A stretch of 64,000 nt of DNA from an uncultured Methylomirabilota bacterium. GTDB lineage: Bacteria > Methylomirabilota > Methylomirabilia > Methylomirabilales > 2-02-FULL-66-22. The notes beneath the pieces are model-generated. The model was given only the letters and a program-made list of their open reading frames with translations, was not told the origin of the DNA and did no database searches. Location of the stretch: assembly GCA_963705305.1 (NCBI GenBank), contig OY970067.1, forward strand, positions 1,984,001 through 2,048,000. Reading direction: 5' to 3'. The position numbers and the translations under genes were made by a program. Positions 1 to 64,000 of the stretch are shown one piece after another; the first letter of the stretch is position 1, and the number at the start of each line of letters is the position of its first letter.

Positions 1-213
1 GAGGTGTTCTTCATCACCGAGCGAGCCGTGTTTCGCTTGACTGCCGAGGGTGTTGAGTTGGCCGAAGTGGCGCCGGGCGTTGACATTGACAAGGATATCC
101 TTGCCCACATGGGTTTCAAGCCGAAAACCGCAAGAGATCTGCGGCCCATGGACAAGAGGCTGTTCCTTCCTGGTGCCATGGGAATCAAGCAGGAGCTATT
201 CGAGGGAAGGTAA
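1..213 (+). CDS. C-terminal fragment of a fused acyl-CoA:acetate CoA-transferase (YdiF/Pct family), truncated by the window edge
   Basis: ITERAVFRLTAEGVELAEVAPGVDIDKDILAHMGF is the typical C-terminus of family I fused CoA-transferases; similar to the C-terminus of 58565-60160. Confidence 0.85.
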   Translation, partial: EVFFITERAVFRLTAEGVELAEVAPGVDIDKDILAHMGFKPKTARDLRPMDKRLFLPGAMGIKQELFEGR

Positions 214-355
214 TTGGCTGCTGCCTCTCGCAGGAGAACGGCGGGGCTAGTTCAGAACCAGAGGTGTCCCGTCCGAGGGAGGATGCCCGGATGGGACGCG
301 GTATTGCGCCGCGCGTGAGGAGGCGAAGCACGTGGGCAAAGGAGTGGGTGCGTCG

Positions 356-1042
356 ATGGAGCTCGGCGAGAGTATTCGGGAGCGACGGAGCATTCGGAAA
401 TTCACGTCGGAGCCGGTTCCCCGGAAGATTCTCCGGGAGATTCTGTCAGCCGCCCTGTGGGCGCCGTCGTCGATCAACACCCAACCCTGGGAATGCTGGG
501 TGGCAGGGGGGAAGAACTTGAAGGCGTTGGCCCAGGCCCTCTGTGACGAGGGCGCCAAGGGGACGCCCCCCCGTCCGGATTTCACGACTTTGGGGTTCCG
601 GAGAGAGCCCTATCTGGGGCGGATGCGAGAAAACGGCAAGCAGCTGTGGGGATTGCTGGGCTACGACCGCGAGGACAAGACGCAACGGCCGGCCTTTTTC
701 TTGTCCATGCTCAGATTTTTCGACGCACCCCAGGCGATCTTCGTCTGCCTCGACGGCCAATTGGGAGAGCTCTCGCTCTTTGATTGCGGCTGCTTTGTTC
801 AAAACATATGTCTCCTTGCTACAGCAAGGGGCCTTGGGACATGCATCGAGCAGTCGCCAGCATACTATCCCAACACGGTTCGGAAATACGTGGCCATTCC
901 CCCGGAAAAGAAGATCGTCGTCGCCATCGCGATCGGCCATCCCGATGAAAGAGCCGTTCTGAACCAGTTCCGCAGCACGCGCGGCCCTGTGGAAGAGTTT
1001 GTCCATTGGCCAGATGACGCCGAGGGCTTTATCGCCCAGTGA
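356..1042 (+). CDS. Nitroreductase family protein
   Basis: RRSIRKF, APSSINTQPW and ARGLGTC motifs; start set at the ATG after GGAG. Confidence 0.9.
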   Translation: MELGESIRERRSIRKFTSEPVPRKILREILSAALWAPSSINTQPWECWVAGGKNLKALAQALCDEGAKGTPPRPDFTTLGFRREPYLGRMRENGKQLWGLLGYDREDKTQRPAFFLSMLRFFDAPQAIFVCLDGQLGELSLFDCGCFVQNICLLATARGLGTCIEQSPAYYPNTVRKYVAIPPEKKIVVAIAIGHPDERAVLNQFRSTRGPVEEFVHWPDDAEGFIAQ

Positions 1043-1250
1043 GGTACGCAGAAGTGACACCGGCACAGGAATGATTGCCGCTGCAACGCTGTCGCGAGGC
1101 GCAGGCCGGGTGGACTCAGGCGGAAGACGTCCATGCTCCCTGCCCGAGACCGCGAGAGAGCCGCCGGAGACGACTGCTGCGCACCACGGTGTGACCAAGC
1201 GGGTCTTATTCTTGTTGACGGTCTTTGAGTCTTTCACAAGGAGGGCGACA

Positions 1251-2438
1251 ATGGCTCGGAAATGGCTTCCAGTCTACGTCACGGTGATCGCTGTCGGGGT
1301 CATGCTCCTGGCTCTGGGCGTCCCGGCCGACGCGCAGAAGGCGGACGAGGTCACGCTCGGGATCGTGGCGGAGATGACGGGGAGTGGGGCATCGACCGGT
1401 CACTTCTGGGAAAATGGGGTTTTGATGGCGGTGGAGGAAATCAACGCGGCGGGCGGGATCCTGGGGAGAAAGGTAACCACCTTCACCCTGGACACAAAGA
1501 CCGAGGCCGCCACGGGCATGGCCATGATGAGACGGGCGGTGGATAGAAAGCCCTTCGTGGTTATGGGGTCCTGCTACAGCGGTATCACCCTGGCGAATAT
1601 GCCCATCCTGCAAGCGGCAGGAATCCCCCAATTCACGGCGGCGGAAGCGCCGAGCATCACCGACCGGGGGAACCCCAATATCTTCAGAACCATGTACAGT
1701 TCGAGCCTCAGCATGCAAAAGGTGGCGTTGTGGGTAACGGATGTCCTCAAGGTCAAGCAGCTGGCGATTGTGTACGCGAACGACGAGTTTGGGCGAGGCG
1801 GGCGGGATGCCCTGGTGAAGCTCGTCCAAGCGAAAGGCGTCAAGATTGTAGCCGACCTCGGGACTGACCTTGGGCAGGCGGATTTCACCGGAGAGCTTGC
1901 GCGTGTGAAGGCATCGGGCGCAGACACGCTCTTTGCGTATATTCACGAGGAGGAAGGCGGCAGATTTTTGCGGCAGGCGAAGGAGATGGGCGTGGACCAA
2001 GCCATGCGGATCGTTGATCACGCGACGCTGGTCGGCCCGGAGACCGTAAAATTGGCCGGCAAGGCCGCCGAGGGGATTCAGGGATTCGTGGATATGAGTC
2101 AGGAGTCGAAAGCCTTCAAGCCAATCGCCCAGAAATATGAGAAGAAATACGGGCAAGTCCCTGACCACAACTTCTTCAAGGGGTACATCGGCACCTACGT
2201 TGTCAAGGCAACCGCTGAAATCGCCGGCTCTTTCGATCAGCAGAAATTCCGGGATACCCTTCATGGGCACACCCTGTGCGTCAGTAAGTATCCGGGAGTT
2301 TTGGCGAACATCCACTATGATCAGAATGGGGATCTCGACAGGGAAAGCTCCGTGGTCAAGATTCAGGATGGAAAGCAGGTCATCGTCGAGACGCTTCCCC
2401 CGCTCCATCCGGAGTGGTTTACTCAGTGCGCCAAGTGA
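1251..2438 (+). CDS. Branched-chain amino acid-type ABC transporter substrate-binding protein (LivJ/K-like)
   Basis: Signal peptide, AVEEINAAGGILGR, NDEFGRGG and DFTGELARVK motifs; GGAGG RBS. Confidence 0.9.
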   Translation: MARKWLPVYVTVIAVGVMLLALGVPADAQKADEVTLGIVAEMTGSGASTGHFWENGVLMAVEEINAAGGILGRKVTTFTLDTKTEAATGMAMMRRAVDRKPFVVMGSCYSGITLANMPILQAAGIPQFTAAEAPSITDRGNPNIFRTMYSSSLSMQKVALWVTDVLKVKQLAIVYANDEFGRGGRDALVKLVQAKGVKIVADLGTDLGQADFTGELARVKASGADTLFAYIHEEEGGRFLRQAKEMGVDQAMRIVDHATLVGPETVKLAGKAAEGIQGFVDMSQESKAFKPIAQKYEKKYGQVPDHNFFKGYIGTYVVKATAEIAGSFDQQKFRDTLHGHTLCVSKYPGVLANIHYDQNGDLDRESSVVKIQDGKQVIVETLPPLHPEWFTQCAK

Positions 2439-2692
2439 GGAGTGGCGGGGCGGTATGGTACGGAGGAGGCGTCGCCGTCGGATGGTGCCTGACCTGCGGG
2501 GCCTAGCGAGCGCACCGTGCGCGCGGGACGCGCCGCCCAACGCGAGCTCTCGCAGCATGATGGAGAGGGGCCGAGGGTCCAGCAGACCTCCGGGTTGCGT
2601 GACGCCCTCCGTTGTTCTCGGGCCCTGTGAGATCGCGACGTGACGAGGGCGCGCGACCTTCCTTTGAAATTCTTGTGCAGGAGAATGGGACG

Positions 2693-3511
2693 ATGTCTGA
2701 AGGGATAATGCCCAGCGAGTACGACACGTCCAGCGCGAATCTCAAGGCGCTGGCGGACAAGCTCATCGATCTGCTCCGTATCCGCACGATCCCTGTCGGC
2801 GTGAAACTCTATGAGGATGTGGCTGAGATGGAGAACATCCCTGGCCTACGGAGGCCGACCGAGGGATACCGCTTTGCCATGTGCCAGCTGGTGACCCAGA
2901 GCCGGATGGCAGGGTTCACGCTCGGCATCACCCCCGATAACCTTCAGCAGGACAGCAACTGCGGGGGGGTCATCGGTTTCAACGCGCCGGCCGAGCAGTT
3001 GCTGACGGGGGAGTTGTTGACCGGGGTATGGTTCGCAAACCAGGACGCCGCGCGGGCGCACCAGGCGCAGATGATCCGCGTCGCGCCGGGACGCTATTCG
3101 GCCGTGGTGCTGTCGCCGCTTCGTGCCGCGCGGCTCAGCCCGCCCGATATTGTCCTCTTCTATGCGACCCCGGCGCAGACCATCCTCTTCGTCAACGGGC
3201 TGCAGTGGAAGCGCTACCGGCGCTACGACATGACCATTGTAGGGGAGAGCGCCTGTTCCGATTCGTGGGGACGGGCGCTGAAGACGCGGGAGACTTCCAT
3301 CTCGATCCCATGCTACGCGGAGCGACGCTACGGGGGAGTGGCGGAAGACGAACTGCTGGTCGCGCTGCCCCCCGAGGAGTTTGCCCGGGGGATCGAGGGG
3401 CTGGAGGGCCTGGGCAAGAGCGGCTTCCGGTATCCGATTCCGCCGTACGGGGCGCACACGGATCCCTCTATGGGCATGACACGGAGCTACACGATACGGA
3501 AGTCGTCCTGA
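2693..3511 (+). CDS. DUF169 family protein
   Basis: PVGVK, CQ, CGG, PDIVLFYATPAQ, ESACSD and PCYAERRYGG motifs. Confidence 0.8.
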   Translation: MSEGIMPSEYDTSSANLKALADKLIDLLRIRTIPVGVKLYEDVAEMENIPGLRRPTEGYRFAMCQLVTQSRMAGFTLGITPDNLQQDSNCGGVIGFNAPAEQLLTGELLTGVWFANQDAARAHQAQMIRVAPGRYSAVVLSPLRAARLSPPDIVLFYATPAQTILFVNGLQWKRYRRYDMTIVGESACSDSWGRALKTRETSISIPCYAERRYGGVAEDELLVALPPEEFARGIEGLEGLGKSGFRYPIPPYGAHTDPSMGMTRSYTIRKSS

Positions 3512-3752
3512 CGGCGAAAACGGGCTTCGGGCGGGGATTGGGCGCAGCGATATATTCCTGAATGGTGCGGATCGGGCCGGGACGCTCGCGGAGATCCTCC
3601 GGCGGATGCGACTGGTGGCGAGTACTCGGAGCCAACGCTCGACGAGGTTCAGCCGCGACGCGCCGGCGTGGATTGTGAGTGTAGATGTGAAGTGACAAGC
3701 GACAGGATGGTGACTAAGGCGTAAGCCTTACGGGTCTGCCTGAAACGTTTTG

Positions 3753-4398
3753 AGCTCTTCGTGTACTCGTGCGGGTGCGTTGTGTCCGTCTTACGGTCCC
3801 GGTAGCATGCCGGTCAGGATTTTGAGGCGCAGGTACTGTTCAGCGCGGAGGCCATACGCGCGCCGCTGGATGACGGGGATCTTGGTGTTCATCCCTTCCA
3901 CGAAGCCGAGCGAAACCTTCTCGGCCACGGTACAGCACGCGGCGATCCCGCCCCGGTTCTTCTCCATCTTGGCCGCGAACTGCCCGAAGGGGGCGAGGTT
4001 CTGCCCCTGCCGCGCGTCCTTCCGGCGATCGAAGAAGGGGCGGGTCCACCAGGCCCGGCGATATCCACACAGCTGGTCGAGCGACTCCTTGAGCAGCCAG
4101 GCGGTGTGGAGCCGCCAGTTGGCGGCCAGCAGCACCTGGAGCGGCATTTGTCCGTGCAGGGAGAGGTGCGCCCGGTGGGTGAGCCGGAGGACGCGGGCGT
4201 CGGGCCCCTCGAAGATCCTCCGGACTGTGGAGGCGGGCGAAACCCAGAGAAGCGATAGGCATCCTGAAGGCGTCGCTGATTTCGCAAGGAGCATCATGCC
4301 AGATTCTTCACCGGTGGAAAGCCCCTAAGCATCCCTGTCTCTCGGGGAATTTCTGGCGCGACAGAGGAAAAACCACCCACACAATTCCGTGAAGAGTC
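3753..4398 (-). mobile_element. Internally deleted, degenerate ISL3-family insertion sequence remnant
   Basis: Imperfect terminal inverted repeats at 3753-3777 (agctcttcgtgtactcgtgcgggtg) and 4374-4398 (reverse complement gactcttcacggaattgtgtgggtg), 17/25 identical, enclosing an ISL3 transposase C-terminal fragment. Confidence 0.8.
3791..4150 (-). pseudogene. ISL3 transposase C-terminal fragment
   Basis: LLAANWRLHTAWLLKESL...VSLGFVEGMNTKIPVIQRRAYGLRAEQYLRLKIL matches the ISL3 C-terminus; most of the protein is missing. Confidence 0.85.
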
Positions 4399-4425
4399 TC
4401 CAATCATTCGAAAGGAGTTCAGAAG

Positions 4426-5616
4426 ATGGCTAAGGCCCTCGATGGGGTCAGGGTTCTGGATTTTACCCAGTATAATACCGGCCCTCATTGTTCTATGATG
4501 TTAAGAGAGCTCGGCGCTGAAGTGATCAAAGTGGAGATCCCGGGGAAAGGTGATGCAGAGAGAGTCAGCATGCCATTGACCAAAGCGCGGGAGGCACTGC
4601 AGTTCCTTTGCCGGAACCGTGGCAAAAAAAGCATCACCCTGAACCTCAAGAGTGCAAAGGGATTGGAGATGGCCCGGCTACTGGTGACGAAGGTGGACAT
4701 CCTTCTTGAGAATTTCGCGACTGGAACTATGGAGAGGCTCGGCCTTGGCTATCAGGAATTGAGCGAGATCAACCCGTCCCTCATCTATGCTTCAATCACC
4801 GGTTTCGGGCATACGGGTCCCCGGAGCACCGAGCCGGCCTTCGACGTGATTACCCAGGCGATGGGAGGGATGATGAGTGTAACCGGCTTCCCGGATGGGC
4901 CGCCTACCAAGGCCGGGCCAGCAATGGGAGATCTCTTAGGTGCGTATAATGCCGCCATCGCCATTCTTGCGGCCCTTCATTACCGGATGAAAACGGGAGA
5001 AGGGCAGGCGATCGACATTTCCATGCAGGATGGCATATGGGCGGTTGTTTTCCCGGAACGCGCGGATTATTTCGTGACTCACGAAATCCCCAAACGATAT
5101 GGCAACAGGGCTCCACACAGCGCGCCATTTGGAAGTTACGCCGCCAAAGAAGGCTATTTTGTGATGTGCATCATAACCGATAATCAGTGGGTCAACTTCC
5201 TTCGCGTCATTGGCAGGGAGGATTTGATCGGCGATACAAGATATGACACGCGCGAGCACAGGACCTACCTCCAAGACGAAGTGACCGCCCTGGTCGAAAG
5301 TTGGAGCCAGAAAAGGAACGTGGAAGAGATACTCAATGAGCTGAAGGCTGCCCGTATCCCTTACGCACCCGTCCCCGACTTTGATCAGGTTGCCAATGAC
5401 CCACAGCTTTTGAGCCGGGAGATGATTGTTGAGGTGGAACAACCCGTTTCCGGGAAGGTGAAGCTAACCGGCTCAGTGTTTAAGATGACCCGGACGCCGG
5501 GTGACAGGCGGTTCCCCGCCCCGTCACTCGGTGAATATAATGATGAAATCTACTCCACACTTTTGGGACTCAGTCGACAGGAAATAAAGCAGTTGAGAGG
5601 CGACGGCATAATCTGA
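4426..5616 (+). CDS. Family III CoA-transferase (CaiB/BaiF)
   Basis: LDGVRVLDF, GAEVIKVE, NRGKKSITLNLK, ENF and SITGFG motifs, catalytic D in MGDLLG. Confidence 0.93.
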   Translation: MAKALDGVRVLDFTQYNTGPHCSMMLRELGAEVIKVEIPGKGDAERVSMPLTKAREALQFLCRNRGKKSITLNLKSAKGLEMARLLVTKVDILLENFATGTMERLGLGYQELSEINPSLIYASITGFGHTGPRSTEPAFDVITQAMGGMMSVTGFPDGPPTKAGPAMGDLLGAYNAAIAILAALHYRMKTGEGQAIDISMQDGIWAVVFPERADYFVTHEIPKRYGNRAPHSAPFGSYAAKEGYFVMCIITDNQWVNFLRVIGREDLIGDTRYDTREHRTYLQDEVTALVESWSQKRNVEEILNELKAARIPYAPVPDFDQVANDPQLLSREMIVEVEQPVSGKVKLTGSVFKMTRTPGDRRFPAPSLGEYNDEIYSTLLGLSRQEIKQLRGDGII

Positions 5617-6027
5617 GGGCCTTTGACGGTCGGAATAGGACCAATCGGCGGAATTATTCAGCAGGGTGGTTCCTGGCGATAGCCTGAATGCCGTGCCTTG
5701 ACGGATATGCTGTCGGTGTCCGATTTCGATGACGGGGAATATGGAGTGAGCAGCCGGGCATATTCTACCCCGATACGGGTTGAAGATACGTGGCCATTGG
5801 CCAGGAACAGAAAATCGGCATGGCCATGGAAGTCGACCATCCAGATTGAGGAAGCCATCCTGGACCGATTGCGGGGCAACCGCGGACCCTTGGAAGACTT
5901 GGTCCACCGGGAGGATGATGCCTCGGACTGTAACTCACGAGCCTGAACGTGAGGCGAGATGCACACTTCTATCGAGGGGGAGAGAGGAAGCGGCGGAGGC
6001 CGGCAGGCCGAGAAGGGGAGCGGGCGC

Positions 6028-7155
6028 ATGGTTCCATTCGACGCGGAGAAGCTCGGGCGCCTGATGGAGGAGGGGGGACTCGCCCTCCTCCTCGCCTCCA
6101 GCCGGCACAACGTCCGGTATCTCGCGGGAGGCTATGCCTACCACTTCCTCTCCCGGGCGCCGCGGTTTGGTCGGAGTCGGTACCTTCCGTTCGTCGGCCT
6201 GCCTCGGGGGCGCCTGGCAGATGCATTTTACATCGGCCGCGTGGACGAGCGCAGCCAGATCGAGGCGGAGGGGCTGTGGTTTCCCCACCGGTTTCACACC
6301 GTTCTGGGGACGGTCAGCGCAGCCGAAGGCGCAGCCTTGGCGGCGCGGCAGCTCGGCTGTGCCGAGGGAGCCATCGGTGTGGAGCTGCCCTTCCTGCCGG
6401 CAGACGCCCTGCTGGCCCTGCAGCGCGGTCTCCCGAACGCGACGTTCACCGACGCCACGCCCATCCTGGACGAGCTCCGGGCCGTCAAGACGCCTGCCGA
6501 GGTGGCCCACCTGCGGACGGTGTATGACCGGGTCGCCGAGGCGATCCGGGACGCCTTCGCCACCGGCAGGCCGGGCATGACGACCGCGGAGATCGCGCGA
6601 TCCGTGGCGCGGGAGATGGCCAGACGGGACGTCGCTTTCCTGTTTGCTTTCGCGTGCGCCGGTCCGGGGACCCTCCGGGTGCCCTCCTCTGCCCGCTGGG
6701 AGCAGGGACGCATCCTGCACATCGATGCGGGAGGAGAGGACGGGGATTACCTGGCCGACATCTGCCGGATGGGTTGCCTGGGAGAGCCTGCTCCTCTCGC
6801 CCGGGAATTGCACTCAGCCTGCATCGAGGTGCAGGGGCGGGCACGGCGGATCGTGCGCGCGGGCCTCCCGTGTCGGGAGCTGCAGGCCGAGGGAGAGCGG
6901 GCGGTCTGCGAGCAGCGATACGCGGACTACGGACGGTTCGTGGCGCACGGCATCGGCATGGTGTCCCACGAGCAGCCGGACCTCTCGGGCGGCAACCCTC
7001 GGCCGCTCGAGGCGGGCATGGTTCTTTCGATCGAGACGGATTTCATCCATCCCCAGGTCGGACACGTGAAGATTGAAGACGCCGTAGTCGTCACGAGAAC
7101 CGGATGCGAGGGGCTCGGAGACCTCGGCCGCGACTGGCACGTGATCCGAACGTGA
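6028..7155 (+). CDS. M24 family metallopeptidase (Xaa-Pro peptidase/creatinase-like)
   Basis: RAVKTPAE and metal ligands D,D,H,E,E (HID, YLAD, HGIG, SIET, KIED); start uncertain (5959 or 6028). Confidence 0.85.
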   Translation: MVPFDAEKLGRLMEEGGLALLLASSRHNVRYLAGGYAYHFLSRAPRFGRSRYLPFVGLPRGRLADAFYIGRVDERSQIEAEGLWFPHRFHTVLGTVSAAEGAALAARQLGCAEGAIGVELPFLPADALLALQRGLPNATFTDATPILDELRAVKTPAEVAHLRTVYDRVAEAIRDAFATGRPGMTTAEIARSVAREMARRDVAFLFAFACAGPGTLRVPSSARWEQGRILHIDAGGEDGDYLADICRMGCLGEPAPLARELHSACIEVQGRARRIVRAGLPCRELQAEGERAVCEQRYADYGRFVAHGIGMVSHEQPDLSGGNPRPLEAGMVLSIETDFIHPQVGHVKIEDAVVVTRTGCEGLGDLGRDWHVIRT

Positions 7156-7438
7156 CCGGCGCCATGACCCGGAGAGGCTCCTTCCTCGCTCGGCCGTCGG
7201 GCTCCGCCCGAGTCGCCGCCTGTAGCGCAGGGAAGCGCGCCCGCCCGGGCCTCTCCCCTCGTTCGCCGGATTGACACGCACCCGGGGCACAGCTCTCCGG
7301 GTGCTTGTGTCTTCATCGGGGTTCTGGTAAATATCTGGCGAACACCGGTGGCATCGGGCAGCCGGGGCCCGGAGAAGGGTCGCTCAGGCCGCCCCGGACC
7401 CGAGTCGGCCTTCACCCCTCTTCCGGAGGAGCAGCGCC

Positions 7439-8392
7439 ATGCATATTGTTTTCCCGGAGGGAAGCGGCTGTGTGCAGAAGCCGGAGGATCTCCTGCCCGT
7501 GAAGAAGTTGGGGACGGTCGACTACTACGACACGCCTCCCCAGAACAAGGCCGACCTCATCCGACGGCTCCGCGACGCGGAGGTCGTCTTCCTGGACTAC
7601 TCGGTCATGGACGCGGAGGTCATCGCGGCCTGCCCCAAGCTCAGGTTCATCTGCTTCTTCGGCATCGGCTACGGCAACTGCATCAACGTCGCGGCGGCCA
7701 CCCGGCACGGGGTGGCTGTCGCCTACACGCCGGGGTACGGCGCGACGGCCGTGGCGGAATACACGCTGGGACTCATGCTGGCCCTCACCCGGCACATCGC
7801 CGCATCCTACTACAGCCTCAGACACGGCGAGTGGCTGTCGGCTAAGTTCCAGGGAGTGGACCTCAAGGGAAAGACGCTCGGCATCGTCGGGCTGGGCCCC
7901 ATCGGCACCGACCTGGCGCGTCTCGGTGCGGGCATCGGCATGCGCCTCCTCGGCTGGACGCGGAGCGCCGCCCCGGATCGGGCCGTCCACGGGCTGACGC
8001 TGGTGTCCCTGGAGGCGCTCTTTTCCGCTGCGGACGTGGTGAGCATCCACCTGGCCTTGAATGCCCAGACGGAGCGGCTGGCCTCCCGGTCCCTGCTGGA
8101 ACGGATGAAGCCGACCGCCTACTTCGTCAACACGTCCCGGGCAAAGCTCGTGGACACCGGGGCGCTCGCCGAGCTGCTCCAGCAGGGGAAGATCGCCGGG
8201 GCGGCGCTGGACGTCCACGAGGAAGAGCCGGCACCCATGAATTACCTCTTTGCGGCCCTGCCCAACGTCCTGGTCACCCCGCACATCGCCTATAACTCCA
8301 AGGAGGCGGGGGAGAACATGCTGCGGATCGCCTATGCGACGCTCGAGGCGTTCTTGAGGGGAGAGAGGCTCCACGTGGTAAACTCCGTATGA
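7439..8392 (+). CDS. D-isomer-specific 2-hydroxyacid dehydrogenase
   Basis: GLGPIG, NTSR, AALDV..EEP and TPHIA motifs. Confidence 0.9.
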   Translation: MHIVFPEGSGCVQKPEDLLPVKKLGTVDYYDTPPQNKADLIRRLRDAEVVFLDYSVMDAEVIAACPKLRFICFFGIGYGNCINVAAATRHGVAVAYTPGYGATAVAEYTLGLMLALTRHIAASYYSLRHGEWLSAKFQGVDLKGKTLGIVGLGPIGTDLARLGAGIGMRLLGWTRSAAPDRAVHGLTLVSLEALFSAADVVSIHLALNAQTERLASRSLLERMKPTAYFVNTSRAKLVDTGALAELLQQGKIAGAALDVHEEEPAPMNYLFAALPNVLVTPHIAYNSKEAGENMLRIAYATLEAFLRGERLHVVNSV

Positions 8393-8558
8393 TCTGGACG
8401 TGGGTCGCCGCCGCCGGCGCCCCATGCAGGGGGTACGCAGCGCAGCAGCGTCCGCCCCGCGCCGTCAGGCCCCCGTTCGCGCGGCGCCCAGAGCTGGAGG
8501 CACCTAGGCGACCGCGCACGAGCGATCCGGCGCCGGTCCCTCGACCAAGGAGAGGCCC

Positions 8559-9857
8559 ATGCGATCCGACCAGCTTTTCGAGTCAGCCCAGCGACACCTG
8601 ATCGGTGGAGGAGGCGCAGGCGGCCGGTACCATCCGCTGCTCAAGCGCCCCCTGTATCTCACCCGTGGGGAAGGCTCGCGCATCTGGGATGTGGACGGGA
8701 AAGCATACATCGACTTCTTCACGGGGAGCGGGGCGAACTTCCTCGGTCACGGTCATCCCGCCATCACCGCCGCGGTCCGGCAGGCCCTGGAGATCGGGGT
8801 CATCTGCAACGGCGAGACGGAGCACCAGTCGCGGCTGGCCGACCTGGTCGCCGAGGCGGTCCCCTGCGCCGAGAAGATCCGATTCGCCAACAGCGGCACC
8901 GAGGCCACCCTGGGGGCCATCCGCATCGCGCGCGCCTACACCGGAAGGCCGAAGATCCTGAAATTCGAGGGCCACTTCCACGGCATGCAGGATTTCCTCT
9001 GGTGGAACTGCGCGACGCCCCCAGGGGAGGTGCGTTCCGACGGGACCGTGGCGCCTCTGCCCGACACCCAGGGAATGCCTGCGGCCCTCGCGGACCTCGT
9101 CGTGGTCGTCCCCTTCAACGACCCCGCCGCGTTCGAACGGGCCGTCGCGGCTCATCACACCGAGCTGGCCGGCGTGATCATGGAGCCGATCGCCTACAAC
9201 CAGGGCTGCGTCCCGGCGGATCCTGCTTTCCTCCGGCTGGTGCGCCAGCGCTGCACGGATCTCGGGATCGTCCTCATCTTCGACGAGGTTCTCTCCGGTT
9301 TCCGCATGTGCCGGGGAGGAGCCCAGCAGCACTACGGGATCACCCCCGACCTCTGCACGCTGGCCAAGGCGCTGGGCGGCGGCGTGCCCATCGCGGCCGT
9401 GTGCGGAAAGCCCGAGGTGATGTCGGTCCTGAACCCGGTGGGCCGCACGGTCATGAGCGGCACTTACACCGGCCACCTCACCGCCGTGATGGGGGCCATC
9501 GCCTGCCAGCAGGAGCTGGCCAAGCCCGACTTCTACCCCCATATCTCCCGGCTGGCCGACCGGCTGTATGCCGGAATCCGCGAGGCCCTGCGGGCCGCGG
9601 GCGTTCCGGGGGTCGTCCAGGGGATCGGCGCCCGCTTTGGCATCTACCTGGGGATCACCGATCCGGTAACAGACTACCGGCAGGCAATCCGGGCCAACCG
9701 GGGCATGGAAACCAAATTCGTCCTGGGCTGCGTGACGCGAGGGTTGTACCTCCACGACTACGGTCACACCATGCACCACGGCTTCTCCTCGCAGCACAGC
9801 GAGGCGGATATCGACGAAGCCCTGAACATCATCGAGGACTCCCTGCGAGACCTGTAG
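8559..9857 (+). CDS. Class III PLP-dependent aminotransferase (HemL/GSA-AM-like)
   Basis: WDVDGKAYID, NSGTEA, FEGHFHG, LIFDEV.SGFR and the PLP Lys in TLAKALGGG. Confidence 0.88.
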   Translation: MRSDQLFESAQRHLIGGGGAGGRYHPLLKRPLYLTRGEGSRIWDVDGKAYIDFFTGSGANFLGHGHPAITAAVRQALEIGVICNGETEHQSRLADLVAEAVPCAEKIRFANSGTEATLGAIRIARAYTGRPKILKFEGHFHGMQDFLWWNCATPPGEVRSDGTVAPLPDTQGMPAALADLVVVVPFNDPAAFERAVAAHHTELAGVIMEPIAYNQGCVPADPAFLRLVRQRCTDLGIVLIFDEVLSGFRMCRGGAQQHYGITPDLCTLAKALGGGVPIAAVCGKPEVMSVLNPVGRTVMSGTYTGHLTAVMGAIACQQELAKPDFYPHISRLADRLYAGIREALRAAGVPGVVQGIGARFGIYLGITDPVTDYRQAIRANRGMETKFVLGCVTRGLYLHDYGHTMHHGFSSQHSEADIDEALNIIEDSLRDL

Positions 9858-10041
9858 TTGATCGGCTTCCGGCGCCACCTTGTCGAGGGAGGGAGATCGT
9901 CCAGGCCCAAGCCGCTAATCCATGCCCCCGAGCGACCGGATTCGACGCTTCTTGCCCCCTGTCAACCATTATTTGCTCTCCTGCAGCCTGCTCACAAAAG
10001 CAGGCGATGGGGAACTTTATGATTTTATGGACGCTCCTCCT

Positions 10042-10154
10042 GGCCGTCCACGGATAATCCACAGGCGACCCACGGAAAAATCGAAGTTCTCCACATCGAA
10101 ACCAGCTCTATCCACAAGTTGCCCCTTGTCCTGAAAGAGGAGATGATATACCAT
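10042..10154 (+). promoter_or_regulatory. Phased DnaA-box array plus sigma-70-like promoter, copy 1
   Basis: TAATCCACA 10055, TTCTCCACA 10087 and CTATCCACA 10108 (each one mismatch to TTATCCACA); TTGTCC(10126)-17 nt-TACCAT(10149). Confidence 0.7.
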
Positions 10155-10225
10155 CGTGGTGCGCTTTCACCGGGTTCCTCGTTAGGATCACGGCTATTTT
10201 CTTCGGCTGCCAGCAGGCGGGATGG

Positions 10226-10435
10226 ATGCCGACGGATCCGAACTATTCGCCGGGATTCCTCTACAAGGGTGCCGTGCGGTTGTGCTCTCGCGGCACGGGC
10301 GACTGCCGGGGACGTGTGCGGAGATTCGCCGACGCTGCGGCGAACTCGGGTCGAGCGATCTGGGGCGAGGGACGGGACATGCGTGGGAACGATGGAGACG
10401 CCCTCGTGCGCGCTGAAGATCCGTCAAAACGGTAA
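10226..10435 (+). pseudogene. Diverged or truncated paralog of the small Zn-finger gene at 11551
   Basis: Starts MPTDPNYSPG (versus MPTDPEYSPG) with the same upstream AGGCGGGA; similarity is lost after about 10 codons. Confidence 0.45.
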
Positions 10436-10486
10436 CGAAGTGGGCGTGACGCCGGGGTGCACCTCCGACATCAAAAGGGGAGATCG

Positions 10487-10954
10487 ATGACGACGGAGAG
10501 CGGGTTCGTTCTCGTGGCGAGAGGGGCGATCGTCGCGGTCGCGTTGGTCTGGGGGATGTTGCTGGTGCCATCCCCGGCCACGGCCGACGGGGCACTGGCG
10601 GTCGGCGTTCCCCCCGACGTTGGGAAGGACGGCTTCGCCTATGGCCGGAATATCAACTCACCCAGCGAGGAGACGGCGCGCCAGAAGGCGCTCGAACTCT
10701 GCAGCACCGCCAAGGAGTCGACCGACACGGCCCGCCGGCTGTGCACCGTGGTGATGAGCTTCCACCGTCAATGCGTCTCCGTCGCCATGGACCCCAAAGC
10801 CGGAACGCCCGGCGTCGGCTGGGCCGTCGCGCCCACCCGCGAGGCGGCAGAGCAGCAGGCCCTGAGCAACTGCATGGCCACGGCCGGTCCGGACCGGCGG
10901 CAGTTCTGCGTCAAGTCCGATTCGGCGTGCGACGAGGCGTCTCCAACCCCATGA
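10487..10954 (+). CDS. Secreted DUF4189-like cysteine-rich protein
   Basis: Signal peptide ending ATA-DG; two repeats of A...AL..C......C.V with six Cys. Confidence 0.75.
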   Translation: MTTESGFVLVARGAIVAVALVWGMLLVPSPATADGALAVGVPPDVGKDGFAYGRNINSPSEETARQKALELCSTAKESTDTARRLCTVVMSFHRQCVSVAMDPKAGTPGVGWAVAPTREAAEQQALSNCMATAGPDRRQFCVKSDSACDEASPTP

Positions 10955-11364
10955 CCGCCAGGCCGCCCGCCAGCGGCGCCCTGCGCGTGCGATGGGGTGG
11001 GGGAAGCTGCGAGGCGCTTCCTGGCGGGCGGGGGAATTCGGACATCGAGAAGGCCCGCGAAGCGGAGTGCCCCCTTCGGCCAATCGGATAGATTTGTCGC
11101 TGTGAATGGGGACACTCGGGATCCAGATGAGATCCGCAATCCGTCGGTGTGGCCGGTGGCGACGGGACCCATGGCATACTGACAGACAACGACAGTGACG
11201 GGCGTGGCCCTGGCTCAACGTTCCAGGTCTCTTTCGCTCTTCTTGCGCCTCGAAGGCCAGTCTTGTTAGCGTCCACCTGCATGCCACACATGTGATTCCC
11301 TGCAGATGTCTTCCCAGGGGGCCCCCCGAACCGCCGCGGGCCGCCGCCGGGCGTGGGAGTCATC

Positions 11365-11478
11365 GGCCGTCCACGGATAATCCACAGGCGATTCACGAAA
11401 AAAATGAAGTTATCCACACAGAAACATCTCCCATCCACAGGTTTCCCCCTTGTCCTAAACGGGGGAGCGACATAGCCT
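11365..11478 (+). promoter_or_regulatory. Phased DnaA-box array plus sigma-70-like promoter, copy 2
   Basis: TAATCCACA 11378, perfect TTATCCACA 11410 and CCATCCACA 11431; TTGTCC(11450)-17 nt-TAGCCT(11473); first 27 nt identical to copy 1. Confidence 0.75.
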
Positions 11479-11550
11479 ATTTACACGCGCTCGCCGCGAT
11501 TCACTCATACCATCCCCGTTCTTTGCAACAGCCGCAACGAGGCGGGACGG

Positions 11551-11769
11551 ATGCCGACAGATCCGGAATACTCGCCAGGATTGATCCAGACATGTGCCTG
11601 GTGCGGCTCGCGCGCGGACGGACCCGATGGGTTCGCCAGAAAGCCTGCCCGTTCGCTGCCGGTCAGTCACGGAATGTGTCCCGCTTGCCGCGAAGCGTTC
11701 CTCGCCACCTTGGCCGTCTGGCAGCTCTCCCTCCGCGTCGACGACCCCCTCGTTGACCACGAAGGCTGA
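11551..11769 (+). CDS. Small (72 aa) putative Zn-finger protein, CAWC...SHGMCPAC
   Basis: Two CxxC pairs with an SHG motif; GAGGCGG RBS-like sequence; conserved upstream module. Confidence 0.7.
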   Translation: MPTDPEYSPGLIQTCAWCGSRADGPDGFARKPARSLPVSHGMCPACREAFLATLAVWQLSLRVDDPLVDHEG

Positions 11770-11878
11770 GAAATCCTCTCCCGGGACGAATCCTTTTGGG
11801 CGGCCGCCCATTTCTGCCTCGTGGCAGTCCCCCTGCTTGCGGTGCCCCGCTCCTGCTTTCGCGGGGCGGACGGCTGAC

Positions 11879-11907
11879 TTGCGACACAGGCGTGTTTACG
11901 GTATGGT
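11879..11907 (+). promoter_or_regulatory. Sigma-70-like promoter
   Basis: TTGCGA-17 nt-TATGGT upstream of 11989. Confidence 0.5.
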
Positions 11908-11988
11908 GAGGTCATTGGCTGCGACTCGGGAAAGTTTTGAAGCCGTGCAAGAGAAAGGCTCCGCGGCGACAGCGGTGAGGAGGACGCG

Positions 11989-12324
11989 ATGGGACTGCTC
12001 CAGCGATTGACCTCGCTCTTCTCATCCTCCGGGCCGGCAGCGACCGATGATGCCATCCACGTGTATGTGGAATGCGGTCGCTGCAAGGCCAAGGTGCACG
12101 TCCGGCTGGACAGACGCCACGATCTCAGCATGGGAGACGAAGGCGGCTACTACGCGCGGAAAGAGATCATGGACAGCACCTGCTTCCGCCTGATGGCCGC
12201 CGAGATCACCCTCGACTCCGGCTACCGCATCCAGCGCCAGGAGATTCAGGGCGGCCGCTTCATCTCCCGGGAGGAATTCGAGGCGGCGGCCGGTCCGCAT
12301 GCAGCCCCCCCGAACCCCTCCTAA
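11989..12324 (+). CDS. Hypothetical protein with a CxxC...C motif
   Basis: Strong GAGGAGG RBS; ECGRC and STC; coding-like codon usage. Confidence 0.75.
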   Translation: MGLLQRLTSLFSSSGPAATDDAIHVYVECGRCKAKVHVRLDRRHDLSMGDEGGYYARKEIMDSTCFRLMAAEITLDSGYRIQRQEIQGGRFISREEFEAAAGPHAAPPNPS

Positions 12325-12368
12325 CCCCATTGCAAAAATACCTCACCGCCAAGGCGCCCGCTCCCCCG

Positions 12369-13337
12369 TCATCTCCCCAGCGCTTCCGGGTTGAGCAGCG
12401 AGGCCGGGCGCTCTCCCTGGAGCGCCTGGGCGAGGATCTGCGCCGAGCGTCGTCGAAGCTCAGGTTCCGCCTGCTCGGAGAACCAGGCTGCGTGCGGCGT
12501 CAGGAGGACGCGAGGCAGCGTCCGGATCGGGTGATCCAGCGGGAGCGGCTCGACCTCCAGCACGTCCAGCGCGGCACCGGCAATGCAGCCCTCCTGGAGA
12601 GCCCGGACCAGATCGTCGGTCACCACCAGCCCCCCGCGCGAGGTGTTTACCAGGAGGGCCGTGGGCTTCATCTGGCGCAAGGTTTCCATGCGGATGATGC
12701 CCCGGGTTTCCGAGGACAGCGGGGAGTGGAGGGTGAGGATATCGGCGCTCCGGAACAGGACATCCAAGCTCACCGGCTCGACGCCGGCGGCGGCGAACGC
12801 CTCCTGCGACAGGTAGGGATCGTATCCACGCAGGGTGAGGCCGAATCCCTTCGCCCGCGCGGCCACCGCCCGCCCCATGCGCCCCAGGCCCAAGATTCCC
12901 AGCGTTCTCCCCGCGAGGCGGTACACCGGCTTCAAGGGCTGTCCCCAGCCCGCCCGGCGCACCTGGGCATCTAGCTCGCCGATCCGGCGCGACCAGCTCA
13001 GGATCAGGGCCAGGGTGTGGTCGGCCACTTCCTCGATGCAGTAGTCCGGAACATTGCATACCATGATCCGGTGCTCCGTGGCGGCGGAAAGATCTACGCA
13101 GTCGTAGCCCACGCCCGTCCGCACCACTGCCCGGCATCGCGACAGGTGGGGGAACGCTCGCCGCCCTACCGGACAGTACGTCACGAGGAGGCCGTCGGCG
13201 TCCCGGCAGGCCTCTGCCACCTCTTCCTCCGTTCGGCACTGCGCCACCTTGAGCTCCGCGCCGATCTTGGCAAGCTCCTCGCGCTCGATGCCGGCATCGC
13301 TGTGGACCAGATCCGTGTACATGACCAGGAGTCCCAT
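12369..13337 (-). CDS. 2-hydroxyacid dehydrogenase, CtBP/phosphoglycerate dehydrogenase-like
   Basis: GVGYDCVD, NVPDYCIEEVADH, GLGRMG, NTSRG and TPHAAW motifs. Confidence 0.9.
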   Translation of the reverse strand: MGLLVMYTDLVHSDAGIEREELAKIGAELKVAQCRTEEEVAEACRDADGLLVTYCPVGRRAFPHLSRCRAVVRTGVGYDCVDLSAATEHRIMVCNVPDYCIEEVADHTLALILSWSRRIGELDAQVRRAGWGQPLKPVYRLAGRTLGILGLGRMGRAVAARAKGFGLTLRGYDPYLSQEAFAAAGVEPVSLDVLFRSADILTLHSPLSSETRGIIRMETLRQMKPTALLVNTSRGGLVVTDDLVRALQEGCIAGAALDVLEVEPLPLDHPIRTLPRVLLTPHAAWFSEQAEPELRRRSAQILAQALQGERPASLLNPEALGR

Positions 13338-13731
13338 GAGGCACCTCCACCAGCCGCGGTGTGGGAGCGGGCGAGCCTAACACCGCGCTCGCCCTCTCGA
13401 GTTATCGGAACGGGAGGGAAAGCGCGCCCGGTCCCATCCCGTGGGGATGAGCCGCCGCCCGCATCCCTCCAATTGCCGGCGAGAGTATCCTCGCTCCGAA
13501 CGCGTCATTGCAAGGCAAATTTGCGGCAAGCGGCGGCGACCCGGGGATTCCCCTTGTCAGCGGCGGGCTCTCCGAGGTAGAAAGACCCGTCCGCCGGCTC
13601 CGCAGTCCGGAGCATTCACGAAGAAGCTCGTGAATGCTCCCGAGCGAATGACCAATGACCAATTTCGCAAATCCTCTCGGCGGGTGCCGATCGCATGAGC
13701 GTCCTCTCACATCACAGGAGGTGGGGCGGGC

Positions 13732-14647
13732 ATGGAATCGCGAGGCCAAGCGCTCCTCAAGCGGCTGCAGTCCGAGGTGCTGGTGTTGGACGGGGCCATG
13801 GGAACGATGCTCTTCGCAGCCGGCCTGGAGAGCGGGAGCTGCCCGGAGCTCTGGAATGACCAGCGGCCCGACGTGCTCCGCGATATTCATCGGGCGTACT
13901 TCGACGCGGGGAGCGATTCTCGTCGAGACCAACACCTTCGGCGGGAGCCGGCTGAAGCTCCAGGCCTTCGGGCTGGAGGAACGAGCGCAGGAGCTGAATG
14001 AAAAAGCGGCGCGGCTGGCCCGATCCGTCTGCCCTCCCGGCCGGTTCGTGGCCGGCTCCATCGGACCGACCGGTCATTTGCCGGATACCTTCGAGCCGCT
14101 GGGGGACACGCCGGCCGAGGCCTTTTACCGAAGCTTTCGCGAGCAGGCGCTGGCCCTGGCCGCGGGGGGAGTGGACCTCTTTGCCGTCGAGACCATGATG
14201 ATTCCGGACGAGGCCGTGATCGCCGTCCGGGCCATCAAAGAGGCCACCGATCTTCCGGTGCTGTGCAGTATGACGTTCCAGTGGGCTCGGGAGAAGAATG
14301 TGGACCGAACCATGTGGGGGACGGACCCCGCCTCGGCTGCCCGCCAGCTCCGCGAGGCGGGGGCCGATGTGGTGGGGTGCAACTGCGGCGACGGCGGACC
14401 GGGTCGCGTGCCGATCATCCTTCGTCAGATGCGCGAAGCCGCCCCCGGATTCCTGGTCGCCTATCCGAATGCGGGGATCCCGCGGGTTGTCGACGGCCAG
14501 ACGGTGTACGACCTCTCCCCGGAGGACATGGCCGCCGCCTACCCGGCCATCCTGGACGCCGGGGCCAGCATCGTGGGAGCGTGCTGTGGCAGCACCCCGC
14601 AACACATCCGGCGAATCGCCGAGGTGGTGCGGCGCCGGGGCAAGTAG
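13732..14647 (+). pseudogene. Stand-alone homocysteine S-methyltransferase domain protein, frameshifted near 13918
   Basis: VLDGAMGTML in one frame; ETNTFGG, GSIGPTG, GCNC, PNAG.P and GACCG in the next; one extra T in GAT-T-CTC-GTC. Confidence 0.85.
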
Positions 14648-14907
14648 CGGGGCGGACAGCCGGTCGTTCGACAAACGGGCCGCGGTGCCCTCACCCTTCC
14701 TCACCCTTGGTCATTGCCAATTGGCCATTCGATCCAGAAGAGAAGAGATGCTGCGGCGGCCTTCATCGACTATTCACGGTGACCTTGAACCGAAGGGAAT
14801 TTTCAACCGCCGTGACGCCAAGATGGCCCCTTTCAATTTCGATACTCGAACTTCGACAATCGGATTTTTCCTTGGCGCCTTGGCGGTGAGATGCTTTCGG
14901 ATTGGGG

Positions 14908-15135
14908 TCAGGCAGGGGCGGGCTCGCTGCCGCCGATGGGGAAGTCCAGGATGACCCGACCGAGCTCGGGAATGGGGATTCGCCCCTTCATGCCGATGAT
15001 CTCGATGCCGAACAGGCGGCCGTGCTCATCCACATCGACCAGCAATCCTTCTTCCACCTTCCGCGTGCGACTGGCGCTTCCGTCCTGAAATTTGATGTAG
15101 AGGGCGTCGGCCTTGGGATCATAGCTGATTTTCAT
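14908..15135 (-). CDS. DUF2283 family protein (putative antitoxin)
   Basis: MKISYDPKADALYI...VDVDEHGRLFGIEI. Confidence 0.85.
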   Translation of the reverse strand: MKISYDPKADALYIKFQDGSASRTRKVEEGLLVDVDEHGRLFGIEIIGMKGRIPIPELGRVILDFPIGGSEPAPA

Positions 15136-15359
15136 GGAGATGGCTCCTGCCAGTAGGCCGTGATCACCTGGGTTTGCATCAGGTCCCGCAGGAAGACGAC
15201 CTCCAGGGTTCGCCGATCCATCTGCTTTCGGGCATGCCACCGTTTTTCGAAGCTGGGGCCGAGATGATCCGGGGCCTTCAGAACCGCCTGCACGTCCGCC
15301 TCCTCAATACCGCGGTCCAGCATGCGGCCTCGGGCATTCTTGGTGAACCTGACCTTCAT
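15132..15359 (-). CDS. DUF4258 family protein (putative RNase toxin)
   Basis: FTKNARGRMLDRGI...VITAY; ATGA overlap with the DUF2283 gene. Confidence 0.75.
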   Translation of the reverse strand: MKVRFTKNARGRMLDRGIEEADVQAVLKAPDHLGPSFEKRWHARKQMDRRTLEVVFLRDLMQTQVITAYWQEPSP

Positions 15360-15489
15360 GCCTCCCCCCAGGGCGACCACGGCCACCTTCAGCCCCCCGT
15401 ATTCGGATGCAGTCTACCACGCCGGGGGGAGCAGGGGAAGAGCCCGGACACCTTTGCAGGCCCTGCTTGACGTGGTATAACTCTCTTGC

Positions 15490-16299
15490 CTACAGGGCCT
15501 TCAGAAAACGAGCCAGGGCGTCGAAGTAGGCGTCCCCCCCCACGACGTAGGTGTCGTTGTGGTGGGCACCCGGGATGAGGTAGAAGGTTTTGGGCTCGTT
15601 GGCAGCCGCGTAGAGGCGGCGGGCCTGCTCGAGGGGAACGACCTCATCTTGATCCCCGTGGACGACCAGGATCGGGGTCCGTATCCCGGGGAGCTTGCGC
15701 GCCGATTCGTACTTGGTCCGGAGGAAGAAGAGCGGCACGTAGGGGTAGACGACCCGGGCAATATCCTTCAGGGAGGTGAACGCCGTCTCGAGGATGATGC
15801 CGGCAGGCGAATGACGCTGGGCCATTTCGACGGCGACGGCGGCGCCCAGGGATCGGCCGAAGTAGACCACGCGGCTGCCTGCCAGGTCCGGGCATCCGCG
15901 CACCCAGGCCAATGCCCCCTCGGCATCGCGGTAGGTGGCCTGTTCCGAGAGGGCGAACAGACTCCCCCCGCTTCGGCCGTACCCGCGATAGTCGAAAATG
16001 AAGACGTTGACCCCCAGCAGGTGGTGAACGTAGCGGATGTTGTTGACCCGGTGGCTGATGTTGCCCGCGTTCCCATGGAACCAGACGAGCGTGGCCTCGG
16101 CTCCCGGAGCGGGGATCAGCCAGCCGTGCAGTCGCACGCCGTCGCTGGCCGGGAACCAGATGTCTTCGTAGGCAAGCCCTTCGCTCCGCGGGGTTGCCTC
16201 GAGTTTCCGCTCCGGAAAATAGAGCGCGAATTTTTCCACCCCCAGGATCATGGCAATTCCCAGGATGCCCGCCGCCATCAGGGGGTTGCGCCAGCGCAT
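15490..16299 (-). CDS. Alpha/beta hydrolase (YfhR/ABHD13-like)
   Basis: FHGNAGN, DYRGYG, GRSLG nucleophile, HGDQDEVVP and GAHHND; start uncertain. Confidence 0.88.
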   Translation of the reverse strand: MRWRNPLMAAGILGIAMILGVEKFALYFPERKLEATPRSEGLAYEDIWFPASDGVRLHGWLIPAPGAEATLVWFHGNAGNISHRVNNIRYVHHLLGVNVFIFDYRGYGRSGGSLFALSEQATYRDAEGALAWVRGCPDLAGSRVVYFGRSLGAAVAVEMAQRHSPAGIILETAFTSLKDIARVVYPYVPLFFLRTKYESARKLPGIRTPILVVHGDQDEVVPLEQARRLYAAANEPKTFYLIPGAHHNDTYVVGGDAYFDALARFLKAL

Positions 16300-16406
16300 C
16301 GCGCGGACCGGGGAGTTCATGCTCGTTCGGCACAGCATGCCAGAGCGGGCCGAGGACGGCAAGGGCTAAAGCGCCCCACGCAGATCGCATAGCATCAAAG
16401 GGGATC

Positions 16407-17261
16407 ATGTCGAAACAACCTGCCAAGACGCCGCCTCCGTGTCGGCTTGCCTTCGCCAGACTGGTGAATACCCCGGAAGGCGCCGTGGATCTGGCGGAAG
16501 CCGCGCTGCTGATTGCCAAAGAAGAGTACCCCGATCTGGACGTGCGCCGCCATCTGACGAGGCTGGACCAGATGGGGGCCGCCGTGCACAGCCACGCCGG
16601 TCCCACGCGCGATCCATACCGCCTGATCGCGGCCCTGAACGACTACCTGTTCCGGGAACAGGGGTTTCACGGGAACCGGGAAGATTACTACGATCCGCGG
16701 AACAGCTTTCTGAACGACGTGCTGGACCGGCGGACCGGGATTCCCATTACGCTCTCCGTGGTGTACATGGAGGTCGCGCGGCGGATCGGCCTGCGCCTGC
16801 AGGGGGTCGGCATGCCGCGCCATTTCCTGGTCAAATACACGGGGCCCGACGAAGAGATTCTCATCAACGTCTTCGACGCGGGAACCCTGCTGTCGCGGGG
16901 CGACTGCCAGCGCCTCATGGATCGGCTGAGCGACGGGAAGCTGGCGTTCGAGCCCCGCTTCCTGGCGGCCGTGGACGTTCGGAAGATCCTCTTCCGCATG
17001 CTGACGAATCTGAAGGTCATCTACTTCAACCGGCAGGATTACGAGCGGGCGCTATCGATCGTGGAGCGACTGCTGATCCTGGTTCCCGATTCCGCCACCG
17101 AGATTCGCGACCGGGGACTGCTCTCCTCGCAGCTCCGACGGTATGCGGAGGCCATCGCCGACTTGGAGCGATATCTCCGGCAGGCGCCGCAGGCTGAGGA
17201 CGGCGAGGTCATTCGGGAGCATCTTCGGTCGCTTCGGCAGCGGGTGGTCACCTTGAATTGA
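16407..17261 (+). CDS. SirB1/YchA-like transglutaminase-core plus TPR protein
   Basis: GFHGNREDYYDPRNSFLNDVLDRRTGIPITLS, GMPRHFL and EIRDRGL motifs. Confidence 0.88.
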   Translation: MSKQPAKTPPPCRLAFARLVNTPEGAVDLAEAALLIAKEEYPDLDVRRHLTRLDQMGAAVHSHAGPTRDPYRLIAALNDYLFREQGFHGNREDYYDPRNSFLNDVLDRRTGIPITLSVVYMEVARRIGLRLQGVGMPRHFLVKYTGPDEEILINVFDAGTLLSRGDCQRLMDRLSDGKLAFEPRFLAAVDVRKILFRMLTNLKVIYFNRQDYERALSIVERLLILVPDSATEIRDRGLLSSQLRRYAEAIADLERYLRQAPQAEDGEVIREHLRSLRQRVVTLN

Positions 17262-17296
17262 CGCCGGCCGGGGGCCGGGAGCGCGGGGGGCCGAGC

Positions 17297-17839
17297 GTGA
17301 AAATCTACACCAAGTCGGGTGACGCGGGGGAGACCGGCCTGCTGGGCGGAGGGCGAGTGCGGAAGAACGCCCCGCGGGTCGAGGCGTGCGGGGAGCTGGA
17401 CGAGCTGAACGCCAGTCTCGGGCATGCCGGCGCGGCGTTGACCGATCCCGAGCTGTCCTCCCTCCTCACCGGGATCCAGCGCACACTGTTCGCGCTGGGG
17501 ACGCAGCTGGCGGACGCGCGGACAGAGAGACCGGCCGCGCCCCCCAAAGTGGCGGTCTCCTTTGAGACGGTGGCGGCCCTCGAACGGGCCATCGATCGTG
17601 CGGAGGAGGCGCTGTCGCCGCTGCAGGCCTTCGTCCTCCCGGGCGGCAGCGAGGCGGGTGCGCGCCTGCACCTGGCCCGAGCCGTCTGCCGCCGCGCGGA
17701 GCGGCGCATCGCCGGTCTGGCGGAGCACGCGGACGTTCCGCCCGTCATCCTGGCATACATGAACCGGCTCTCCGATCTGCTCTTCGTCCTGGCTCGGCTG
17801 GCGAACGCGCAGGCCGGATGCGCCGAGGTTCCCTGGTAG
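17297..17839 (+). CDS. pduO: ATP:cob(I)alamin adenosyltransferase, PduO type
   Basis: KIYTKSGDAGET, DELN, RAVCRRAER and NRLSDLLF motifs. Confidence 0.92.
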   Translation: MKIYTKSGDAGETGLLGGGRVRKNAPRVEACGELDELNASLGHAGAALTDPELSSLLTGIQRTLFALGTQLADARTERPAAPPKVAVSFETVAALERAIDRAEEALSPLQAFVLPGGSEAGARLHLARAVCRRAERRIAGLAEHADVPPVILAYMNRLSDLLFVLARLANAQAGCAEVPW

Positions 17840-17844
17840 GGGGA

Positions 17845-19113
17845 ATGATGGGCGGGCGCCATCCTGGAGAATCGCCGATCCGCCTCCTCCTGCAGGTCGG
17901 ACTCGGCGCCGTCTGGGTGTATGACGGACTGGTGACCAAGCTCCTTGCGCCGATGCCACACGTTCCCGGCTTCCTGGCGTCCTGGACCCCTCCCGGCGGC
18001 CACGCCCTTGTCCTCCGAGGCATCGGGGTCCTCGAGCTGGTCCTAGGCCTGCTGCTGCTCCAGGGGTGGATTCTCCAGGGGGCGGTGCTGGCGCACTGCC
18101 TGCTCCTGGGTGCCCTGAGCGCCGCGCTGATCGTCCTTCGGCCGGAATCACTGCTGGATGCAACAGGGGCCATTCCCCAGAACATCCCCCTGATCGCCGG
18201 CGGCATCGGCCTCCTCCTCATGACGGGCAGGCGGGCCGCGCCCGAATCCGCTGTTCCGCTGCTGCTCCGGATCGGCCTGGGGGGCATGTGGGCCTGCGAG
18301 GGCTTCCTCCTTGCGTGGTGGTCCCGAAGCGCCGGGGCGACCGAGATGCTGGAGCACACCGGGTTGATCGGGGCCCCTCACGTTCCGGCGTTCCTTCGGT
18401 GCCTGGGCGGCGTGGAGATGGCGCTGGCACTGACCCTGCTGATCGGGCTCTGGGTCCGCGGAATGGCGGTCCTCCAGGTACTCCTGCTCACGGCCGTCTC
18501 TGCCGTTGTGGGCTGGACGTCGCCGGCCTACCTGCAGGGAGGTCTGGGCGGGCTGGCCAAGAATCTGGGCCTCATCGGTTGCGCCCTGGTGCTGTACTGG
18601 ACGGGGGCCGGGGGATTCTCGTGCGACGCCTGGGTGGCCGGGAACGCGGCGTGTCGCCGCTGGAGTCTCCGGGGTGTCCTCTGGTGGAATCTGATCAGGA
18701 CGCTGGGAATGGAAGAGATGTACCGGCTCCAGCACGACGCCGCCCACGATACGCGCGTCGAGGAGACGCTGCAGGCGCTCCGGTTGGAGAACCGCCGCCT
18801 GGAGGCGGACATGCGCACCCTGGCCCGCCGTCATGGTGGCCGTCCGCCGGCCGGACCGGGGCTGGCCCGCGCGGGATTCTGGCTGTTGGGAGCGATGACG
18901 GTCGTCCTGGGAGTGCGCGCATCCCTCATCCTGGACCTCTGGCTGAAGAGGCGGGGCCTGCACTGGTACACACGGGCGGTGGACCTGCTCCCGCCGGATG
19001 AGGGCATCACCTACCGCGTCCTCCAGTCCATGCAGGAGCGGGAGACGAGCCAGGTCCGGGCGCTGCGGGAGGCCCTGCGGGCCGGCCGTGGGTCACACCG
19101 GCGACGGCGATAA
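17845..19113 (+). CDS. Membrane protein with two DoxX-like repeats and a degenerate ferritin-like (COQ7-like) C-terminal domain
   Basis: Two repeats of LG.VW..G...K...E..LG.....G...(K/Q)N; helical C-terminus with a GGRP...WLLG.MT..LG.RA pattern. Confidence 0.65.
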   Translation: MMGGRHPGESPIRLLLQVGLGAVWVYDGLVTKLLAPMPHVPGFLASWTPPGGHALVLRGIGVLELVLGLLLLQGWILQGAVLAHCLLLGALSAALIVLRPESLLDATGAIPQNIPLIAGGIGLLLMTGRRAAPESAVPLLLRIGLGGMWACEGFLLAWWSRSAGATEMLEHTGLIGAPHVPAFLRCLGGVEMALALTLLIGLWVRGMAVLQVLLLTAVSAVVGWTSPAYLQGGLGGLAKNLGLIGCALVLYWTGAGGFSCDAWVAGNAACRRWSLRGVLWWNLIRTLGMEEMYRLQHDAAHDTRVEETLQALRLENRRLEADMRTLARRHGGRPPAGPGLARAGFWLLGAMTVVLGVRASLILDLWLKRRGLHWYTRAVDLLPPDEGITYRVLQSMQERETSQVRALREALRAGRGSHRRRR

Positions 19114-19123
19114 GGAGGGACCG

Positions 19124-19903
19124 ATGGCCGCACTGCAGGATCGAGTCGCCCTGGTCACGGGGGCCAGCCGGGGAATCGGCATGGCCGTCGCCAAGGCCCT
19201 GGCATCCGCGGGGGCCGCGGTTGCCATCTGCGCCCGGGATGTCGAGGCGGCGCGCCGTGCGGCCGACGAGATCTCGCCGGGCGGCGGGCGGGTCCTGGCC
19301 TTCGCGGCGGACGTGCTGCAGGCCGCGGACGTCCGGAACATGGTCCAGGGGATCGTGGGGCACTGGGGGCAGATCCACATCCTGGTCAACAACGCCGGCA
19401 TGAATGCGCGCATCCCCATCGATGCCGAGGAGGACGACCGCTGGCTGCAGGTGCTGCATACCAACGTGCTGGGGACCTACCGCGTCACCCGGGAGACGCT
19501 GCGCTGGATGCCTGCGCACGGCGGCGGCCGCATCATCAACATCTCGTCGGTCCTGGGTCGATTCGGGGTCCCCGGCTACACCGCCTACTGCACGGCCAAG
19601 CACGGGATCATCGGGTTCACGCGCGCCCTGGCGCTGGAGGTGGTGGACCGCGGCATCACGGTCAACGCCGTCTGCCCGGGGTGGGTGGAAACCGAGATGG
19701 CGGCCCGCGGCATGGCCGAGACAGCCGTGGCCATGGGGATCACCGCGGAGGAATTCCGCCGGCAGGCGCTGGCCGCGGTGCCCATCCGGCGGATGCTAGA
19801 GCCGAAAGAGATCGCCGACCTGGTCGTCTATCTCGCCTCGGACGCGTCCGCCGGGATGACGGGCCAGGCTGTCAATCTTTGCGGTGGGCAGGTCATGTTC
19901 TGA
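19124..19903 (+). CDS. Short-chain dehydrogenase/reductase
   Basis: TGASRGIG, NNAG and YCTAK motifs; AGGAGG RBS. Confidence 0.92.
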   Translation: MAALQDRVALVTGASRGIGMAVAKALASAGAAVAICARDVEAARRAADEISPGGGRVLAFAADVLQAADVRNMVQGIVGHWGQIHILVNNAGMNARIPIDAEEDDRWLQVLHTNVLGTYRVTRETLRWMPAHGGGRIINISSVLGRFGVPGYTAYCTAKHGIIGFTRALALEVVDRGITVNAVCPGWVETEMAARGMAETAVAMGITAEEFRRQALAAVPIRRMLEPKEIADLVVYLASDASAGMTGQAVNLCGGQVMF

Positions 19904-19942
19904 CCGCCCACCGTGGCTCTGCGGCGGACAGGTGATGTCGTG

Positions 19943-21082
19943 ATGGACGAGTCGCACGCCATGGATCGCGAAGGAAAGCCGGTAGCAGCGGCGAGCCCCT
20001 TTGCGCAAGCCGAGGGGGCTGCGGGGGCCACCTGGGGTGTCCGTTTTGGCATGCGCTTGCCCGAAGACTACGGCGACCCGGCCGGGGAGTATGGGGCGGT
20101 CCGGAGCGGCGTGGGCCTGGTGGACCTGTCCTTCCGCGGACTGTTGCAGGTGACGGGCAGCGAACGTCTCCGCTGGCTGAACGGCCAGGTCACCAACGAC
20201 GTGGCCAGGCTGCAAGCCGGTGAAGGCAAGCCGGCCGCCGTCCTGACCGCCAAGGGGCATATCCTGTCCGACCTGGCGGTGTATGGGCTGGCGGATTCGA
20301 TCTGGGTGGATCTGCCCAGGCAGCGTGAAGAGACCGTACGGGCCGCCTTCAATCGCCACATCATCGCCGACGACGTGACCGTCGAGGCGGCCGGCGCCCG
20401 CCTTGCCCACCTCATGCTGGCAGGCCCGGCCGCCGCCGGCCTCATGGCTCAGGCGGCGGGAGAGGCGGTGGCCGATCTTCCCGCCTGGCACCACCGAGAG
20501 GTCCGGCTGGGAGACGTCCCCGGCCGGGTCGCCGCCAGCCGGTGGCTGCAGCTCCCTACGTACGATGTGTGGATACCCGTCGACGCCGCCGGAACGGTCT
20601 GGGAGGCGCTGAGGCGTCTCGATATCGATGCCCGCCCGGTCGGGATGGCGGCCCTGGATGTCCTGCGCCTGGAGGCAGGCTGGCCGTGGTACGGGGTGGA
20701 TTTCGACGAGGGACATCTGCTGATGGAGGCCCTCACGCCGGCCCACGTGAGTTTCACCAAGGGCTGCTACGTCGGGCAAGAGGTCGTCATCCGCGTCGAG
20801 CATCAGGGCCACGTCAACCGGCGGCTGTGCGGCCTGGTCGTGGTGGGGGCGACTGCGCCGCCCTCCGGAGCGGACATCCTGGCGGACGATAAGAAGGTCG
20901 GCAGCGTGACCAGCGCCGGCCCGTCGCCCGCCCTGGGCCGGGTGATCGCCCTGGGGTTCATCCGGCGCGAATGCTCGGAGGCGGGGACGCGCCTCCGCAT
21001 CCGGGCCGGAGAGGAAGCTCTGGAGGCGGAGGTCGTTGCCCTGCCGTTCGTCCCCGCACCGGCCTGGCGGCCGGAGAGTTGA
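19943..21082 (+). CDS. ygfZ: YgfZ/GcvT-family folate-binding protein (Fe-S maturation factor-like)
   Basis: KGCYVGQE signature, LRLEAG and VDLS.RG. Confidence 0.8.
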   Translation: MDESHAMDREGKPVAAASPFAQAEGAAGATWGVRFGMRLPEDYGDPAGEYGAVRSGVGLVDLSFRGLLQVTGSERLRWLNGQVTNDVARLQAGEGKPAAVLTAKGHILSDLAVYGLADSIWVDLPRQREETVRAAFNRHIIADDVTVEAAGARLAHLMLAGPAAAGLMAQAAGEAVADLPAWHHREVRLGDVPGRVAASRWLQLPTYDVWIPVDAAGTVWEALRRLDIDARPVGMAALDVLRLEAGWPWYGVDFDEGHLLMEALTPAHVSFTKGCYVGQEVVIRVEHQGHVNRRLCGLVVVGATAPPSGADILADDKKVGSVTSAGPSPALGRVIALGFIRRECSEAGTRLRIRAGEEALEAEVVALPFVPAPAWRPES

Positions 21083-21208
21083 TCGCGCCATATCCCGCGG
21101 GTTTCCGATCGACAGACCGGACGGCTCGTCGTAAGCTAGGCAGGCAGATCTGCGGTCCGCCGACGATTGTCGTTGCGGCGGATCCGCCGTTGAGAGGCGA
21201 CGGCTGCA

Positions 21209-23065
21209 ATGTCGCGTGAACGACCGGTCAAGAATCGAACCGCCGGACCCACGGAGCGGAGCCTGGCGAGCCCGCCCCCGAACAAGATGACTCGGGCGAT
21301 CGTGGCGCGCCTGCGCGCGCACGGCGAGGCCGTGCGTCGGGCCTGGAAAGCCGAGATGGCTGCCCGCCGCCTGCTGCAGCGGCTCACTCCGGAGGAGGCC
21401 GAGGCGGAGTCCGCCGCGATCTATGACGTGCTGATGGAATGCCTGGAGACCGGCCGGTACCACAGCGCGCAGGCGTACGCCGAAGAAGTGGCCGAGCGGG
21501 ATGTCTTCCGCGGCATCGGGGCCAAGCAGGTTATCGGGCGGCTGCTGGTGTTGCGGGACGTGTGCAGCCGGTTCATCTGCCTGGACTGCGAGCGGCACGG
21601 CGCCGACCAGGCCTGTGCGCTGGATGTCTATGAACCGGTGGCCAACCGGATTCTGACCATCGTGGCCATGGCCTTCGTACAAGAGCGGGAGCGGGCCGTG
21701 GGTCGAGGCCGGGAGCAGCTCGGCGCCCTGGTGGAGGCCGGGCTGGTCCTGGCGGCGGAGCGTTCCCTCACGTCCGTCCTCCAGCGCATCGTCGAGCTGG
21801 CCTGCCGGCTCCTGCATGCCACCTACGGGGCGCTGGGCGTCCTGGACGCGAACGGCCTCCTGGAGCAGTTCGTCTCGACCGGCCTCGATGAGGCGACGCG
21901 GGCGCGCATCGGCCCGCTTCCCACCGGCCAGGGGATCCTGGGCATCGTCGTCCGCGAGGCGCGGCCGCTGCGCCTTCGTGACCTGACGGGGGATCCTCGC
22001 GCCACCGGGTTCCCCCCGCACCATCCTCCCATGCGCTCCTTCCTGGGCGTGCCCATCATGTCCAAAGGCCGGGTCTTCGGGAACCTGTACGTGACGGACA
22101 AGCAGGGCGCGGAAGAATTCACCAAGGAGGACGAGCAGCTGGCGGTGACCCTGGCGGCGCAGGCGGCCATCGCCATCGAGAACGCCAGCCTCTACGACAA
22201 GCTGCGTCGCTCGTACGAGGAGCTGAAACAATCGCAGGACCTCTTGGTGCGTCAGGAGAAGCTGGCGTCCCTGGGTCGGCTGGCGGCGGGCCTGGCCCAC
22301 GAGCTGAACAACCCGCTGTCGTCGGTGGCCGGATTCGCCGAGGCCTTGCAGCGGCGCATGTCCGAGGGCGGAGGGCTCGACGCGTCCGGGTCCGGGGAGT
22401 GCCGGGAATACCTGGACATGATTCAGTCCGAGGTCGCCCGCGCCGCGGGGATCGTCCGGCGGCTCCTCGATTTCGCTCGCCAGCGCGAGCCCAGCTTCGG
22501 CCCCGTGAACCTTCTCCAGGTGGTGCGAGAAGCCGTCTCGTTCGCAGAACGCCAGGCCAGCCTCGCCAACCGGCAGATCCAGGTGGAGTCGTTCCCGGAG
22601 ACCTACGAGGTCCTGGGGGACGACCAGATGCTCCAGCAGGTGGTCCTCAACCTTCTCACCAACGCTCTGGACGCCATCGAGGGCGGGGGAATGATTCAGG
22701 TCAGCGCCCGCCTGGCGCCGGCAGAGCACCCTGGCACCCAGGCAGCTCGGCATGCGGGCGAGAGGTCCTCTCAGGATGCCGGGCCATCGGATCTCCTGAT
22801 TACCGAACCCACAGCCTGGGTGGACTTGGTCGTGTCGGATACCGGCAGCGGGATCGCCCCGGAGAATCTCAACAAGGTCATGGACCCGTTTTTCACCACC
22901 AAGGAAGTTGGGAAAGGGACCGGTCTCGGTCTGGCCATCTGCCAGAGCATCGTGGAGCAACACGGCGGTCGCCTCTCCGTCTGGAGCAAGGGCCTGGGAG
23001 AAGGCACGGCGGTCACCGTCCGACTGCCGCTCGTGTTCTCCGCCGGCCACGGAGGGCAGATGTGA
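21209..23065 (+). CDS. Sensor histidine kinase: RsbR-like N-terminal helical domain, DosS/DevS-like GAF, HisKA and HATPase
   Basis: GAF with YGALGV, GFPPHHPPMRSFLGVP and GNLY; H-box AHELNNPL; NALDA, DTGSG and PFFTTKEVGKGTGLGL; start may be at 21287. Confidence 0.9.
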   Translation: MSRERPVKNRTAGPTERSLASPPPNKMTRAIVARLRAHGEAVRRAWKAEMAARRLLQRLTPEEAEAESAAIYDVLMECLETGRYHSAQAYAEEVAERDVFRGIGAKQVIGRLLVLRDVCSRFICLDCERHGADQACALDVYEPVANRILTIVAMAFVQERERAVGRGREQLGALVEAGLVLAAERSLTSVLQRIVELACRLLHATYGALGVLDANGLLEQFVSTGLDEATRARIGPLPTGQGILGIVVREARPLRLRDLTGDPRATGFPPHHPPMRSFLGVPIMSKGRVFGNLYVTDKQGAEEFTKEDEQLAVTLAAQAAIAIENASLYDKLRRSYEELKQSQDLLVRQEKLASLGRLAAGLAHELNNPLSSVAGFAEALQRRMSEGGGLDASGSGECREYLDMIQSEVARAAGIVRRLLDFARQREPSFGPVNLLQVVREAVSFAERQASLANRQIQVESFPETYEVLGDDQMLQQVVLNLLTNALDAIEGGGMIQVSARLAPAEHPGTQAARHAGERSSQDAGPSDLLITEPTAWVDLVVSDTGSGIAPENLNKVMDPFFTTKEVGKGTGLGLAICQSIVEQHGGRLSVWSKGLGEGTAVTVRLPLVFSAGHGGQM

Positions 23066-23066
23066 G

Positions 23067-24449
23067 ATGAATCAAGACCATCCGCAGGGAGAACCCATCC
23101 GGGTGCTGGTCGTGGACGACGAGCGCCCCATCCGCTTCCTTCTGGAGAAGGAGCTCCCGCGAGCCGGCTGCGCCGTCACGGTCGCCGAGAGCGGCGAGGG
23201 AGCTCTGGAGCAGCTCCGCGCCCAGGACTTCAACGTCGTCCTGCTGGATCTGAAGATGCCCGGAATCGGCGGCATGGAGGCGCTCCGCCGGGTGCGGGAG
23301 TCCGGGGTGTCGGCTGAGGTCGTGGTCCTCACCGGGCATCCGGACGTGTCCAGCGCCATCGAGGCGATGAAGCTGGGCGCGTATGACTACCTCACCAAGC
23401 CCTTCAAGCTGGCCGAGGTGGAGGTGGTGCTGCGCCGGGCGGCGGAGCGAAAGCGGCTGCAGAAAGAGAATGCGGCCCTGCGGCAGATGGTGGCCCAGCG
23501 AGAGATTTCGCCCCCCATCCAAGGACGGAGCCCGGCGATCGCCGCGATCCTCGAAATCGTGGAACGGGTTGCACCCACCGACGCCAGCATTCTCATCGAG
23601 GGGGAGAGCGGCACCGGGAAAGGACTGGTGGCGCAGGCCATCCACCGGGGAAGCGCCCGGGCCGGCGGACCGTTTCTCGCCATCAATTGCGGAGGCTTCC
23701 AGGACCCGTTGCTGGAGAGCGAGCTGTTCGGCCACGAAAAGGGCGCGTTCACGGGGGCTTCCAGCGCCAAAGAGGGACTGTTCGAGGTGGCCGATGGTGG
23801 GACGCTGTTCCTGGACGAGGTGGGGGAGATGAGCCCCGCGATGCAGGCCAAGCTGCTCCAGGTCCTGGACTCGCGGCAGCTGCGCCGGGTCGGGGGAACG
23901 CGGCTGCATCGCGTCGATGTTCGCATCGTGGCGGCGACGAACAAGACGCTGGCGGAGGAGGTCCGTGAAGGCCGCTTTCGGGAGGACCTGTATTATCGGT
24001 TGAACGTTGTCAACCTCGTCGTGCCGCCGTTGCGTGAGCGGAAAGAAGATATCCCCCTGCTGGCGGAGCACTTCCTGGCCGCCATGCAGGTCAGCGGTCG
24101 GAAAGCCAAGGGGGTCTCCCCCGAGGCCATGCGGTGCCTGGCGGATTACAGCTGGCCGGGAAACGTCCGCGAACTGGCGAACATGATCGAGCGGCTGATC
24201 ATCCTGACCCGCGGCCAGGTCATCGAGGTCAAGGACCTCCCGCCAACCCTGCGGGGAGGCGCGTCGGCGGCGCCGGCCGCCACCGCCATGCCGGTCTCGC
24301 TCTCGGATATGGAACGGCTGCACATCGCCAGGATCCTGGCGGAGACGGGCGGGAAGAAGATGCGGGCCGCTCGACTGCTCGGCATCGACCTCAAGACCCT
24401 CAATAAGAAGATCAAAGACTACGGGATCCCCCTTCCACCGGCCTCCTAA
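23067..24449 (+). CDS. NtrC-family sigma-54-dependent response regulator (REC-AAA+-Fis HTH)
   Basis: VVDDE, LDLKMPG, KPF; GESGTGK, GAFTGA, FLDEV, WPGNVREL; C-terminal HTH. Confidence 0.95.
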   Translation: MNQDHPQGEPIRVLVVDDERPIRFLLEKELPRAGCAVTVAESGEGALEQLRAQDFNVVLLDLKMPGIGGMEALRRVRESGVSAEVVVLTGHPDVSSAIEAMKLGAYDYLTKPFKLAEVEVVLRRAAERKRLQKENAALRQMVAQREISPPIQGRSPAIAAILEIVERVAPTDASILIEGESGTGKGLVAQAIHRGSARAGGPFLAINCGGFQDPLLESELFGHEKGAFTGASSAKEGLFEVADGGTLFLDEVGEMSPAMQAKLLQVLDSRQLRRVGGTRLHRVDVRIVAATNKTLAEEVREGRFREDLYYRLNVVNLVVPPLRERKEDIPLLAEHFLAAMQVSGRKAKGVSPEAMRCLADYSWPGNVRELANMIERLIILTRGQVIEVKDLPPTLRGGASAAPAATAMPVSLSDMERLHIARILAETGGKKMRAARLLGIDLKTLNKKIKDYGIPLPPAS

Positions 24450-24628
24450 CAGACTGCTGAAAAAGGCCCATCTGCCGGGTACCCATCTGATGGGTGCCCA
24501 GCCTTCGGACGGGTGCCCCCGCGCTCCCGCGGCGCTGCGACGTACGTGTAAGTACGTCTCGCGCGCCGCCTTGCATCCGGGCCTTTTTCAGCAGCCTGAG
24601 CGAAAACGAGTTTTTCAGCACCCTGCTA
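24450..24628. mobile_element. MITE-like non-autonomous element with terminal inverted repeats
   Basis: cagactgctgaaaaaggcc (24450-24468) versus ggcctttttcagcagcctg (24580-24598), 18/19 inverted match; a second right end tttttcagcaccctg at 24611-24625; no transposase. Confidence 0.65.
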
Positions 24629-24663
24629 CGCTCTTTGATTCGTCAATTCGATCTGGATGGCTT

Positions 24664-24699
24664 CCCCGGAGAAACTCCCGCCCCCCCGGAGAAACTCCC
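24664..24699 (+). promoter_or_regulatory. Tandem enhancer (UAS)-like sites
   Basis: Two identical 16-mers ccccGGAGaaaCTCCc with a 20-bp period, each a GGAG-N3-CTCC palindrome, about 100-140 bp upstream of the sigma-54 motif. Confidence 0.7.
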
Positions 24700-24760
24700 A
24701 CCGTTCTTGGATGCTCAAGATTGAATAATTTCTGTGGTTAAGTACTTACTACATAAATTA

Positions 24761-24773
24761 TTTCAATTAGTTA
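24761..24773 (+). promoter_or_regulatory. IHF-like site within an AT-rich spacer
   Basis: TTTCAATTAGTTA versus WATCAANNNNTTR (one mismatch), preceded by an AT tract. Confidence 0.55.
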
Positions 24774-24800
24774 TATACATTTGAGAGAATGACGATAGAA

Positions 24801-24817
24801 TTGGTACGGGTGTTGCT
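24801..24817 (+). promoter_or_regulatory. Sigma-54 (-24/-12) promoter
   Basis: TTGGTACGGGTGTTGCT: GG-N10-GC, one mismatch to TGGCAC-N5-TTGCW. Confidence 0.8.
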
Positions 24818-24854
24818 TCTCTCTAGAAATGGAAGCTAACCGCGCAGAGAGGAA

Positions 24855-25307
24855 ATGAAGGATATGCAGATCGTTGTCTGCTCCGGAAATCCGAGGGTCA
24901 TTGCGATCATCGAAGGACTGTTCGGAATCGAGGATCGGATCACGGTCTGTGAGTCCGGCCTGGAATTGCTGGGGACGGTCCGCGCAGTATCCTCCGACGT
25001 GGTGATCCTGGATCTGGAGACGCCGGGGCTGAACAGCCTCTTCTTGGTCTCCGCCATTCAGGAGTTGGCTCCACAGGTACCGATTGTGGCCGTCTCCATG
25101 CAGGCGCCGGCCGACCTTCGGGCCCTGACGCAAAAGGGGGTCACCTACGCCGCACTCGCCCCAGACGCCGACGATGGGGCGTCGGCGGCGCTGGCCGAGC
25201 TGGTGCGGGCCGCGTGCCCTACGCACGCCGTGGAGGCCGGATCAGGATCGAGCCGACGAATCCGACCGGTGCGGAGCGTCGTGGGCGCCGGGCGTCATAT
25301 CGACTGA
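24855..25307 (+). CDS. Stand-alone atypical receiver-domain protein
   Basis: DVVILDLETPG retains the phospho-Asp; the N-terminal acidic pair is replaced (VVCSG) and no conserved KP is seen. Confidence 0.7.
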   Translation: MKDMQIVVCSGNPRVIAIIEGLFGIEDRITVCESGLELLGTVRAVSSDVVILDLETPGLNSLFLVSAIQELAPQVPIVAVSMQAPADLRALTQKGVTYAALAPDADDGASAALAELVRAACPTHAVEAGSGSSRRIRPVRSVVGAGRHID

Positions 25308-25325
25308 GCACGCAAGGGAGAGACT

Positions 25326-26783
<1,458 letters not shown>

Positions 26784-26817
26784 TCCTCTTCTGTGTTCGT
26801 CTGACGAAAGGTGAGCC

Positions 26818-27588
26818 ATGCTAGAGATCAAGAACCTGCACGCAAAGGTGAACGGCCGGGAGATCCTCAAAGGGGTGAGCCTTACGATCAAGGCCGGCGA
26901 GGTCCACTCCATCATGGGGCCGAACGGCTCGGGAAAGAGCACCCTGGCCCAGGTCCTGGCCGGACGCGAGATCTACGAGGTGACCGAAGGGGAGGTGCTC
27001 TACCAGGGGAGGAGCCTCTTGGACATGGCGCCGGAGGAGCGGGCCTGCGAGGGGCTCTTCATGGCCTTCCAGTATCCGGTGGAGATCCCGGGGGTCAACA
27101 ACACCTACTTCCTGAAGGCCGCGCTCAACGCCGCCCGGAAGTACCGCGGCCAGGACGAGCTGGACGCCATGGACTTCCTGGCGCTGGTCAAGGACAAGAT
27201 GAAGCTCTTGGAGATGGACGACCGGCTGCTGAACCGGGCGGTCAACGAAGGCTTCTCGGGCGGGGAGAAGAAGCGGAACGAGATCTTCCAGATGGCCGTC
27301 CTCCAGCCCAAGCTGGCCATCCTGGACGAGACCGACTCGGGACTGGATATCGACGCCTTGCGGATCGTGGCCAGCGGGGTCAATTTCCTGCGGGATCCTC
27401 AGCGGGCCATCCTGGTCGTGACCCACTACCAGCGGCTGCTCAACTACATCGTCCCGGACTTCGTGCATGTCCTGGTGGACGGGCGGATCGTCAAGTCCGG
27501 AGACAAGGGGCTGGCCCTGGAGCTGGAAGAGAAGGGCTACGCCTGGGTGGAGCAGGAGGCCCGGACCGCCGTGCTGGCCAACGCGTAA
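26818..27588 (+). CDS. sufC: Fe-S cluster assembly ATPase SufC
   Basis: GPNGSGKS, FQYPVEIPGV, FSGGEKKRNE and LDETDSGLD motifs. Confidence 0.98.
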   Translation: MLEIKNLHAKVNGREILKGVSLTIKAGEVHSIMGPNGSGKSTLAQVLAGREIYEVTEGEVLYQGRSLLDMAPEERACEGLFMAFQYPVEIPGVNNTYFLKAALNAARKYRGQDELDAMDFLALVKDKMKLLEMDDRLLNRAVNEGFSGGEKKRNEIFQMAVLQPKLAILDETDSGLDIDALRIVASGVNFLRDPQRAILVVTHYQRLLNYIVPDFVHVLVDGRIVKSGDKGLALELEEKGYAWVEQEARTAVLANA

Positions 27589-27607
27589 CCGAAAGGACAC
27601 AGGGGTC

Positions 27608-28969
27608 ATGGCAGCCACACTCGCCCGCAAAGGGCAGACTGATATCTCGCGGTATGTGGAGAGCTTCGCGCGGTTCGAGGAGCGCATGACGGGGGACAGC
27701 CAGGCATGGCTGAAGCCGCTGCGGCGCGCCGGACTGGACCGCTTCACCGTGCTGGGATTCCCCACGGCGCGGGACGAAGACTGGCGCTTCACCAATCTGA
27801 CGCCGCTCATCCAGACGGCCTTCCGGCCGGCCTGGGACCGGCGCAGCGTTCCCGCGGCGGAGGCCCTCGCCCGCTTCGCGATTCCCGGCCTCACCGGCTG
27901 CCGACTGGTCTTCGTGGACGGCCGGTATGCGCCGTCCCTCTCGTCCCTGGCCGCCATCCCCCCGGGAGTGCAGATCGGCAGCTTGGCGGACGCGCCGGCC
28001 GGAGACGTCCGGGAGGCGATCCGGTTCCATCTGGGGCAGTATGTGGACGCGCACGGCGACCCCTTCTCCGCCCTGAACTCCGCCTTTCTGGAAGACGGGG
28101 CGCTCGTGCTCGTTCCCCGCGGCGTGGTGGTGTCCGAGCCGATTCACCTGCTCTACGTCTCCACGGCGGGGCCCGAGCCCACGATCACCCATCCCCGCAC
28201 CCTGGTCGTGTCGGGCGAGAACTGCCAGGCCACCATCCTGGAGGACTTCGTCTCGCTGGGCGAGGGGGTACACTTCTCGAACGCGGTCTCCGAGGTGGTG
28301 GCAGGGGACCACAGCGTGCTGGCTCATTATTTCATCCAGCGGGAGAATCCCCGCGCGTTCCACATCTCCACCCTGCGGGTCCAGCAGGAGGGGAGCAGCA
28401 GCGTCACCACCCACTCGGTCCTGCTGGGCGGGGCCCTCACGCGGCGCAACGTGCATCCGGTCCTGGCCGGGGAGGGGGCGGAGTGCCTGATCAACGGCCT
28501 GTTCATGCCGACCGGGCGCCAGCACATGGACAACTACATGAAGGTGGAGCACACCAAGCCGCACTGCTCCAGCCGGCAGTTCTACAAGGGCATCCTGGAC
28601 GGTCAGGCCCGAGGGGTCTTCCACGGCCGGATTATCGTGCACAAGGACGCCCAGAAGACGGATGCCAAGCAGACCAACATGAATCTGCTCCTGTCGGAGG
28701 ATGCCCAGATCGATACCAAGCCCCAGCTGGAAATCTACGCCGACGACGTGAAGTGCACTCATGGCGCGACGATCGGCCAGATAGACGACGACGCAATCTT
28801 CTACCTGCGTTCCCGCGGTATCGGCGAGGCTGCGGCCCGCGCGCTGCTGCTGTTTGCCTTCGCCGGGGAGAGCCTCCAGCGCATGACGGTCGAGCCGATC
28901 CGCCGCCACCTGGAGATGCTGGTCAAGCAGTGGATGTCCCACGGCGATCTCGTGGAGGGAGTGCGATGA
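27608..28969 (+). CDS. sufD: Fe-S cluster assembly protein SufD
   Basis: EDWRFT, AQKTDAKQ, KPQLEIYADDVKCTHGAT and FYLRSRG motifs. Confidence 0.96.
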   Translation: MAATLARKGQTDISRYVESFARFEERMTGDSQAWLKPLRRAGLDRFTVLGFPTARDEDWRFTNLTPLIQTAFRPAWDRRSVPAAEALARFAIPGLTGCRLVFVDGRYAPSLSSLAAIPPGVQIGSLADAPAGDVREAIRFHLGQYVDAHGDPFSALNSAFLEDGALVLVPRGVVVSEPIHLLYVSTAGPEPTITHPRTLVVSGENCQATILEDFVSLGEGVHFSNAVSEVVAGDHSVLAHYFIQRENPRAFHISTLRVQQEGSSSVTTHSVLLGGALTRRNVHPVLAGEGAECLINGLFMPTGRQHMDNYMKVEHTKPHCSSRQFYKGILDGQARGVFHGRIIVHKDAQKTDAKQTNMNLLLSEDAQIDTKPQLEIYADDVKCTHGATIGQIDDDAIFYLRSRGIGEAAARALLLFAFAGESLQRMTVEPIRRHLEMLVKQWMSHGDLVEGVR

Positions 28970-30237
28970 GCAACGCGGCGCAGCGGGTGACCGAGGAGCC
29001 CTGCCAGGACTGCCTGGTGGGATTCGGCAACGACAAGATCCGTCAGGATTTCCCCACGCTCCAGGAACAGGTTCACGGGAAGCGGCTGGTCTATCTCGAC
29101 AACGCCGCCACCACCCACAAGCCGCAAGCGGTGATCGACCGGATTGTCCGCTACTACGTGGCGGAAAACTCCAACGTGCATCGCGGGGTCCACTTCCTGA
29201 GCCAGGTGGCCACCCAGGCCTACGAGAGTGCGCGCAGCCGTGTCCGGGAATTCCTGAATGCGGCCCACGACCGGGAGATCATCTACACGCGGGGCACCAC
29301 AGAGAGCATCAACCTGGTGGCCGCCACCTACGGCCGGAGCCGCGTCAAGGCGGGGGACGAGATCATCATCTCGGCCATGGAGCACCACTCCAACATCGTG
29401 CCCTGGCAGATGCTGTGCGAAGAGAAGGGGGCCAAGCTGCGGGTCATTCCCATGAACGATGCCGGGGAGCTCCTCCTGGAAGAGTACGAGCGGCTCCTGA
29501 ACGACCGGACCAGGCTGGTCGCGGTCGCCTATGTCTCCAACACCCTGGGCACGGTGAATCCCGTCCAGGAGATCATCGCCCTGGCGCACCATCGCGGCGT
29601 GCCGGTGCTGGTGGACGGGGCGCAGGCGACGCCCCACATGCCGGTGGACGTCCGGGACCTGGACTGCGATTTTTACGCCTTTTCCGCCCACAAGCTCTTC
29701 GGTCCCACCGGATTCGGGATCCTGTACGGCAAGGCGGAGCTCCTGGAGGCCATGCCCCCGTACCAGGGGGGCGGGGACATGATCAGCGCCGTCACCTTTG
29801 AGAAGACGCTGTTCAACTCCCTCCCGTACAAGTTTGAAGCCGGCACGCCCCACATCGAGGGGGCCATCGGATTGGGGGCGGCCATCGAGTACGTCCAGCG
29901 GATCGGCATGCATCAGATCGCGGCCTACGAGGCCGACCTGCTGGCCTACGGGACCGAGTTGCTATCCGCGATCCCCGGTCTGCGGATCATCGGCACCGCC
30001 GCGCGCAAGGCGGGGGTGCTCTCATTCGTGCTGGACGGCATCCACGCCCATGACGTGGGCACAATCCTGGATCTGGAGGGCGTGGCGGTCCGGGCCGGGC
30101 ACCACTGCGCCATGCCGGTCATGAAGCGCTTCGGGGTTCCCGCCACGGCCCGGGCGTCGCTGGCGTTCTACAACACCCGCGAGGATCTCGAGGCCCTGGC
30201 CAAGGCGATCCACAAGGCGCGCGAGGTATTCGCCTGA
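28966..30237 (+). CDS. sufS: Cysteine desulfurase SufS
   Basis: YLDNAAT, NVHRG, EHHSN, FSAHK and RAGHHCA motifs. Confidence 0.96.
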   Translation: MSNAAQRVTEEPCQDCLVGFGNDKIRQDFPTLQEQVHGKRLVYLDNAATTHKPQAVIDRIVRYYVAENSNVHRGVHFLSQVATQAYESARSRVREFLNAAHDREIIYTRGTTESINLVAATYGRSRVKAGDEIIISAMEHHSNIVPWQMLCEEKGAKLRVIPMNDAGELLLEEYERLLNDRTRLVAVAYVSNTLGTVNPVQEIIALAHHRGVPVLVDGAQATPHMPVDVRDLDCDFYAFSAHKLFGPTGFGILYGKAELLEAMPPYQGGGDMISAVTFEKTLFNSLPYKFEAGTPHIEGAIGLGAAIEYVQRIGMHQIAAYEADLLAYGTELLSAIPGLRIIGTAARKAGVLSFVLDGIHAHDVGTILDLEGVAVRAGHHCAMPVMKRFGVPATARASLAFYNTREDLEALAKAIHKAREVFA

Positions 30238-30686
30238 TGTCGGATCTGCGGGAGCTGTACCAGCAAGTCATCCTGGATCATTACAAGAAGCCGCGGAACT
30301 TCCAGAAGCTGGCGGATGCCAATCGGCACGCGGAGGGCCACAATCCCCTCTGCGGGGACGAGATCACCGTCTACCTCCACATGGACGGGGAGGTGATCAA
30401 GGACATCAGCTTCACGGGCGCCGGCTGCGCCATCTCCCAGTCCGCCGCCTCGCTGATGACCACGGTGCTGAAGGGCAAGACGCGGGCCGAGGCCGAGGCG
30501 CTGTTCAAGAAGTTCCACGATATGGTGACCGGGGAGGGGGGAGCCCCGGATCCAATGGAGCTGGGCAAGCTGGCGGTGTTCTGCGGGGTGAGCGAGTTCC
30601 CGGTGCGGGTCAAGTGCGCCAGCTTGCCCTGGCACACCCTGCACGCAGCCTTGGCAGGCGCGGAGGAGGCCGTTTCCACGGAGTGA
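30237..30686 (+). CDS. sufU: SUF system sulfur-transfer/scaffold protein SufU
   Basis: LYQQVILDH, NPLCGD, GCAIS and RVKCA motifs. Confidence 0.95.
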   Translation: MSDLRELYQQVILDHYKKPRNFQKLADANRHAEGHNPLCGDEITVYLHMDGEVIKDISFTGAGCAISQSAASLMTTVLKGKTRAEAEALFKKFHDMVTGEGGAPDPMELGKLAVFCGVSEFPVRVKCASLPWHTLHAALAGAEEAVSTE

Positions 30687-30775
30687 GGGGGAGCGCGCCG
30701 CGACCACCGGAGGCGGCCGGCGCTCGGACGACGCGGTCAGGAAGGCTCATCCAGGTGGGGACGGACGAGAGAGGC

Positions 30776-31102
30776 ATGGGGAGCATCGCTGTGGACCCAC
30801 GAGCAATCGAGTCGCAGGTTGTCGATGCGTTGCGGACGTGCTACGACCCGGAGATCCCGGTGGACATCTACGAGCTGGGGCTCGTCTATGGCGTTACGGC
30901 GAGCCCGACGGGAGCGGTGGAGATCAGAATGACGCTCACATCGCCCGCCTGCCCGGTGGCGGGGGAGCTTCCCGTGGAAGTGGAGCGAAAGGTGCGGGCC
31001 ATTCCCGGCGTGACCGACGCCAAGGTCGAGATCGTCTTCGATCCCCCCTGGGACCCCTCCCGCATGTCCGAGGCTGCCCGCCTGCAGCTGGGAGTGCTAT
31101 GA
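30776..31102 (+). CDS. sufT: DUF59/SufT Fe-S maturation protein
   Basis: YDPEIPVDIYELGLVY, MTLTSPACP and MSEAARLQLG motifs. Confidence 0.92.
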   Translation: MGSIAVDPRAIESQVVDALRTCYDPEIPVDIYELGLVYGVTASPTGAVEIRMTLTSPACPVAGELPVEVERKVRAIPGVTDAKVEIVFDPPWDPSRMSEAARLQLGVL

Positions 31103-31374
31103 GGCGCGGTGCCGCAGGCGCGATGAAGCCGCACCCCAGGCTGTTGGCCGTCGTGAACACGTCCTGCACGGGGTGCGACGTCTGTCTGGATTTCTGTCCG
31201 GTTGACTGCATCGATCACGAGCCGCCGGCACAGGCCGCGGCGGCGCCGGCTCCTCCCGTCCACATCCGGGATGAGGAGTGCATCGGCTGCCAGGTGTGTG
31301 CCAAGGTGTGCGAGCACCTCGCCCTAAACGCTATCCGGATGGTGCCGGTCGCTGCCGGACAGCCAAACGGCTAG
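31099..31374 (+). CDS. 2x[4Fe-4S] ferredoxin
   Basis: CTGCDVCLDFCP and CIGCQVCAKVC; ATGA overlap with sufT. Confidence 0.85.
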   Translation: MRRGAAGAMKPHPRLLAVVNTSCTGCDVCLDFCPVDCIDHEPPAQAAAAPAPPVHIRDEECIGCQVCAKVCEHLALNAIRMVPVAAGQPNG

Positions 31375-31483
31375 GCAGTCGCGGCGGCTCGACGGGTCCC
31401 AGACCGTCGCGTACGACCGCACGCCCCGCCCCACAGACTCATCCTGTGCCCTGCGCTCCATGCTCTTTGCCCTCAGGTGCGCC

Positions 31484-31879
31484 ATGGATCCTGGCCTCGC
31501 CGACGCCTTGCAAACCGCCAAGTACATGTATCTCACGACGTATGGCCGGAGCGGCCGCTCCGGGACAGTCCCCGTCTGGCTGTGGTACCACGAGGGTGCG
31601 GTGTACTTCACGACCCAACGGGCCAGCCTCAAGGCCAGCCGTATCTCGAGTACCGGCCGGGTGACCGTGCACGTGGGTACGCCAGACGGCCCCGCCTTCG
31701 AGGGGTACGCCGAGTGGGTGGACGATCGTCCGGACCTGGAGCGGGCGCTCCTGGCGGCCCACCGGCGTAAGTATTGGCTGGCAGTTCCGCTGTGGATGGG
31801 CCGGTATATCCGCAAGGGCCTGGCTGCCAAGACCAGTGTGCTGATCCGGATCACACCGGAGGGCGAATTATCCGCGTGA
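31484..31879 (+). CDS. Pyridoxamine 5'-phosphate oxidase-like (split beta-barrel flavin-binding) protein
   Basis: LTTYGRSG...VPVW...YFTT..S.K..RI pattern. Confidence 0.75.
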   Translation: MDPGLADALQTAKYMYLTTYGRSGRSGTVPVWLWYHEGAVYFTTQRASLKASRISSTGRVTVHVGTPDGPAFEGYAEWVDDRPDLERALLAAHRRKYWLAVPLWMGRYIRKGLAAKTSVLIRITPEGELSA

Positions 31880-32109
31880 TCGATCCCTGCTCCGCCTCCA
31901 TCCCGGCTGGACCGCCCGTGCCGGTCCCGCCGCCTCCTCGCTCCTCCCGTGCCTCGTCGGGCTGGCGGTTCATACCAATCACCTTGACAGCCACCGTCCA
32001 TTGCGATACACACGCGAGTGTCCGCCGCGTGGCAACGACGAGGGAATCCTGCCGTGGACCTGTCGCTGCCCCGGCCGTTACGTCCCTACCGTAGAAAACG
32101 GGAAGACGC

Positions 32110-34848
32110 ATGAACGAGCAATCGCGGGAACCCGGCGAGCGCGGGCAGGCGGCCTCGGCCATACGCCTGAGCCGCCGGAACTACCGGGAGCTGGCGGAAT
32201 CTTTGCCGCACGTGGTGTTCGAGGTCGACGACGAGGGTCGTCTGCTCTTCACCAACCGGCACGCCTTCGAGGTCTTCGGATACTCGCAGGAGGATTACGA
32301 GCGGGGGCTGAACGTCCTGGAGATCATCGCCCCCGAGGACCGGGCGCGGGCGCTGGAGAACATGCGGCGGGTGCTCGCGGGCGAGGATCCCGGCGGAGTG
32401 GAGTACACCGTCCTGCGAAAGGACGGGAGCGCCTTCCCCGCCCTGATCCATGCCTCGCCCATCCTCTACGAGGGGCGCGCGGTGGGGCTGCGAGGGATCC
32501 TGCAGGACATCACCGACCGCAAGCGGTTCGAGGCGGCCCTGCGCGAGAGCGAGGAGAGGTACCGGCAGCTCTTCGAGATGGAGTCGGACGCCATCTTCCT
32601 GATCGACAACGCAACCGGCCGGATCCTGGAGGTCAACGCGGCGGCGGCGGCGCTCTACGGATACGAGCGGGGCGAGCTGCTGCGCATGCACCATACCGAT
32701 CTGTCGGCAGACCCGGGGGCGACCCGGCGGGCAACCCTGGAGCATCAGTCGCGGGTTCCCCTCCGCTACGGCCGCAAGCGGGACGGCACTGTGTTTTGTG
32801 TCGAGATCGCGGCCCGCCATTTCGTCTGGCAGGGGCGGAACGTGCACGTGGCGGCCATCCGCGACATCTCGGAAAGGCTGGGGGCCCAGGAGGAGCTCGA
32901 GCGGCAGCGCTCGCTGCTGCAACGGGTCCTGGATAATTCCCCCAGCGCCATCTACGTGAAGGATCGCGAGGGGCGCATCCTCCTGGCCAACCGGATGTTG
33001 TCGGAGCGCTTCGGACAGCCTCCGCAGGGGCTGGTGGGGAAGAACAGCTTCGACCTGGTGCCGGACGCCAAAACGGCCCGCGCCATCCATGACGAGAACC
33101 TGGCCATCCTGCGCGGCGAGCTGGAGCGGGTCGAGCGCGAGGAGCAATCCACGGACGCCTCCGGGCAGCAGCGCTGGTCCTATACCGTCAAGGTCCCCGT
33201 CCGGGACGAGGCGGGCCGCATCGAGTTCCTGATGGCACTCATCACGGACATCACGACCCTCAAACAGGCCGAGCAGGAGGCGCGGAGATCGCAGGAGCTG
33301 CTGCAGAAGACCTTCGCCAGCCTCCGGGAGGCGGTCTTCATCATCGACGCCCAGACGATGCGCATCCTCGACTGCAATCCTGCCGCCACGACCATCTTCG
33401 GCTACTCGCGGGAAGAGCTCGTGGGGCAGGTCGTGGATGTCCTGCACGTGGACCGCGAGGCGCGGGAGGAATTTCGCCTCCATCTGTACCGGGCGGTGGA
33501 GGAACGCGGCTTCCTCGGCTTGTTGGAATTCCGGATGAAGCGGAAGGACGGGACCGTGTTCCCCAGCGAACACAGCGTGGTGCCCCTGATGCACGAGTCC
33601 GGGAAGCGAATCGGCTGGGTGAGCGTCGTCCGGGACATCGGCGAGCGCAAGCATGCGGAGGAGGAGCGGCGCCGCTCGGAGGCGAGACTCCAGGAAGCGC
33701 AGCGGCTGGAGAGCCTGGGGGTCCTGGCGGGGGGGATCGCTCACGACTTCAACAATCTGCTTACGGGAATCCTGGGTCACGCGGACATGGCGCGCCTGAG
33801 GCTGCTGCCCGGTTCACCGGCACGGGAGAGCCTGGAGCAGGTGGTGCTGGCGGCTCGACGGGCGGCAGGGCTGACCCAGCAACTCCTGGCGTACGCGGGT
33901 CGCGGGCGCGTGGTCTTCCGACCGCTTCACCTGGAGGACCTGATCGCGGAGACGATGGAGCTGCTGGCGGCCTCCATTCCCCAGAGCTGCACACTCCAGT
34001 TTCAGCCCGGCGAGGAGGTTCCCCCCATCGAGGGGGACGAGACGCAGCTGCGCCAGGTCGTGATGAACTTGATCCTCAATGCGGCCGAGGCCATCGGGAA
34101 TCGGGCCGGGGCGATCAGCATTCGCACCAGCGTCCGAGAGTGCACCGCCGCCGATCTGGCAGACGGCCAGACCGGGGAGAGCCTTCCGTCCGGGCGCTAC
34201 GTCATGCTGGAGATGGCGGATACGGGATGCGGGATGACGGAAGAGGTCAAGTCTCGCATCTTCGAGCCGTTCTTCACGACCAAGGTCACCGGGCGCGGCC
34301 TTGGCCTAGCGGCGGTTCTCGGAATCGCGCGGCGCCACAGCGGGACCATCAGGGTGGCCAGCCTGCCGGGACGCGGCACGACGATGACCGTGCTCTTTCC
34401 GGTCTCCGGCCGTCCGGTCGAGCCGGAGAGCGCGCCGCGCACGGCGGAGCCGACCTGGCAGGGGCGGGGGACGATCCTGGTCGTGGATGACGAGGTCACC
34501 CTCGTCGCCGTGGCCGAAGCCATGCTGCAGGAGATGGGCTTCGGTGCGCTCTCCGCGTCGGATGGCCGGGAGGCCATCGAGCTGTTCCGCGAACACGCCC
34601 AGGACATCAGTGCGGTCCTGCTGGACCTGGCTATGCCCAGGATCGACGGCGCAGAGGTGTGCCGCGAGCTCCGCCGCATCCGGCCCCAAGTCCCCGTTAT
34701 CCTCTGCAGCGGAATCGGCGCGGACGAGGCGGCCGTTCGCATCCAGGAGACCGGGCTGGACGGGTTCCTCCAGAAGCCGTTCACGCTCGAGGAGCTGGCG
34801 GCCGTCATCCGAGGGGCGCTGGAAAAGGCAAGACCGGATCGGGCCTGA
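32110..34848 (+). CDS. Hybrid sensor histidine kinase with four PAS/PAC domains and a C-terminal receiver
   Basis: Repeated RKDG/DIT(E)RK PAC motifs; AHDFNNLL H-box; PFFTTK..GRGLGL; VVDDE, LDLAMP and QKPF. Confidence 0.95.
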   Translation: MNEQSREPGERGQAASAIRLSRRNYRELAESLPHVVFEVDDEGRLLFTNRHAFEVFGYSQEDYERGLNVLEIIAPEDRARALENMRRVLAGEDPGGVEYTVLRKDGSAFPALIHASPILYEGRAVGLRGILQDITDRKRFEAALRESEERYRQLFEMESDAIFLIDNATGRILEVNAAAAALYGYERGELLRMHHTDLSADPGATRRATLEHQSRVPLRYGRKRDGTVFCVEIAARHFVWQGRNVHVAAIRDISERLGAQEELERQRSLLQRVLDNSPSAIYVKDREGRILLANRMLSERFGQPPQGLVGKNSFDLVPDAKTARAIHDENLAILRGELERVEREEQSTDASGQQRWSYTVKVPVRDEAGRIEFLMALITDITTLKQAEQEARRSQELLQKTFASLREAVFIIDAQTMRILDCNPAATTIFGYSREELVGQVVDVLHVDREAREEFRLHLYRAVEERGFLGLLEFRMKRKDGTVFPSEHSVVPLMHESGKRIGWVSVVRDIGERKHAEEERRRSEARLQEAQRLESLGVLAGGIAHDFNNLLTGILGHADMARLRLLPGSPARESLEQVVLAARRAAGLTQQLLAYAGRGRVVFRPLHLEDLIAETMELLAASIPQSCTLQFQPGEEVPPIEGDETQLRQVVMNLILNAAEAIGNRAGAISIRTSVRECTAADLADGQTGESLPSGRYVMLEMADTGCGMTEEVKSRIFEPFFTTKVTGRGLGLAAVLGIARRHSGTIRVASLPGRGTTMTVLFPVSGRPVEPESAPRTAEPTWQGRGTILVVDDEVTLVAVAEAMLQEMGFGALSASDGREAIELFREHAQDISAVLLDLAMPRIDGAEVCRELRRIRPQVPVILCSGIGADEAAVRIQETGLDGFLQKPFTLEELAAVIRGALEKARPDRA

Positions 34849-34974
34849 CGGGCCGGTTCCGGCCCCTGGGGGCGTCACGACGACCGGCGCAATCGAGCAG
34901 CATGGCAGCGTCCCCGAGCGTCCGCCGTGAAAAGTCTCCCACCCAAAGAGATCAGGGAGGAAAGGAGCCGGACA

Positions 34975-35871
34975 GTGCGGGCGAGCGTTGCCACATTGAT
35001 TGTTCTCGTTCCACTGCTCTGTCCTGCCACGGCGCTCGCCCAAACGCCCACGCCGTCCCGCAGCCCTGTCGCCGAAGAGCCCCAGATCGCCCGAACGGAG
35101 ACCGCCTTGCAGGCCGACCTGGTCGGCGAGGCGAACCCCGAAGGCGTCATGCTCGTCGTCGGCGGGTTCCGCCGATGGATCCAGGAGTTCGACAGGACCT
35201 ACGGGATCCCCGCCTCCTACCTCCAGGCCGGCGGCATGCTGGGGGTGAATCCGGCCTATGCGCAGGCGTCCGTCTACGGCGAGTGGATGCCGGCCCTCTT
35301 CGCCCAGCTCCGGCTCCAATACGATCTCTACACGTACTTCGGCGCGAACGGCGGGCTGCTGTCGTTCCCCTCCGCGGATGCGCGATTCGGCGACAAGGAG
35401 GTCGATGCGCGGAAGGACCAGGAGGAGTCCGGGGCGGGGCATCGGATTCTTTTTCAACCCACCCTTCGGGCCAAAGTGGGTCCCTTCATCCTGCGGAACC
35501 AGACCGATGCCGCCTACTATCTCTTTCCCGGCAGCGGGCCGTACTTCCACGAGCTGGAGTATGACACGCTGCTCAAGAACGGGGATTTCCTGGTGGCCAA
35601 CAGGACCCAGGCGCTGTTCGAGGCCTGGAAGGGGAAGCAGGACGAGGTCCTGCTGGCGGGACCCTACTACGAGGTGACGCACGCCGGGGACGCGGACCTG
35701 ACCCGGCAGCGGGCCGGGGGCGTCTTGTACTGGGTCCCCAAAGAGAATGTCTGGCTGCTGGACCGGCCGCGAATCTACGCGCAGTTCGGCGTGAATCTCC
35801 AGGACCGGAATAGAGACCACGAGCTGTTTGCCGTCTTCGGCGTCGGATTCGACTACGACCTCCTGAAGTAG
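34975..35871 (+). CDS. Hypothetical exported protein, probable outer-membrane beta-barrel
   Basis: Signal peptide; alternating aromatic/hydrophobic strands; ends GVGFDYDLLK; AAGGAG RBS. Confidence 0.65.
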   Translation: MRASVATLIVLVPLLCPATALAQTPTPSRSPVAEEPQIARTETALQADLVGEANPEGVMLVVGGFRRWIQEFDRTYGIPASYLQAGGMLGVNPAYAQASVYGEWMPALFAQLRLQYDLYTYFGANGGLLSFPSADARFGDKEVDARKDQEESGAGHRILFQPTLRAKVGPFILRNQTDAAYYLFPGSGPYFHELEYDTLLKNGDFLVANRTQALFEAWKGKQDEVLLAGPYYEVTHAGDADLTRQRAGGVLYWVPKENVWLLDRPRIYAQFGVNLQDRNRDHELFAVFGVGFDYDLLK

Positions 35872-35949
35872 GCCTCCTCCCCCTCGGTCTTTTTCGCCCC
35901 CGCACCCCTGCGCCCGAGCGCAGCGATGCACCCCTGCGGTTCCTGCGGG

Positions 35950-36654
35950 TCAGATCTGCGAGTAGGCCGTCGGCTTCAGAAGCGTGATGCCGGCATTGGC
36001 GACGATCTCGGGGTCGGTGAATCCGGGCGTGGACCACAGCTGCTTCCATTCCGGGTCCTCCCGGAACCCCCCCCAGGCCCACTCGCGGGCCGTCAGGTCG
36101 TCGAAGACGAGCATGTAGGCGAGACTCGGCATCCGCGATCCCACCAGGGTCTCCCCGAAGAAGACCGGGCGCAGACCCGTCCGCCGAAAGATGGCGATCT
36201 CGCCCGAGTTGAACATCTGGATCTTCTTGCGCAGGGCCGCCTCGCTGTGGCTCTCGTACACGCGGAGCTCGAAGATCCGGGATTGCTGGGTGGCCGCTCC
36301 GACGGGCACCTCCAGCTCCAGCATGCCGTCGAACGCCACCAGCAGGGAGCTATCGATGCGGGTGAAGGACGGATCGGTGGCGGGGACGCCGTGGAAGAAG
36401 GCCGCAGCCCGCTGAAACTCCAGGTCCGCGGCCAGCCAGGCCCGCACGGCCGCCACCCCCTCCAGCGAGGTGTGGCGCAGCAGCACGTAGACGGCGGGAT
36501 TCCGATCTCCCAGATAACCCGTGAACGCCCCGACAGGATGGACCCCGTAGAGATTCAGCGCGGGGATGAATAGATCCCGCAGGAAATCGTCCAGGCGCTT
36601 GCCCTGGGGGCCGTTGCGCAGCTGGTAGCGCCTGAGCTCATAGTAGTCGGGCAT
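35950..36654 (-). CDS. NIPSNAP-family protein (two domains)
   Basis: YYELRRY, IFELRVYES, KIQMFN and W..FREDPEW motifs. Confidence 0.85.
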   Translation of the reverse strand: MPDYYELRRYQLRNGPQGKRLDDFLRDLFIPALNLYGVHPVGAFTGYLGDRNPAVYVLLRHTSLEGVAAVRAWLAADLEFQRAAAFFHGVPATDPSFTRIDSSLLVAFDGMLELEVPVGAATQQSRIFELRVYESHSEAALRKKIQMFNSGEIAIFRRTGLRPVFFGETLVGSRMPSLAYMLVFDDLTAREWAWGGFREDPEWKQLWSTPGFTDPEIVANAGITLLKPTAYSQI

Positions 36655-36720
36655 GGGTCCATCCTCCGGTCGGCGGGGTGTCCGGGAAGGAGATGCCGGC
36701 GGCGTGGGCAATGCCGGCGC

Positions 36721-38196
36721 TCACCGGTGCGCCTGCCTGCTGCGGATGGCCTTGACCGTCTCGGCCTCGGGGCGGGCCCTGTAGAAGGGGTCGAGCGGGT
36801 AGCAGCCGGAGACCATCCGGTTGCGCGGCCCGGTGGTGCAGTCGCTGAAGGTGCGGCACAGACGCTTCCGGTCCAAGGGCTGCCCTGTCAGCACCCGGTG
36901 CGGGAACTCCGGATAGGCCAGGAGCATCCGGCCCACGCCGACGAAGTCCACGCGGCCGAGGCGGACCTGGGCCTGGGCGACGTAGGGCAGAAACTCCTGG
37001 AGGTAGGTGTAGCCGGTCCCCACCAGCGTCAGCTCCGGGACGGCGCGCTTGCAGCGGCCGGTCGCCTCCAGGAGCCGGGCGCATCCCACCAGCGGGTCTT
37101 CGGGAGGCGGGTAGCCGTCCGAGGCAGGGAAGGCCGCGGGCCGCATGAGGTGGGGATTGTAGTAGGGGCTGGCGCATGTAGTGTTGACGAGACGGATCCC
37201 CAGCTCCCGGCAGAGGTGCAGGAAGGCCAGAGGCTCGGTCAGGTCCATCTCGAGCGGGTTTTCCGGATTCACGCCGAATCCGTAGCGCCAGGGAAGGAAT
37301 GGACGGAAATCGACGGGCACACCCCGCCCTCCCCCCTCCGGCCCCGGGTGCCGAAACGGAACAAGGTCGAAGATGGAGATCCGGACGCCCAGATGCAGTC
37401 CCGGAACCTCCTGCCGGATGGCCCGGACGATCTCCCGGAACAGCCTCGTGCGGTTCTCGAAGGGCCCCCCATAGGCTCCGGGACGTGTGTGGGCGGCCAG
37501 CAGCTCGTGCAGGAGATACCCGTGGCAGCACTTGACGTCCACGAAGTCGTAGCCGCATGTTGCGGCGAAGCGAGTGGCGGCGACGTAGTCCTGGACTAGG
37601 TCCGACAGCTCCATGTCGCTGAAGATCGGTCCGTCGTCCGTGATCCCGAGCCGCGCGTCCAGGACCGGGTGGCGGAAGGCGATGCGCGGTCGGGGCCGGT
37701 GATCCGGCTCGGGGCGCGAGAATCGCCCCGAGTGGGTCAGCTGAAGGCCGGCGAAAAGATCGTCGGTGGTCCCGTACCGCTCGCGATGCGCGTTCTTGAG
37801 CGTGGTGAGCAGGGCTGCCAGCGCGGCTTCGTTGGCCCGGCTGTAGGTAAGCTGGTTCGGGTTGGCGCGGCCGTCGCGGCGGACGGCAACCGCCTCGCCA
37901 CCCCAGATCAGCTTGGCCCCGGACAGACCGAAATGCGTCCACCGTCGCAGGACGAGGTCGGTGGGCGTCCCGTCCAACCCGCCGTCCCATCCCTCCATGG
38001 GGTGGGTGGCGAAACGGTTCCCCACCGTCCGGCCATAGACGCTGATCGGCTGGTCCAGCGGGCTCTGCTCGGGGGGCAGCAACTCGTCATCGCAGGCCAT
38101 GTGGATGGGCAGCGCGGCCAGGTGGGCCTTGAACTCCGCGACGGTCTTGATCCCCGCAACCCGCGGGATCCGGAGAGATTTGCGCTCGTCAATCAT
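36721..38196 (-). CDS. NADH:flavin oxidoreductase (Old Yellow Enzyme-like)
   Basis: NRFATHPMEG, QLTHSGR, KCCHGYLLHE, YGGPFENR and CRTFSDC motifs. Confidence 0.88.
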   Translation of the reverse strand: MIDERKSLRIPRVAGIKTVAEFKAHLAALPIHMACDDELLPPEQSPLDQPISVYGRTVGNRFATHPMEGWDGGLDGTPTDLVLRRWTHFGLSGAKLIWGGEAVAVRRDGRANPNQLTYSRANEAALAALLTTLKNAHRERYGTTDDLFAGLQLTHSGRFSRPEPDHRPRPRIAFRHPVLDARLGITDDGPIFSDMELSDLVQDYVAATRFAATCGYDFVDVKCCHGYLLHELLAAHTRPGAYGGPFENRTRLFREIVRAIRQEVPGLHLGVRISIFDLVPFRHPGPEGGGRGVPVDFRPFLPWRYGFGVNPENPLEMDLTEPLAFLHLCRELGIRLVNTTCASPYYNPHLMRPAAFPASDGYPPPEDPLVGCARLLEATGRCKRAVPELTLVGTGYTYLQEFLPYVAQAQVRLGRVDFVGVGRMLLAYPEFPHRVLTGQPLDRKRLCRTFSDCTTGPRNRMVSGCYPLDPFYRARPEAETVKAIRSRQAHR

Positions 38197-38338
38197 CCCT
38201 TCCCTCGCGATCCGGCAGCCCGAACACGTCACCTCGACTGTTTCCCGGGCGTATTCCTACAGCCTTTATGACTCCGGAGGCAAGTGTTTTTCCGGGCGGG
38301 TCGCCGGTGGCGAGCCTGGCGAGACAATGAATCTCGAA

Positions 38339-39418
38339 TCAGGGCTGGCCCATCCACAGGTCGTCGAGCGGCAGGCTCAGCTCCTGGCTCATCTTCCGCA
38401 GATCATCCACAACATGCTGGCGCAGGGGGATGCCTGTCGCGCACCGTTCCAGATAGGTGAGATTGGCGCGCTCGCCAGGATACCGGACGCGAGGCGCACC
38501 CGCTGCGGTCGGGGCGGCGTGGAGTTTTTCCACCAATTCATCCATGAGGTTCTTGAACTCGCGGGCGGTCGGAAAGGCGTCGATGCGCAACGCGCAGAAG
38601 GCATGGCTGTGCTCGCCTTTTCGGCGGAACATGCTCCCGCCATCACCGGACAGCAGCCCGGTGAGAATATCTGACAGGAGCAAGAGTCCGAATCCCTTGT
38701 GCACGCCGTTCGCGGCAGTGCTTCCCAGGGGAAGAATGGCCCCCTCCTCGGCGAAGTACACATTGGGATCCGTGATCGGGCGTCCGTGCCCATCGACGGC
38801 CCAGCCTTCCGGCATGGGCTTTCCCTCCCACTGGAGCATGTGCAGCTTGTTTGCGATGGCCATGGTCGGCGCCATGTCCAGAACGAAGGGGCCGTGCGTC
38901 CTCCCCGGGGCGGCAAAGGCGATCACATTGTTGCCGAGGAGCCGTCCCCTCCCCCCGGGAGGCGCCACCGTCGAGCCGCCCGTGGAGGCGTGGATGCCGA
39001 TCATGTCCCGTTCCGCCGCCATGCGCACGTAGTATGCCCCCGCCCCGGAATGGGTGCTGTTGTACGCGGTGGCCCATCCGGTGCCGTATTCCCGCGCCAT
39101 CCGGATGCATTCCTCCATGGCTCTGTGGCTGACCACGAATCCCAGGCCACGATCGCCATCAACCGCGACGGTGGTGGGGCTGCCCGACGTGATGCGTATT
39201 TCCGGAGCACGGTTGATGGCCCCGCCCTGAATGCCCTTGATATAGTAGCCGTAGAGGTTGATGACCCCGTGTGAATCGATTCCCCGCAGGTCGGCATCCA
39301 CGAGGATCCTGGCCGTCAAGTCGGCATCGTCGAGGGGGACTCCGACTCGCTGAAAGGCCAGCGAGGCGAGTCGTTCCAGCGCCTGAGGATTCGCCTTTTG
39401 CGGTGCGTGATTCTTCAT
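38339..39418 (-). CDS. Ldh_2-family oxidoreductase (malate/L-lactate/ureidoglycolate dehydrogenase-like)
   Basis: ADLRGIDSHG, NSTHSG, LDMA, HKGFGL and YPGE motifs. Confidence 0.9.
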   Translation of the reverse strand: MKNHAPQKANPQALERLASLAFQRVGVPLDDADLTARILVDADLRGIDSHGVINLYGYYIKGIQGGAINRAPEIRITSGSPTTVAVDGDRGLGFVVSHRAMEECIRMAREYGTGWATAYNSTHSGAGAYYVRMAAERDMIGIHASTGGSTVAPPGGRGRLLGNNVIAFAAPGRTHGPFVLDMAPTMAIANKLHMLQWEGKPMPEGWAVDGHGRPITDPNVYFAEEGAILPLGSTAANGVHKGFGLLLLSDILTGLLSGDGGSMFRRKGEHSHAFCALRIDAFPTAREFKNLMDELVEKLHAAPTAAGAPRVRYPGERANLTYLERCATGIPLRQHVVDDLRKMSQELSLPLDDLWMGQP

Positions 39419-39576
39419 CGCTTTCCTCCGTTGCCGAGCGGAGCCGAAGGGGGGATCGCCGTGGGATAATTCACCGGTCCTCGTGGAGGCGGGCCTGCCG
39501 GCCCACGGGACAGAAACCGTCCCCGTGGGTGCCGGCTACCCGGATGGCTGGCCGCTGGCCGGCAGCCGCAGCCGGC

Positions 39577-40398
39577 TCAGCGCTTGGGCTGATCCAGACG
39601 GAAGACCATCTGCGTGGGACGCACGAAGCGCAGGGCGATGATCAGGAGGATCAGCACCATGGTCATATACATGAGGGCCATGGCGTCCACGGAGTAAACG
39701 GGGCGGACACCGCCGGCGAAGATGTTGTAGAACAGGGCCACGACCAGCGTCTGGGAGCCGGCCCCCGACACCAGGAAGGTCAATTCGAAGTTCGACACCG
39801 TATTCACGAGAATGAGGATCCCGGCGGTGAGGAGGCCGGGCAAGGCGAGCGGCAGGAGGATTCGGCGGAAGGTCTGTAGGCGATTGGCACCCATCATAGC
39901 CGCGCCCCACTCCAAGTTCAGGCTGATCTGCTCGAAGAAGGGCATGAGGATGAAGATGGCCAGGGGGACCATGGGGACCATCACCGCGAGAATAACGCCG
40001 GTCACGGTGCCCCCGATCCCTTGCCGAAACATGGTGGTCGCGAGCGGGATGCCATAGGTCATCTGGGGGATCAACAGGGGGAGGAAGTAGAGCAGCATCA
40101 GGACGGGCTTGGCCCGGAAGTTCCGCCGAGCCAATATGTAGGCGGCGGGGAAGCCCAGGAGCAGGGAGAGGAATACCACGACCAGGGCAATGTAGATGGT
40201 GATGGCGAGGACGTGGGCGAGGCCGAACTCCTTCCAGGCGTAGGTGAACCACTGGGTGGTGAAGCCGCGGGGGAGGGGCGTGCCGAACCAGCGGTAGGCG
40301 AACGCGCTCACCGTGACATGGCTGACGATCCCCAGCAGGTTGAGGATGAACACCAGGACGAACATGTACAGCGCCAATCCCCACAGTCGCCCGCGCAT
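39577..40398 (-). CDS. ABC transporter permease (PotC-like)
   Basis: Multiple transmembrane segments; EAA-like loop LEWGAAMMGAN. Confidence 0.9.
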   Translation of the reverse strand: MRGRLWGLALYMFVLVFILNLLGIVSHVTVSAFAYRWFGTPLPRGFTTQWFTYAWKEFGLAHVLAITIYIALVVVFLSLLLGFPAAYILARRNFRAKPVLMLLYFLPLLIPQMTYGIPLATTMFRQGIGGTVTGVILAVMVPMVPLAIFILMPFFEQISLNLEWGAAMMGANRLQTFRRILLPLALPGLLTAGILILVNTVSNFELTFLVSGAGSQTLVVALFYNIFAGGVRPVYSVDAMALMYMTMVLILLIIALRFVRPTQMVFRLDQPKR

Positions 40399-40447
40399 AG
40401 GTCCTTCCTCAGAGATGAAAAATTCCGAAATCCATGAAGCCAATGTC

Positions 40448-40521
40448 AGACTGACAACCGACAACGGACAACCGGACAATGTTTGGCGGGATCGCGCTTG
40501 GCCGGTGGTCAGTTGTCGGTT
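40448..40521. repeat. Short heptameric GACAAC(C/G) tandem repeat with an inverted copy
   Basis: ctgacaaccgacaacggacaacc, then cagttgtcggtt, lying between the two permease genes. Confidence 0.55.
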
Positions 40522-40547
40522 TTACATTTTCAATTGCCCCCACCGGA

Positions 40548-41432
40548 TCAGCGCTTCCCAACCCCCATGGTCGCCGCCATGACCATGCGCTTGCGCAGGA
40601 GGAGGATGAGGAGCAGGCCGGCCAGCTGGAACAGCCCCATGATGACGGCGATGGCCGAGGCGTAGGACATGTCGAACTGCTCGAAGGCCTGCGAGTAGGC
40701 GGCGATGGCGATGGTCCGGGTGGCGCCCTGCGGCTGCCCGAGCAGGATGGCCGAGGGGAAGGTTGCGAAGCTCATGACGAAGACCAGGGCAAAGGCGATG
40801 GCCAGCCCGGGGGCGATGAGGGGCAGCATGACGCGCCGGAACACCGTCCATGGGTTCGCGCCCAGCGTCCGGGCCGAGTTCTCGATGCTGGGGTCGATCC
40901 CCGAGATGTAGCCCAACAACATGAGGAAGCAGAAGGGGAACTGCTGCATGAACAGCGACAGCATGACGCCGATATAGTTGTGCGTGAGGACCAACGGGTC
41001 GTGAAGGATCCCGGTGTCGAGCAGGAACTGGTTGAACCACCCGTTCCCGCCGTAGAAGCCCAGGATTCCCTGGCTGAGCAGGATGACGCCCAGCGAGATG
41101 GGGAGGACCAGGATCGTGGTGACCGTCCGCTCCAGCCAGATCCCCCGGCGCATGTTGTAGGCGAAGAGCAGGCTCGCCGCCACGACCACGATGGTGTTCG
41201 GGACGGCGATCCGGAAGGTGATGCCTACGGTCTTGTACTCGTACTGGTCGGTGAAGAAGGCAATGTAGTTGGCCAGGCTGAAGCCTGTCAACTTCATCGG
41301 GCGGACGCTCAGGTAGATCCCGTAGAGGAACGGGTACACGAACAGGACCAGGACGTAGAGCAGCGACGGGGCCAAACAGGCTATCGCCAGCAGATCCAGC
41401 TCGCTGGGCTCGCCGGTCCGCAGGCGCCTCAT
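40548..41432 (-). CDS. ABC transporter permease (PotB-like)
   Basis: Transmembrane segments; EAA loop IENSARTLGAN. Confidence 0.9.
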   Translation of the reverse strand: MRRLRTGEPSELDLLAIACLAPSLLYVLVLFVYPFLYGIYLSVRPMKLTGFSLANYIAFFTDQYEYKTVGITFRIAVPNTIVVVAASLLFAYNMRRGIWLERTVTTILVLPISLGVILLSQGILGFYGGNGWFNQFLLDTGILHDPLVLTHNYIGVMLSLFMQQFPFCFLMLLGYISGIDPSIENSARTLGANPWTVFRRVMLPLIAPGLAIAFALVFVMSFATFPSAILLGQPQGATRTIAIAAYSQAFEQFDMSYASAIAVIMGLFQLAGLLLILLLRKRMVMAATMGVGKR

Positions 41433-42517
41433 GCCGTCCCTCCGGACTCTTCCGCCGGCAGGAAGATGACCTTGTCCGGCGGCAGGACCACGGTCACGCG
41501 CTCGCCCGGGACGACCACGCGTGCCCCGGTCCGGACCCACAGGCGCCCGCCGGCCTCCAGCCGCACGATCGCCTCGTCCTCGCGGCCCAGATACTCCACG
41601 ATTTCCACGCTGCCGTGGAAGGTATTCGGGCCCGCGGCGTCGCCACCCAGCACCACGTCGTCCGGCCGGATGGCGGCCACTGCCGGGGCGCCGGGGGCGA
41701 AGGTGTGGCGGGTCTTCCCCCGAATCTTCATGCCGTTGCCAGCGGCCTCCACCTCCCGGTCCGATCCGAGGGCCGCGACCCGAACCTGGAAGAAGTTCCG
41801 GAACCCCATGAAATCCGCCACGAACACGTTCGCGGGCTGATCGTGGATCTCCTGCGGCGTCCCCGCCTGGATCAGCAGGCCGTCCCGCATCACCACCACC
41901 CAGTCGGAGAGGGAGAGGGCCTCCACCTGATCGTGGGTGACGTAGATGGAAGTGAGGCCCAGGCTGGTGTGGAGCCGCTTGATCTCGGCCCGCATCTCGA
42001 TCCGCAGCTTGGCGTCCAGGTTGGATAGCGGCTCGTCCAGCAGCATGAGGCGCGGCTGCAGGACCAGCGCGCGCGCGATGGCGATCCGCTGCTGCTGGCC
42101 GCCGGAGAGCTGGCCGGGATAGCGGTCCTCGAAGCCGGGCAGCTGGATCAGCTCCAGCATCTCCTGCACGCGGCGGCGGATCTCCTCCGCCGGCCGGCGC
42201 TGGAGCTGGAGCCCGAAGGCGATGTTGCCGAAGACGGTCATGTGGGGGAAGAGGGCGTAGTTCTGAAAGACCATGCCGAAGCCGCGCTTCTCGGGCGGCA
42301 GGTGATCGATGCGCTTCTCGTCGATCCAGACTTCGCCGTCAGTGGCAGGGATCAGCCCCGCGATGATGTTCAGCGCCGTGGACTTCCCGCACCCGCTGGG
42401 CCCCAGGAAGGTGACGAACTGCTTGCCGCGGATCTCGAGTGCGACATCCCGCAGCACGGTCTTCGTTCCGAATCGCTTGGTGATCCGGAATCGCAAGGAA
42501 TCAATCGTCTCTTTCAT
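41429..42517 (-). CDS. ABC transporter ATP-binding protein (PotA-like, TOBE domain)
   Basis: [21 protein letters not shown] and VTHDQ motifs. Confidence 0.95.
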
Positions 42518-42535
42518 GGTTCCCCGCCAGTCGAC

Positions 42536-42578
42536 GCGGAAGGGGGAGGGCCTTCGATCAAAGTCCTCCCCCCTCCGC
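42536..42578 (-). terminator. Intra-operon stem-loop after the binding-protein gene (mRNA stabiliser or attenuator)
   Basis: Imperfect GC-rich inverted repeat gcggaagggggagg...cctcccccctccgc with no U-tract. Confidence 0.5.
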
Positions 42579-42600
42579 AAGCCTCCGCGATGGCTGTTAG

Positions 42601-43776
42601 CTACTTCTTGATCTGCTGGGCGCCGATCTCCCGGTCCCAGCGGTCCATGGCGTAGGTCAGCTCCTTGAAGTCGAGCTGCGGCGCCATCTTATACGTCTTG
42701 CCGGGACCGATCTCGTTGTACTGCGGTCGCCAGAACTCCTTCACGTAGTCGCGGATGTCGGCGGGTGCCTTGTCCAGCGTGGCCGCCTTGATGGTCGGGC
42801 CGATGAAGGCCTTCCAGGTCAGCTCTTGCTGGTCGACCTGCCGCATGAACTTCATCAGGTCCAGCAGGACGTCCACCTCGTTCTGCGGAACGCCCTTGGG
42901 GATGCCCCAGTAGTGGCCGTCGACGACGAAGGTGGTGTTGTCCAAGATGGTGATCTTGGCCTCCGGCGGGACCACGCCCTCGGCGCGGGGCTTCATGTCC
43001 CACTCCATGATGCCGGGCATCATCCAGCGCTGATCCTGCGCGAACTCACGCAGGGTGAAGAGCGTGCCGGTCGGGTAGTACTCGACGTACTTTCCCAGCT
43101 CCTTCATGTAGGCCCAGGCCTTGTCCCAACCCTTCTCCGGGTCCATGGGGGCCTTGTCGCCCAGGATGTACGGCAGGCCGCACATGATCGACCGGCCGGG
43201 GCCGCTGTTCGCCGGCCTGGCGTAGATGAACTTGCCAGGGTTGGCCTTGGCCCAGGCCAGCAGCTCGGCAGCGGTCTTGGGTGGATTCTTCACCTTGGCG
43301 GGATTGTAGATGAACACCGGACCGCCGGGGCTCACCACGGTGGGCATGAGGACCCCGCCGCCCGCATCCTGCAGGATCTTTGCCGCGTCGTTCAGCTCGC
43401 TCTCGGGGAACATCTTGTTGTACTTGGGGAACAGTTCAATGAGCTGCTTGTTGGCGGCGAGGACGGAGCCGGCATCCTGCCCGGTCAGCACCAGGTTGAT
43501 ATCGGCCCGGCCGGCGTCCTGCTGGGCCTTGATCTTGGCTGGCGTCTCGGGAGCCGGCCCGCGCTCGAGCTTGATCTCTTTTACCTTGTCTGGGTGGGCT
43601 TTCTTGTAGTTCTCGATGATCACCCCGGTGGAAGCGTAGTCGCCCCCGTTGTCCAGGATCGAGATGGTGATGGGCTGCCCGGCGAGGGCGGGTGGGGCCC
43701 CCCCGACCAGGGCCAGGGCGAGCCCAACGAAGAGGATCACTGGCGCGATGCGACATCTGGACCAGAGCTGCTGCAT
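42601..43776 (-). CDS. ABC transporter substrate-binding protein (PotD-like, SBP_bac_6/8)
   Basis: Signal peptide; PKTAAELLAWAKANPGKFIYARPANSGPG; first gene of the ABC operon. Confidence 0.9.
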   Translation of the reverse strand: MQQLWSRCRIAPVILFVGLALALVGGAPPALAGQPITISILDNGGDYASTGVIIENYKKAHPDKVKEIKLERGPAPETPAKIKAQQDAGRADINLVLTGQDAGSVLAANKQLIELFPKYNKMFPESELNDAAKILQDAGGGVLMPTVVSPGGPVFIYNPAKVKNPPKTAAELLAWAKANPGKFIYARPANSGPGRSIMCGLPYILGDKAPMDPEKGWDKAWAYMKELGKYVEYYPTGTLFTLREFAQDQRWMMPGIMEWDMKPRAEGVVPPEAKITILDNTTFVVDGHYWGIPKGVPQNEVDVLLDLMKFMRQVDQQELTWKAFIGPTIKAATLDKAPADIRDYVKEFWRPQYNEIGPGKTYKMAPQLDFKELTYAMDRWDREIGAQQIKK

Positions 43777-43864
43777 GGCTCTCCTCCTGCGGCTTGACTC
43801 GTTCAATGCCGCGATACAGGAAACGGACGCACTGCAACCCTCATCTGCCCGAATGATTTAGCGG

Positions 43865-43894
43865 ATCTTAAAAACTATCGAAATCAAAAGTCAA
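43865..43894 (-). promoter_or_regulatory. Sigma-70-like promoter for the ABC operon
   Basis: On the minus strand TTGACT-18 nt-TAAGAT in an AT-rich divergent intergenic region. Confidence 0.5.
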
Positions 43895-44198
43895 GCGAAT
43901 CCGTGAATCAGTCTATCGGACATACCTGGAAGGATCCATGACCGGCGGCTTGACTTTTATCCTGGGCTTGACATATTTCTTACTTCACGCAGGACATGAG
44001 CCCAATGAACTATAGTGTCGGGGAGTTAGGGGGCCGAGGGCCGTGGGCTTCCGCCTCCGAGTCGATGGGGTGGTAGGGTCCGGCTCCCCGTGCGGTGCTT
44101 CCGTTCGAGCCGAGGTCGGCGGGCTCGATGTCGGGGGAAGTGGAGTGCATCCTGTCGACAAGAGCGCTGGGGGGGAGGGGGCAAAGGAGGATGCCGTG

Positions 44199-44960
44199 GT
44201 GAATGTGCAGGAGCTGTTCGATCTCTCAGGCAGGGTGGCTATTGTGACGGGAGGATCCAGGGGAATCGGATTGGCCATCGCCGAGGGATTGGCGGCGGCA
44301 GGGGCGGAAACGGTGATTGCCTCGCGCAACGCGGGGCAGGCCGCGCATGCGCTCAGCGCCAAGGGACTGCGAGTCACCTCGCATGCCCTGGACGTGACCA
44401 GCCGGCTCTCGGCGCAGGAACTGCTCGCCGACGTGCTGCGAGACCACGGCCGGGTCGACATCCTCGTGAATTCAGCCGGCGTCATTCAGCGGAAGCCGAT
44501 CGAGGACACGACGGATGCCGAGTGGGATGCGATGATGGACACGAACCTCCGCGGCATCTTTCTCTGCTCGCAAGTGATCGGGCGCGAGATGATCGCGCGG
44601 CGCCAGGGGAAGATCATCAACATCTCCTCCAATATCGTCCAGGTCCTCCAGCCGCTGCGGGGGGCCTACGCCGTGACCAAGGCCGCGGTCTCCCACCTCA
44701 CGCGCGTCATGGCCCTGGAATGGGCGCCGTACCACGTCAACGTCAACGCGATTGCCCCTTCTCCCACGATCACCGACATCAACCGGAAGTATTTCGAGGA
44801 GCATCCGGACGATCTGAAACTGCGCATGCAGTCCATCCCCATGGGGCGCCTCGGCGATCCGCAGGATTACGTGGGAATGGCCATCTGCCTCGCTTCCAGG
44901 GCCTCGGACTTCGTCACCGGCCAGACCGTCTTCGTGGATGGGGGATCGGTCCTGATCTGA
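44199..44960 (+). CDS. Short-chain dehydrogenase (gluconate 5-dehydrogenase/KduD-like)
   Basis: [27 protein letters not shown] and SDFVTGQ motifs; AGGAGG RBS. Confidence 0.9.
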
Positions 44961-45164
44961 GGGGCGCCCGGCCTTCCTCCATCACCCGGAGGCCCCGGAC
45001 GCGCTGGACCGGACGACGGGGATCGTGGACTATGCGGGTGCCGCGATCCCCGTCGAGCGCCCCGGTCACGCGATACACCTGGCTTGCGGCGAGCACCGGC
45101 GCTGCCTTTCGGTGGCGCGCCGGCCCGTGGGCCAACTCTTCGGCCGGCCCAATACCGCATCAAG

Positions 45165-45300
45165 CTTTGCTTGCCTGTTTCAGCTATCACCGGAGGAGGT
45201 TGCGCGTTTGAGGTTCCAATCTGGAACCTCAAAGCCCGGCCGCGGGGGACGGCGTTATGCCCCCTACGCCTTCACCGAACAAGGCGTCGCCATGCTCTCG
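45165..45300 (+). pseudogene. Fragment of an ORF6N-domain DNA-binding protein
   Basis: [38 protein letters not shown] is the ORF6N core; the flanking parts are missing. Confidence 0.75.
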
Positions 45301-45639
45301 ACGACCCTCCTTCTGGGCCGGGCGGCAGGCGGCCCGGCCGACTTCCTTCAGATGCATCTCCAGATGGCGCTTGGCGATGTCGGCGTTCCGGGCGTCCACC
45401 CACTTGACCTGGCCCCACCGCGCCAGGGCGCTGCATAGATGGGGGATGTCCAAGTCTCCGCGGGCATCGTGGTGCGGCAGGTGGCGGACGATCGTCCCAT
45501 CGGCCGTTGTCTCGACGACCGCGAACGCCGAATCCGGCAGCAGCCGGATGATGCGGCCGCTCCACTGGGCCGCCTCGGTCAGGGGTCCGCTCGCCAGCAC
45601 AAGCGTCAGGCCTCCCAGAACGAGCCAGATCGCCTTCAT
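45229..45639 (-). CDS. Small exported hypothetical protein with an LPDSAFA...HL..ALAR motif
   Basis: Signal peptide [10 protein letters not shown]...AA; GGAGG RBS; motif reminiscent of DUF6582. Confidence 0.65.
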
Positions 45640-45738
45640 GGCATTCCTCCCTTTGCTCTCACCGGTCTGTCCCCCCTTCTTTGCGGAGAGCGGGCTGCGG
45701 CGGAATTGACGCCATGTTCCAGCTTTGATAGGGTGGGC

Positions 45739-46473
45739 ATGCTGCGAAATCGCCTGATCCCGGAGCCAGGAATGGCAGACCACGGCCCGATGCACTTCGT
45801 GCTCTACGGCGACTGCATTCTTCGAATTCCCCAGGAAGGCCTGATTCCAAAATTCGGCAGCTTTCTCCTGCTCCGCCACCTTCCGTTGCAGGGAGAGGAC
45901 AGGGTCCTAGACCTCGGCTGCGGGGCGGGCCTCATCGGGATCGTCGCGGCCCGGATGGGGCACCGGGTGGTGGCGACCGACATTCGCCCGGCCTGTACCG
46001 CCTGCGCCAGCGCCAACGGCCTGCTCAACGGGATCGGGAATCGCCTGGATGTGCGGACGGGGGATCTTTTCGCACCGCTGGCGGAGGAGGCGTTCGATCT
46101 GATCGCCGCCAATCCACCCCAGATGCCGACTCCGGTTGATCGGGACTGGGGCGACGAACAGGCGCTCGCCGACAACGGCGGTCCGGACGGCTGGGCGATC
46201 CTGGAACGGATCATCCTGGAGGCTCCAGGATACCTCAAGCCCCGAGGGCGTCTGGTATTCACGCTGCTCGCATTCCTGGGGGTGGGGCGGGCACTGGGCA
46301 TGCTGCGGACCGCCGGCCTGGAGGGCCGCGTCCTGGCGAGGGAAGATCAGCCGTTTCCCCGCCTCGCCCGGGAGCGATTGGACCACATTCGGGGGTTCGA
46401 TGTCGAGGGGAATCTCCCGGCGGGGCGCCCAGAAACATGCGGCCGGCTTGTGCTCTGCGGGGAGAAGGAGTAA
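45739..46473 (+). CDS. Class I SAM-dependent methyltransferase (HemK2-like)
   Basis: VLDLGCGAG, GDLF and NPPQ motifs; start uncertain; TTGACG-17-TAGGGT upstream. Confidence 0.85.
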   Translation: MLRNRLIPEPGMADHGPMHFVLYGDCILRIPQEGLIPKFGSFLLLRHLPLQGEDRVLDLGCGAGLIGIVAARMGHRVVATDIRPACTACASANGLLNGIGNRLDVRTGDLFAPLAEEAFDLIAANPPQMPTPVDRDWGDEQALADNGGPDGWAILERIILEAPGYLKPRGRLVFTLLAFLGVGRALGMLRTAGLEGRVLAREDQPFPRLARERLDHIRGFDVEGNLPAGRPETCGRLVLCGEKE

Positions 46474-46476
46474 CCC

Positions 46477-47256
46477 GTGCCATCGTTTCTCATCGTCAAC
46501 GCTGACGATTTTAACCTGACGCCGGGGGTGACGCAGGGCATCCTGGAGGCCCATCGCAACGGCATTGTCACCAGTACCACGGTGATGGTGAATCTCTCCC
46601 ATCTGGAGGAAAGCTGCGAGCTGGCTCGGGACCACGCCGGGCTGGGTGTGGGCCTCCATCTCAATCTGACCTTTGGTCCGCCGGTGCTGCCGCCGGCCAA
46701 GGTCCCTTCGCTGGTTGATGAGCGGGGACGGCTCCTCCGGGAGCCAGACCGGCTGGACAAGGCCGGGAGGCTGGTGGAAATCCGAGGAGAGCTGGCGGCG
46801 CAGGCCGATCGGTTTGCTGCCGCCTACGGCCGGCTGCCCAGCCACCTGGACACGCATCATCACATCCACCGGCATCCTCGGATTTTCGAGGTGGTCCTGG
46901 AGCTGGCCGAGCGGTTGGGGGTTCCCATCCGATCCCTTTCGGCGCACATGACCGACCGGATCAGGCGGCGGCGCCTCCCGGCCGTGGATCGTCTGGTGGG
47001 CGACGTGGGCGTCGAGCCCTACTGGACCCCGCAGCGGCTGCGGGGTCTGCTGGAAAACCTCCCTCCGGGGGTGACGGAGGTCATGTGCCACCCCGGCCAT
47101 CCCGACGAGCCGCTGCGCGCCAGCAGCTACCGGCTGCAGCGCGAGGTGGAGCTGTTGGCGTTGTGCGATGGCCAGGTGAAGGCAACGCTGGCGGCGGCCG
47201 GCATCCGAACGATCACCTACGCGGACCTGCCCGCTATCGCCACGGGCCGGCCATGA
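46477..47256 (+). CDS. ChbG/HpnK (YdjC) family deacetylase
   Basis: IVNADD, GLHLNLT, HLDTHHH and EVMCHPG motifs. Confidence 0.9.
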   Translation: MPSFLIVNADDFNLTPGVTQGILEAHRNGIVTSTTVMVNLSHLEESCELARDHAGLGVGLHLNLTFGPPVLPPAKVPSLVDERGRLLREPDRLDKAGRLVEIRGELAAQADRFAAAYGRLPSHLDTHHHIHRHPRIFEVVLELAERLGVPIRSLSAHMTDRIRRRRLPAVDRLVGDVGVEPYWTPQRLRGLLENLPPGVTEVMCHPGHPDEPLRASSYRLQREVELLALCDGQVKATLAAAGIRTITYADLPAIATGRP

Positions 47257-47525
47257 AGGCGGCGGCCCTGTTCCTCTACCAGCAGGCACAGGGGAGGAGT
47301 GGGTGATGCGCCGGATCCCCCGGGGCAGGGGCGGCGGCCCGTCTTGACACCCGGGGAAAACCACGGCATTCTCATACGCGCATGAGGCCGGCCTCCTGGT
47401 GGAGGCGGGCATTCGCCGGGGAAGGGGGTTCACTCGACGTGGGGTGGAGGTTCCCGGCGCGAGGCGTATGCCCAGCTCTCGCCGTCCTGCGAGAGCGTTG
47501 AATCGTGCAGAAGGAGAGAGACATC

Positions 47526-49241
47526 ATGCAGGTGTGGCGCGTGAATCTGAGTGAGAAGAGTCTGAAGCGAGATGCGGTGCCGGAATCCTGGAGCCGTCTG
47601 GGAGGTCGCGGCCTATCGGCGAAGATTCTCGTCGAGGAGGTCCCGCCCACCTGCGAGCCGCTGGGCCCCTTGAACAGGCTGGTCTTCGCCCCGGGCCTGC
47701 TGGTCGGGCACATCCTGACCAGTTGCGACCGGGTGTCCGTGGGCGGGAAGAGTCCGATGACCGGAGGGATCAAAGAGGCCAACGCGGGCGGCTCCACCGG
47801 ATTGCACATGACGAATATGGGGATAAAGGCCCTGATCCTCGAAGGGCAGTGCCGCGGCGGCGACAAGTGCGCGTCGGGCTGGTGGGTGCTTCACCTCAGC
47901 CTTCAGGGGGCCCGGTTCGACCCGGCGGACGACGTGGCGGGCCTCGGGGTGCACGCCGCCGCCGACCGGCTCCTCCAACGGTACGGAAAGAAAGTGGCCA
48001 TGTCCCTCATTGGCCCTGGCGGCGAGCAGCGCCTCTTCGCGGCCGGCATCCAGAACCTGGACAAGGACAACGTGCCCTCGCGGATCGCCGCCCGGGGCGG
48101 CCTGGGGGCGGTCATGGGGTCGAAGCGGCTCAAGGCCATCGTCTTCGACGACTCGGGCGGAACACGACCGCCCATCGCGGATCGGGAGGCCTTCAAGGCA
48201 GCCCAGAAGAAGTTCACCCAGAACACTCTGAACCACCCGCAGACCAAGGCCTACCAGGAGTACGGCACGCCCGCCATGGTCATGATGTGTAACGCCTTCG
48301 GCGGGCTGCCGACGCGCAATTTCAGCAGCGGCCAGTTCGAGGGGGCCGAGACCATCAGCGGCGAGTATATGCGCGAGGCGCTGCTCGCGCGGGGCGGGGA
48401 GAGCGAGCCCACCCACGCCTGCATGATCGGCTGCGTCATCCAGTGCTCGAACACCTACGCGGACGAGCAGGGCAAAGCGATCGTCTCGCCGCTGGAGTAC
48501 GAGACCATCGGCCTCATGGGGTCGAACCTGGGCATCAAGGACCTCGACGCCGTGGCGCGGCTGAACTGGGAGGCCAGCGACCTGGGTCTGGACACCATCG
48601 ATATGGGGGCCGCGCTGGGCGTGGCAGCCGAGGCGGGCTTGATGCAGTTCGGAGACGGCGCCCGGGCGCTGGAGTTGATGCAGGAGATCCGGAAGGGCAC
48701 GCCGCTCGGCCGGATCCTCGGCCACGGGGCCGCGATGGCGGGGAAGGTCCTGGGTGTCCTTCGGGTTCCCGTGGTGAAGGGCCAGGCCATGTCCGCCTAC
48801 GAGCCGCGCGCCATCAAGGGGACGGGCATCACCTACGTCACGTCGCCCCAGGGGGCGGACCATACGGCAGGAAACACGGTCCGCGCCAAGGTCGACCACC
48901 TCGACCCCAAGGCGAACATCGCGACCTCGCGCGGGGCCCAGATCAACATGGCCGGCTTCGACACGCTGGGCGCCTGCATTTTCTCCGGGTTCGGCTTCAT
49001 GGTGGCGCCGGAAGTCATCCCGGACCTCTTGAACGCCCGCTACGGCTGGCAGGTGGGCCCCGACATCCTGCAGGTGCTGGGACGGGAGACGCTGGCATTG
49101 GAGCGCGAGTTCAACAAGCGGGCCGGTTTCACGGCGGCGGACGATCGCATCCCGGAGTGGATGACCACCGAGAAGCTGCCGCCCCACAACTCGCGATTCG
49201 ATGTCTCGGAAGACGATCTGGACGGCATATTCAATTGGTGA
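47526..49241 (+). CDS. aor: Aldehyde:ferredoxin oxidoreductase family (W/Mo-pterin)
   Basis: LGGRGL, KSPMTGGIKEANAGG, RGGLGAVMGSK, CMIGCVIQC, EYET, DLGLDT and GADH motifs. Confidence 0.92.
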   Translation: MQVWRVNLSEKSLKRDAVPESWSRLGGRGLSAKILVEEVPPTCEPLGPLNRLVFAPGLLVGHILTSCDRVSVGGKSPMTGGIKEANAGGSTGLHMTNMGIKALILEGQCRGGDKCASGWWVLHLSLQGARFDPADDVAGLGVHAAADRLLQRYGKKVAMSLIGPGGEQRLFAAGIQNLDKDNVPSRIAARGGLGAVMGSKRLKAIVFDDSGGTRPPIADREAFKAAQKKFTQNTLNHPQTKAYQEYGTPAMVMMCNAFGGLPTRNFSSGQFEGAETISGEYMREALLARGGESEPTHACMIGCVIQCSNTYADEQGKAIVSPLEYETIGLMGSNLGIKDLDAVARLNWEASDLGLDTIDMGAALGVAAEAGLMQFGDGARALELMQEIRKGTPLGRILGHGAAMAGKVLGVLRVPVVKGQAMSAYEPRAIKGTGITYVTSPQGADHTAGNTVRAKVDHLDPKANIATSRGAQINMAGFDTLGACIFSGFGFMVAPEVIPDLLNARYGWQVGPDILQVLGRETLALEREFNKRAGFTAADDRIPEWMTTEKLPPHNSRFDVSEDDLDGIFNW

Positions 49242-49519
49242 TCACGGCGCACCTGCACGCCACCTTGCAGCGCCAGACCCCCTCGGGGCCGCTCCGACGC
49301 CTGGACGTGACGTTGCCTCCGCAGAGTGCCCTGAAAGACCTGCTGGAGGCCCTGGCCGTCCGGGTGGAGAGTGATGCCATCCTGCTTGTCGTCAATGGGC
49401 GCCTGGTCTCGCCGGACCACGTCCTGGGCGAGGGGGATGAGGTGCATCTGTTTCCGGCCCTTTCGGGAGGCGCCGGGATGACCGGAAGCCGGGAGGTAAC
49501 CACCGGCCCCGGACCATGA
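49238..49519 (+). CDS. moaD: MoaD/ThiS-family sulfur carrier with a C-terminal extension
   Basis: LVVNG...LGEGDEVHLFPALSGG followed by 15 extra residues; GTGA overlap with aor. Confidence 0.8.
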   Translation: MITAHLHATLQRQTPSGPLRRLDVTLPPQSALKDLLEALAVRVESDAILLVVNGRLVSPDHVLGEGDEVHLFPALSGGAGMTGSREVTTGPGP

Positions 49520-49663
49520 TCGATCGGGAAATCGCTTTCCGCCTCCTTCCCATTCTTCTCGCGTCAATTTCCGCCGGTTTTCGCTGAAGCCCTCACAGGA
49601 CCCCGCCCAATTCGAGCCGCCACCGGCTCGAATGTCGCACCGTATTTCATCGATTTTCCTCTC

Positions 49664-49700
49664 ATGGATGCTTGACATCCAAACGGATGTATGGTATAAA
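49664..49700 (+). promoter_or_regulatory. Strong sigma-70 promoter with overlapping palindromic operator(s)
   Basis: TTGACA(49672)-17-TATAAA(49695) with extended TG; ACATCC-N4-GGATGT and TGGATG-N5-CATCCA inverted repeats. Confidence 0.7.
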
Positions 49701-49771
49701 GAATAGCAACAGGATGGCCGATGAAGACATTGAAAGCCAGAGCGAGGCATCCTTGAAGAAGGGAGGGACCT

Positions 49772-50062
49772 ATGCTGGCCATACAGGAGAGAGAGGACAC
49801 CCGAGAGGAGCTCGATCAGGTCGCCGGTCTGAGCGACAAAGACTTGGAGAACCTGGTTGCGGCTATGGGGAAGCGACTCCAGGGGGAATACATTGCCGGC
49901 GCGATCCCGTATCTGCGGGAACACCAGCCTGATCTCTGGGCCGAGCTGGAGCGGCTGGATCAAGAGAACTCTCTCTCGTCCCTCTTGGATTACGAGCGGC
50001 TTTTCTTCGAAGGGCTGCGACGATACGTGTCGCATCTCGCGGGCGAGCGTCAGGCTGCCTGA
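49772..50062 (+). CDS. Hypothetical 96-aa acidic helical protein
   Basis: GGAGG RBS; strong promoter upstream; no recognisable family. Confidence 0.7.
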   Translation: MLAIQEREDTREELDQVAGLSDKDLENLVAAMGKRLQGEYIAGAIPYLREHQPDLWAELERLDQENSLSSLLDYERLFFEGLRRYVSHLAGERQAA

Positions 50063-50501
50063 GCGGACAAGGGCTCGGACAGGGGCCTCAACGCCTGTGC
50101 ACGCCCACCGCGTCTCCTCCTTTGTGGTACCGTGTGTTCGCCCGCGCGATCAAGCCTCTCCTTCTCGCCACAATGTCCCCGAGCATGGTGTGAACGAGCT
50201 AACAGATCAGCCATGCCTCTGCTGTGAATTCCCGAAGGCGAAGCAACCGGGGATGAAAACTCCTCGACAGGGCGGGCCCTGGAAGTGTAAATTGCGTTTC
50301 AACGTCGGCGCAGGGATCCGGTCCGCAGCTGTCCCCGGTCTGGTTGGGACGTCTTCTCCGGTGCCTGGGGAACCGATCTCAGCCTGCCGGAGCGATCCTG
50401 CAGCGGTCTCCCGCTCCGGAAGAGTCTTTCCCTCCGGATCTGGCAGCTCCCCTGCAAAGCCCGGCCGTCAGATAAAGAAAGCGTGAGGCCATCTCCCACC
50501 C

Positions 50502-51866
50502 ATGAGCGTAGAGTTTTCCGCCTTTGATCTCGCCGAGCCCGTCGTGCGCGGCATTCAGGCCGCGGGGTTCAGCACCTGCACGCCTATCCAGGAAGAGGCG
50601 CTCCCCATTACGCTCCGCGGCCGAGATGTGGCGGGCCAGGCGCAAACCGGAACGGGAAAGACGGCGGCTTTCCTCATCGCCATTTACAACCGCCTTCTGC
50701 GAGAGCCGGACCGGCGGACTCCTGGCGTCTCCGCGCCGCGCGCCCTGGTGGTCGCCCCCACGCGGGAGCTGGCGGTCCAGATTCACAGCGACGCCCACCT
50801 GCTGGGTCAGTTCACCGGCCTGGATATCCAGGTGGTCTACGGGGGGGTGGACTACATCAAGCAGAGGCAGACCCTCCACGCGGGAGTGGATCTGCTCATT
50901 GGGACTCCCGGGCGCCTCATCGATTATTTCAAGCAGGGGGTGTATGAGCTGAACGCGGTGGAGGTCCTGGTCATTGACGAGGCCGACCGGATGTTCGATA
51001 TGGGGTTCATCAAGGACATCCACTATCTTGTCCGCCACCTCCCCTCTCCCCAGGACCGGCAGTCCTGCCTCTTTTCCGCCACCCTGAGCACCCAGGTGCT
51101 GGAGCTTGCCTACGAGTGCATGAACAACCCGACCATGGTGGCCATCGCGCCGGAGCAGGTGACCGCGGAAGGAGTGGAGGAGGTCCTGTACCATGTGGCG
51201 AAGGACGAAAAGTTCTCACTCCTGCTCGGCCTGCTGGCGCGCGAGAAGGGGAAGCGCATCCTGTTCTTTACCAACATGAAGCACGAGGCCGAGCGTCTGG
51301 CCACACGGCTGGTTCAGCAGGGCTATCACGCGCAGGCCATCACGGGCAACGTGGACCAGCGGAAACGGCTGAAGATCATGCAGGCCTTCAAGGAGGGGGG
51401 CCTCCATATCTTGGTGGCGACCGACGTGGCCTCGCGAGGACTGCACATCGAAGGGGTCACCCACGTCATCAACTACGACCTGCCGCAGGATGCGGAGGAT
51501 TACGTCCACCGCATCGGCCGGACCGCGCGGGCCGGGGCCTCGGGGAAGGCGATCAGCCTGGCGGACGAAGCCCACGTCCTGTCACTGGAGGCCATCGAGG
51601 AGTTCATCGGTCACAAGATTCCCGTCGAATGGCCGGAAGACGATCTGTTCCTCCACGAGGGGCCCGCCCGAGCCCACGGCGCCCCCCGCACCGAGGCGGC
51701 AGGCCGGCCGTCGCGCCGCCGCACCCCCATGCGAGGCGCCCCCCCGCGCCCGGCGCCGGCGACCCCCCCGGGGGGGGAGGCGGCTGCGCCGGCCAAGAAA
51801 CGCCGCCGCCGCCACCGAAAGTCCGCGGCCAGCGCCCCCGCGCCTGGCGGCGGGGAACCGTCGTGA
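50502..51866 (+). CDS. rhlB: DEAD-box RNA helicase, RhlB-like
   Basis: AQTGTGKT, PTRELA, DEAD, FSAT and HRIGRTAR motifs; Arg-rich tail. Confidence 0.85.
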   Translation: MSVEFSAFDLAEPVVRGIQAAGFSTCTPIQEEALPITLRGRDVAGQAQTGTGKTAAFLIAIYNRLLREPDRRTPGVSAPRALVVAPTRELAVQIHSDAHLLGQFTGLDIQVVYGGVDYIKQRQTLHAGVDLLIGTPGRLIDYFKQGVYELNAVEVLVIDEADRMFDMGFIKDIHYLVRHLPSPQDRQSCLFSATLSTQVLELAYECMNNPTMVAIAPEQVTAEGVEEVLYHVAKDEKFSLLLGLLAREKGKRILFFTNMKHEAERLATRLVQQGYHAQAITGNVDQRKRLKIMQAFKEGGLHILVATDVASRGLHIEGVTHVINYDLPQDAEDYVHRIGRTARAGASGKAISLADEAHVLSLEAIEEFIGHKIPVEWPEDDLFLHEGPARAHGAPRTEAAGRPSRRRTPMRGAPPRPAPATPPGGEAAAPAKKRRRRHRKSAASAPAPGGGEPS

Positions 51867-51903
51867 CCAAAAGAGACGAGGCAGCCCTTCGGAGGAGAGC
51901 TCC

Positions 51904-52221
51904 ATGACGACCAAAGAGGAACACTTCGGGAATGGCCTGGGCCTGTACGGCCAGAACAAATACACGGAGGCCATTGCCGAGTTGCAGAAGGCGGTCGAGA
52001 TCGATCCCGGTTATGCCGACGCCCATCTGGCCATCGGCCACGCGCTGCACCGGCTCAAGCGACTGCCCGAGGCGGCCGAGGCCATCAAGAAAGCGATCGC
52101 CGCCAACGATCGGGAGCCGCTGTACCACACCAGCCTGTCCACGGTGTACCGGGACATGGGTATGATCCCCGAGGCCGAAGAGGAGATGGCCACCTCCTTC
52201 CAGCTCCAGCGCGGGTTCTAG
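51904..52221 (+). CDS. Small TPR-repeat protein
   Basis: A...L.KA.E.DP.Y.DAH..IG TPR pattern; GGAGG RBS. Confidence 0.85.
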   Translation: MTTKEEHFGNGLGLYGQNKYTEAIAELQKAVEIDPGYADAHLAIGHALHRLKRLPEAAEAIKKAIAANDREPLYHTSLSTVYRDMGMIPEAEEEMATSFQLQRGF

Positions 52222-52292
52222 CCTCGTGTGTCTCAAAGGTCTTGACGTGTCATCACCCCCGGCCGCGGATTTCACCGCCTTGACAGAGGTAC

Positions 52293-52344
52293 GACTGGAT
52301 TCCAGCTGGAGTTTACCCCGGCGAAAGCCGGGGCCGGAATGACG
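52293..52344. repeat. REP-like palindromic element
   Basis: ctggattccag...ccccggcgaaagccgggg...ccggaatgac with an internal GNRA hairpin, in an intergenic region. Confidence 0.55.
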
Positions 52345-52451
52345 GCCGGGGTCCAGACGGCGTGTTGTGATCCCGGCTCCGCCCGGCTTGTTCCCTGCGG
52401 ATTAACACGGTACCATTCGAGCCGCCGTCGTAGAACGGGCATTGAGGAATC

Positions 52452-52832
52452 ATGCAATCGACTGCCTCCACCGATCCGGCCGAAGTGACGGTCCGCCGTG
52501 ACCAGCGGGAAGTGAGCATCCGCTGGCAGGACGATCATGAGAGCGCGTATCCGTTCGACTACCTCCGCCAGGTCTGTCCGTGCGCCCCCTGTGTCGAGCG
52601 TCGGCAGGCTGAATCGGCCAAGGTGGGCCTCAGCCTCACGGTCCTGAGCGGCCCGGTGGTGCGGCCCGGCGAAGTGCAGGTCGTCGCCGTGAAACCCGTC
52701 GGGCGGTACGCCATCAACTTCGCGTGGAGCGACGGACACGACACGGGGATTTACGCCTATGCCTACCTGCGGGATATCTGCCCCTGTTCGATCTGTCGCG
52801 GCGAACGCCAGTCACCCGGACCGGATCGATGA
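52452..52832 (+). CDS. DUF971 (GBBH-like N-terminal) protein
   Basis: W.D.H.S.Y...YLR..CPCA.C, VGRYA..F.WSDGH.TGIY motifs. Confidence 0.88.
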   Translation: MQSTASTDPAEVTVRRDQREVSIRWQDDHESAYPFDYLRQVCPCAPCVERRQAESAKVGLSLTVLSGPVVRPGEVQVVAVKPVGRYAINFAWSDGHDTGIYAYAYLRDICPCSICRGERQSPGPDR

Positions 52833-52960
52833 GGCTTCCCATCACCACCGAAGTTTCATCCTGGTGGGAGAAGATCGGGGAAGTCCTTCAGGGTCGATAG
52901 GGCCGGTGGAGGACCGTTGGCGGGGGTTGCACAGGGGGATAGACCGAGTCGGGAGGAGGC

Positions 52961-53407
52961 ATGGACCAGGCGGGAGGGGGAAAGGGTCCGGGGGAGCGGG
53001 CAAGGGCCCCCGGGGAGAGGACGGGTCGGCGCCGCCGGGGGCGGCGCGGTCCGAAGCCGCAGCCGCGGCCAGAACCGACCAGTCCGCGCTGGAGCCGGGA
53101 CGTCGTGCCCAAGTACTGCAAGAAGTGCGGAGGCCGGATGTACCCGGCGGACTGGATCTGGCAGAAGTACGGGCTCTGCCTGGGCTGGCGCTGCAGCAAA
53201 TGCAAGGAGAAGGTGCTGGCGCGCTCCCTTCCATTCAAGGGACTCCGCAAGCGAGCGATGGATCCGGACGAGGCGCGGACCGTCCGGGGGGATGCGGCCG
53301 GCGCCGATCGTCCGGATGAGGATCGCCGCCGGCATCGCGTTCCTCCGGTGCCGGGGCGAAGCGACCGCGTGCCTCCGGCGGAGGAGCCGGAGTCCGAGGG
53401 ATCATGA
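52961..53407 (+). CDS. Hypothetical protein with a zinc ribbon
   Basis: CKKCGG...CSKC; GGAGGAGG RBS; ATGA overlap with the next gene. Confidence 0.6.
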   Translation: MDQAGGGKGPGERARAPGERTGRRRRGRRGPKPQPRPEPTSPRWSRDVVPKYCKKCGGRMYPADWIWQKYGLCLGWRCSKCKEKVLARSLPFKGLRKRAMDPDEARTVRGDAAGADRPDEDRRRHRVPPVPGRSDRVPPAEEPESEGS

Positions 53408-54422
53408 AAGCGATCCTGGCCCAACCGTCCGGGGGATTCGCCCTGTGCGAGGCGCCGCAGCCGGCCCTCACGGGGGGGAGATCCTCCTGGAGATGCGAGC
53501 GTGCGGTCTGTGCGGGACCGATCTGGCCAAGCTCGCCCAGCCCCACCCGTCTCCCGGCGTCGGTCTGGGGCATGAAGTGGCCGGAATCGTGCGCGCGATC
53601 GGCTCCGACGTGACCCGGTTCCGGGTGGGCGATCGGGTGACCGCCGCTCATCACGTTCCTTGCGATGCCTGCTGGGCCTGCCGGCACGGGAACGAGTCCA
53701 TGTGCCGGCAGTTCAAAACGACCAACATCGATCCCTGCGGCTTTGCCGAGTACATCCGCGTTCCCCGGCTGCACGTGGACCGGGTGACCTTTGCCCTGCC
53801 GGAGGAGATGTCCTTCGAGACGGCGTCCTTCACAGAGCCCCTGGGGTGCGCCGTGCGCGCCATCGAGCGGTCCCAGGTCCTGGCGGGAGACCGAATCGGC
53901 GTGATCGGCGCCGGGAGCATGGGCCTGTTGGTCGCCCAGGCGCTGGCGGCGCGGGGGGTGGAGCCCTTCGTCGTGGACATCTCCGAGTCGCGCCTGGCGC
54001 TGGCCCGGGCCCTTCGGGTGAAGGCCACCATCAACCCGGCCCGGGAGGAGCTTTGCGATGCGGTGGCGGACCTGACGGGCGGGGTCGGGCTGGACGGGGC
54101 CATTTTGACCGTGGTCAACGGCCCGCTCTTGGCCCAGATCCAGCAGGCCCTGCGCCCGGGCGGCCGCCTCAACGTCTTTGCCGGCCCTTCGGACGGTCCG
54201 CGCCTCCCCGTGGACGTGGCCGATCTTTTTTACCGGGAGCTGGCGATCTTCTCGACCTACTCTTCCACGCCCGCCGCGCTGGCCGAGGCCTTTGATCTCC
54301 TCAAGAACAACCGGGTCTGGGCCGCGCCGCTGATCAGCCATCGCCTGCCCCTGGCCGCGTTTCGCGAGGGGGTCGAGATGCAGCGGGACGGCCGGGCCAC
54401 CAAGGTGATCTTCCACCCATGA
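53404..54422 (+). pseudogene. Zn-dependent alcohol/polyol dehydrogenase (MDR), frameshifted in a G7 run
   Basis: MKAILAQ... in one frame and CGLCGTD, GHE, CxxCxxC in another; the shift lies at the G run 53472-53478. Confidence 0.85.
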
Positions 54423-54472
54423 GAGCCCCGACGGACTGTCCGGTTCCGCTTGCCCCGCCGGCACATCGCCGG

Positions 54473-55525
54473 ATGCGCGCCGCCGTCCTCTACGGTCCCG
54501 AGGACATCCGCATGGAGGAGGTGCCCATCCCCGTCCCCGGTGCGGGCGAGGTGCTGGCCCGGGTGGATGTCGCCTCAGTGGATTTCACCGATCGGAAAGT
54601 CTACCTCCGCGGCCATCATCCCATGATCCGCATCCCCGGGCTCTTCGGCCACGAGTGGGCCGGCACGCTGGTCGAGGTGGGACCCGGCGCGGAAGGGCGC
54701 TGGCGGCCGGGACAGCGCGTCGCGGCGGCAAACTCGGTCCCCTGCCTGCCCGAGGACGGACCGGTCTGCCGGCAGTGCGGGCGCGGGCGGCCCAGCATGT
54801 GCGAGCGGATCCTCTACGTGAATGGCGCCTTCGCCCCCTACATCCTGGTCCCGTCGCGCCTGGCGCGGGCGAACCTCCACGCGGTGCCGGCCGGCGTGCC
54901 ACTGGACCGCGTGGTGTTCACCGAGCCGTACGCCTGCGTCCTCCATGCCGCGCGCCGGATCCCGGTGGCGCCGGGAGACGTTGTGGTGGTGCTGGGGGCC
55001 GGCCCCATGGGCCTCTTCATGCTGAATGCCCTGCGGCGACGCCACGGTCCCGATCTGCTCCTCGTGGCGCTGGATCGGCTGGATCAGCGGCTCCGTGTGG
55101 CGGAGGTCGTGGGGGCGACGCACGCCTTGAACACGGCCGCCACGTCCTCCCGGGACGCCTTGCAGGCGGCCATCGGCCGCCCGGACGCGGATGTGGTCAT
55201 CGAGGTGATCGGGGCCCTGGAGACCCACCGGGAGGCGCTGAGCCTGGTGGGGCGGGGCGGAACCCTGGTGTCCTTCGGCGGGGTGGCTCCCGGCCAGACC
55301 CTGCCCATGGACATCGGGCACCTCCACTACAACGAGATCGCCATCCTGCCCATCTACCACCACACCCCACCCGACGTGGCCGAGGCCGTCCGGCAGCTCA
55401 CGGCGGGCGAGGTGCCCGTGGAGCGCCTGATCACCGCGCGCCTGCCGCTGTCGGCGCTTCGCCAGGCGCTGACCCTGGTGGCGGAACGCTCCCAGCTTCG
55501 CAGCATCCTCATCCCCGACCGCTGA
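54473..55525 (+). CDS. Zn-binding alcohol dehydrogenase-like protein (MDR)
   Basis: GHE, structural Cys cluster and GAGPMG; start may be 54419. Confidence 0.88.
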   Translation: MRAAVLYGPEDIRMEEVPIPVPGAGEVLARVDVASVDFTDRKVYLRGHHPMIRIPGLFGHEWAGTLVEVGPGAEGRWRPGQRVAAANSVPCLPEDGPVCRQCGRGRPSMCERILYVNGAFAPYILVPSRLARANLHAVPAGVPLDRVVFTEPYACVLHAARRIPVAPGDVVVVLGAGPMGLFMLNALRRRHGPDLLLVALDRLDQRLRVAEVVGATHALNTAATSSRDALQAAIGRPDADVVIEVIGALETHREALSLVGRGGTLVSFGGVAPGQTLPMDIGHLHYNEIAILPIYHHTPPDVAEAVRQLTAGEVPVERLITARLPLSALRQALTLVAERSQLRSILIPDR

Positions 55526-55596
55526 CCGTCGCTCAGGTCGAATCTTTACCCTGCCCGCCGGGCCGGCTCTGGCGCCCGCCTCCGCCGGATTTTCCC

Positions 55597-55654
55597 TTGA
55601 CAGCCGCCGGGCCTCTCGGATAGGGTGGGCGCCGTCTTGAAACCGGTTTCAAGA
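55597..55654 (+). promoter_or_regulatory. Promoter plus perfect LacI-type operator
   Basis: TTGACA-18-TAGGGT; 20-bp perfect palindrome TCTTGAAACCGGTTTCAAGA at 55635-55654. Confidence 0.8.
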
Positions 55655-55677
55655 ATGCCACCCCATGGGGGCGCCTG

Positions 55678-56745
55678 GTGGCCGGACGCCGCACCGACAA
55701 GAGACACACCCCCACCATCGGCGACGTGGCCCGTCGGGCCCGTGTCTCGCGCGCGACCGTCTCGCGCGTCCTCAATGACTACCCCCATGTCAGGCCGCGC
55801 GTCCGGGCGGCGGTCCTGCGGGCGGTGGGGGCGCTGGCGTACCGCCCGGATCAGGTGGCCCGCAGTCTGGCCCGGCGGGAAACCCGGACCCTGGGGCTGG
55901 TGGTGGCGGACATCGCCAACCCGTTCTATGGGGAGACCGCCCGGGCGATCGTGGAGGCGGCGCGCGAGCAGGCGTACAACGTGATCCTGTGCATCACCGA
56001 GAACCGGCCCGCCCTCCAGTCGGCGTACGTGGAGGTCCTGCGGCAGCGGCGTGTGGACGGGATCATCTTCGGGTCGGTCTTCCTGAATGACCCGGTCGTG
56101 GACGGGCTCATCGACACGGGATTCCCCTGCATCATGTACAACCGGCGGCTCCGGTCCGGACGCGGCAACTACATCGTCCTCGATAACGTGCGGGCCAGCT
56201 ACGACCTGACCAGGCATATCCTGGGGCTGGGCCACCGGCGGATCGGGTATATGCGGGGGCTGTCCCAGGTGTCCACCACGCTGGAGCGGCTCCGGGGGTA
56301 CCGGAGGGCCTTGCGGGATGCGGGGATCTCCGCGGAGGCGAGCCTGATCCGCCCGGGGGCCTTCCAGATGGAGGCGACGGCGAGGGCGGCGCTAGATCTC
56401 CTGAAAGATCCCGCGCGTCCGACCGCGATCCTCGCGGCCAACGACGTCATGGCCCTCGGGGTGATTCACGCGGCCCGGGAGCTGGGGCTGCGGGTTCCGG
56501 AAGATCTGGCGGTGGCGGGGATCGACGACATCGAGATGGCGGGCCACCATGCCGTCCAGCTGACCACGGTGGCCCAGCAGAAGACGGAGATGGGGCGGCG
56601 GGCGGCTGAGGGCGTCCTGGCAATCATCCGGGACCCGCAGCGGTTCATCCGCGAGCCCATCCAGCAGGTCCTGCGTCCCGCCCTGGTGATCCGCCGCACC
56701 TGCGGAGCGCTGATGGCCCGGGAGGCCGCGGCGGGGATCGGCTGA
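55678..56745 (+). CDS. LacI-family transcriptional regulator
   Basis: TIGDVARRARVSRATVSRVLN HTH plus sugar-binding domain (NPFY, GHRRIG, VPEDLAVAGIDD). Confidence 0.95.
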   Translation: MAGRRTDKRHTPTIGDVARRARVSRATVSRVLNDYPHVRPRVRAAVLRAVGALAYRPDQVARSLARRETRTLGLVVADIANPFYGETARAIVEAAREQAYNVILCITENRPALQSAYVEVLRQRRVDGIIFGSVFLNDPVVDGLIDTGFPCIMYNRRLRSGRGNYIVLDNVRASYDLTRHILGLGHRRIGYMRGLSQVSTTLERLRGYRRALRDAGISAEASLIRPGAFQMEATARAALDLLKDPARPTAILAANDVMALGVIHAARELGLRVPEDLAVAGIDDIEMAGHHAVQLTTVAQQKTEMGRRAAEGVLAIIRDPQRFIREPIQQVLRPALVIRRTCGALMAREAAAGIG

Positions 56746-56775
56746 TCCCGATCGGCGGGCCCAGAGAGGGCGACC

Positions 56776-58512
56776 ATGCGACGGATACAGACTGAGGTGC
56801 TGGTGATCGGCGGCGGGGGAATGGCCGGCCGGGCCGCCATCGAGGCCGGCCGGCAGGGGGCCCGCGTGACCCTGGTGATGAAGGGCGAGTTCGGCAGGAG
56901 CGGCACCAGCGCCGCCAAAGTCGCCGAGGCGGCCGGATACAACGTCGCCGACGGCGTGGTGGATCCCGCCGACAGTCCGGCGGAGCACCTCCGGGACATC
57001 CTGGCCGCCGCCGCCGGCACGTGCGACGAGCGGTTGGCCCGCATCGTGGCCGAGGAGGCGCCCGCCAGCCTGCGCGAGCTGGAGCGGCTGGGCATCCCCT
57101 TCCATATGGACGGGGACCGCTATCTGGAGGTGGTGGGGTGCTTCGCCAGCCGGCCCCGCATGCACATCATCCCGGGCCATGCCGAGCCCATCGTGGCGGC
57201 CCAGAAGCGGGAGCTCCAAGACGGGGGGGTTCCCATCAACGAGCAGATCATGATCACGTCCCTCGTGGTGGAGGGGGGATCCTGCGTCGGGGCCGTGGGG
57301 CTGGACGCGCAGGGTGCGTTGATCGTCTTCGAGGCGGCGGCGACGATCCTGGGCACGGGGGGCGCCGGCAAGCTCTTCCTCCACAACCTCAATCCGGCGG
57401 ACATCACGGGGGACGGCTACGCGCTGGGCTACCGCGCCGGGGCCGAGCTGGTCAACATGGAGTTCATGCAAGCGGGACCCGGGATCGTCCACCCGGTCCA
57501 CAACACGTTGAACGCCTGGCTGCTGGCTCTGTATCCCCGCCTGACCAATGCGCGCGGCGAGGAGTACCTGGAGCGCTACCTCCCGCCCGACTGGTCGGCC
57601 CGGCAATGCCTGGACGCCCGCAGCCGCCACTATCCCTTCAGCGTCTACGACGGATCGCACTACTTCGATATCGCCATCCAGAAAGAGCTGGCGGCGGGTC
57701 GCGGGACGGCCCGGCACGGCGTGCATCTGGATTTGAGCCGGACGCGGCCGGAGGACATCCCGGATACGCCCCGCGGCCGGGAGGCCCGGCGCCTCTACTG
57801 CATCACCCGGGAGTGGATCCAGAAGAACCACGGATTGGACATCGCGGAGCAGCCCATCGAGATTGCCTGCTTCGGGCATGCCGTCAACGGCGGCCTGCGC
57901 ATCGAGCCCACCGCCGAGACCACGCTGCCCGGCCTGTTCGCCGGCGGTGAGACGGCCGGCGGCCCGCACGGGGCGGACCGGCTGGGCGGAAACATGAATC
58001 TCACCTGTCAGGTGTTCGGGAAGCGGGCCGGCCGCGCCGCAGCGCAGCGGGCGCGGGATCGGGCCGTCCCTTCGGTGTCCCGGGGATCGGTGGAGACCGA
58101 GGAGGCCCGCCTGGCAGGCGTGAAGGCCCGCCACGGCAGCCTGGGGCCGGGCCAGGTGAAACGCCGGATCCAGGAGTGCATGTCCAGGCACCTCCTGGTG
58201 GTCCGGAGCGACGCCAGCCTGCGCGCCTGTCTCGGCGAGATCGAGCGGCTGCGGGGCGAGGCGCAGGACATCAACGTGGACGGCCCGGGAACGCTGGCCG
58301 GCACCCTGGAGGTGGAGAGCCTCCTCACGGTGGCCGAGATCATGGCCCGCAGCGCCTTGTGGCGCACCGAGTCGCGGGGCAGCCACTACCGGGAGGACTA
58401 CCCGCAGCGGGACGATGCCCGCTGGGAGCAGAGCATCGTCACCCGGCTGGTCGGCGGGCGCATGGAGCAAACCGCCGTTCGCCTCCCCCGGCTGGGGGAA
58501 CACCCGCACTGA
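56776..58512 (+). CDS. Stand-alone SdhA/FrdA/NadB-family flavoprotein
   Basis: VIGGG.AG, TGDG, NMEF.Q, H..NGG, GLFAGGE, HGADRLGGN and ESRGSHYR.DYP motifs. Confidence 0.88.
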   Translation: MRRIQTEVLVIGGGGMAGRAAIEAGRQGARVTLVMKGEFGRSGTSAAKVAEAAGYNVADGVVDPADSPAEHLRDILAAAAGTCDERLARIVAEEAPASLRELERLGIPFHMDGDRYLEVVGCFASRPRMHIIPGHAEPIVAAQKRELQDGGVPINEQIMITSLVVEGGSCVGAVGLDAQGALIVFEAAATILGTGGAGKLFLHNLNPADITGDGYALGYRAGAELVNMEFMQAGPGIVHPVHNTLNAWLLALYPRLTNARGEEYLERYLPPDWSARQCLDARSRHYPFSVYDGSHYFDIAIQKELAAGRGTARHGVHLDLSRTRPEDIPDTPRGREARRLYCITREWIQKNHGLDIAEQPIEIACFGHAVNGGLRIEPTAETTLPGLFAGGETAGGPHGADRLGGNMNLTCQVFGKRAGRAAAQRARDRAVPSVSRGSVETEEARLAGVKARHGSLGPGQVKRRIQECMSRHLLVVRSDASLRACLGEIERLRGEAQDINVDGPGTLAGTLEVESLLTVAEIMARSALWRTESRGSHYREDYPQRDDARWEQSIVTRLVGGRMEQTAVRLPRLGEHPH

Positions 58513-58564
58513 GCCGACACGGTACGACGCGCGAGGCAATGTCCGTCAGGCGACGGAGATAGCC

Positions 58565-60160
58565 ATGGCAGCCAAGGACAAGCCAATCCTGACCGCCGAG
58601 GAGGCGGCCCGCCTGATCCCCGACGGGGCGACGGTCACTATCAGCAGCTCGGCGGCGCAGCTGGTCCCGGACGCGGTGCTGGCGGGCATCGAGGCCCGGT
58701 TCCTGGCGGCGGGCGAGCCGAAGCAGCTCACCGTGGTGTTCCCGCTGGCCGTGGGGGACTCCTTCGGCACGGTCGGGCTCGACCACCTGGCCCACCCGGG
58801 GCTGATCAAGCGGCTGGTCGGCGGCTCTTACGTGAACGGTCCGGCCGCCGCGCCTTCCCCGAAGATCACCGCCATGATCCACGCCGACCAGGTGGAGGCC
58901 TACAACTTCCCCCTGGGGCCCCTCCTGCACCTGCACCGCGATATCGCCGCGGGGAAGCCCGGCGTGATCACCAGAATCGGGTTGGGCACGTTCGTGGACC
59001 CGCGCGACCAGGGGGGCCGGATGAACCGGGTGACGCCGCCCGGCCTGGTGGAGGTGGTGCAGCTGCTGGACGAGGAGTGGCTGCTCTACCGGGCCTTTCC
59101 GATCCAGGCGGCCATCATCCGGGGGACCACGGCGGATGCCCACGGCAATCTCACGCTGGAGCACGAGGGGACCTTCATGGGGGTCCTGCCGCAGGCCATG
59201 GCTGCCCATAACTCCGGCGGAAGGGTGATCGCTCAGGTCAAGCGGGTGGTGGCGGCAGGCACCCTGCAGCCGCAGATGGTGAAGGTCCCCGGCATTTTGG
59301 TGGACGCCATCGTGGTGGACCCGGAGCAGCGCCAGAACACCGGCATCGCCTACGACCCGGCCATCAGCGGCGAGATCCGGACAGCCCGGCTCCCCATCCA
59401 GCCGGCGCCGTTCGGCCCCGAGAAGATGATCGCCCGCCGCGCCCTGTGCGGCCTCCGCCCAGGCGACATCGTGAATCTGGGATTCGGCATCTCCTCCCTG
59501 GTGCCCATCATCGCCTTCGAGGAGGGGGTGTACGAGCAGCTGAGCTTCACGGTCGAGCAGGGCTCGATCGGGGGGCTGCCTCTGACCGGTTTTGCCTTCG
59601 GGGCCTCCCACAATCCCGAGGCGATCATCGACCCGGCCGCGCAGTTCGACCTGATCGACGGCGGCGGGATCGACGTGGGCTGCCTGGCCTTTGCCGAGGT
59701 GGACGGATCCGGCAACGCCAACGTGAGCCGCCTGGCGGCCCAGCCGCACGTCCTGGCCGGGGCGGGGGGATTCATCGACCTTTCCCAGGGATTGCGGAGG
59801 CTGATCTACTGCGGCACGCTCACGGCGGGGGGGCTGGAGGTCCGGGCGGAGCACGGCGAGCTGCGGATCGTGAAGGACGGGCGCTTCCAGAAATTCGTGG
59901 CCCGGACCCAGCATGTGACGTTCAACGGGCGACGGGCCGTCGCGCAGGGACAGGAGGTCTGGTACCTCACCGAGCGGTGCGCCTTTCGGCTGGCCCCGGA
60001 GGGGCCTGTGCTGGTCGAGGTGGCGCCCGGCGTAGACCTGGATCGGGAGATCCGGGCCCGGATCGGCTTCCCGCTGCGGGTGGCCCCGGATGTCCGTTCG
60101 ATGGATTCCCGCATCTTCCGCGAAGAGCCGATGGGTCTGGCAGAGGAGTGGAGCCGGTAG
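58565..60160 (+). CDS. Acyl-CoA:acetate/3-ketoacid CoA-transferase (YdiF/Pct family)
   Basis: GLGTFVDPR, catalytic Glu in TVEQG, GAGGFID and TERCAF motifs. Confidence 0.92.
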   Translation: MAAKDKPILTAEEAARLIPDGATVTISSSAAQLVPDAVLAGIEARFLAAGEPKQLTVVFPLAVGDSFGTVGLDHLAHPGLIKRLVGGSYVNGPAAAPSPKITAMIHADQVEAYNFPLGPLLHLHRDIAAGKPGVITRIGLGTFVDPRDQGGRMNRVTPPGLVEVVQLLDEEWLLYRAFPIQAAIIRGTTADAHGNLTLEHEGTFMGVLPQAMAAHNSGGRVIAQVKRVVAAGTLQPQMVKVPGILVDAIVVDPEQRQNTGIAYDPAISGEIRTARLPIQPAPFGPEKMIARRALCGLRPGDIVNLGFGISSLVPIIAFEEGVYEQLSFTVEQGSIGGLPLTGFAFGASHNPEAIIDPAAQFDLIDGGGIDVGCLAFAEVDGSGNANVSRLAAQPHVLAGAGGFIDLSQGLRRLIYCGTLTAGGLEVRAEHGELRIVKDGRFQKFVARTQHVTFNGRRAVAQGQEVWYLTERCAFRLAPEGPVLVEVAPGVDLDREIRARIGFPLRVAPDVRSMDSRIFREEPMGLAEEWSR

Positions 60161-60210
60161 CCACGGCAGGCTCGGACCGCGCCGACCTGTTCGCGCCGGA
60201 AGGAGGTTCG

Positions 60211-60669
60211 ATGGAGCGCTACTACGAGGACATGCAAGTGGGGGAGGAGTACCAGTCGCCCGCCCGCACCATCACGGAGGCGGACATCGTGAGCTTTGCG
60301 GCGCTCTCGGGCGATTGGAACGCGGTGCACTGCGACGAGGAGTACTGCAAGACCACCCCCTACAAAACCCGCATCGCCCACGGGCTCCTCGGCCTGGCCA
60401 TCGCCGAGGGACTGAAGTTCCGCCTGCCGGAGTTCGCCACCGCCCGCTACGTGGCGTCCTTGTACTGGAACTACAAATTCACCGGCCCGATCCTGATCGG
60501 AGACACCATCCGGGTGCGGGTCCGGGTCCAGAGCAAGCGGGAGACGAAGAGGCCGGATCGCGGCATCGTGGTGGAGTACGTCTCCATGCTCAACCAGCGG
60601 AACGAGGTGGTCCAGGAGGGAGAGCACGGGCTGATGGTGTGGCGGCGGGCGGCAGAAAATGCAAAATGA
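60211..60669 (+). CDS. MaoC-family (R)-hydratase/dehydratase
   Basis: FAALSGDWNAVH, RIAHG and F..P..IGDT motifs. Confidence 0.92.
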   Translation: MERYYEDMQVGEEYQSPARTITEADIVSFAALSGDWNAVHCDEEYCKTTPYKTRIAHGLLGLAIAEGLKFRLPEFATARYVASLYWNYKFTGPILIGDTIRVRVRVQSKRETKRPDRGIVVEYVSMLNQRNEVVQEGEHGLMVWRRAAENAK

Positions 60670-60736
60670 AGAACCGGCAATGCCGCACCGACAGCGCAAG
60701 ACCGGTTGATGGTTCGCCGAGATTGGGGAGGCGCAG

Positions 60737-61879
60737 ATGAATTTCAACCTGACGGATGAGCAGCGGATGCTGCGAGACACGGTGCGGGAGTTTGCGGAAA
60801 GAGAGATCAAGCCGCGGGCGGCGGAGATCGACCGCACCGACGAGTTTCCCCGGGACCTCTGGCGCCGCCTGGCCGAGCTGGGCATCCTGGGAATGACCCT
60901 GCCGCCCGAGTACGGCGGGGCCGGCATGGACACGGTCTGCTGGGCCGTCGCCCAGGAGGAGATGGCCCGGGCCTCGGTGGCGGTGGCCGACATTCAATTG
61001 CTGGCCAAGCTGATGCAGGACGTGATCCTGAAGAACGGCACGGATGCGCAGAAGCAAAAGTACCTGCCCGCCATGGCGCGGGGAGAGAAGATCTGCGTCA
61101 TCGCCCAGACGGAGCCCGGCGCGGGCTCGGACGTGGCGGCCGTCCAGACGACGGCCCGGCCGGACGGGGACGGATACGTCCTGAACGGCACCAAACGGTT
61201 CATCACCTGCGCCATGCTGGCCGACCTGGCCGTGGTCGTGGCCACGGTGGACAAGAGCAAGGGGCGGCAGGGGATCACGCTCTTTCTGGTGGAGAAGGGG
61301 ACGCCGGGGTTCGCGCCGGGCTCCAAGGAGCACCTCATGGGAGTCCGGGGCATGGCCACCGGAGAGGTGGTGCTCGATAACTGCCGGGTGAGCCGGGAAT
61401 GCCTGCTGGGAGGCGAGGGCGAAGGGTTCAAGCGCGCCATGATGTCTCTGGACACCGGCCGGATCGGGATCGGTTGCCAGGCGCTGGGGCTGGCGCAGGC
61501 CGCCATGGAGGAGGCCGTGCGCTACGCCAAGCAGCGCACGGCGTTCGGCGGTCCCATCGCCAACCTCCAAGGGATCCAATTCAAGCTGGCGGACATGTCG
61601 GCCGGCATCGAGGCCGCCCGCCTGCGCCTGCGGCACACGGCCTGGCTGAAGGATCAGGGGCGGACCATCATCCGGGAGGCGGCGGAGGCCAAGCTCCTGG
61701 CATCCGACCTGGCGGTCAAGGTGACCGGCGAGGCTCTCCAGATCCACGGGGCGTACGGCTACAGCACGGACTTCCCCGTCGAGCGCATGTACCGCGAGGC
61801 CAAGGTCTACCAGATCTGGGAGGGGACCAGCGAGATCCAGCGTGTGGTCATTGCGCGGCAGCTCCTGAAGGAATACTAG
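60737..61879 (+). CDS. Acyl-CoA dehydrogenase
   Basis: TEPGAGSD, NGTKRFIT, R.AFG.PI, QIHG.YG and IWEGTSEIQ motifs. Confidence 0.95.
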   Translation: MNFNLTDEQRMLRDTVREFAEREIKPRAAEIDRTDEFPRDLWRRLAELGILGMTLPPEYGGAGMDTVCWAVAQEEMARASVAVADIQLLAKLMQDVILKNGTDAQKQKYLPAMARGEKICVIAQTEPGAGSDVAAVQTTARPDGDGYVLNGTKRFITCAMLADLAVVVATVDKSKGRQGITLFLVEKGTPGFAPGSKEHLMGVRGMATGEVVLDNCRVSRECLLGGEGEGFKRAMMSLDTGRIGIGCQALGLAQAAMEEAVRYAKQRTAFGGPIANLQGIQFKLADMSAGIEAARLRLRHTAWLKDQGRTIIREAAEAKLLASDLAVKVTGEALQIHGAYGYSTDFPVERMYREAKVYQIWEGTSEIQRVVIARQLLKEY

Positions 61880-62125
61880 CCCTGAACCGACAGAGCCATT
61901 TAACCGCCCTGACGCCAAGGCTCTCCAGGTTATGGATCCCGGCGGCTTTTATTCAAGGTACTGGAGCGCACGAGGGGACGTAAGGCGCTTCCCGTCCTTT
62001 GGCATTTTGCCCTTTCCAGCCAATGTATTCCGGCTACCCAACGCGTGCGTTGGGTGTCCTTGGCGGTGAGGTGTTTTCGGAAGGAGTTGGGAGGGCCGCC
62101 GGAGCCGATGACAGCGGGTTTTCGC

Positions 62126-62180
62126 TTGACACGGCCGGGGGGCTGCTGATAGGGGTGAAAGCCGTTGAAAGCGTTTCCAA
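62126..62180 (+). promoter_or_regulatory. Promoter plus LacI-type operator
   Basis: TTGACA-18-TAGGGG; quasi-palindrome TTGAAAGCGTTTCCAA at 62165-62180. Confidence 0.7.
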
Positions 62181-62204
62181 GTTCTTTCAACCCGAGGAGC
62201 GGCC

Positions 62205-63362
62205 GTGGCCGACCGGACCGCTGAAAACCGCCCGCCTACCATCGGCAACGTCGCTCGCAGGGCCGGGGTCTCTCCCGCCACCGTCTCCCGCGTGATCAAC
62301 GATCGCCCCAATGTCCGGCCCGCGGTGCGGGCCAAGGTTCAGCAGACCATGCGCCGCCTCGGCTACCGTCCGGATCAGGTGGCCCGGGGGCTGGTTCGCC
62401 GGGAGACCAGGACGCTCGGATTGATGACGCCCGATCTGCCCAACCCGTTCGGCGCGGAGACCGCCACGGCCATCCTGGAGACGGCGCGCGGTCACGGCTA
62501 CAGCGTCGTCCTCTGCAACATCGACAACCTGCCCCGCCTGCAGGAGGAATCGGTGGAGGTCCTGCTGCGACGCCGGGTGGACGGGATCCTGATCGGCAGC
62601 GCGTTCCTGGATGACCCGGTTGTGGAGAAGCTGCTAGACACCCGCGTCCCGTGCATGATGTACAGCCGGCGCCTGCGCTCCGGGCGCGGGAACTACGTCG
62701 TGCTGGACAACGTCAAGGCGGGGTACGACCTCACCCGGCACCTCCTCACCCTCGGCCACCGGCGGATCGGGTTCGTGGGGAGCCGCCCCGAGCTCTCCAC
62801 CGCCAGCGAGCGCCTCCAGGGGTACCGGCAGGCGCTGGCCGAGGCGGGGCTGCCGGCGGATCCGGAGCTGGTCCGGCCCTCGGCGACCAAGTCCGAGATC
62901 GCCTACCAGATGGCCGTGGACCTTCTCAAAGCGCCAGACCGGCCGACGGCCATTGTGGCGCGGACCGACCTGATCGCCCTGAGCGTCATGGAGGCGGCGG
63001 CGGATCTCGGGATGCGGGTCCCCGGCGATCTGGCCGTGGTGGGCGTGGACGATATCCGGATCGCGGCACACCGGCGCATCCAGCTCACCACGGTCTCGCA
63101 GCAGCGGGCCGAGATGGGCCAACTGGCGGTGAGCTGGCTGCTGGAGATCATCCGCGATCCGGATCGATTTGCGCGGACGCCCTTCCAGCATGTCCTGGCC
63201 CCGACCCTGATCGTTCGGGGGAGCTGCGGGGCGCTGCCCGGTTCTGTGTTGAACGCCGTCCCGAGCGGAGAGAAGCGGGAGCTCCTGTCCGCCCCGAACC
63301 TGATTGCTATGGCGGATGCCACGGGGGCAGGGGTTCCGGCGGGTCGTCACCCCCGGTCATAA
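62205..63362 (+). CDS. LacI-family transcriptional regulator (paralog of 55678-56745)
   Basis: TIGNVARRAGVSPATVSRVIN HTH; shares RPDQVAR, RRETRTLGL and RRLRSGRGNY with the upstream LacI. Confidence 0.95.
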   Translation: MADRTAENRPPTIGNVARRAGVSPATVSRVINDRPNVRPAVRAKVQQTMRRLGYRPDQVARGLVRRETRTLGLMTPDLPNPFGAETATAILETARGHGYSVVLCNIDNLPRLQEESVEVLLRRRVDGILIGSAFLDDPVVEKLLDTRVPCMMYSRRLRSGRGNYVVLDNVKAGYDLTRHLLTLGHRRIGFVGSRPELSTASERLQGYRQALAEAGLPADPELVRPSATKSEIAYQMAVDLLKAPDRPTAIVARTDLIALSVMEAAADLGMRVPGDLAVVGVDDIRIAAHRRIQLTTVSQQRAEMGQLAVSWLLEIIRDPDRFARTPFQHVLAPTLIVRGSCGALPGSVLNAVPSGEKRELLSAPNLIAMADATGAGVPAGRHPRS

Positions 63363-63380
63363 CGAATGCAGGAGGAAGGT

Positions 63381-63923
63381 ATGGCGGGAGAAATGGAATC
63401 CGCAGTGACGGCCGCGAACCGCCTGGAGCGGCGATCGGCTCTCCGGATCGCTTTTGGTCTCTTCGACGGGCTCTGCGATGCCACATCCATCCTGATCCTC
63501 TGGGGGACCGTCGTGGTGGTCTTCCTCCAGATCATGGCGCGGTATGTCTTCAAGGTGCCGCTGGTGTGGACGGAGGAGGTGGCACGCTTTGCCTTCATAT
63601 GGCTGGCGTTCGTGGGCGTCGCCGTCACGGAGCGCCAGAACGCACACTTTCGGGTCACCTTCTTGGTGGAGAAGGCCCCGCCTCGGCTGCGCTTCGCCAT
63701 CTGGATTCTCGTCGAGCTGTGCATTCTGGTCACCCTGGTCCTCTTCTTCTTTGAAGCCATCAAGTACACGAAGCTGGGGGCGCAGAACGTCTCGGCCGTC
63801 ATGCAGCTGCACCTGAGCTACATCTATGCGTCCCTGCCGGTCTTCGTGGTGCTCGCCCTCATCAACCGGCTGCGAATGGATATCAAAAAGCTGCGGAGCG
63901 GAACCGACAATCCGTTTGCGTAA
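63381..63923 (+). CDS. dctQ: TRAP transporter small permease
   Basis: QIMARYVF..PL.WTEEVAR..FIW..F.G motif; four transmembrane segments; start uncertain. Confidence 0.9.
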   Translation: MAGEMESAVTAANRLERRSALRIAFGLFDGLCDATSILILWGTVVVVFLQIMARYVFKVPLVWTEEVARFAFIWLAFVGVAVTERQNAHFRVTFLVEKAPPRLRFAIWILVELCILVTLVLFFFEAIKYTKLGAQNVSAVMQLHLSYIYASLPVFVVLALINRLRMDIKKLRSGTDNPFA

Positions 63924-63941
63924 GGCTCAGGAGGGGCCGAC

Positions 63942-64000
63942 GTGGAGACCGCCACTGTCGTTTTGGTCCTGTTCTTCGGCACGATGCTGATGGGCATGCC
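63942..64000 (+). CDS. dctM: TRAP transporter large permease, 5' end only
   Basis: GGAGG RBS, GTG start and hydrophobic LF...LMGMP N-terminus directly after dctQ. Confidence 0.7.
   Translation, partial: METATVVLVLFFGTMLMGM

Follow-up and report, generated by a model that had tools for sequence, protein, structure and literature searches.

The window, by which we mean the whole 64,000-nt stretch of DNA that was analysed, carries two copies of a helically phased array of DnaA-box-like repeats. This array is conserved, and it likely lets DnaA switch a small downstream gene, probably on. DnaA-box clusters that lie at promoters outside the origin are a known kind; this one differs by its strict oriC-like geometry, by target genes that have apparently been exchanged and by outputs that are uncharacterised. 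No prior description of the locus was found by title and abstract in a search mainly of openly accessible papers, and the same literature search returned no paper on DnaA control in this lineage. Few species have been used to study how DnaA acts as a transcription factor, and two accounts (PMC8203912, PMC11317965) list as open the question of what decides between activation and repression. The locus is a compact and naturally replicated design, with one strong box, three weak boxes at oriC pitch and a fixed -35 offset, and it includes two natural phases as well as natural breakages. Experiments on it could be run in vitro or in a laboratory host without growing the organism itself, and it provides two candidates for replication-coupled outputs, both of them uncharacterised proteins.

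Two array copies and their neighbours

An earlier note on this DNA, made from its letters, had reported two array copies offset by 1323 bp with their first 27 bases identical, and both are present in the sequence. The TCCAC-like cores that it listed were confirmed base by base at 10047/58/69/90/10111 and 11370/81/92/11413/11434. Each copy thus holds five co-oriented cores spaced 11, 11, 21 and 21 bp apart, of which the third is degenerate (CCCAC in copy 1, TTCAC in copy 2). The corresponding 9-mers lie on the plus strand and start at 10044, 10055, 10066, 10087 and 10108 in copy 1, and at 11367, 11378, 11389, 11410 and 11431 in copy 2. Boxes 1-3 of copy 1 (10044..10074) are degenerate DnaA-like 9-mers, CCGTCCACG, TAATCCACA and CGACCCACG, which keep a conserved 11-bp pitch and are predicted to be of low affinity. 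Box 4 (TTCTCCACA, 10087..10095) is the predicted anchor and has an identical 9-mer at the dnaA promoter of this genome, while the 9-mer of box 5 (CTATCCACA, 10108..10116) is repeated identically at the likely oriC. In copy 2, boxes 1-3 (11367..11397) read CCGTCCACG, TAATCCACA and CGATTCACG, again degenerate and at 11-bp pitch. Its box 4 (11410..11418) is the perfect TTATCCACA that the note had placed at 11410, one of nine in the genome, and box 5 (CCATCCACA, 11431..11439) is followed 2 bp further on by a half-site, degenerate here, that touches the -35. The bases between the boxes have diverged and the boxes have been kept, as had been claimed: the two copies differ at 4 of 45 positions within boxes and at 10 of 28 between them (Fisher p=0.007).

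Across the 5,645,311-base genome, at least four co-oriented TCCAC[AG] within 75 bp occur only at these two places, where a Poisson expectation gives 0.2 such clusters. Rarity of this kind in one genome alone is suggestive and not decisive. A profile built from 23 arrays of other genomes scored the two copies at 36.9 and 34.0 bits, with the next site at 9.9, and no third array copy was found in the genome. The duplication emphasised in the earlier note is real here, but it is peculiar to this genome, given one match per genome in six congeners, and it is not the essence of the locus. Contigs of run X1 cover the region piecewise, and none of them bridges either array. The C-terminal part of a transposase-like ORF was also read on the minus strand at window positions 3791-4297.

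Both arrays are followed by an ORF that starts MPTDPxYSPG, as had been noted. Only the one after copy 2 is an intact gene (11551..11769, plus strand); it encodes 72 aa with the predicted metal-binding motif CAWC..SHGMCPAC and is a stand-alone relative of the C-terminal tail of receiver, PAS and GAF proteins. The ORF after copy 1 (10226..10435, plus strand) is a remnant, with ~16 homologous codons and then a 2-nt gap relative to copy 2, and no cysteine motif was found in it in any frame. Between the copies lies a DUF4189 gene (10487..10954, plus strand; Pfam PF13827, E 7.5e-15), possibly a passenger of the copy 1 promoter. By synteny copy 2 is the ortholog of the congeneric loci, where the 111-aa gene and then an opposed 2-hydroxyacid dehydrogenase follow.

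The element TTGTCC-17-TAnnnT that the earlier note described after each array is present at 10126-10154 and 11450-11478. On the plus strand these are predicted sigma70-type promoters, TTGTCC-17-TACCAT for copy 1 (10126..10154, predicted start ~10161) and TTGTCC-17-TAGCCT for copy 2 (11450..11478, predicted start ~11485). A generic promoter scanner called neither of them at its threshold; both predictions rest on conservation.

Conservation of the array and its two candidate targets

A BLASTN search of the module against 60 relatives gave no homolog and one 24-bp match; homologs surfaced only through the protein. With the copy 2 protein as query, orthologs were found in 6 of 20 congeneric genomes. 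In this comparison, which the earlier note had proposed as a refutation test of its reading, all six ortholog loci were observed to carry the array with its 11/11/21/21 spacing kept without indels. Because these loci were found by protein search, the result is not biased by the DNA pattern. A pattern of boxes 1-4, run on 66 genomes of the order, matched only those six genomes and this one, and the reversed control gave no match.

A DNA-only pattern applied to metagenomes found 27 loci, with the small gene at +182 to +193 in 22 of them, three cut by contig ends and two interrupted after box 4. As close kin, these loci do not count as independent observations, and neither do related genomes; the conservation of boxes 1-4 among the loci is also partly circular, since those boxes were in the search pattern. 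Box 5, the -35 and the -10 were recovered although they were absent from that pattern. The -35 offset is +80 in 25 of 26 distinct arrays and +79 in the remaining one, and a TA...T hexamer taken as the -10 lies 17-18 bp beyond the -35 in all 26, with a spacer of variable sequence; the promoter regex behind these counts was written after the alignment had been seen. We also found a half-site, TTGTTCTAT, 2 bp after box 5 in 28 of 33 loci, and A-tracts kept in both 21-bp gaps. The predicted site centres fall at about -50, -71, -92, -103 and -114, on one helix face and upstream of the -35. Upstream placement of sites on a single face is an activator-type layout. The conserved array, gene and -35 offset together support the promoter-coupled module that the earlier note proposed. 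Two loci with the same sequence, L076 and L090, have unrelated sequence right after box 4, which is a natural breakage.

The coupling of the array to a small ORF, also part of that proposal, held in the six congeners, but in three other congeners the array exists without the small ORF. There it stands before a conserved 111-aa gene, located in the window at 11989..12324 on the plus strand, which has a CxxC motif and no Pfam family, is homologous to a Chloroflexota family and is likely the older target of the array. This gene has its own predicted promoter, TTGCGA-17-TATGGT (11879..11907, plus strand), the one that carries the array directly in the three congeners, and it is present in 15 of 21 genomes of the genus. 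We examined nine loci in genomes without a visible ortholog plus array. Three of them (G018, G005 and G010) lack the small gene and carry phased boxes directly before the promoter of the 111-aa gene, at -64, -85/86 and -106/108, with more of them beyond; these arrays terminate in the same ATCCACAGGTT, and one of their boxes is a perfect TTATCCACA. Another five have the 111-aa gene without an array, and the last is cut by a contig end and starts within a small-gene homolog. A single pattern for both array types matched 8 of 21 genomes, with none in the control, and missed this genome and G003, in which box 3 ends in G.

Given the homologous arrays before the 111-aa gene in three congeners, we take the array to be a property of the locus that is likely older than the small gene, or at least separable from it. 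A dnaA tree places the seven small-gene genomes within a 14-row branch (100/99) that excludes G018, G005 and G010; built from one gene and rooted at its midpoint, this tree leaves the order of array events to inference. The two array types differ in their phase to the predicted start, at -50 versus -64, or about a third of a turn. This weighs against control of the promoter by DnaA, and it fits with internal geometry mattering more than polymerase contact.

DnaA as the candidate reader

Box 4 follows the pattern TT[AGC]TNCACA, with T1, T2, T4, C6, A7, C8 and A9 kept in 25 of 25 arrays and positions 3 and 5 variable; G is the commonest base at position 3 (16 of 25). The DnaA consensus given in the available part of PMC6070618 is TTWTNCACA. 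The frequent G, together with an average of 2.3-2.8 mismatches to TTATCCACA in boxes 1-3 and 5 (2.4-2.8 for boxes 1-3), counts against the DnaA reading. At the sequence level, domain IV of DnaA reads GGKDH[ST]TVIH in 21 of 21 genomes, and TTATCCACA was found upstream of dnaA in all 21 and upstream of dnaN in 18 of 19, the one miss being cut short. The box 4 pattern and the canonical DnaA in the genus support the DnaA-box reading of the earlier note, and from this comparative evidence DnaA very probably binds the array.

The arrangement resembles the low-affinity clusters of E. coli oriC and the 'double DnaA boxes', in that co-oriented degenerate 9-mers lie 2 bp apart near a strong box (parts of PMC6070618 and PMC11317965). 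E. coli DnaA prefers box pairs 2-3 bp apart, according to a portion of PMC11317965, and weak oriC sites 2 bp apart are filled cooperatively from a strong site, according to a portion of PMC6070618. We observed the 2-bp spacing at the weak boxes 1-3 and between box 5 and the half-site. It is absent at box 4, where the strong box lies 21 bp from its neighbours as against 11-12 in the E. coli double boxes, a further point against DnaA. Unlike those systems, the array has no unwinding element or IHF site, and its place is a promoter at a great distance from the origin.

OmpR/PhoB-type regulators read hexamer-N5-hexamer direct repeats at an 11-bp pitch. Another factor of this kind could therefore bind repeats that merely resemble DnaA boxes, and boxes 1-3 do keep mainly TCCACA at exactly 11 bp. 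We consider this improbable. No regulon was apparent in this genome, where exact TCCACA pairs at an 11-bp period occur once (0-2 at other periods) and looser 11-bp pairs number 21 (10-49 at other periods), which is no excess; a regulator with a single target would still be compatible with these counts. Box 4 and the arrays of G018, G005 and G010 also match the full 9-mer DnaA consensus at a 21-22 bp pitch.

The claim that the array lies away from dnaA was borne out, dnaA being 1.49 Mb distant, and the origin search proposed in the earlier note placed the likely oriC at a distance of 0.63 Mb. The dnaA gene is at 3.484 Mb of the genome (C1:3483748-3485415) with four boxes upstream, beside tol-pal-like genes (named by reading ORFs) and not beside dnaN. 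The dnaN-gyrB-gyrA genes are at 1.36 Mb and adjoin an AT-rich box cluster (C1:1363610-1365400), with the candidate upstream of dnaN at 1.365 Mb. The skew minimum falls at 1.29 Mb, near the dnaN cluster, and the maximum at 4.15 Mb, half a genome off. The dnaN-linked cluster is likely oriC, which puts dnaA 2.1 Mb from dnaN and the likely origin. In 18 of 18 congeners showing both genes, dnaA and dnaN are on different contigs. Both loci were also seen to have an inverted box pair, TTATCCACA-N2-TGTGGA. A second, divergent dnaN-like gene (3285050-3285409, E 2.3e-18) was observed near IstB-like ATPases, a label taken from reading the sequence.

Cumulative GC skew climbs to ~1.56 Mb and drops to a second minimum at ~1.82-1.86 Mb, which suggests an inversion or misassembly. 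This minimum is some 140-170 kb from the arrays and could also hint at a second origin with iteron-like repeats. Integrase arm-type sites, for their part, stand at a fixed distance to an att core with the integrase alongside, and a mobile element at tRNA-Val would account for the tRNA-Val(TAC) that lies upstream at 12 of the 27 metagenome loci and at 2 of the 6 from congeners, and for the integrase upstream at one locus. Such an origin or element is very improbable and largely refuted. As regards a mobile element, the tRNA distance varies from about 60 to 440 bp while the distance to the downstream promoter is fixed, and the tRNA-Val(TAC) of this genome is 250 kb away. Scanning of 66 of 102 candidate ORFs turned up an integrase in one of 11 neighbourhoods, and downstream the loci continue into a syntenic metabolic block. 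None of six viral homologs of the small protein has an upstream box. As regards a second origin, both a trio-like run (searched by regex) and an opposed box are absent from the arrays, which reach at most 16 A+T in 20 bp versus 18 at the likely oriC. There is no skew inflection within the window, and the dnaN-linked AT-rich box cluster lies elsewhere.

With DnaA as the reader, we think it probable that it regulates the adjacent promoter, a judgement drawn from the conserved layout. Activation would be more likely than repression, the sign being guessed from position. DnaA would take the near-consensus box 4 first and then extend head-to-tail over box 5 and the three weak boxes, whose pitch is 11 bp, much as in the weak-site clusters of E. 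coli oriC. Occupancy would be cooperative and favoured by ATP-DnaA, and the loaded DnaA would recruit polymerase. The half-site touching the -35 could give shut-off at high DnaA. E. coli nrdAB is activated at low and repressed at high DnaA-ATP (part of PMC8203912), and B. subtilis sda is activated through a DnaA cluster with a preference for ATP (part of PMC4447404). The sda promoter and the non-oriC clusters of B. subtilis share with the present locus non-origin DnaA boxes upstream of a small gene's promoter (parts of PMC4447404, PMC3245932 and PMC8203912); at sda, distal boxes add to activation and ATP-DnaA binds more strongly, as described in the available part of PMC4447404. In contrast to sda, the locus belongs to another phylum, and it has a strict 11/11/21/21 geometry without indels and one near-consensus box only. 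As for its history, the array likely controlled the 111-aa gene at first, and the small gene would have captured it later; a duplication would have arisen in this genome, with copy 1 losing its ORF.

The main rival is that the array serves mainly as a sink or inactivation site for DnaA, similar to datA or the B. subtilis clusters, with the promoter secondary. The two roles can coexist. Like E. coli datA, DARS1 and DARS2, the array is a non-origin DnaA cluster with fixed spacing. Its distance from the origin is also comparable, at 0.63 Mb from the likely oriC here and ~0.53 Mb in G005, against 0.47 Mb for datA (part of PMC5742627). All boxes are co-oriented (35 of 35 arrays), as are the essential datA boxes in the same partial source. 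The array persists while the downstream gene and promoter phase change, copy 1 kept its array after ORF loss, and B. subtilis clusters that bear promoters also restrain initiation, as far as the available part of PMC3245932 goes. Nevertheless, we regard a mainly sequestering role as unlikely. Each array has a single near-consensus box. The -35 distance is fixed within each array type while spacer sequence and leader length vary, a fixed coupling to a promoter unlike datA and DARS. The E. coli IHF consensus (at most one mismatch) is near 4 of 35 arrays and has no shared internal place, though another bending protein could act there. Moreover, no array turned up in 11 of the genus's 21 genomes, some of which are incomplete. 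The titration site suggested in the earlier note is matched by datA in box orientation and not in the E. coli-type IHF site between boxes, which the arrays lack. Its DARS-like variant fails, as an opposed box (at most two mismatches) was found in 0 of 35 arrays, and the DARS core consists of a box I opposite to boxes II and III (part of PMC5742627).

The candidate output proteins

Under regulation by DnaA, the output would be the stand-alone form of a cysteine/histidine tail of signalling proteins. Orthologs of the small protein with CxxC..HGxCxxC are 69-72 aa long, and the stand-alone form is about 69-76 aa. The CAWC, the H and the CxxC are invariant in 42 of 42 aligned members. Median dN/dS of the small gene is 0.39 (259 of 325 pairs, those with dS of 0.05-1.5), and the motif codons have a pN of 0.10 versus a pS of 0.48. 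By these codon measures the small protein is under purifying selection. Full-length members were found only in this genus when a profile was run on 251 genomes of the phylum. No family of Pfam, NCBIfam (searched with 12 alignment members) or PHROGs matched the small protein above cut-off, and the Atlas held only hypothetical clusters for both this and the 111-aa protein. Its structural model was poor (pLDDT 54), and structure searches with this weak model matched nothing.

We scanned 24 longer frames at 34 distant loci and found the motif as the C-terminal tail of eight receiver, five PAS and one GAF protein, with ten frames lacking a family. The small protein has the same cysteine/histidine motif followed by a helix as this tail, for which there is no Pfam family; it differs in being stand-alone, with a short N-terminal extension and its own predicted promoter. 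The array was found at none of the 34 distant loci. A CxxC..HGxCxxC tail was seen to end many receiver, PAS and GAF proteins across phyla (L108, L113-L115, L119, L126, L128-L135), and two more carriers lie in this genome at ~0.65 and 0.89 Mb. A structured-RNA product was considered and rejected: Rfam gave only tRNA (five loci), and single-sequence folds downstream of the ORF had no shared hairpin by eye.

The earlier note drew a parallel to the checkpoint gene sda. Nothing here supports an sda-like checkpoint role of the small protein, which has no Pfam or NCBIfam match above cut-off and, unlike Sda, carries a cysteine motif. A bolder extension, which we hold to be doubtful, is that the array acts as a portable oriC-like ATP-DnaA sensor or cell-cycle switch. 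In a genus whose dnaA no longer lies at the origin, it would have been passed from the 111-aa gene to a signalling-output domain and, here, on to the DUF4189 gene. The small protein would act as an effector of a replication checkpoint, either by mimicking receiver and PAS tails or by competing with them. If this were true, the locus would offer a first handle on the unnamed CxxC..HGxCxxC domain.

Of 401 Chloroflexota genomes, 104 have a homolog of the 111-aa protein. The idea that this gene is tied to DnaA across phyla was tried and rejected, since the array was present at 0 of 32 loci with enough upstream DNA (33 loci examined, from 31 of the 104 positive genomes), and six single boxes lay upstream versus four in downstream controls. 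The 111-aa protein was modelled as a confident beta-sheet (pLDDT 80). Its fold had no clear match in structure searches, with a best Foldseek E of 0.045 and a best Z of 5.7 (rmsd 2.9, 68 aligned). By eye, the N-terminus of the protein, MGLLQRLTSLFS, looks amphipathic.

Follow-up and report, generated by a model that had tools for sequence, protein, structure and literature searches.

The suf genes in the DNA analysed here, a stretch of 64,000 nt referred to below as the window, lie behind a sensor kinase gene, a gene for an NtrC-type activator, a pair of palindromic enhancer sites and a sigma-54 promoter, and this arrangement is conserved across the order to which the organism belongs. The suf operon appears to be switched on by a probable heme-sensor kinase and sigma-54, instead of by the Fe-S-sensing repressors of other bacteria. 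The features of the locus are as follows.

19913..21082, + strand: ygfZ/CAF17-like Fe-S maturation factor gene, directly upstream of the kinase gene (TIGR03317, 72.1 bits, cut-off 49)
21209..23065, + strand: sensor histidine kinase with RsbR-type head, DosT-like GAF, NtrB-type HisKA (His364) and HATPase
21290..21718, + strand: N-terminal all-helical domain of the kinase, akin to the stressosome RsbR head (helical in the model)
21758..22180, + strand: DosT/DosS-type GAF of the kinase (best PDB match 2vzw, E 3e-40)
23067..24449, + strand: NtrC-type enhancer-binding response regulator (receiver, sigma-54 AAA+ domain with GAFTGA, Fis-type HTH_8)
24450..24625, no strand: REP/MITE-like palindromic repeat in the interval between activator and enhancer
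24667..24679, no strand: predicted enhancer site 1, palindrome GGAG-AAA-CTCC
24687..24699, no strand: predicted enhancer site 2, 20 bp past site 1, centre about 110 bp 5' of the -24 GG
24761..24773, + strand: IHF-like site, full consensus only loosely met
24802..24817, + strand: sigma-54 -24/-12 promoter, TGGTAC-N5-TTGC, predicted +1 near 24828
24855..25307, + strand: atypical stand-alone receiver (REC), receiver fold, pLDDT 82.5
25326..26783, + strand: sufB
26818..27588, + strand: sufC
27608..28969, + strand: sufD
28966..30237, + strand: sufS
30237..30686, + strand: sufU
30776..31102, + strand: sufT-like (DUF59) gene, TIGR02945 142.4 against a cut-off of 143.4, 1 bit short
31099..31374, + strand: ferredoxin of the 2x[4Fe-4S] type, last gene of the run, which follows sufT in several members of the genus too

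All ORFs were found where the sequence-only reading had placed them, with the kinase and a GAFTGA-bearing activator 5' of the promoter, and the tight run from the receiver gene through sufB, sufC, sufD, sufS, sufU and sufT to the ferredoxin gene is present as described. The products of sufB, sufC, sufD, sufS and sufU all score above their NCBIfam cut-offs and define a SUF Fe-S assembly system, and a genome search returned this sufB only, with no second copy. The ygfZ gene is also located 5' of the kinase gene in G014, G010, G005 and G009 and, as a fragment, in G018. This gene had gone unmentioned in the sequence-only reading, as had the RsbR-type head of the kinase, the degenerate two-cysteine character of the small receiver and the repeat 5' of the enhancer. 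As had been claimed, no Rrf2 or Fur gene occurs in the window; elsewhere in the genome there are two Rrf2 and four Fur-family matches, and SufR has no match in the whole genome. With no such regulator gene and no operator box at the operon, the locus lacks the features of an IscR/Rrf2- or SufR-regulated suf locus. The 5.6-Mb genome includes one rpoN, four IHF/HU-family matches and 28 bEBP-like matches. Close homologs of the locus proteins carry the names NC10 or Methylomirabilales.

The activator has an intact receiver, in which Asp17, Asp18, Asp61, Thr89 and Lys111 are invariant, an AAA+ domain with GAFTGA and an HTH domain, as in group I NtrC-type bEBPs, and the cis-elements of this group, a palindromic enhancer upstream of a -24/-12 promoter, are present together with rpoN in the genome. 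GSFTGA replaces GAFTGA in one ortholog and in the more distant G020 protein. The activator falls below the cut-off of every NCBIfam family shown (AtoSC, ZraSR, NtrBC, NtrX, GlrR and PrsKR), the best score being that for AtoC, 473 of the 714 bits needed. Likewise, the best score of the kinase against named NCBIfam two-component families, for AtoS, reached 184 of the 646 bits needed.

No membrane segment was predicted in the kinase model. The DosS/DosT-type GAF recognised earlier is borne out, as its model superimposes on the heme-bound DosT GAF with an rmsd of 1.5 A at about 49% identity and its heme-pocket residues are as in DosT. His272 and Tyr294 are equivalent to His149 and Tyr171 of DosS, and Gly210 to Gly85 of DosT (Glu87 in DosS); the roles of the pocket residues in DosS and DosT are given in the sections of PMC4082495 available. 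All 36 orthologs have the proximal His272 and 35 of the 36 the distal Tyr294, and in the ortholog alignment invariant positions are far more numerous in the GAF than in the head. As judged by its sequence, the kinase is a probable heme gas sensor.

The kinase head shares 49% identity, along 143 aa, with the N-terminal part of an RsbR-like STAS protein in L024, the gene for which stands before genes read as RsbS/T/X. It thus resembles the stressosome RsbR head (RsbRD_N, PF14361) but is fused to a GAF and a kinase. The atlas lead for the head was RsbRD_N with a score of 0.84 (under 0.9); searched alone against Pfam it had no match, PF14361 included, and the L024 protein matches PF14361 only below cut-off. 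A whole-protein fold search with the kinase model returned no globin, and the head is probably heme-free because it has no invariant His.

The matrices used to score enhancer and promoter were derived from relatives, with the window left out. The enhancer consensus is a paired palindrome, GGGAG-WWW-CTCCC, and the pair was called in 19 of 22 promoters with a site spacing of 18-21 bp and a distance of 92-130 bp. Among 742 sigma-54-like sites in the genome, only one is accompanied by the enhancer pair, namely the promoter described here; the strict -24/-12 pattern has a frequency of 0.025 per 5 kb of one strand. A [GC]TTA element is present at -28 to -33 or -41 to -42 from TGG in 18/22 promoters, and the sequence at 24761..24773 is one which we take to be IHF-like. 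The Rrf2-type box pattern was seen in 1/22 promoters and is absent from that of the window.

A search for synteny in relatives had been set as a test of the sequence-only reading, and both the neighbourhood and the cis-elements proved to be conserved across the order. This conservation, the linkage of the cis-elements to suf and the RNA contigs of a relative (weak evidence) bear on the three refuting conditions open to computation, all of which left the reading standing. Of 44 own-order loci, 35 have a -24/-12 motif no more than 5 kb 5' of sufB, and 32 of these also pass the enhancer-pair score; the nine loci without the motif end at contig edges, with only 326-1612 bp of upstream contig. Sixteen own-order loci, drawn from four families, carry the activator gene 5' of suf within one fetched locus. 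The activator gene is not directly followed by a promoter at 11 loci of genus g7 or in G014, where enhancer, promoter and REC are at the suf operon. Since the regulator genes are elsewhere and the enhancer and promoter still at suf, the cis-elements travel with suf and not with the regulators. The genomes of G036 and G024 each contain a single enhancer-pair pattern, located at suf. In G013 (95% complete), enhancer and promoter are present with no match to kinase or activator, while in G163 the kinase and activator genes are in frameshifted pieces and suf has no sigma-54 motif. The leading genes of the operon differ among relatives, where Mrp, IscA, a 7Fe ferredoxin, NDH-2, NuoB/NuoI or a Rieske ferredoxin may be added, and suf remains behind the promoter. 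A motif-first scan of metagenomes gave 120 stretches with the pair pattern; in 31, a -24/-12 motif follows at a distance of 85-124 bp, and 27 of these 31 have a target gene of the module downstream or the activator gene upstream.

Three kinase-bearing genomes of the sister order in this phylum (G053, G097 and G167) have an altered pair of the GGACG-AAA-CGTCC type, which sits both behind the activator gene and before REC-suf, and in their activator the helix GID[LIV]KTL is replaced by GIHLKTLNRK. By sequence comparison, the enhancer therefore co-varies with the activator helix in this order. Among 26 suf loci of the sister order for which no kinase match was found, none has the -24/-12 motif. 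A CGAC-N-TTT-N-GTCG (Rrf2-type) box is present in 18 of the 25 kinase-lacking loci scored, and in four an Rrf2 gene lies just upstream of suf, so that an Rrf2-type scheme appears to operate. In the SufB tree, sigma-54-linked and Rrf2-linked operons fall on two sides of one branch, and the contrast of 35/44 with 0/26 hence represents one or two evolutionary events.

Transcription was assessed using contigs of another genome, G036, from 4 of 18 RNA runs without a DNA control. One contig matches sufC-sufB-mrp-small protein-REC with no differences and runs into adapter sequence 24 nt 3' of the predicted +1, which weakly supports a single transcript of REC through sufC from near the predicted sigma-54 start; the G036 bin with the enhancer had no RNA cover in 4/4 runs. 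The first gene, REC, belongs to a family of 192 proteins. Though its fold is that of a receiver, it is not a canonical phosphorylatable one, as Asp53 and Ser81 are kept, Cys-Ser replaces the acidic pair and there is no conserved catalytic Lys. Cys9 and Cys32 are invariant in 26/26 aligned sequences, and this two-cysteine pseudo-receiver is, speculatively, probably a feedback modulator.

Taken with the observed anatomy, conservation and co-variation of cis-elements, a dedicated two-component system that activates the SUF operon via sigma-54, with the kinase reading heme through its GAF, is the explanation we consider fairly likely. We infer the following biochemical steps. The GAF would bind heme, the ligand or redox state of which would set autophosphorylation at His364, and the phosphate would pass to Asp61 of the adjoining activator, as suggested by the fixed adjacency of the two genes. 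The activator would bind the two palindromes about 110 bp upstream and loop to the sigma-54 holoenzyme, probably aided by IHF, and opening of the promoter near 24828 would yield a single REC-sufBCDSUT-ferredoxin transcript. By analogy with DosT/DosS, there is a slight preference for a switch that is on with heme deoxy or NO/CO-bound and off with O2 bound; co-induction of NDH-2 and SUF would also be compatible with an O2-on switch.

The same wiring could have another input, either a protein partner or stress signal read by the RsbR-type head, or heme occupancy that stands in for iron supply. Conservation of the head extends across the order, and its identity with an RsbR head has been noted above; in addition, activator, promoter, REC and sufB still come after the G009 kinase, which consists of head and core without any GAF. 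However, this GAF-less kinase could result from faulty assembly, G024 and G036 have a truncated head, the head has no second copy in the genome by tblastn, and it is the GAF that is richer in invariant positions, its His ligand included. A non-gas input is thus rather unlikely. That the sigma-54 promoter serves no more than the first genes of the operon (REC, small Cys protein and carriers), with sufBCDSU expressed mostly from internal sigma-70 promoters, would suit the basal expression that an essential pathway should need, and TATAAT-like elements do lie directly 5' of sufB in G069, G064 and G137. In the window, however, REC and sufB are 19 bp apart and the scan found no sigma-70-like site between 24802 and sufB, the weak site at 24774-24801 (9 of 12; 2 found against 1.3 expected) being further upstream. 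The G036 contig running from REC to sufC, and the constancy of suf behind the promoter as leading genes change, also make this arrangement improbable.

The promoter might also be served by another of the 28 bEBP-like proteins while the adjacent pair controls something else, as the unlinked pair in genus g7 and the retained enhancer of G013, where no ortholog was found, would allow. This we hold to be very improbable, given the activator gene 5' of suf in four families, an enhancer that changes along with the helix of this very activator and the absence of enhancer and promoter from the kinase-lacking loci of the sister order. Sigma-54-like patterns do arise randomly or in repeats, there being 56 strict matches in the genome and many sigma-54-like sites inside one repeat, but chance juxtaposition of pair, promoter-like sequence and suf operon deserves almost no credence, as it is already contradicted by the conserved position, spacing and co-variation.

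DosS and DosT have tandem GAF-A/GAF-B domains, a HisKA_3 core and a NarL-type partner, DosR; FdxA is a 7Fe ferredoxin, the type also found in the relatives of the window's organism. Inclusion of FdxA in the DosR regulon (PMC4082495, available sections) parallels the ferredoxin among the targets here. Unlike DosT/DosS, the kinase of the window has one GAF behind an RsbR-type head and an NtrB-type HisKA core, and is paired with an NtrC-type sigma-54 activator and a suf target. From this composition, it would work like DosT but not be a member of the DosS/DosT group.

NifA is not known to be a response regulator phosphorylated by a heme kinase of its own, and it acts on the nitrogenase-specific NIF system rather than on SufBCD. 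In both cases, though, an enhancer-binding protein and sigma-54 are placed directly before an Fe-S assembly operon, since iscN-nifU1-nifS of Rhodobacter capsulatus is under NifA-RpoN according to the portion of PMC6925177 available. For NmpRSTU of Myxococcus xanthus, the accessible text of PMC11841059 describes a soluble heme-requiring kinase upstream of an NtrC-like activator, two activator sites, a sigma-54 promoter and a receiver-only protein that is suggested to be a phospho-sink, all with candidate counterparts here. NmpRSTU differs in its protoglobin sensor, multi-step relay and oxygen-utilisation targets, and suf or Fe-S terms had no match in the main text as available (PMC11841059). 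Regulators of suf operons include IscR, Fur/RyhB, OxyR, NsrR and SufR (PMC8593673), RisR (PMC9973013) and PerR and CysR (PMC11631912); as presented in the parts of these sources available, all are one-component and sense clusters, iron, peroxide or cysteine, and none is a kinase-activator-sigma-54 system. In rpoN mutants of Bradyrhizobium sp. DOA9, sufB, sufD, sufS, sufE and erpA were lower, a transcriptome effect under N2-fixing conditions that may be indirect, and the available text gives no suf promoter, activator or sensor (PMC13207237). Direct two-component/sigma-54 control of suf was not found in the literature search, and to that extent the route called undescribed in the sequence-only reading is new, but NifA-nifUS and NmpRSTU are precedents for sigma-54 control of Fe-S assembly genes and for a heme kinase upstream of a sigma-54 activator, respectively.

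The whole order thus apparently relies on a kinase, an enhancer-binding protein and sigma-54, and the sister order mostly on an Rrf2-type box, so that two regulatory logics for the same essential pathway can be compared in nature. Among the members of the order are the nitrite-dependent methanotrophs named Methylomirabilis, which are described as making oxygen internally from NO (PMC8906906, available text). It is possible, but unlikely in its entirety, that the circuit fully replaces IscR/SufR homeostasis, with the stressosome-derived-head kinase reading NO/O2 on heme and the pseudo-receiver sensing cluster or thiol status and feeding back on the phosphorelay, and so couples Fe-S supply to self-made NO and O2 in NO-dismutating methanotrophs. 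For the protection and supply of Fe-S enzymes in these methanotrophs, the locus offers a candidate sensor and activator together with an operator sequence and a predicted start site, all of which could be studied in a laboratory host with no need to culture the organism itself. The REP/MITE-like repeat upstream of the enhancer (folding z -8.9) is missing from this position in the relatives compared and lies outside the conserved module, and it has 145 blastn matches in the genome.

The open reading frames, the GAFTGA motif and the promoter layout described in the sequence-only reading are present in the window sequence, and the kinase, NtrC-type activator, receiver and suf run that it named were borne out by Pfam and NCBIfam:

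21209-23065, GAF-HisKA-HATPase kinase (Pfam, NCBIfam)
23067-24449, NtrC-type activator (Pfam, NCBIfam)
24855-25307, receiver-like ORF, here REC (Pfam, NCBIfam)
after REC, sufB, sufC, sufD, sufS, sufU, a sufT-like gene and ferredoxin (Pfam, NCBIfam)
upstream of the kinase, a YgfZ/CAF17 gene (passes the YgfZ/CAF17 model)

Genes for Rrf2, SufR and Fur are missing from the window, as claimed there. The genome that contains the window (G000, where the window is C1:1984001-2048000) carries two Rrf2 and four Fur-family matches, rpoN and IHF/HU-family genes, all located outside the window, and a genome-wide search gave no SufR match. One of the Rrf2 genes, at C1:3871983 (locus L071), is interrupted in frame by a TAG some 14 codons from its start, reflecting either a pseudogene or a sequencing error, and lies ahead of genes whose products look like MoaD/MoeB/JAB-type sulfur-transfer proteins. 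A REP/MITE-like palindromic repeat with 145 blastn matches in G000 lies between the activator stop and the enhancer (24450-24625) and may shield the suf promoter from read-through. No Rfam family was matched in the window. A 912-aa multi-PAS hybrid histidine kinase is encoded just downstream of the suf operon at 32110-34848.

In an alignment of 22 promoter regions anchored at the -24/-12 motif, paired GGAG-WWW-CTCC palindromes were called in 19, with a spacing of 18-21 bp and at 92-130 bp from the -24 GG. Of the other three promoters, two have a clear site accompanied by a degenerate one, and the third is truncated by a contig end. As judged by enhancer and promoter matrices trained without the window, the window site is the sole one with an enhancer pair among 742 sigma54-like sites in G000, and its predicted transcription start lies near 24828. 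A weak sigma70-like site overlaps the promoter region, at a frequency within chance. The pair scan found no further regulon members in G000: the second-best pair, at C1:194001, is inside an ABC gene, has no promoter and was rejected. The pair pattern used for genome-wide occurrence counts was judged insensitive because it misses known sites in G005 and G035. In another genome, G067, two sufB operons (C7:138251 and C12:4757) each have a pair and promoter, representing a real duplication or an assembly artefact; a third pair, inside a coding region, was not accepted as a regulon member.

A query consisting of the RsbR-type N-terminal domain of the kinase (the head) plus GAF gave matches in 52 of 201 phylum genomes. 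Besides G000, these were found in 45 of 54 genomes of its own order (one match being GAF-only and one head-only) and in 6 of 146 elsewhere in the phylum. The strict -24/-12 motif occurs no more than 5 kb upstream of sufB in 35 of the 44 scored own-order suf loci, the chance expectation being 0.025 per 5 kb, and in the nine loci without the motif the contig ends 326-1612 bp upstream. Loci without the sufB 5' end, G003, G008, G016 and G030 among them, were unscored. The enhancer-pair score, with a cut-off of 14 of 20 fixed after the sequences were viewed, is passed by 32 of the 35 motif-bearing loci, and 16 include the activator in the same fetched locus. The gene neighbourhood is kept in relatives, as the sequence-only reading requires. 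In some genomes genes intervene between activator and enhancer, and there the enhancer stays with suf. In genus g7, which we take to be probably Methylomirabilis, and in G014, the promoter is absent directly after the activator, and enhancer, promoter and REC precede suf. Behind the promoter, relatives mostly have Fe-S-related genes, encoding Mrp, IscA and NuoB (these three identified by reading their sequences), 7Fe ferredoxin, NuoI, Rieske ferredoxin and MoaA; others encode NDH-2 and a small Cys-rich protein. The latter, of about 90-100 aa with CC and CxxC motifs and without a Pfam match (for example L045:13610-13915, minus strand), is found in sigma54-suf operons of families f4-f7, and G000 has 11 copies of such a CC/CxxC protein, e.g. 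at C1:1475583.

The neighbouring (sister) order supplies natural controls. Among sister-order genomes with sufB and no kinase match, the -24/-12 motif is missing in 26 of 26, three of which have <900 bp upstream. A CGAC-N-TTT-N-GTCG box, a pattern fixed after the sequences were viewed and presumably resembling IscR type-1 sites, is found in 18 of 25 scored kinase-lacking loci, often beside a sigma70-like -10 element; G175 was filtered from the scored-locus table and counted separately. Boxes of this type were recorded upstream of sufB among loci L118-L142. An Rrf2 gene lies just upstream of suf in four kinase-lacking loci (G166, G168, G174 and G187; two confirmed by NCBIfam), and these kinase-lacking genomes probably have an Rrf2 regulon of their own. 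An unrooted SufB tree of 46 sequences, including 20 of the 25 newly fetched kinase-negative genomes and G040 and built with no outgroup, has one well-supported branch parting sigma54-linked from Rrf2-linked operons; G083 and G163, on a long branch, are the exception. Because the split falls on one branch, the contrast is attributed to one or two events. Three sister-order genomes, G053, G097 and G167, have the kinase together with an altered pair of GGACG-AAA-CGTCC type, which is found in two places, after the activator and ahead of REC-suf; the helix of their activator is changed at the position matching the enhancer change. Cases that count against the pattern are G013, with the cis-elements and no kinase or activator match, G163, with kinase and activator as frameshifted pieces and suf without the sigma54 motif, and G069, G064 and G137, with a TATAAT-like element just before sufB.

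The best matches of the kinase GAF are the DosT and DosS GAF-A structures (E 3e-40; model rmsd 1.5 Å). By residue count along the alignment, His272, Tyr294 and Gly210 correspond to His149, Tyr171 and Glu87 of DosS, described respectively as the proximal ligand, the ligand-discriminating residue and the channel residue, the last being Gly in DosT (PMC4082495). All 36 aligned orthologs have His272, and 35 of them have Tyr294; the His motif was seen in no other GAF among the 28 G000 tblastn matches listed. The kinase probably senses in the DosS/DosT manner; its core is of the HisKA type, which places it outside the DosS/DosT family. Residues 28-170 gave no Pfam match and form an all-helical domain in the structure model. 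This head shares 49% identity with that of an RsbR-like STAS protein encoded in L024, a cluster of the stressosome type and the only informative one of 15 loci, with 0 orthologs, returned by a related-locus search in genome contigs. The head is read as heme-free, since no His is invariant among the aligned orthologs. The domain arrangement of the whole-kinase model was left unused because its pTM is only 0.40. Counter-examples to the full architecture are the kinases of G024 and G036, with a truncated head, and that of G009, without GAF; in the last (L051:3004-4143) the head is fused straight to the kinase core and the remaining module is intact. A profile search of 1.84 billion proteins was dominated by multi-GAF proteins, and head and GAF were matched in one stretch in 3 of the best 150. 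Close named homologs are mostly NC10 or Methylomirabilales, with one Sulfotelmatobacter and one Spirochaetia label. P0379, one of the three proteins with head and GAF in one stretch, is named Armatimonadota; it combines this sensor with a HisKA_3 core and is nearer to the DosS layout.

REC has a receiver fold. Its family comprises 192 proteins, and those that carry a taxon name are mostly labelled NC10. Of the usual receiver residues, Asp53 is invariant, and neither the acidic pocket nor Lys is conserved. Cys9 and Cys32, invariant in 26 of 26 aligned sequences, are at the ends of strands 1 and 2, which adjoin in the receiver fold, and it might be guessed that REC acts in thiol- or metal-dependent feedback. 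In several f4 and f6 loci no REC was found behind the promoter, so REC is not essential to the circuit.

The module is a real, conserved, dedicated regulatory unit. In the proposed mechanism, the heme state of the kinase would govern phosphorylation of His364, the phosphate would pass to Asp61 of the activator, and the activator, bound to the enhancer, would enable sigma54 to open the promoter for one REC-suf transcript. This full chain, from heme state to single transcript, is considered the most likely explanation, with moderate confidence, and the wiring of kinase, activator, sigma54 and suf is very probable whatever the signal. The deoxy and CO/NO-bound forms of DosS are active and its O2-bound form is inactive (PMC4082495), and by analogy the same polarity is slightly favoured for this kinase; the preference is only slight because there are also heme kinases that are active with O2 (PMC11841059).

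RNA from a relative, G036, bears on the predicted start. Of 18 runs listed for its operon (L100), 4, drawn from three studies, were used, X3, X4, X6, X7 and X9-X18 being left out. In run X1, one contig with 0 differences and an adapter at its end spans 7000-11512, comprising sufC, sufB, mrp, a small protein and REC; the predicted +1, counted from the motif at 11562, is near 11536. The X2 contig ends at 11473, the X8 contig has a loose end at 11419, and the enhancer-holding bin has no RNA cover in 4 of 4 runs. The contigs agree with the predicted start, a consistent hint that is weak because neither a start nor a single transcript can be proved from contigs.

The sufB of this operon is the sole sufB in G000. 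SUF was rejected as the sole scaffold, since G000 encodes elsewhere a NifU_N-Mrp fusion and two IscS-like desulfurases and also has a match to the Nfu domain; the fusion and the IscS-like enzymes could supply clusters when the suf operon is off. The fusion (C1:1005800-1007150, minus strand), a possible alternative Fe-S scaffold, is encoded among clustered NifB/NifX-like and ParA-ferredoxin-like genes.

Suf regulators named in the cited sources are IscR, Fur/RyhB, OxyR, NsrR and SufR (PMC8593673), RisR (PMC9973013), and PerR and CysR (PMC11631912). A full-text literature search, with subscription papers largely outside its scope, found no paper in which a suf promoter is under a two-component or enhancer-binding activator, and none on this system in Methylomirabilota. 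The proposal of an undescribed route holds in part: no earlier description appears to exist of the combination on a SUF operon, of the kinase architecture or of the operator motif, whereas every single link has precedent. NifA-RpoN acts at iscN-nifU1-nifS (PMC6925177), NmpRSTU is a precedent system (PMC11841059), and suf genes are lower in rpoN mutants, possibly indirectly (PMC13207237).

A motif-only metagenome scan gave at least 120 stretches with the pair pattern. Among the 120 listed, 31 have the -24/-12 motif at the expected distance, and in these a target gene is present in 22, REC in 21, sufB in 13 and the activator upstream in 19; the other 89 are mostly chance matches. Contig L255 has the pair and -24/-12 motif, apparently twice; it also has moaA, one ORF resembling a plasmid-replication gene and one resembling a sigma-factor gene, and the promoter is possibly carried on a mobile element there. 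In contig L246, the same enhancer-promoter precedes a rhodanese-like protein with CxxC in its N-terminus, a possible additional regulon member.
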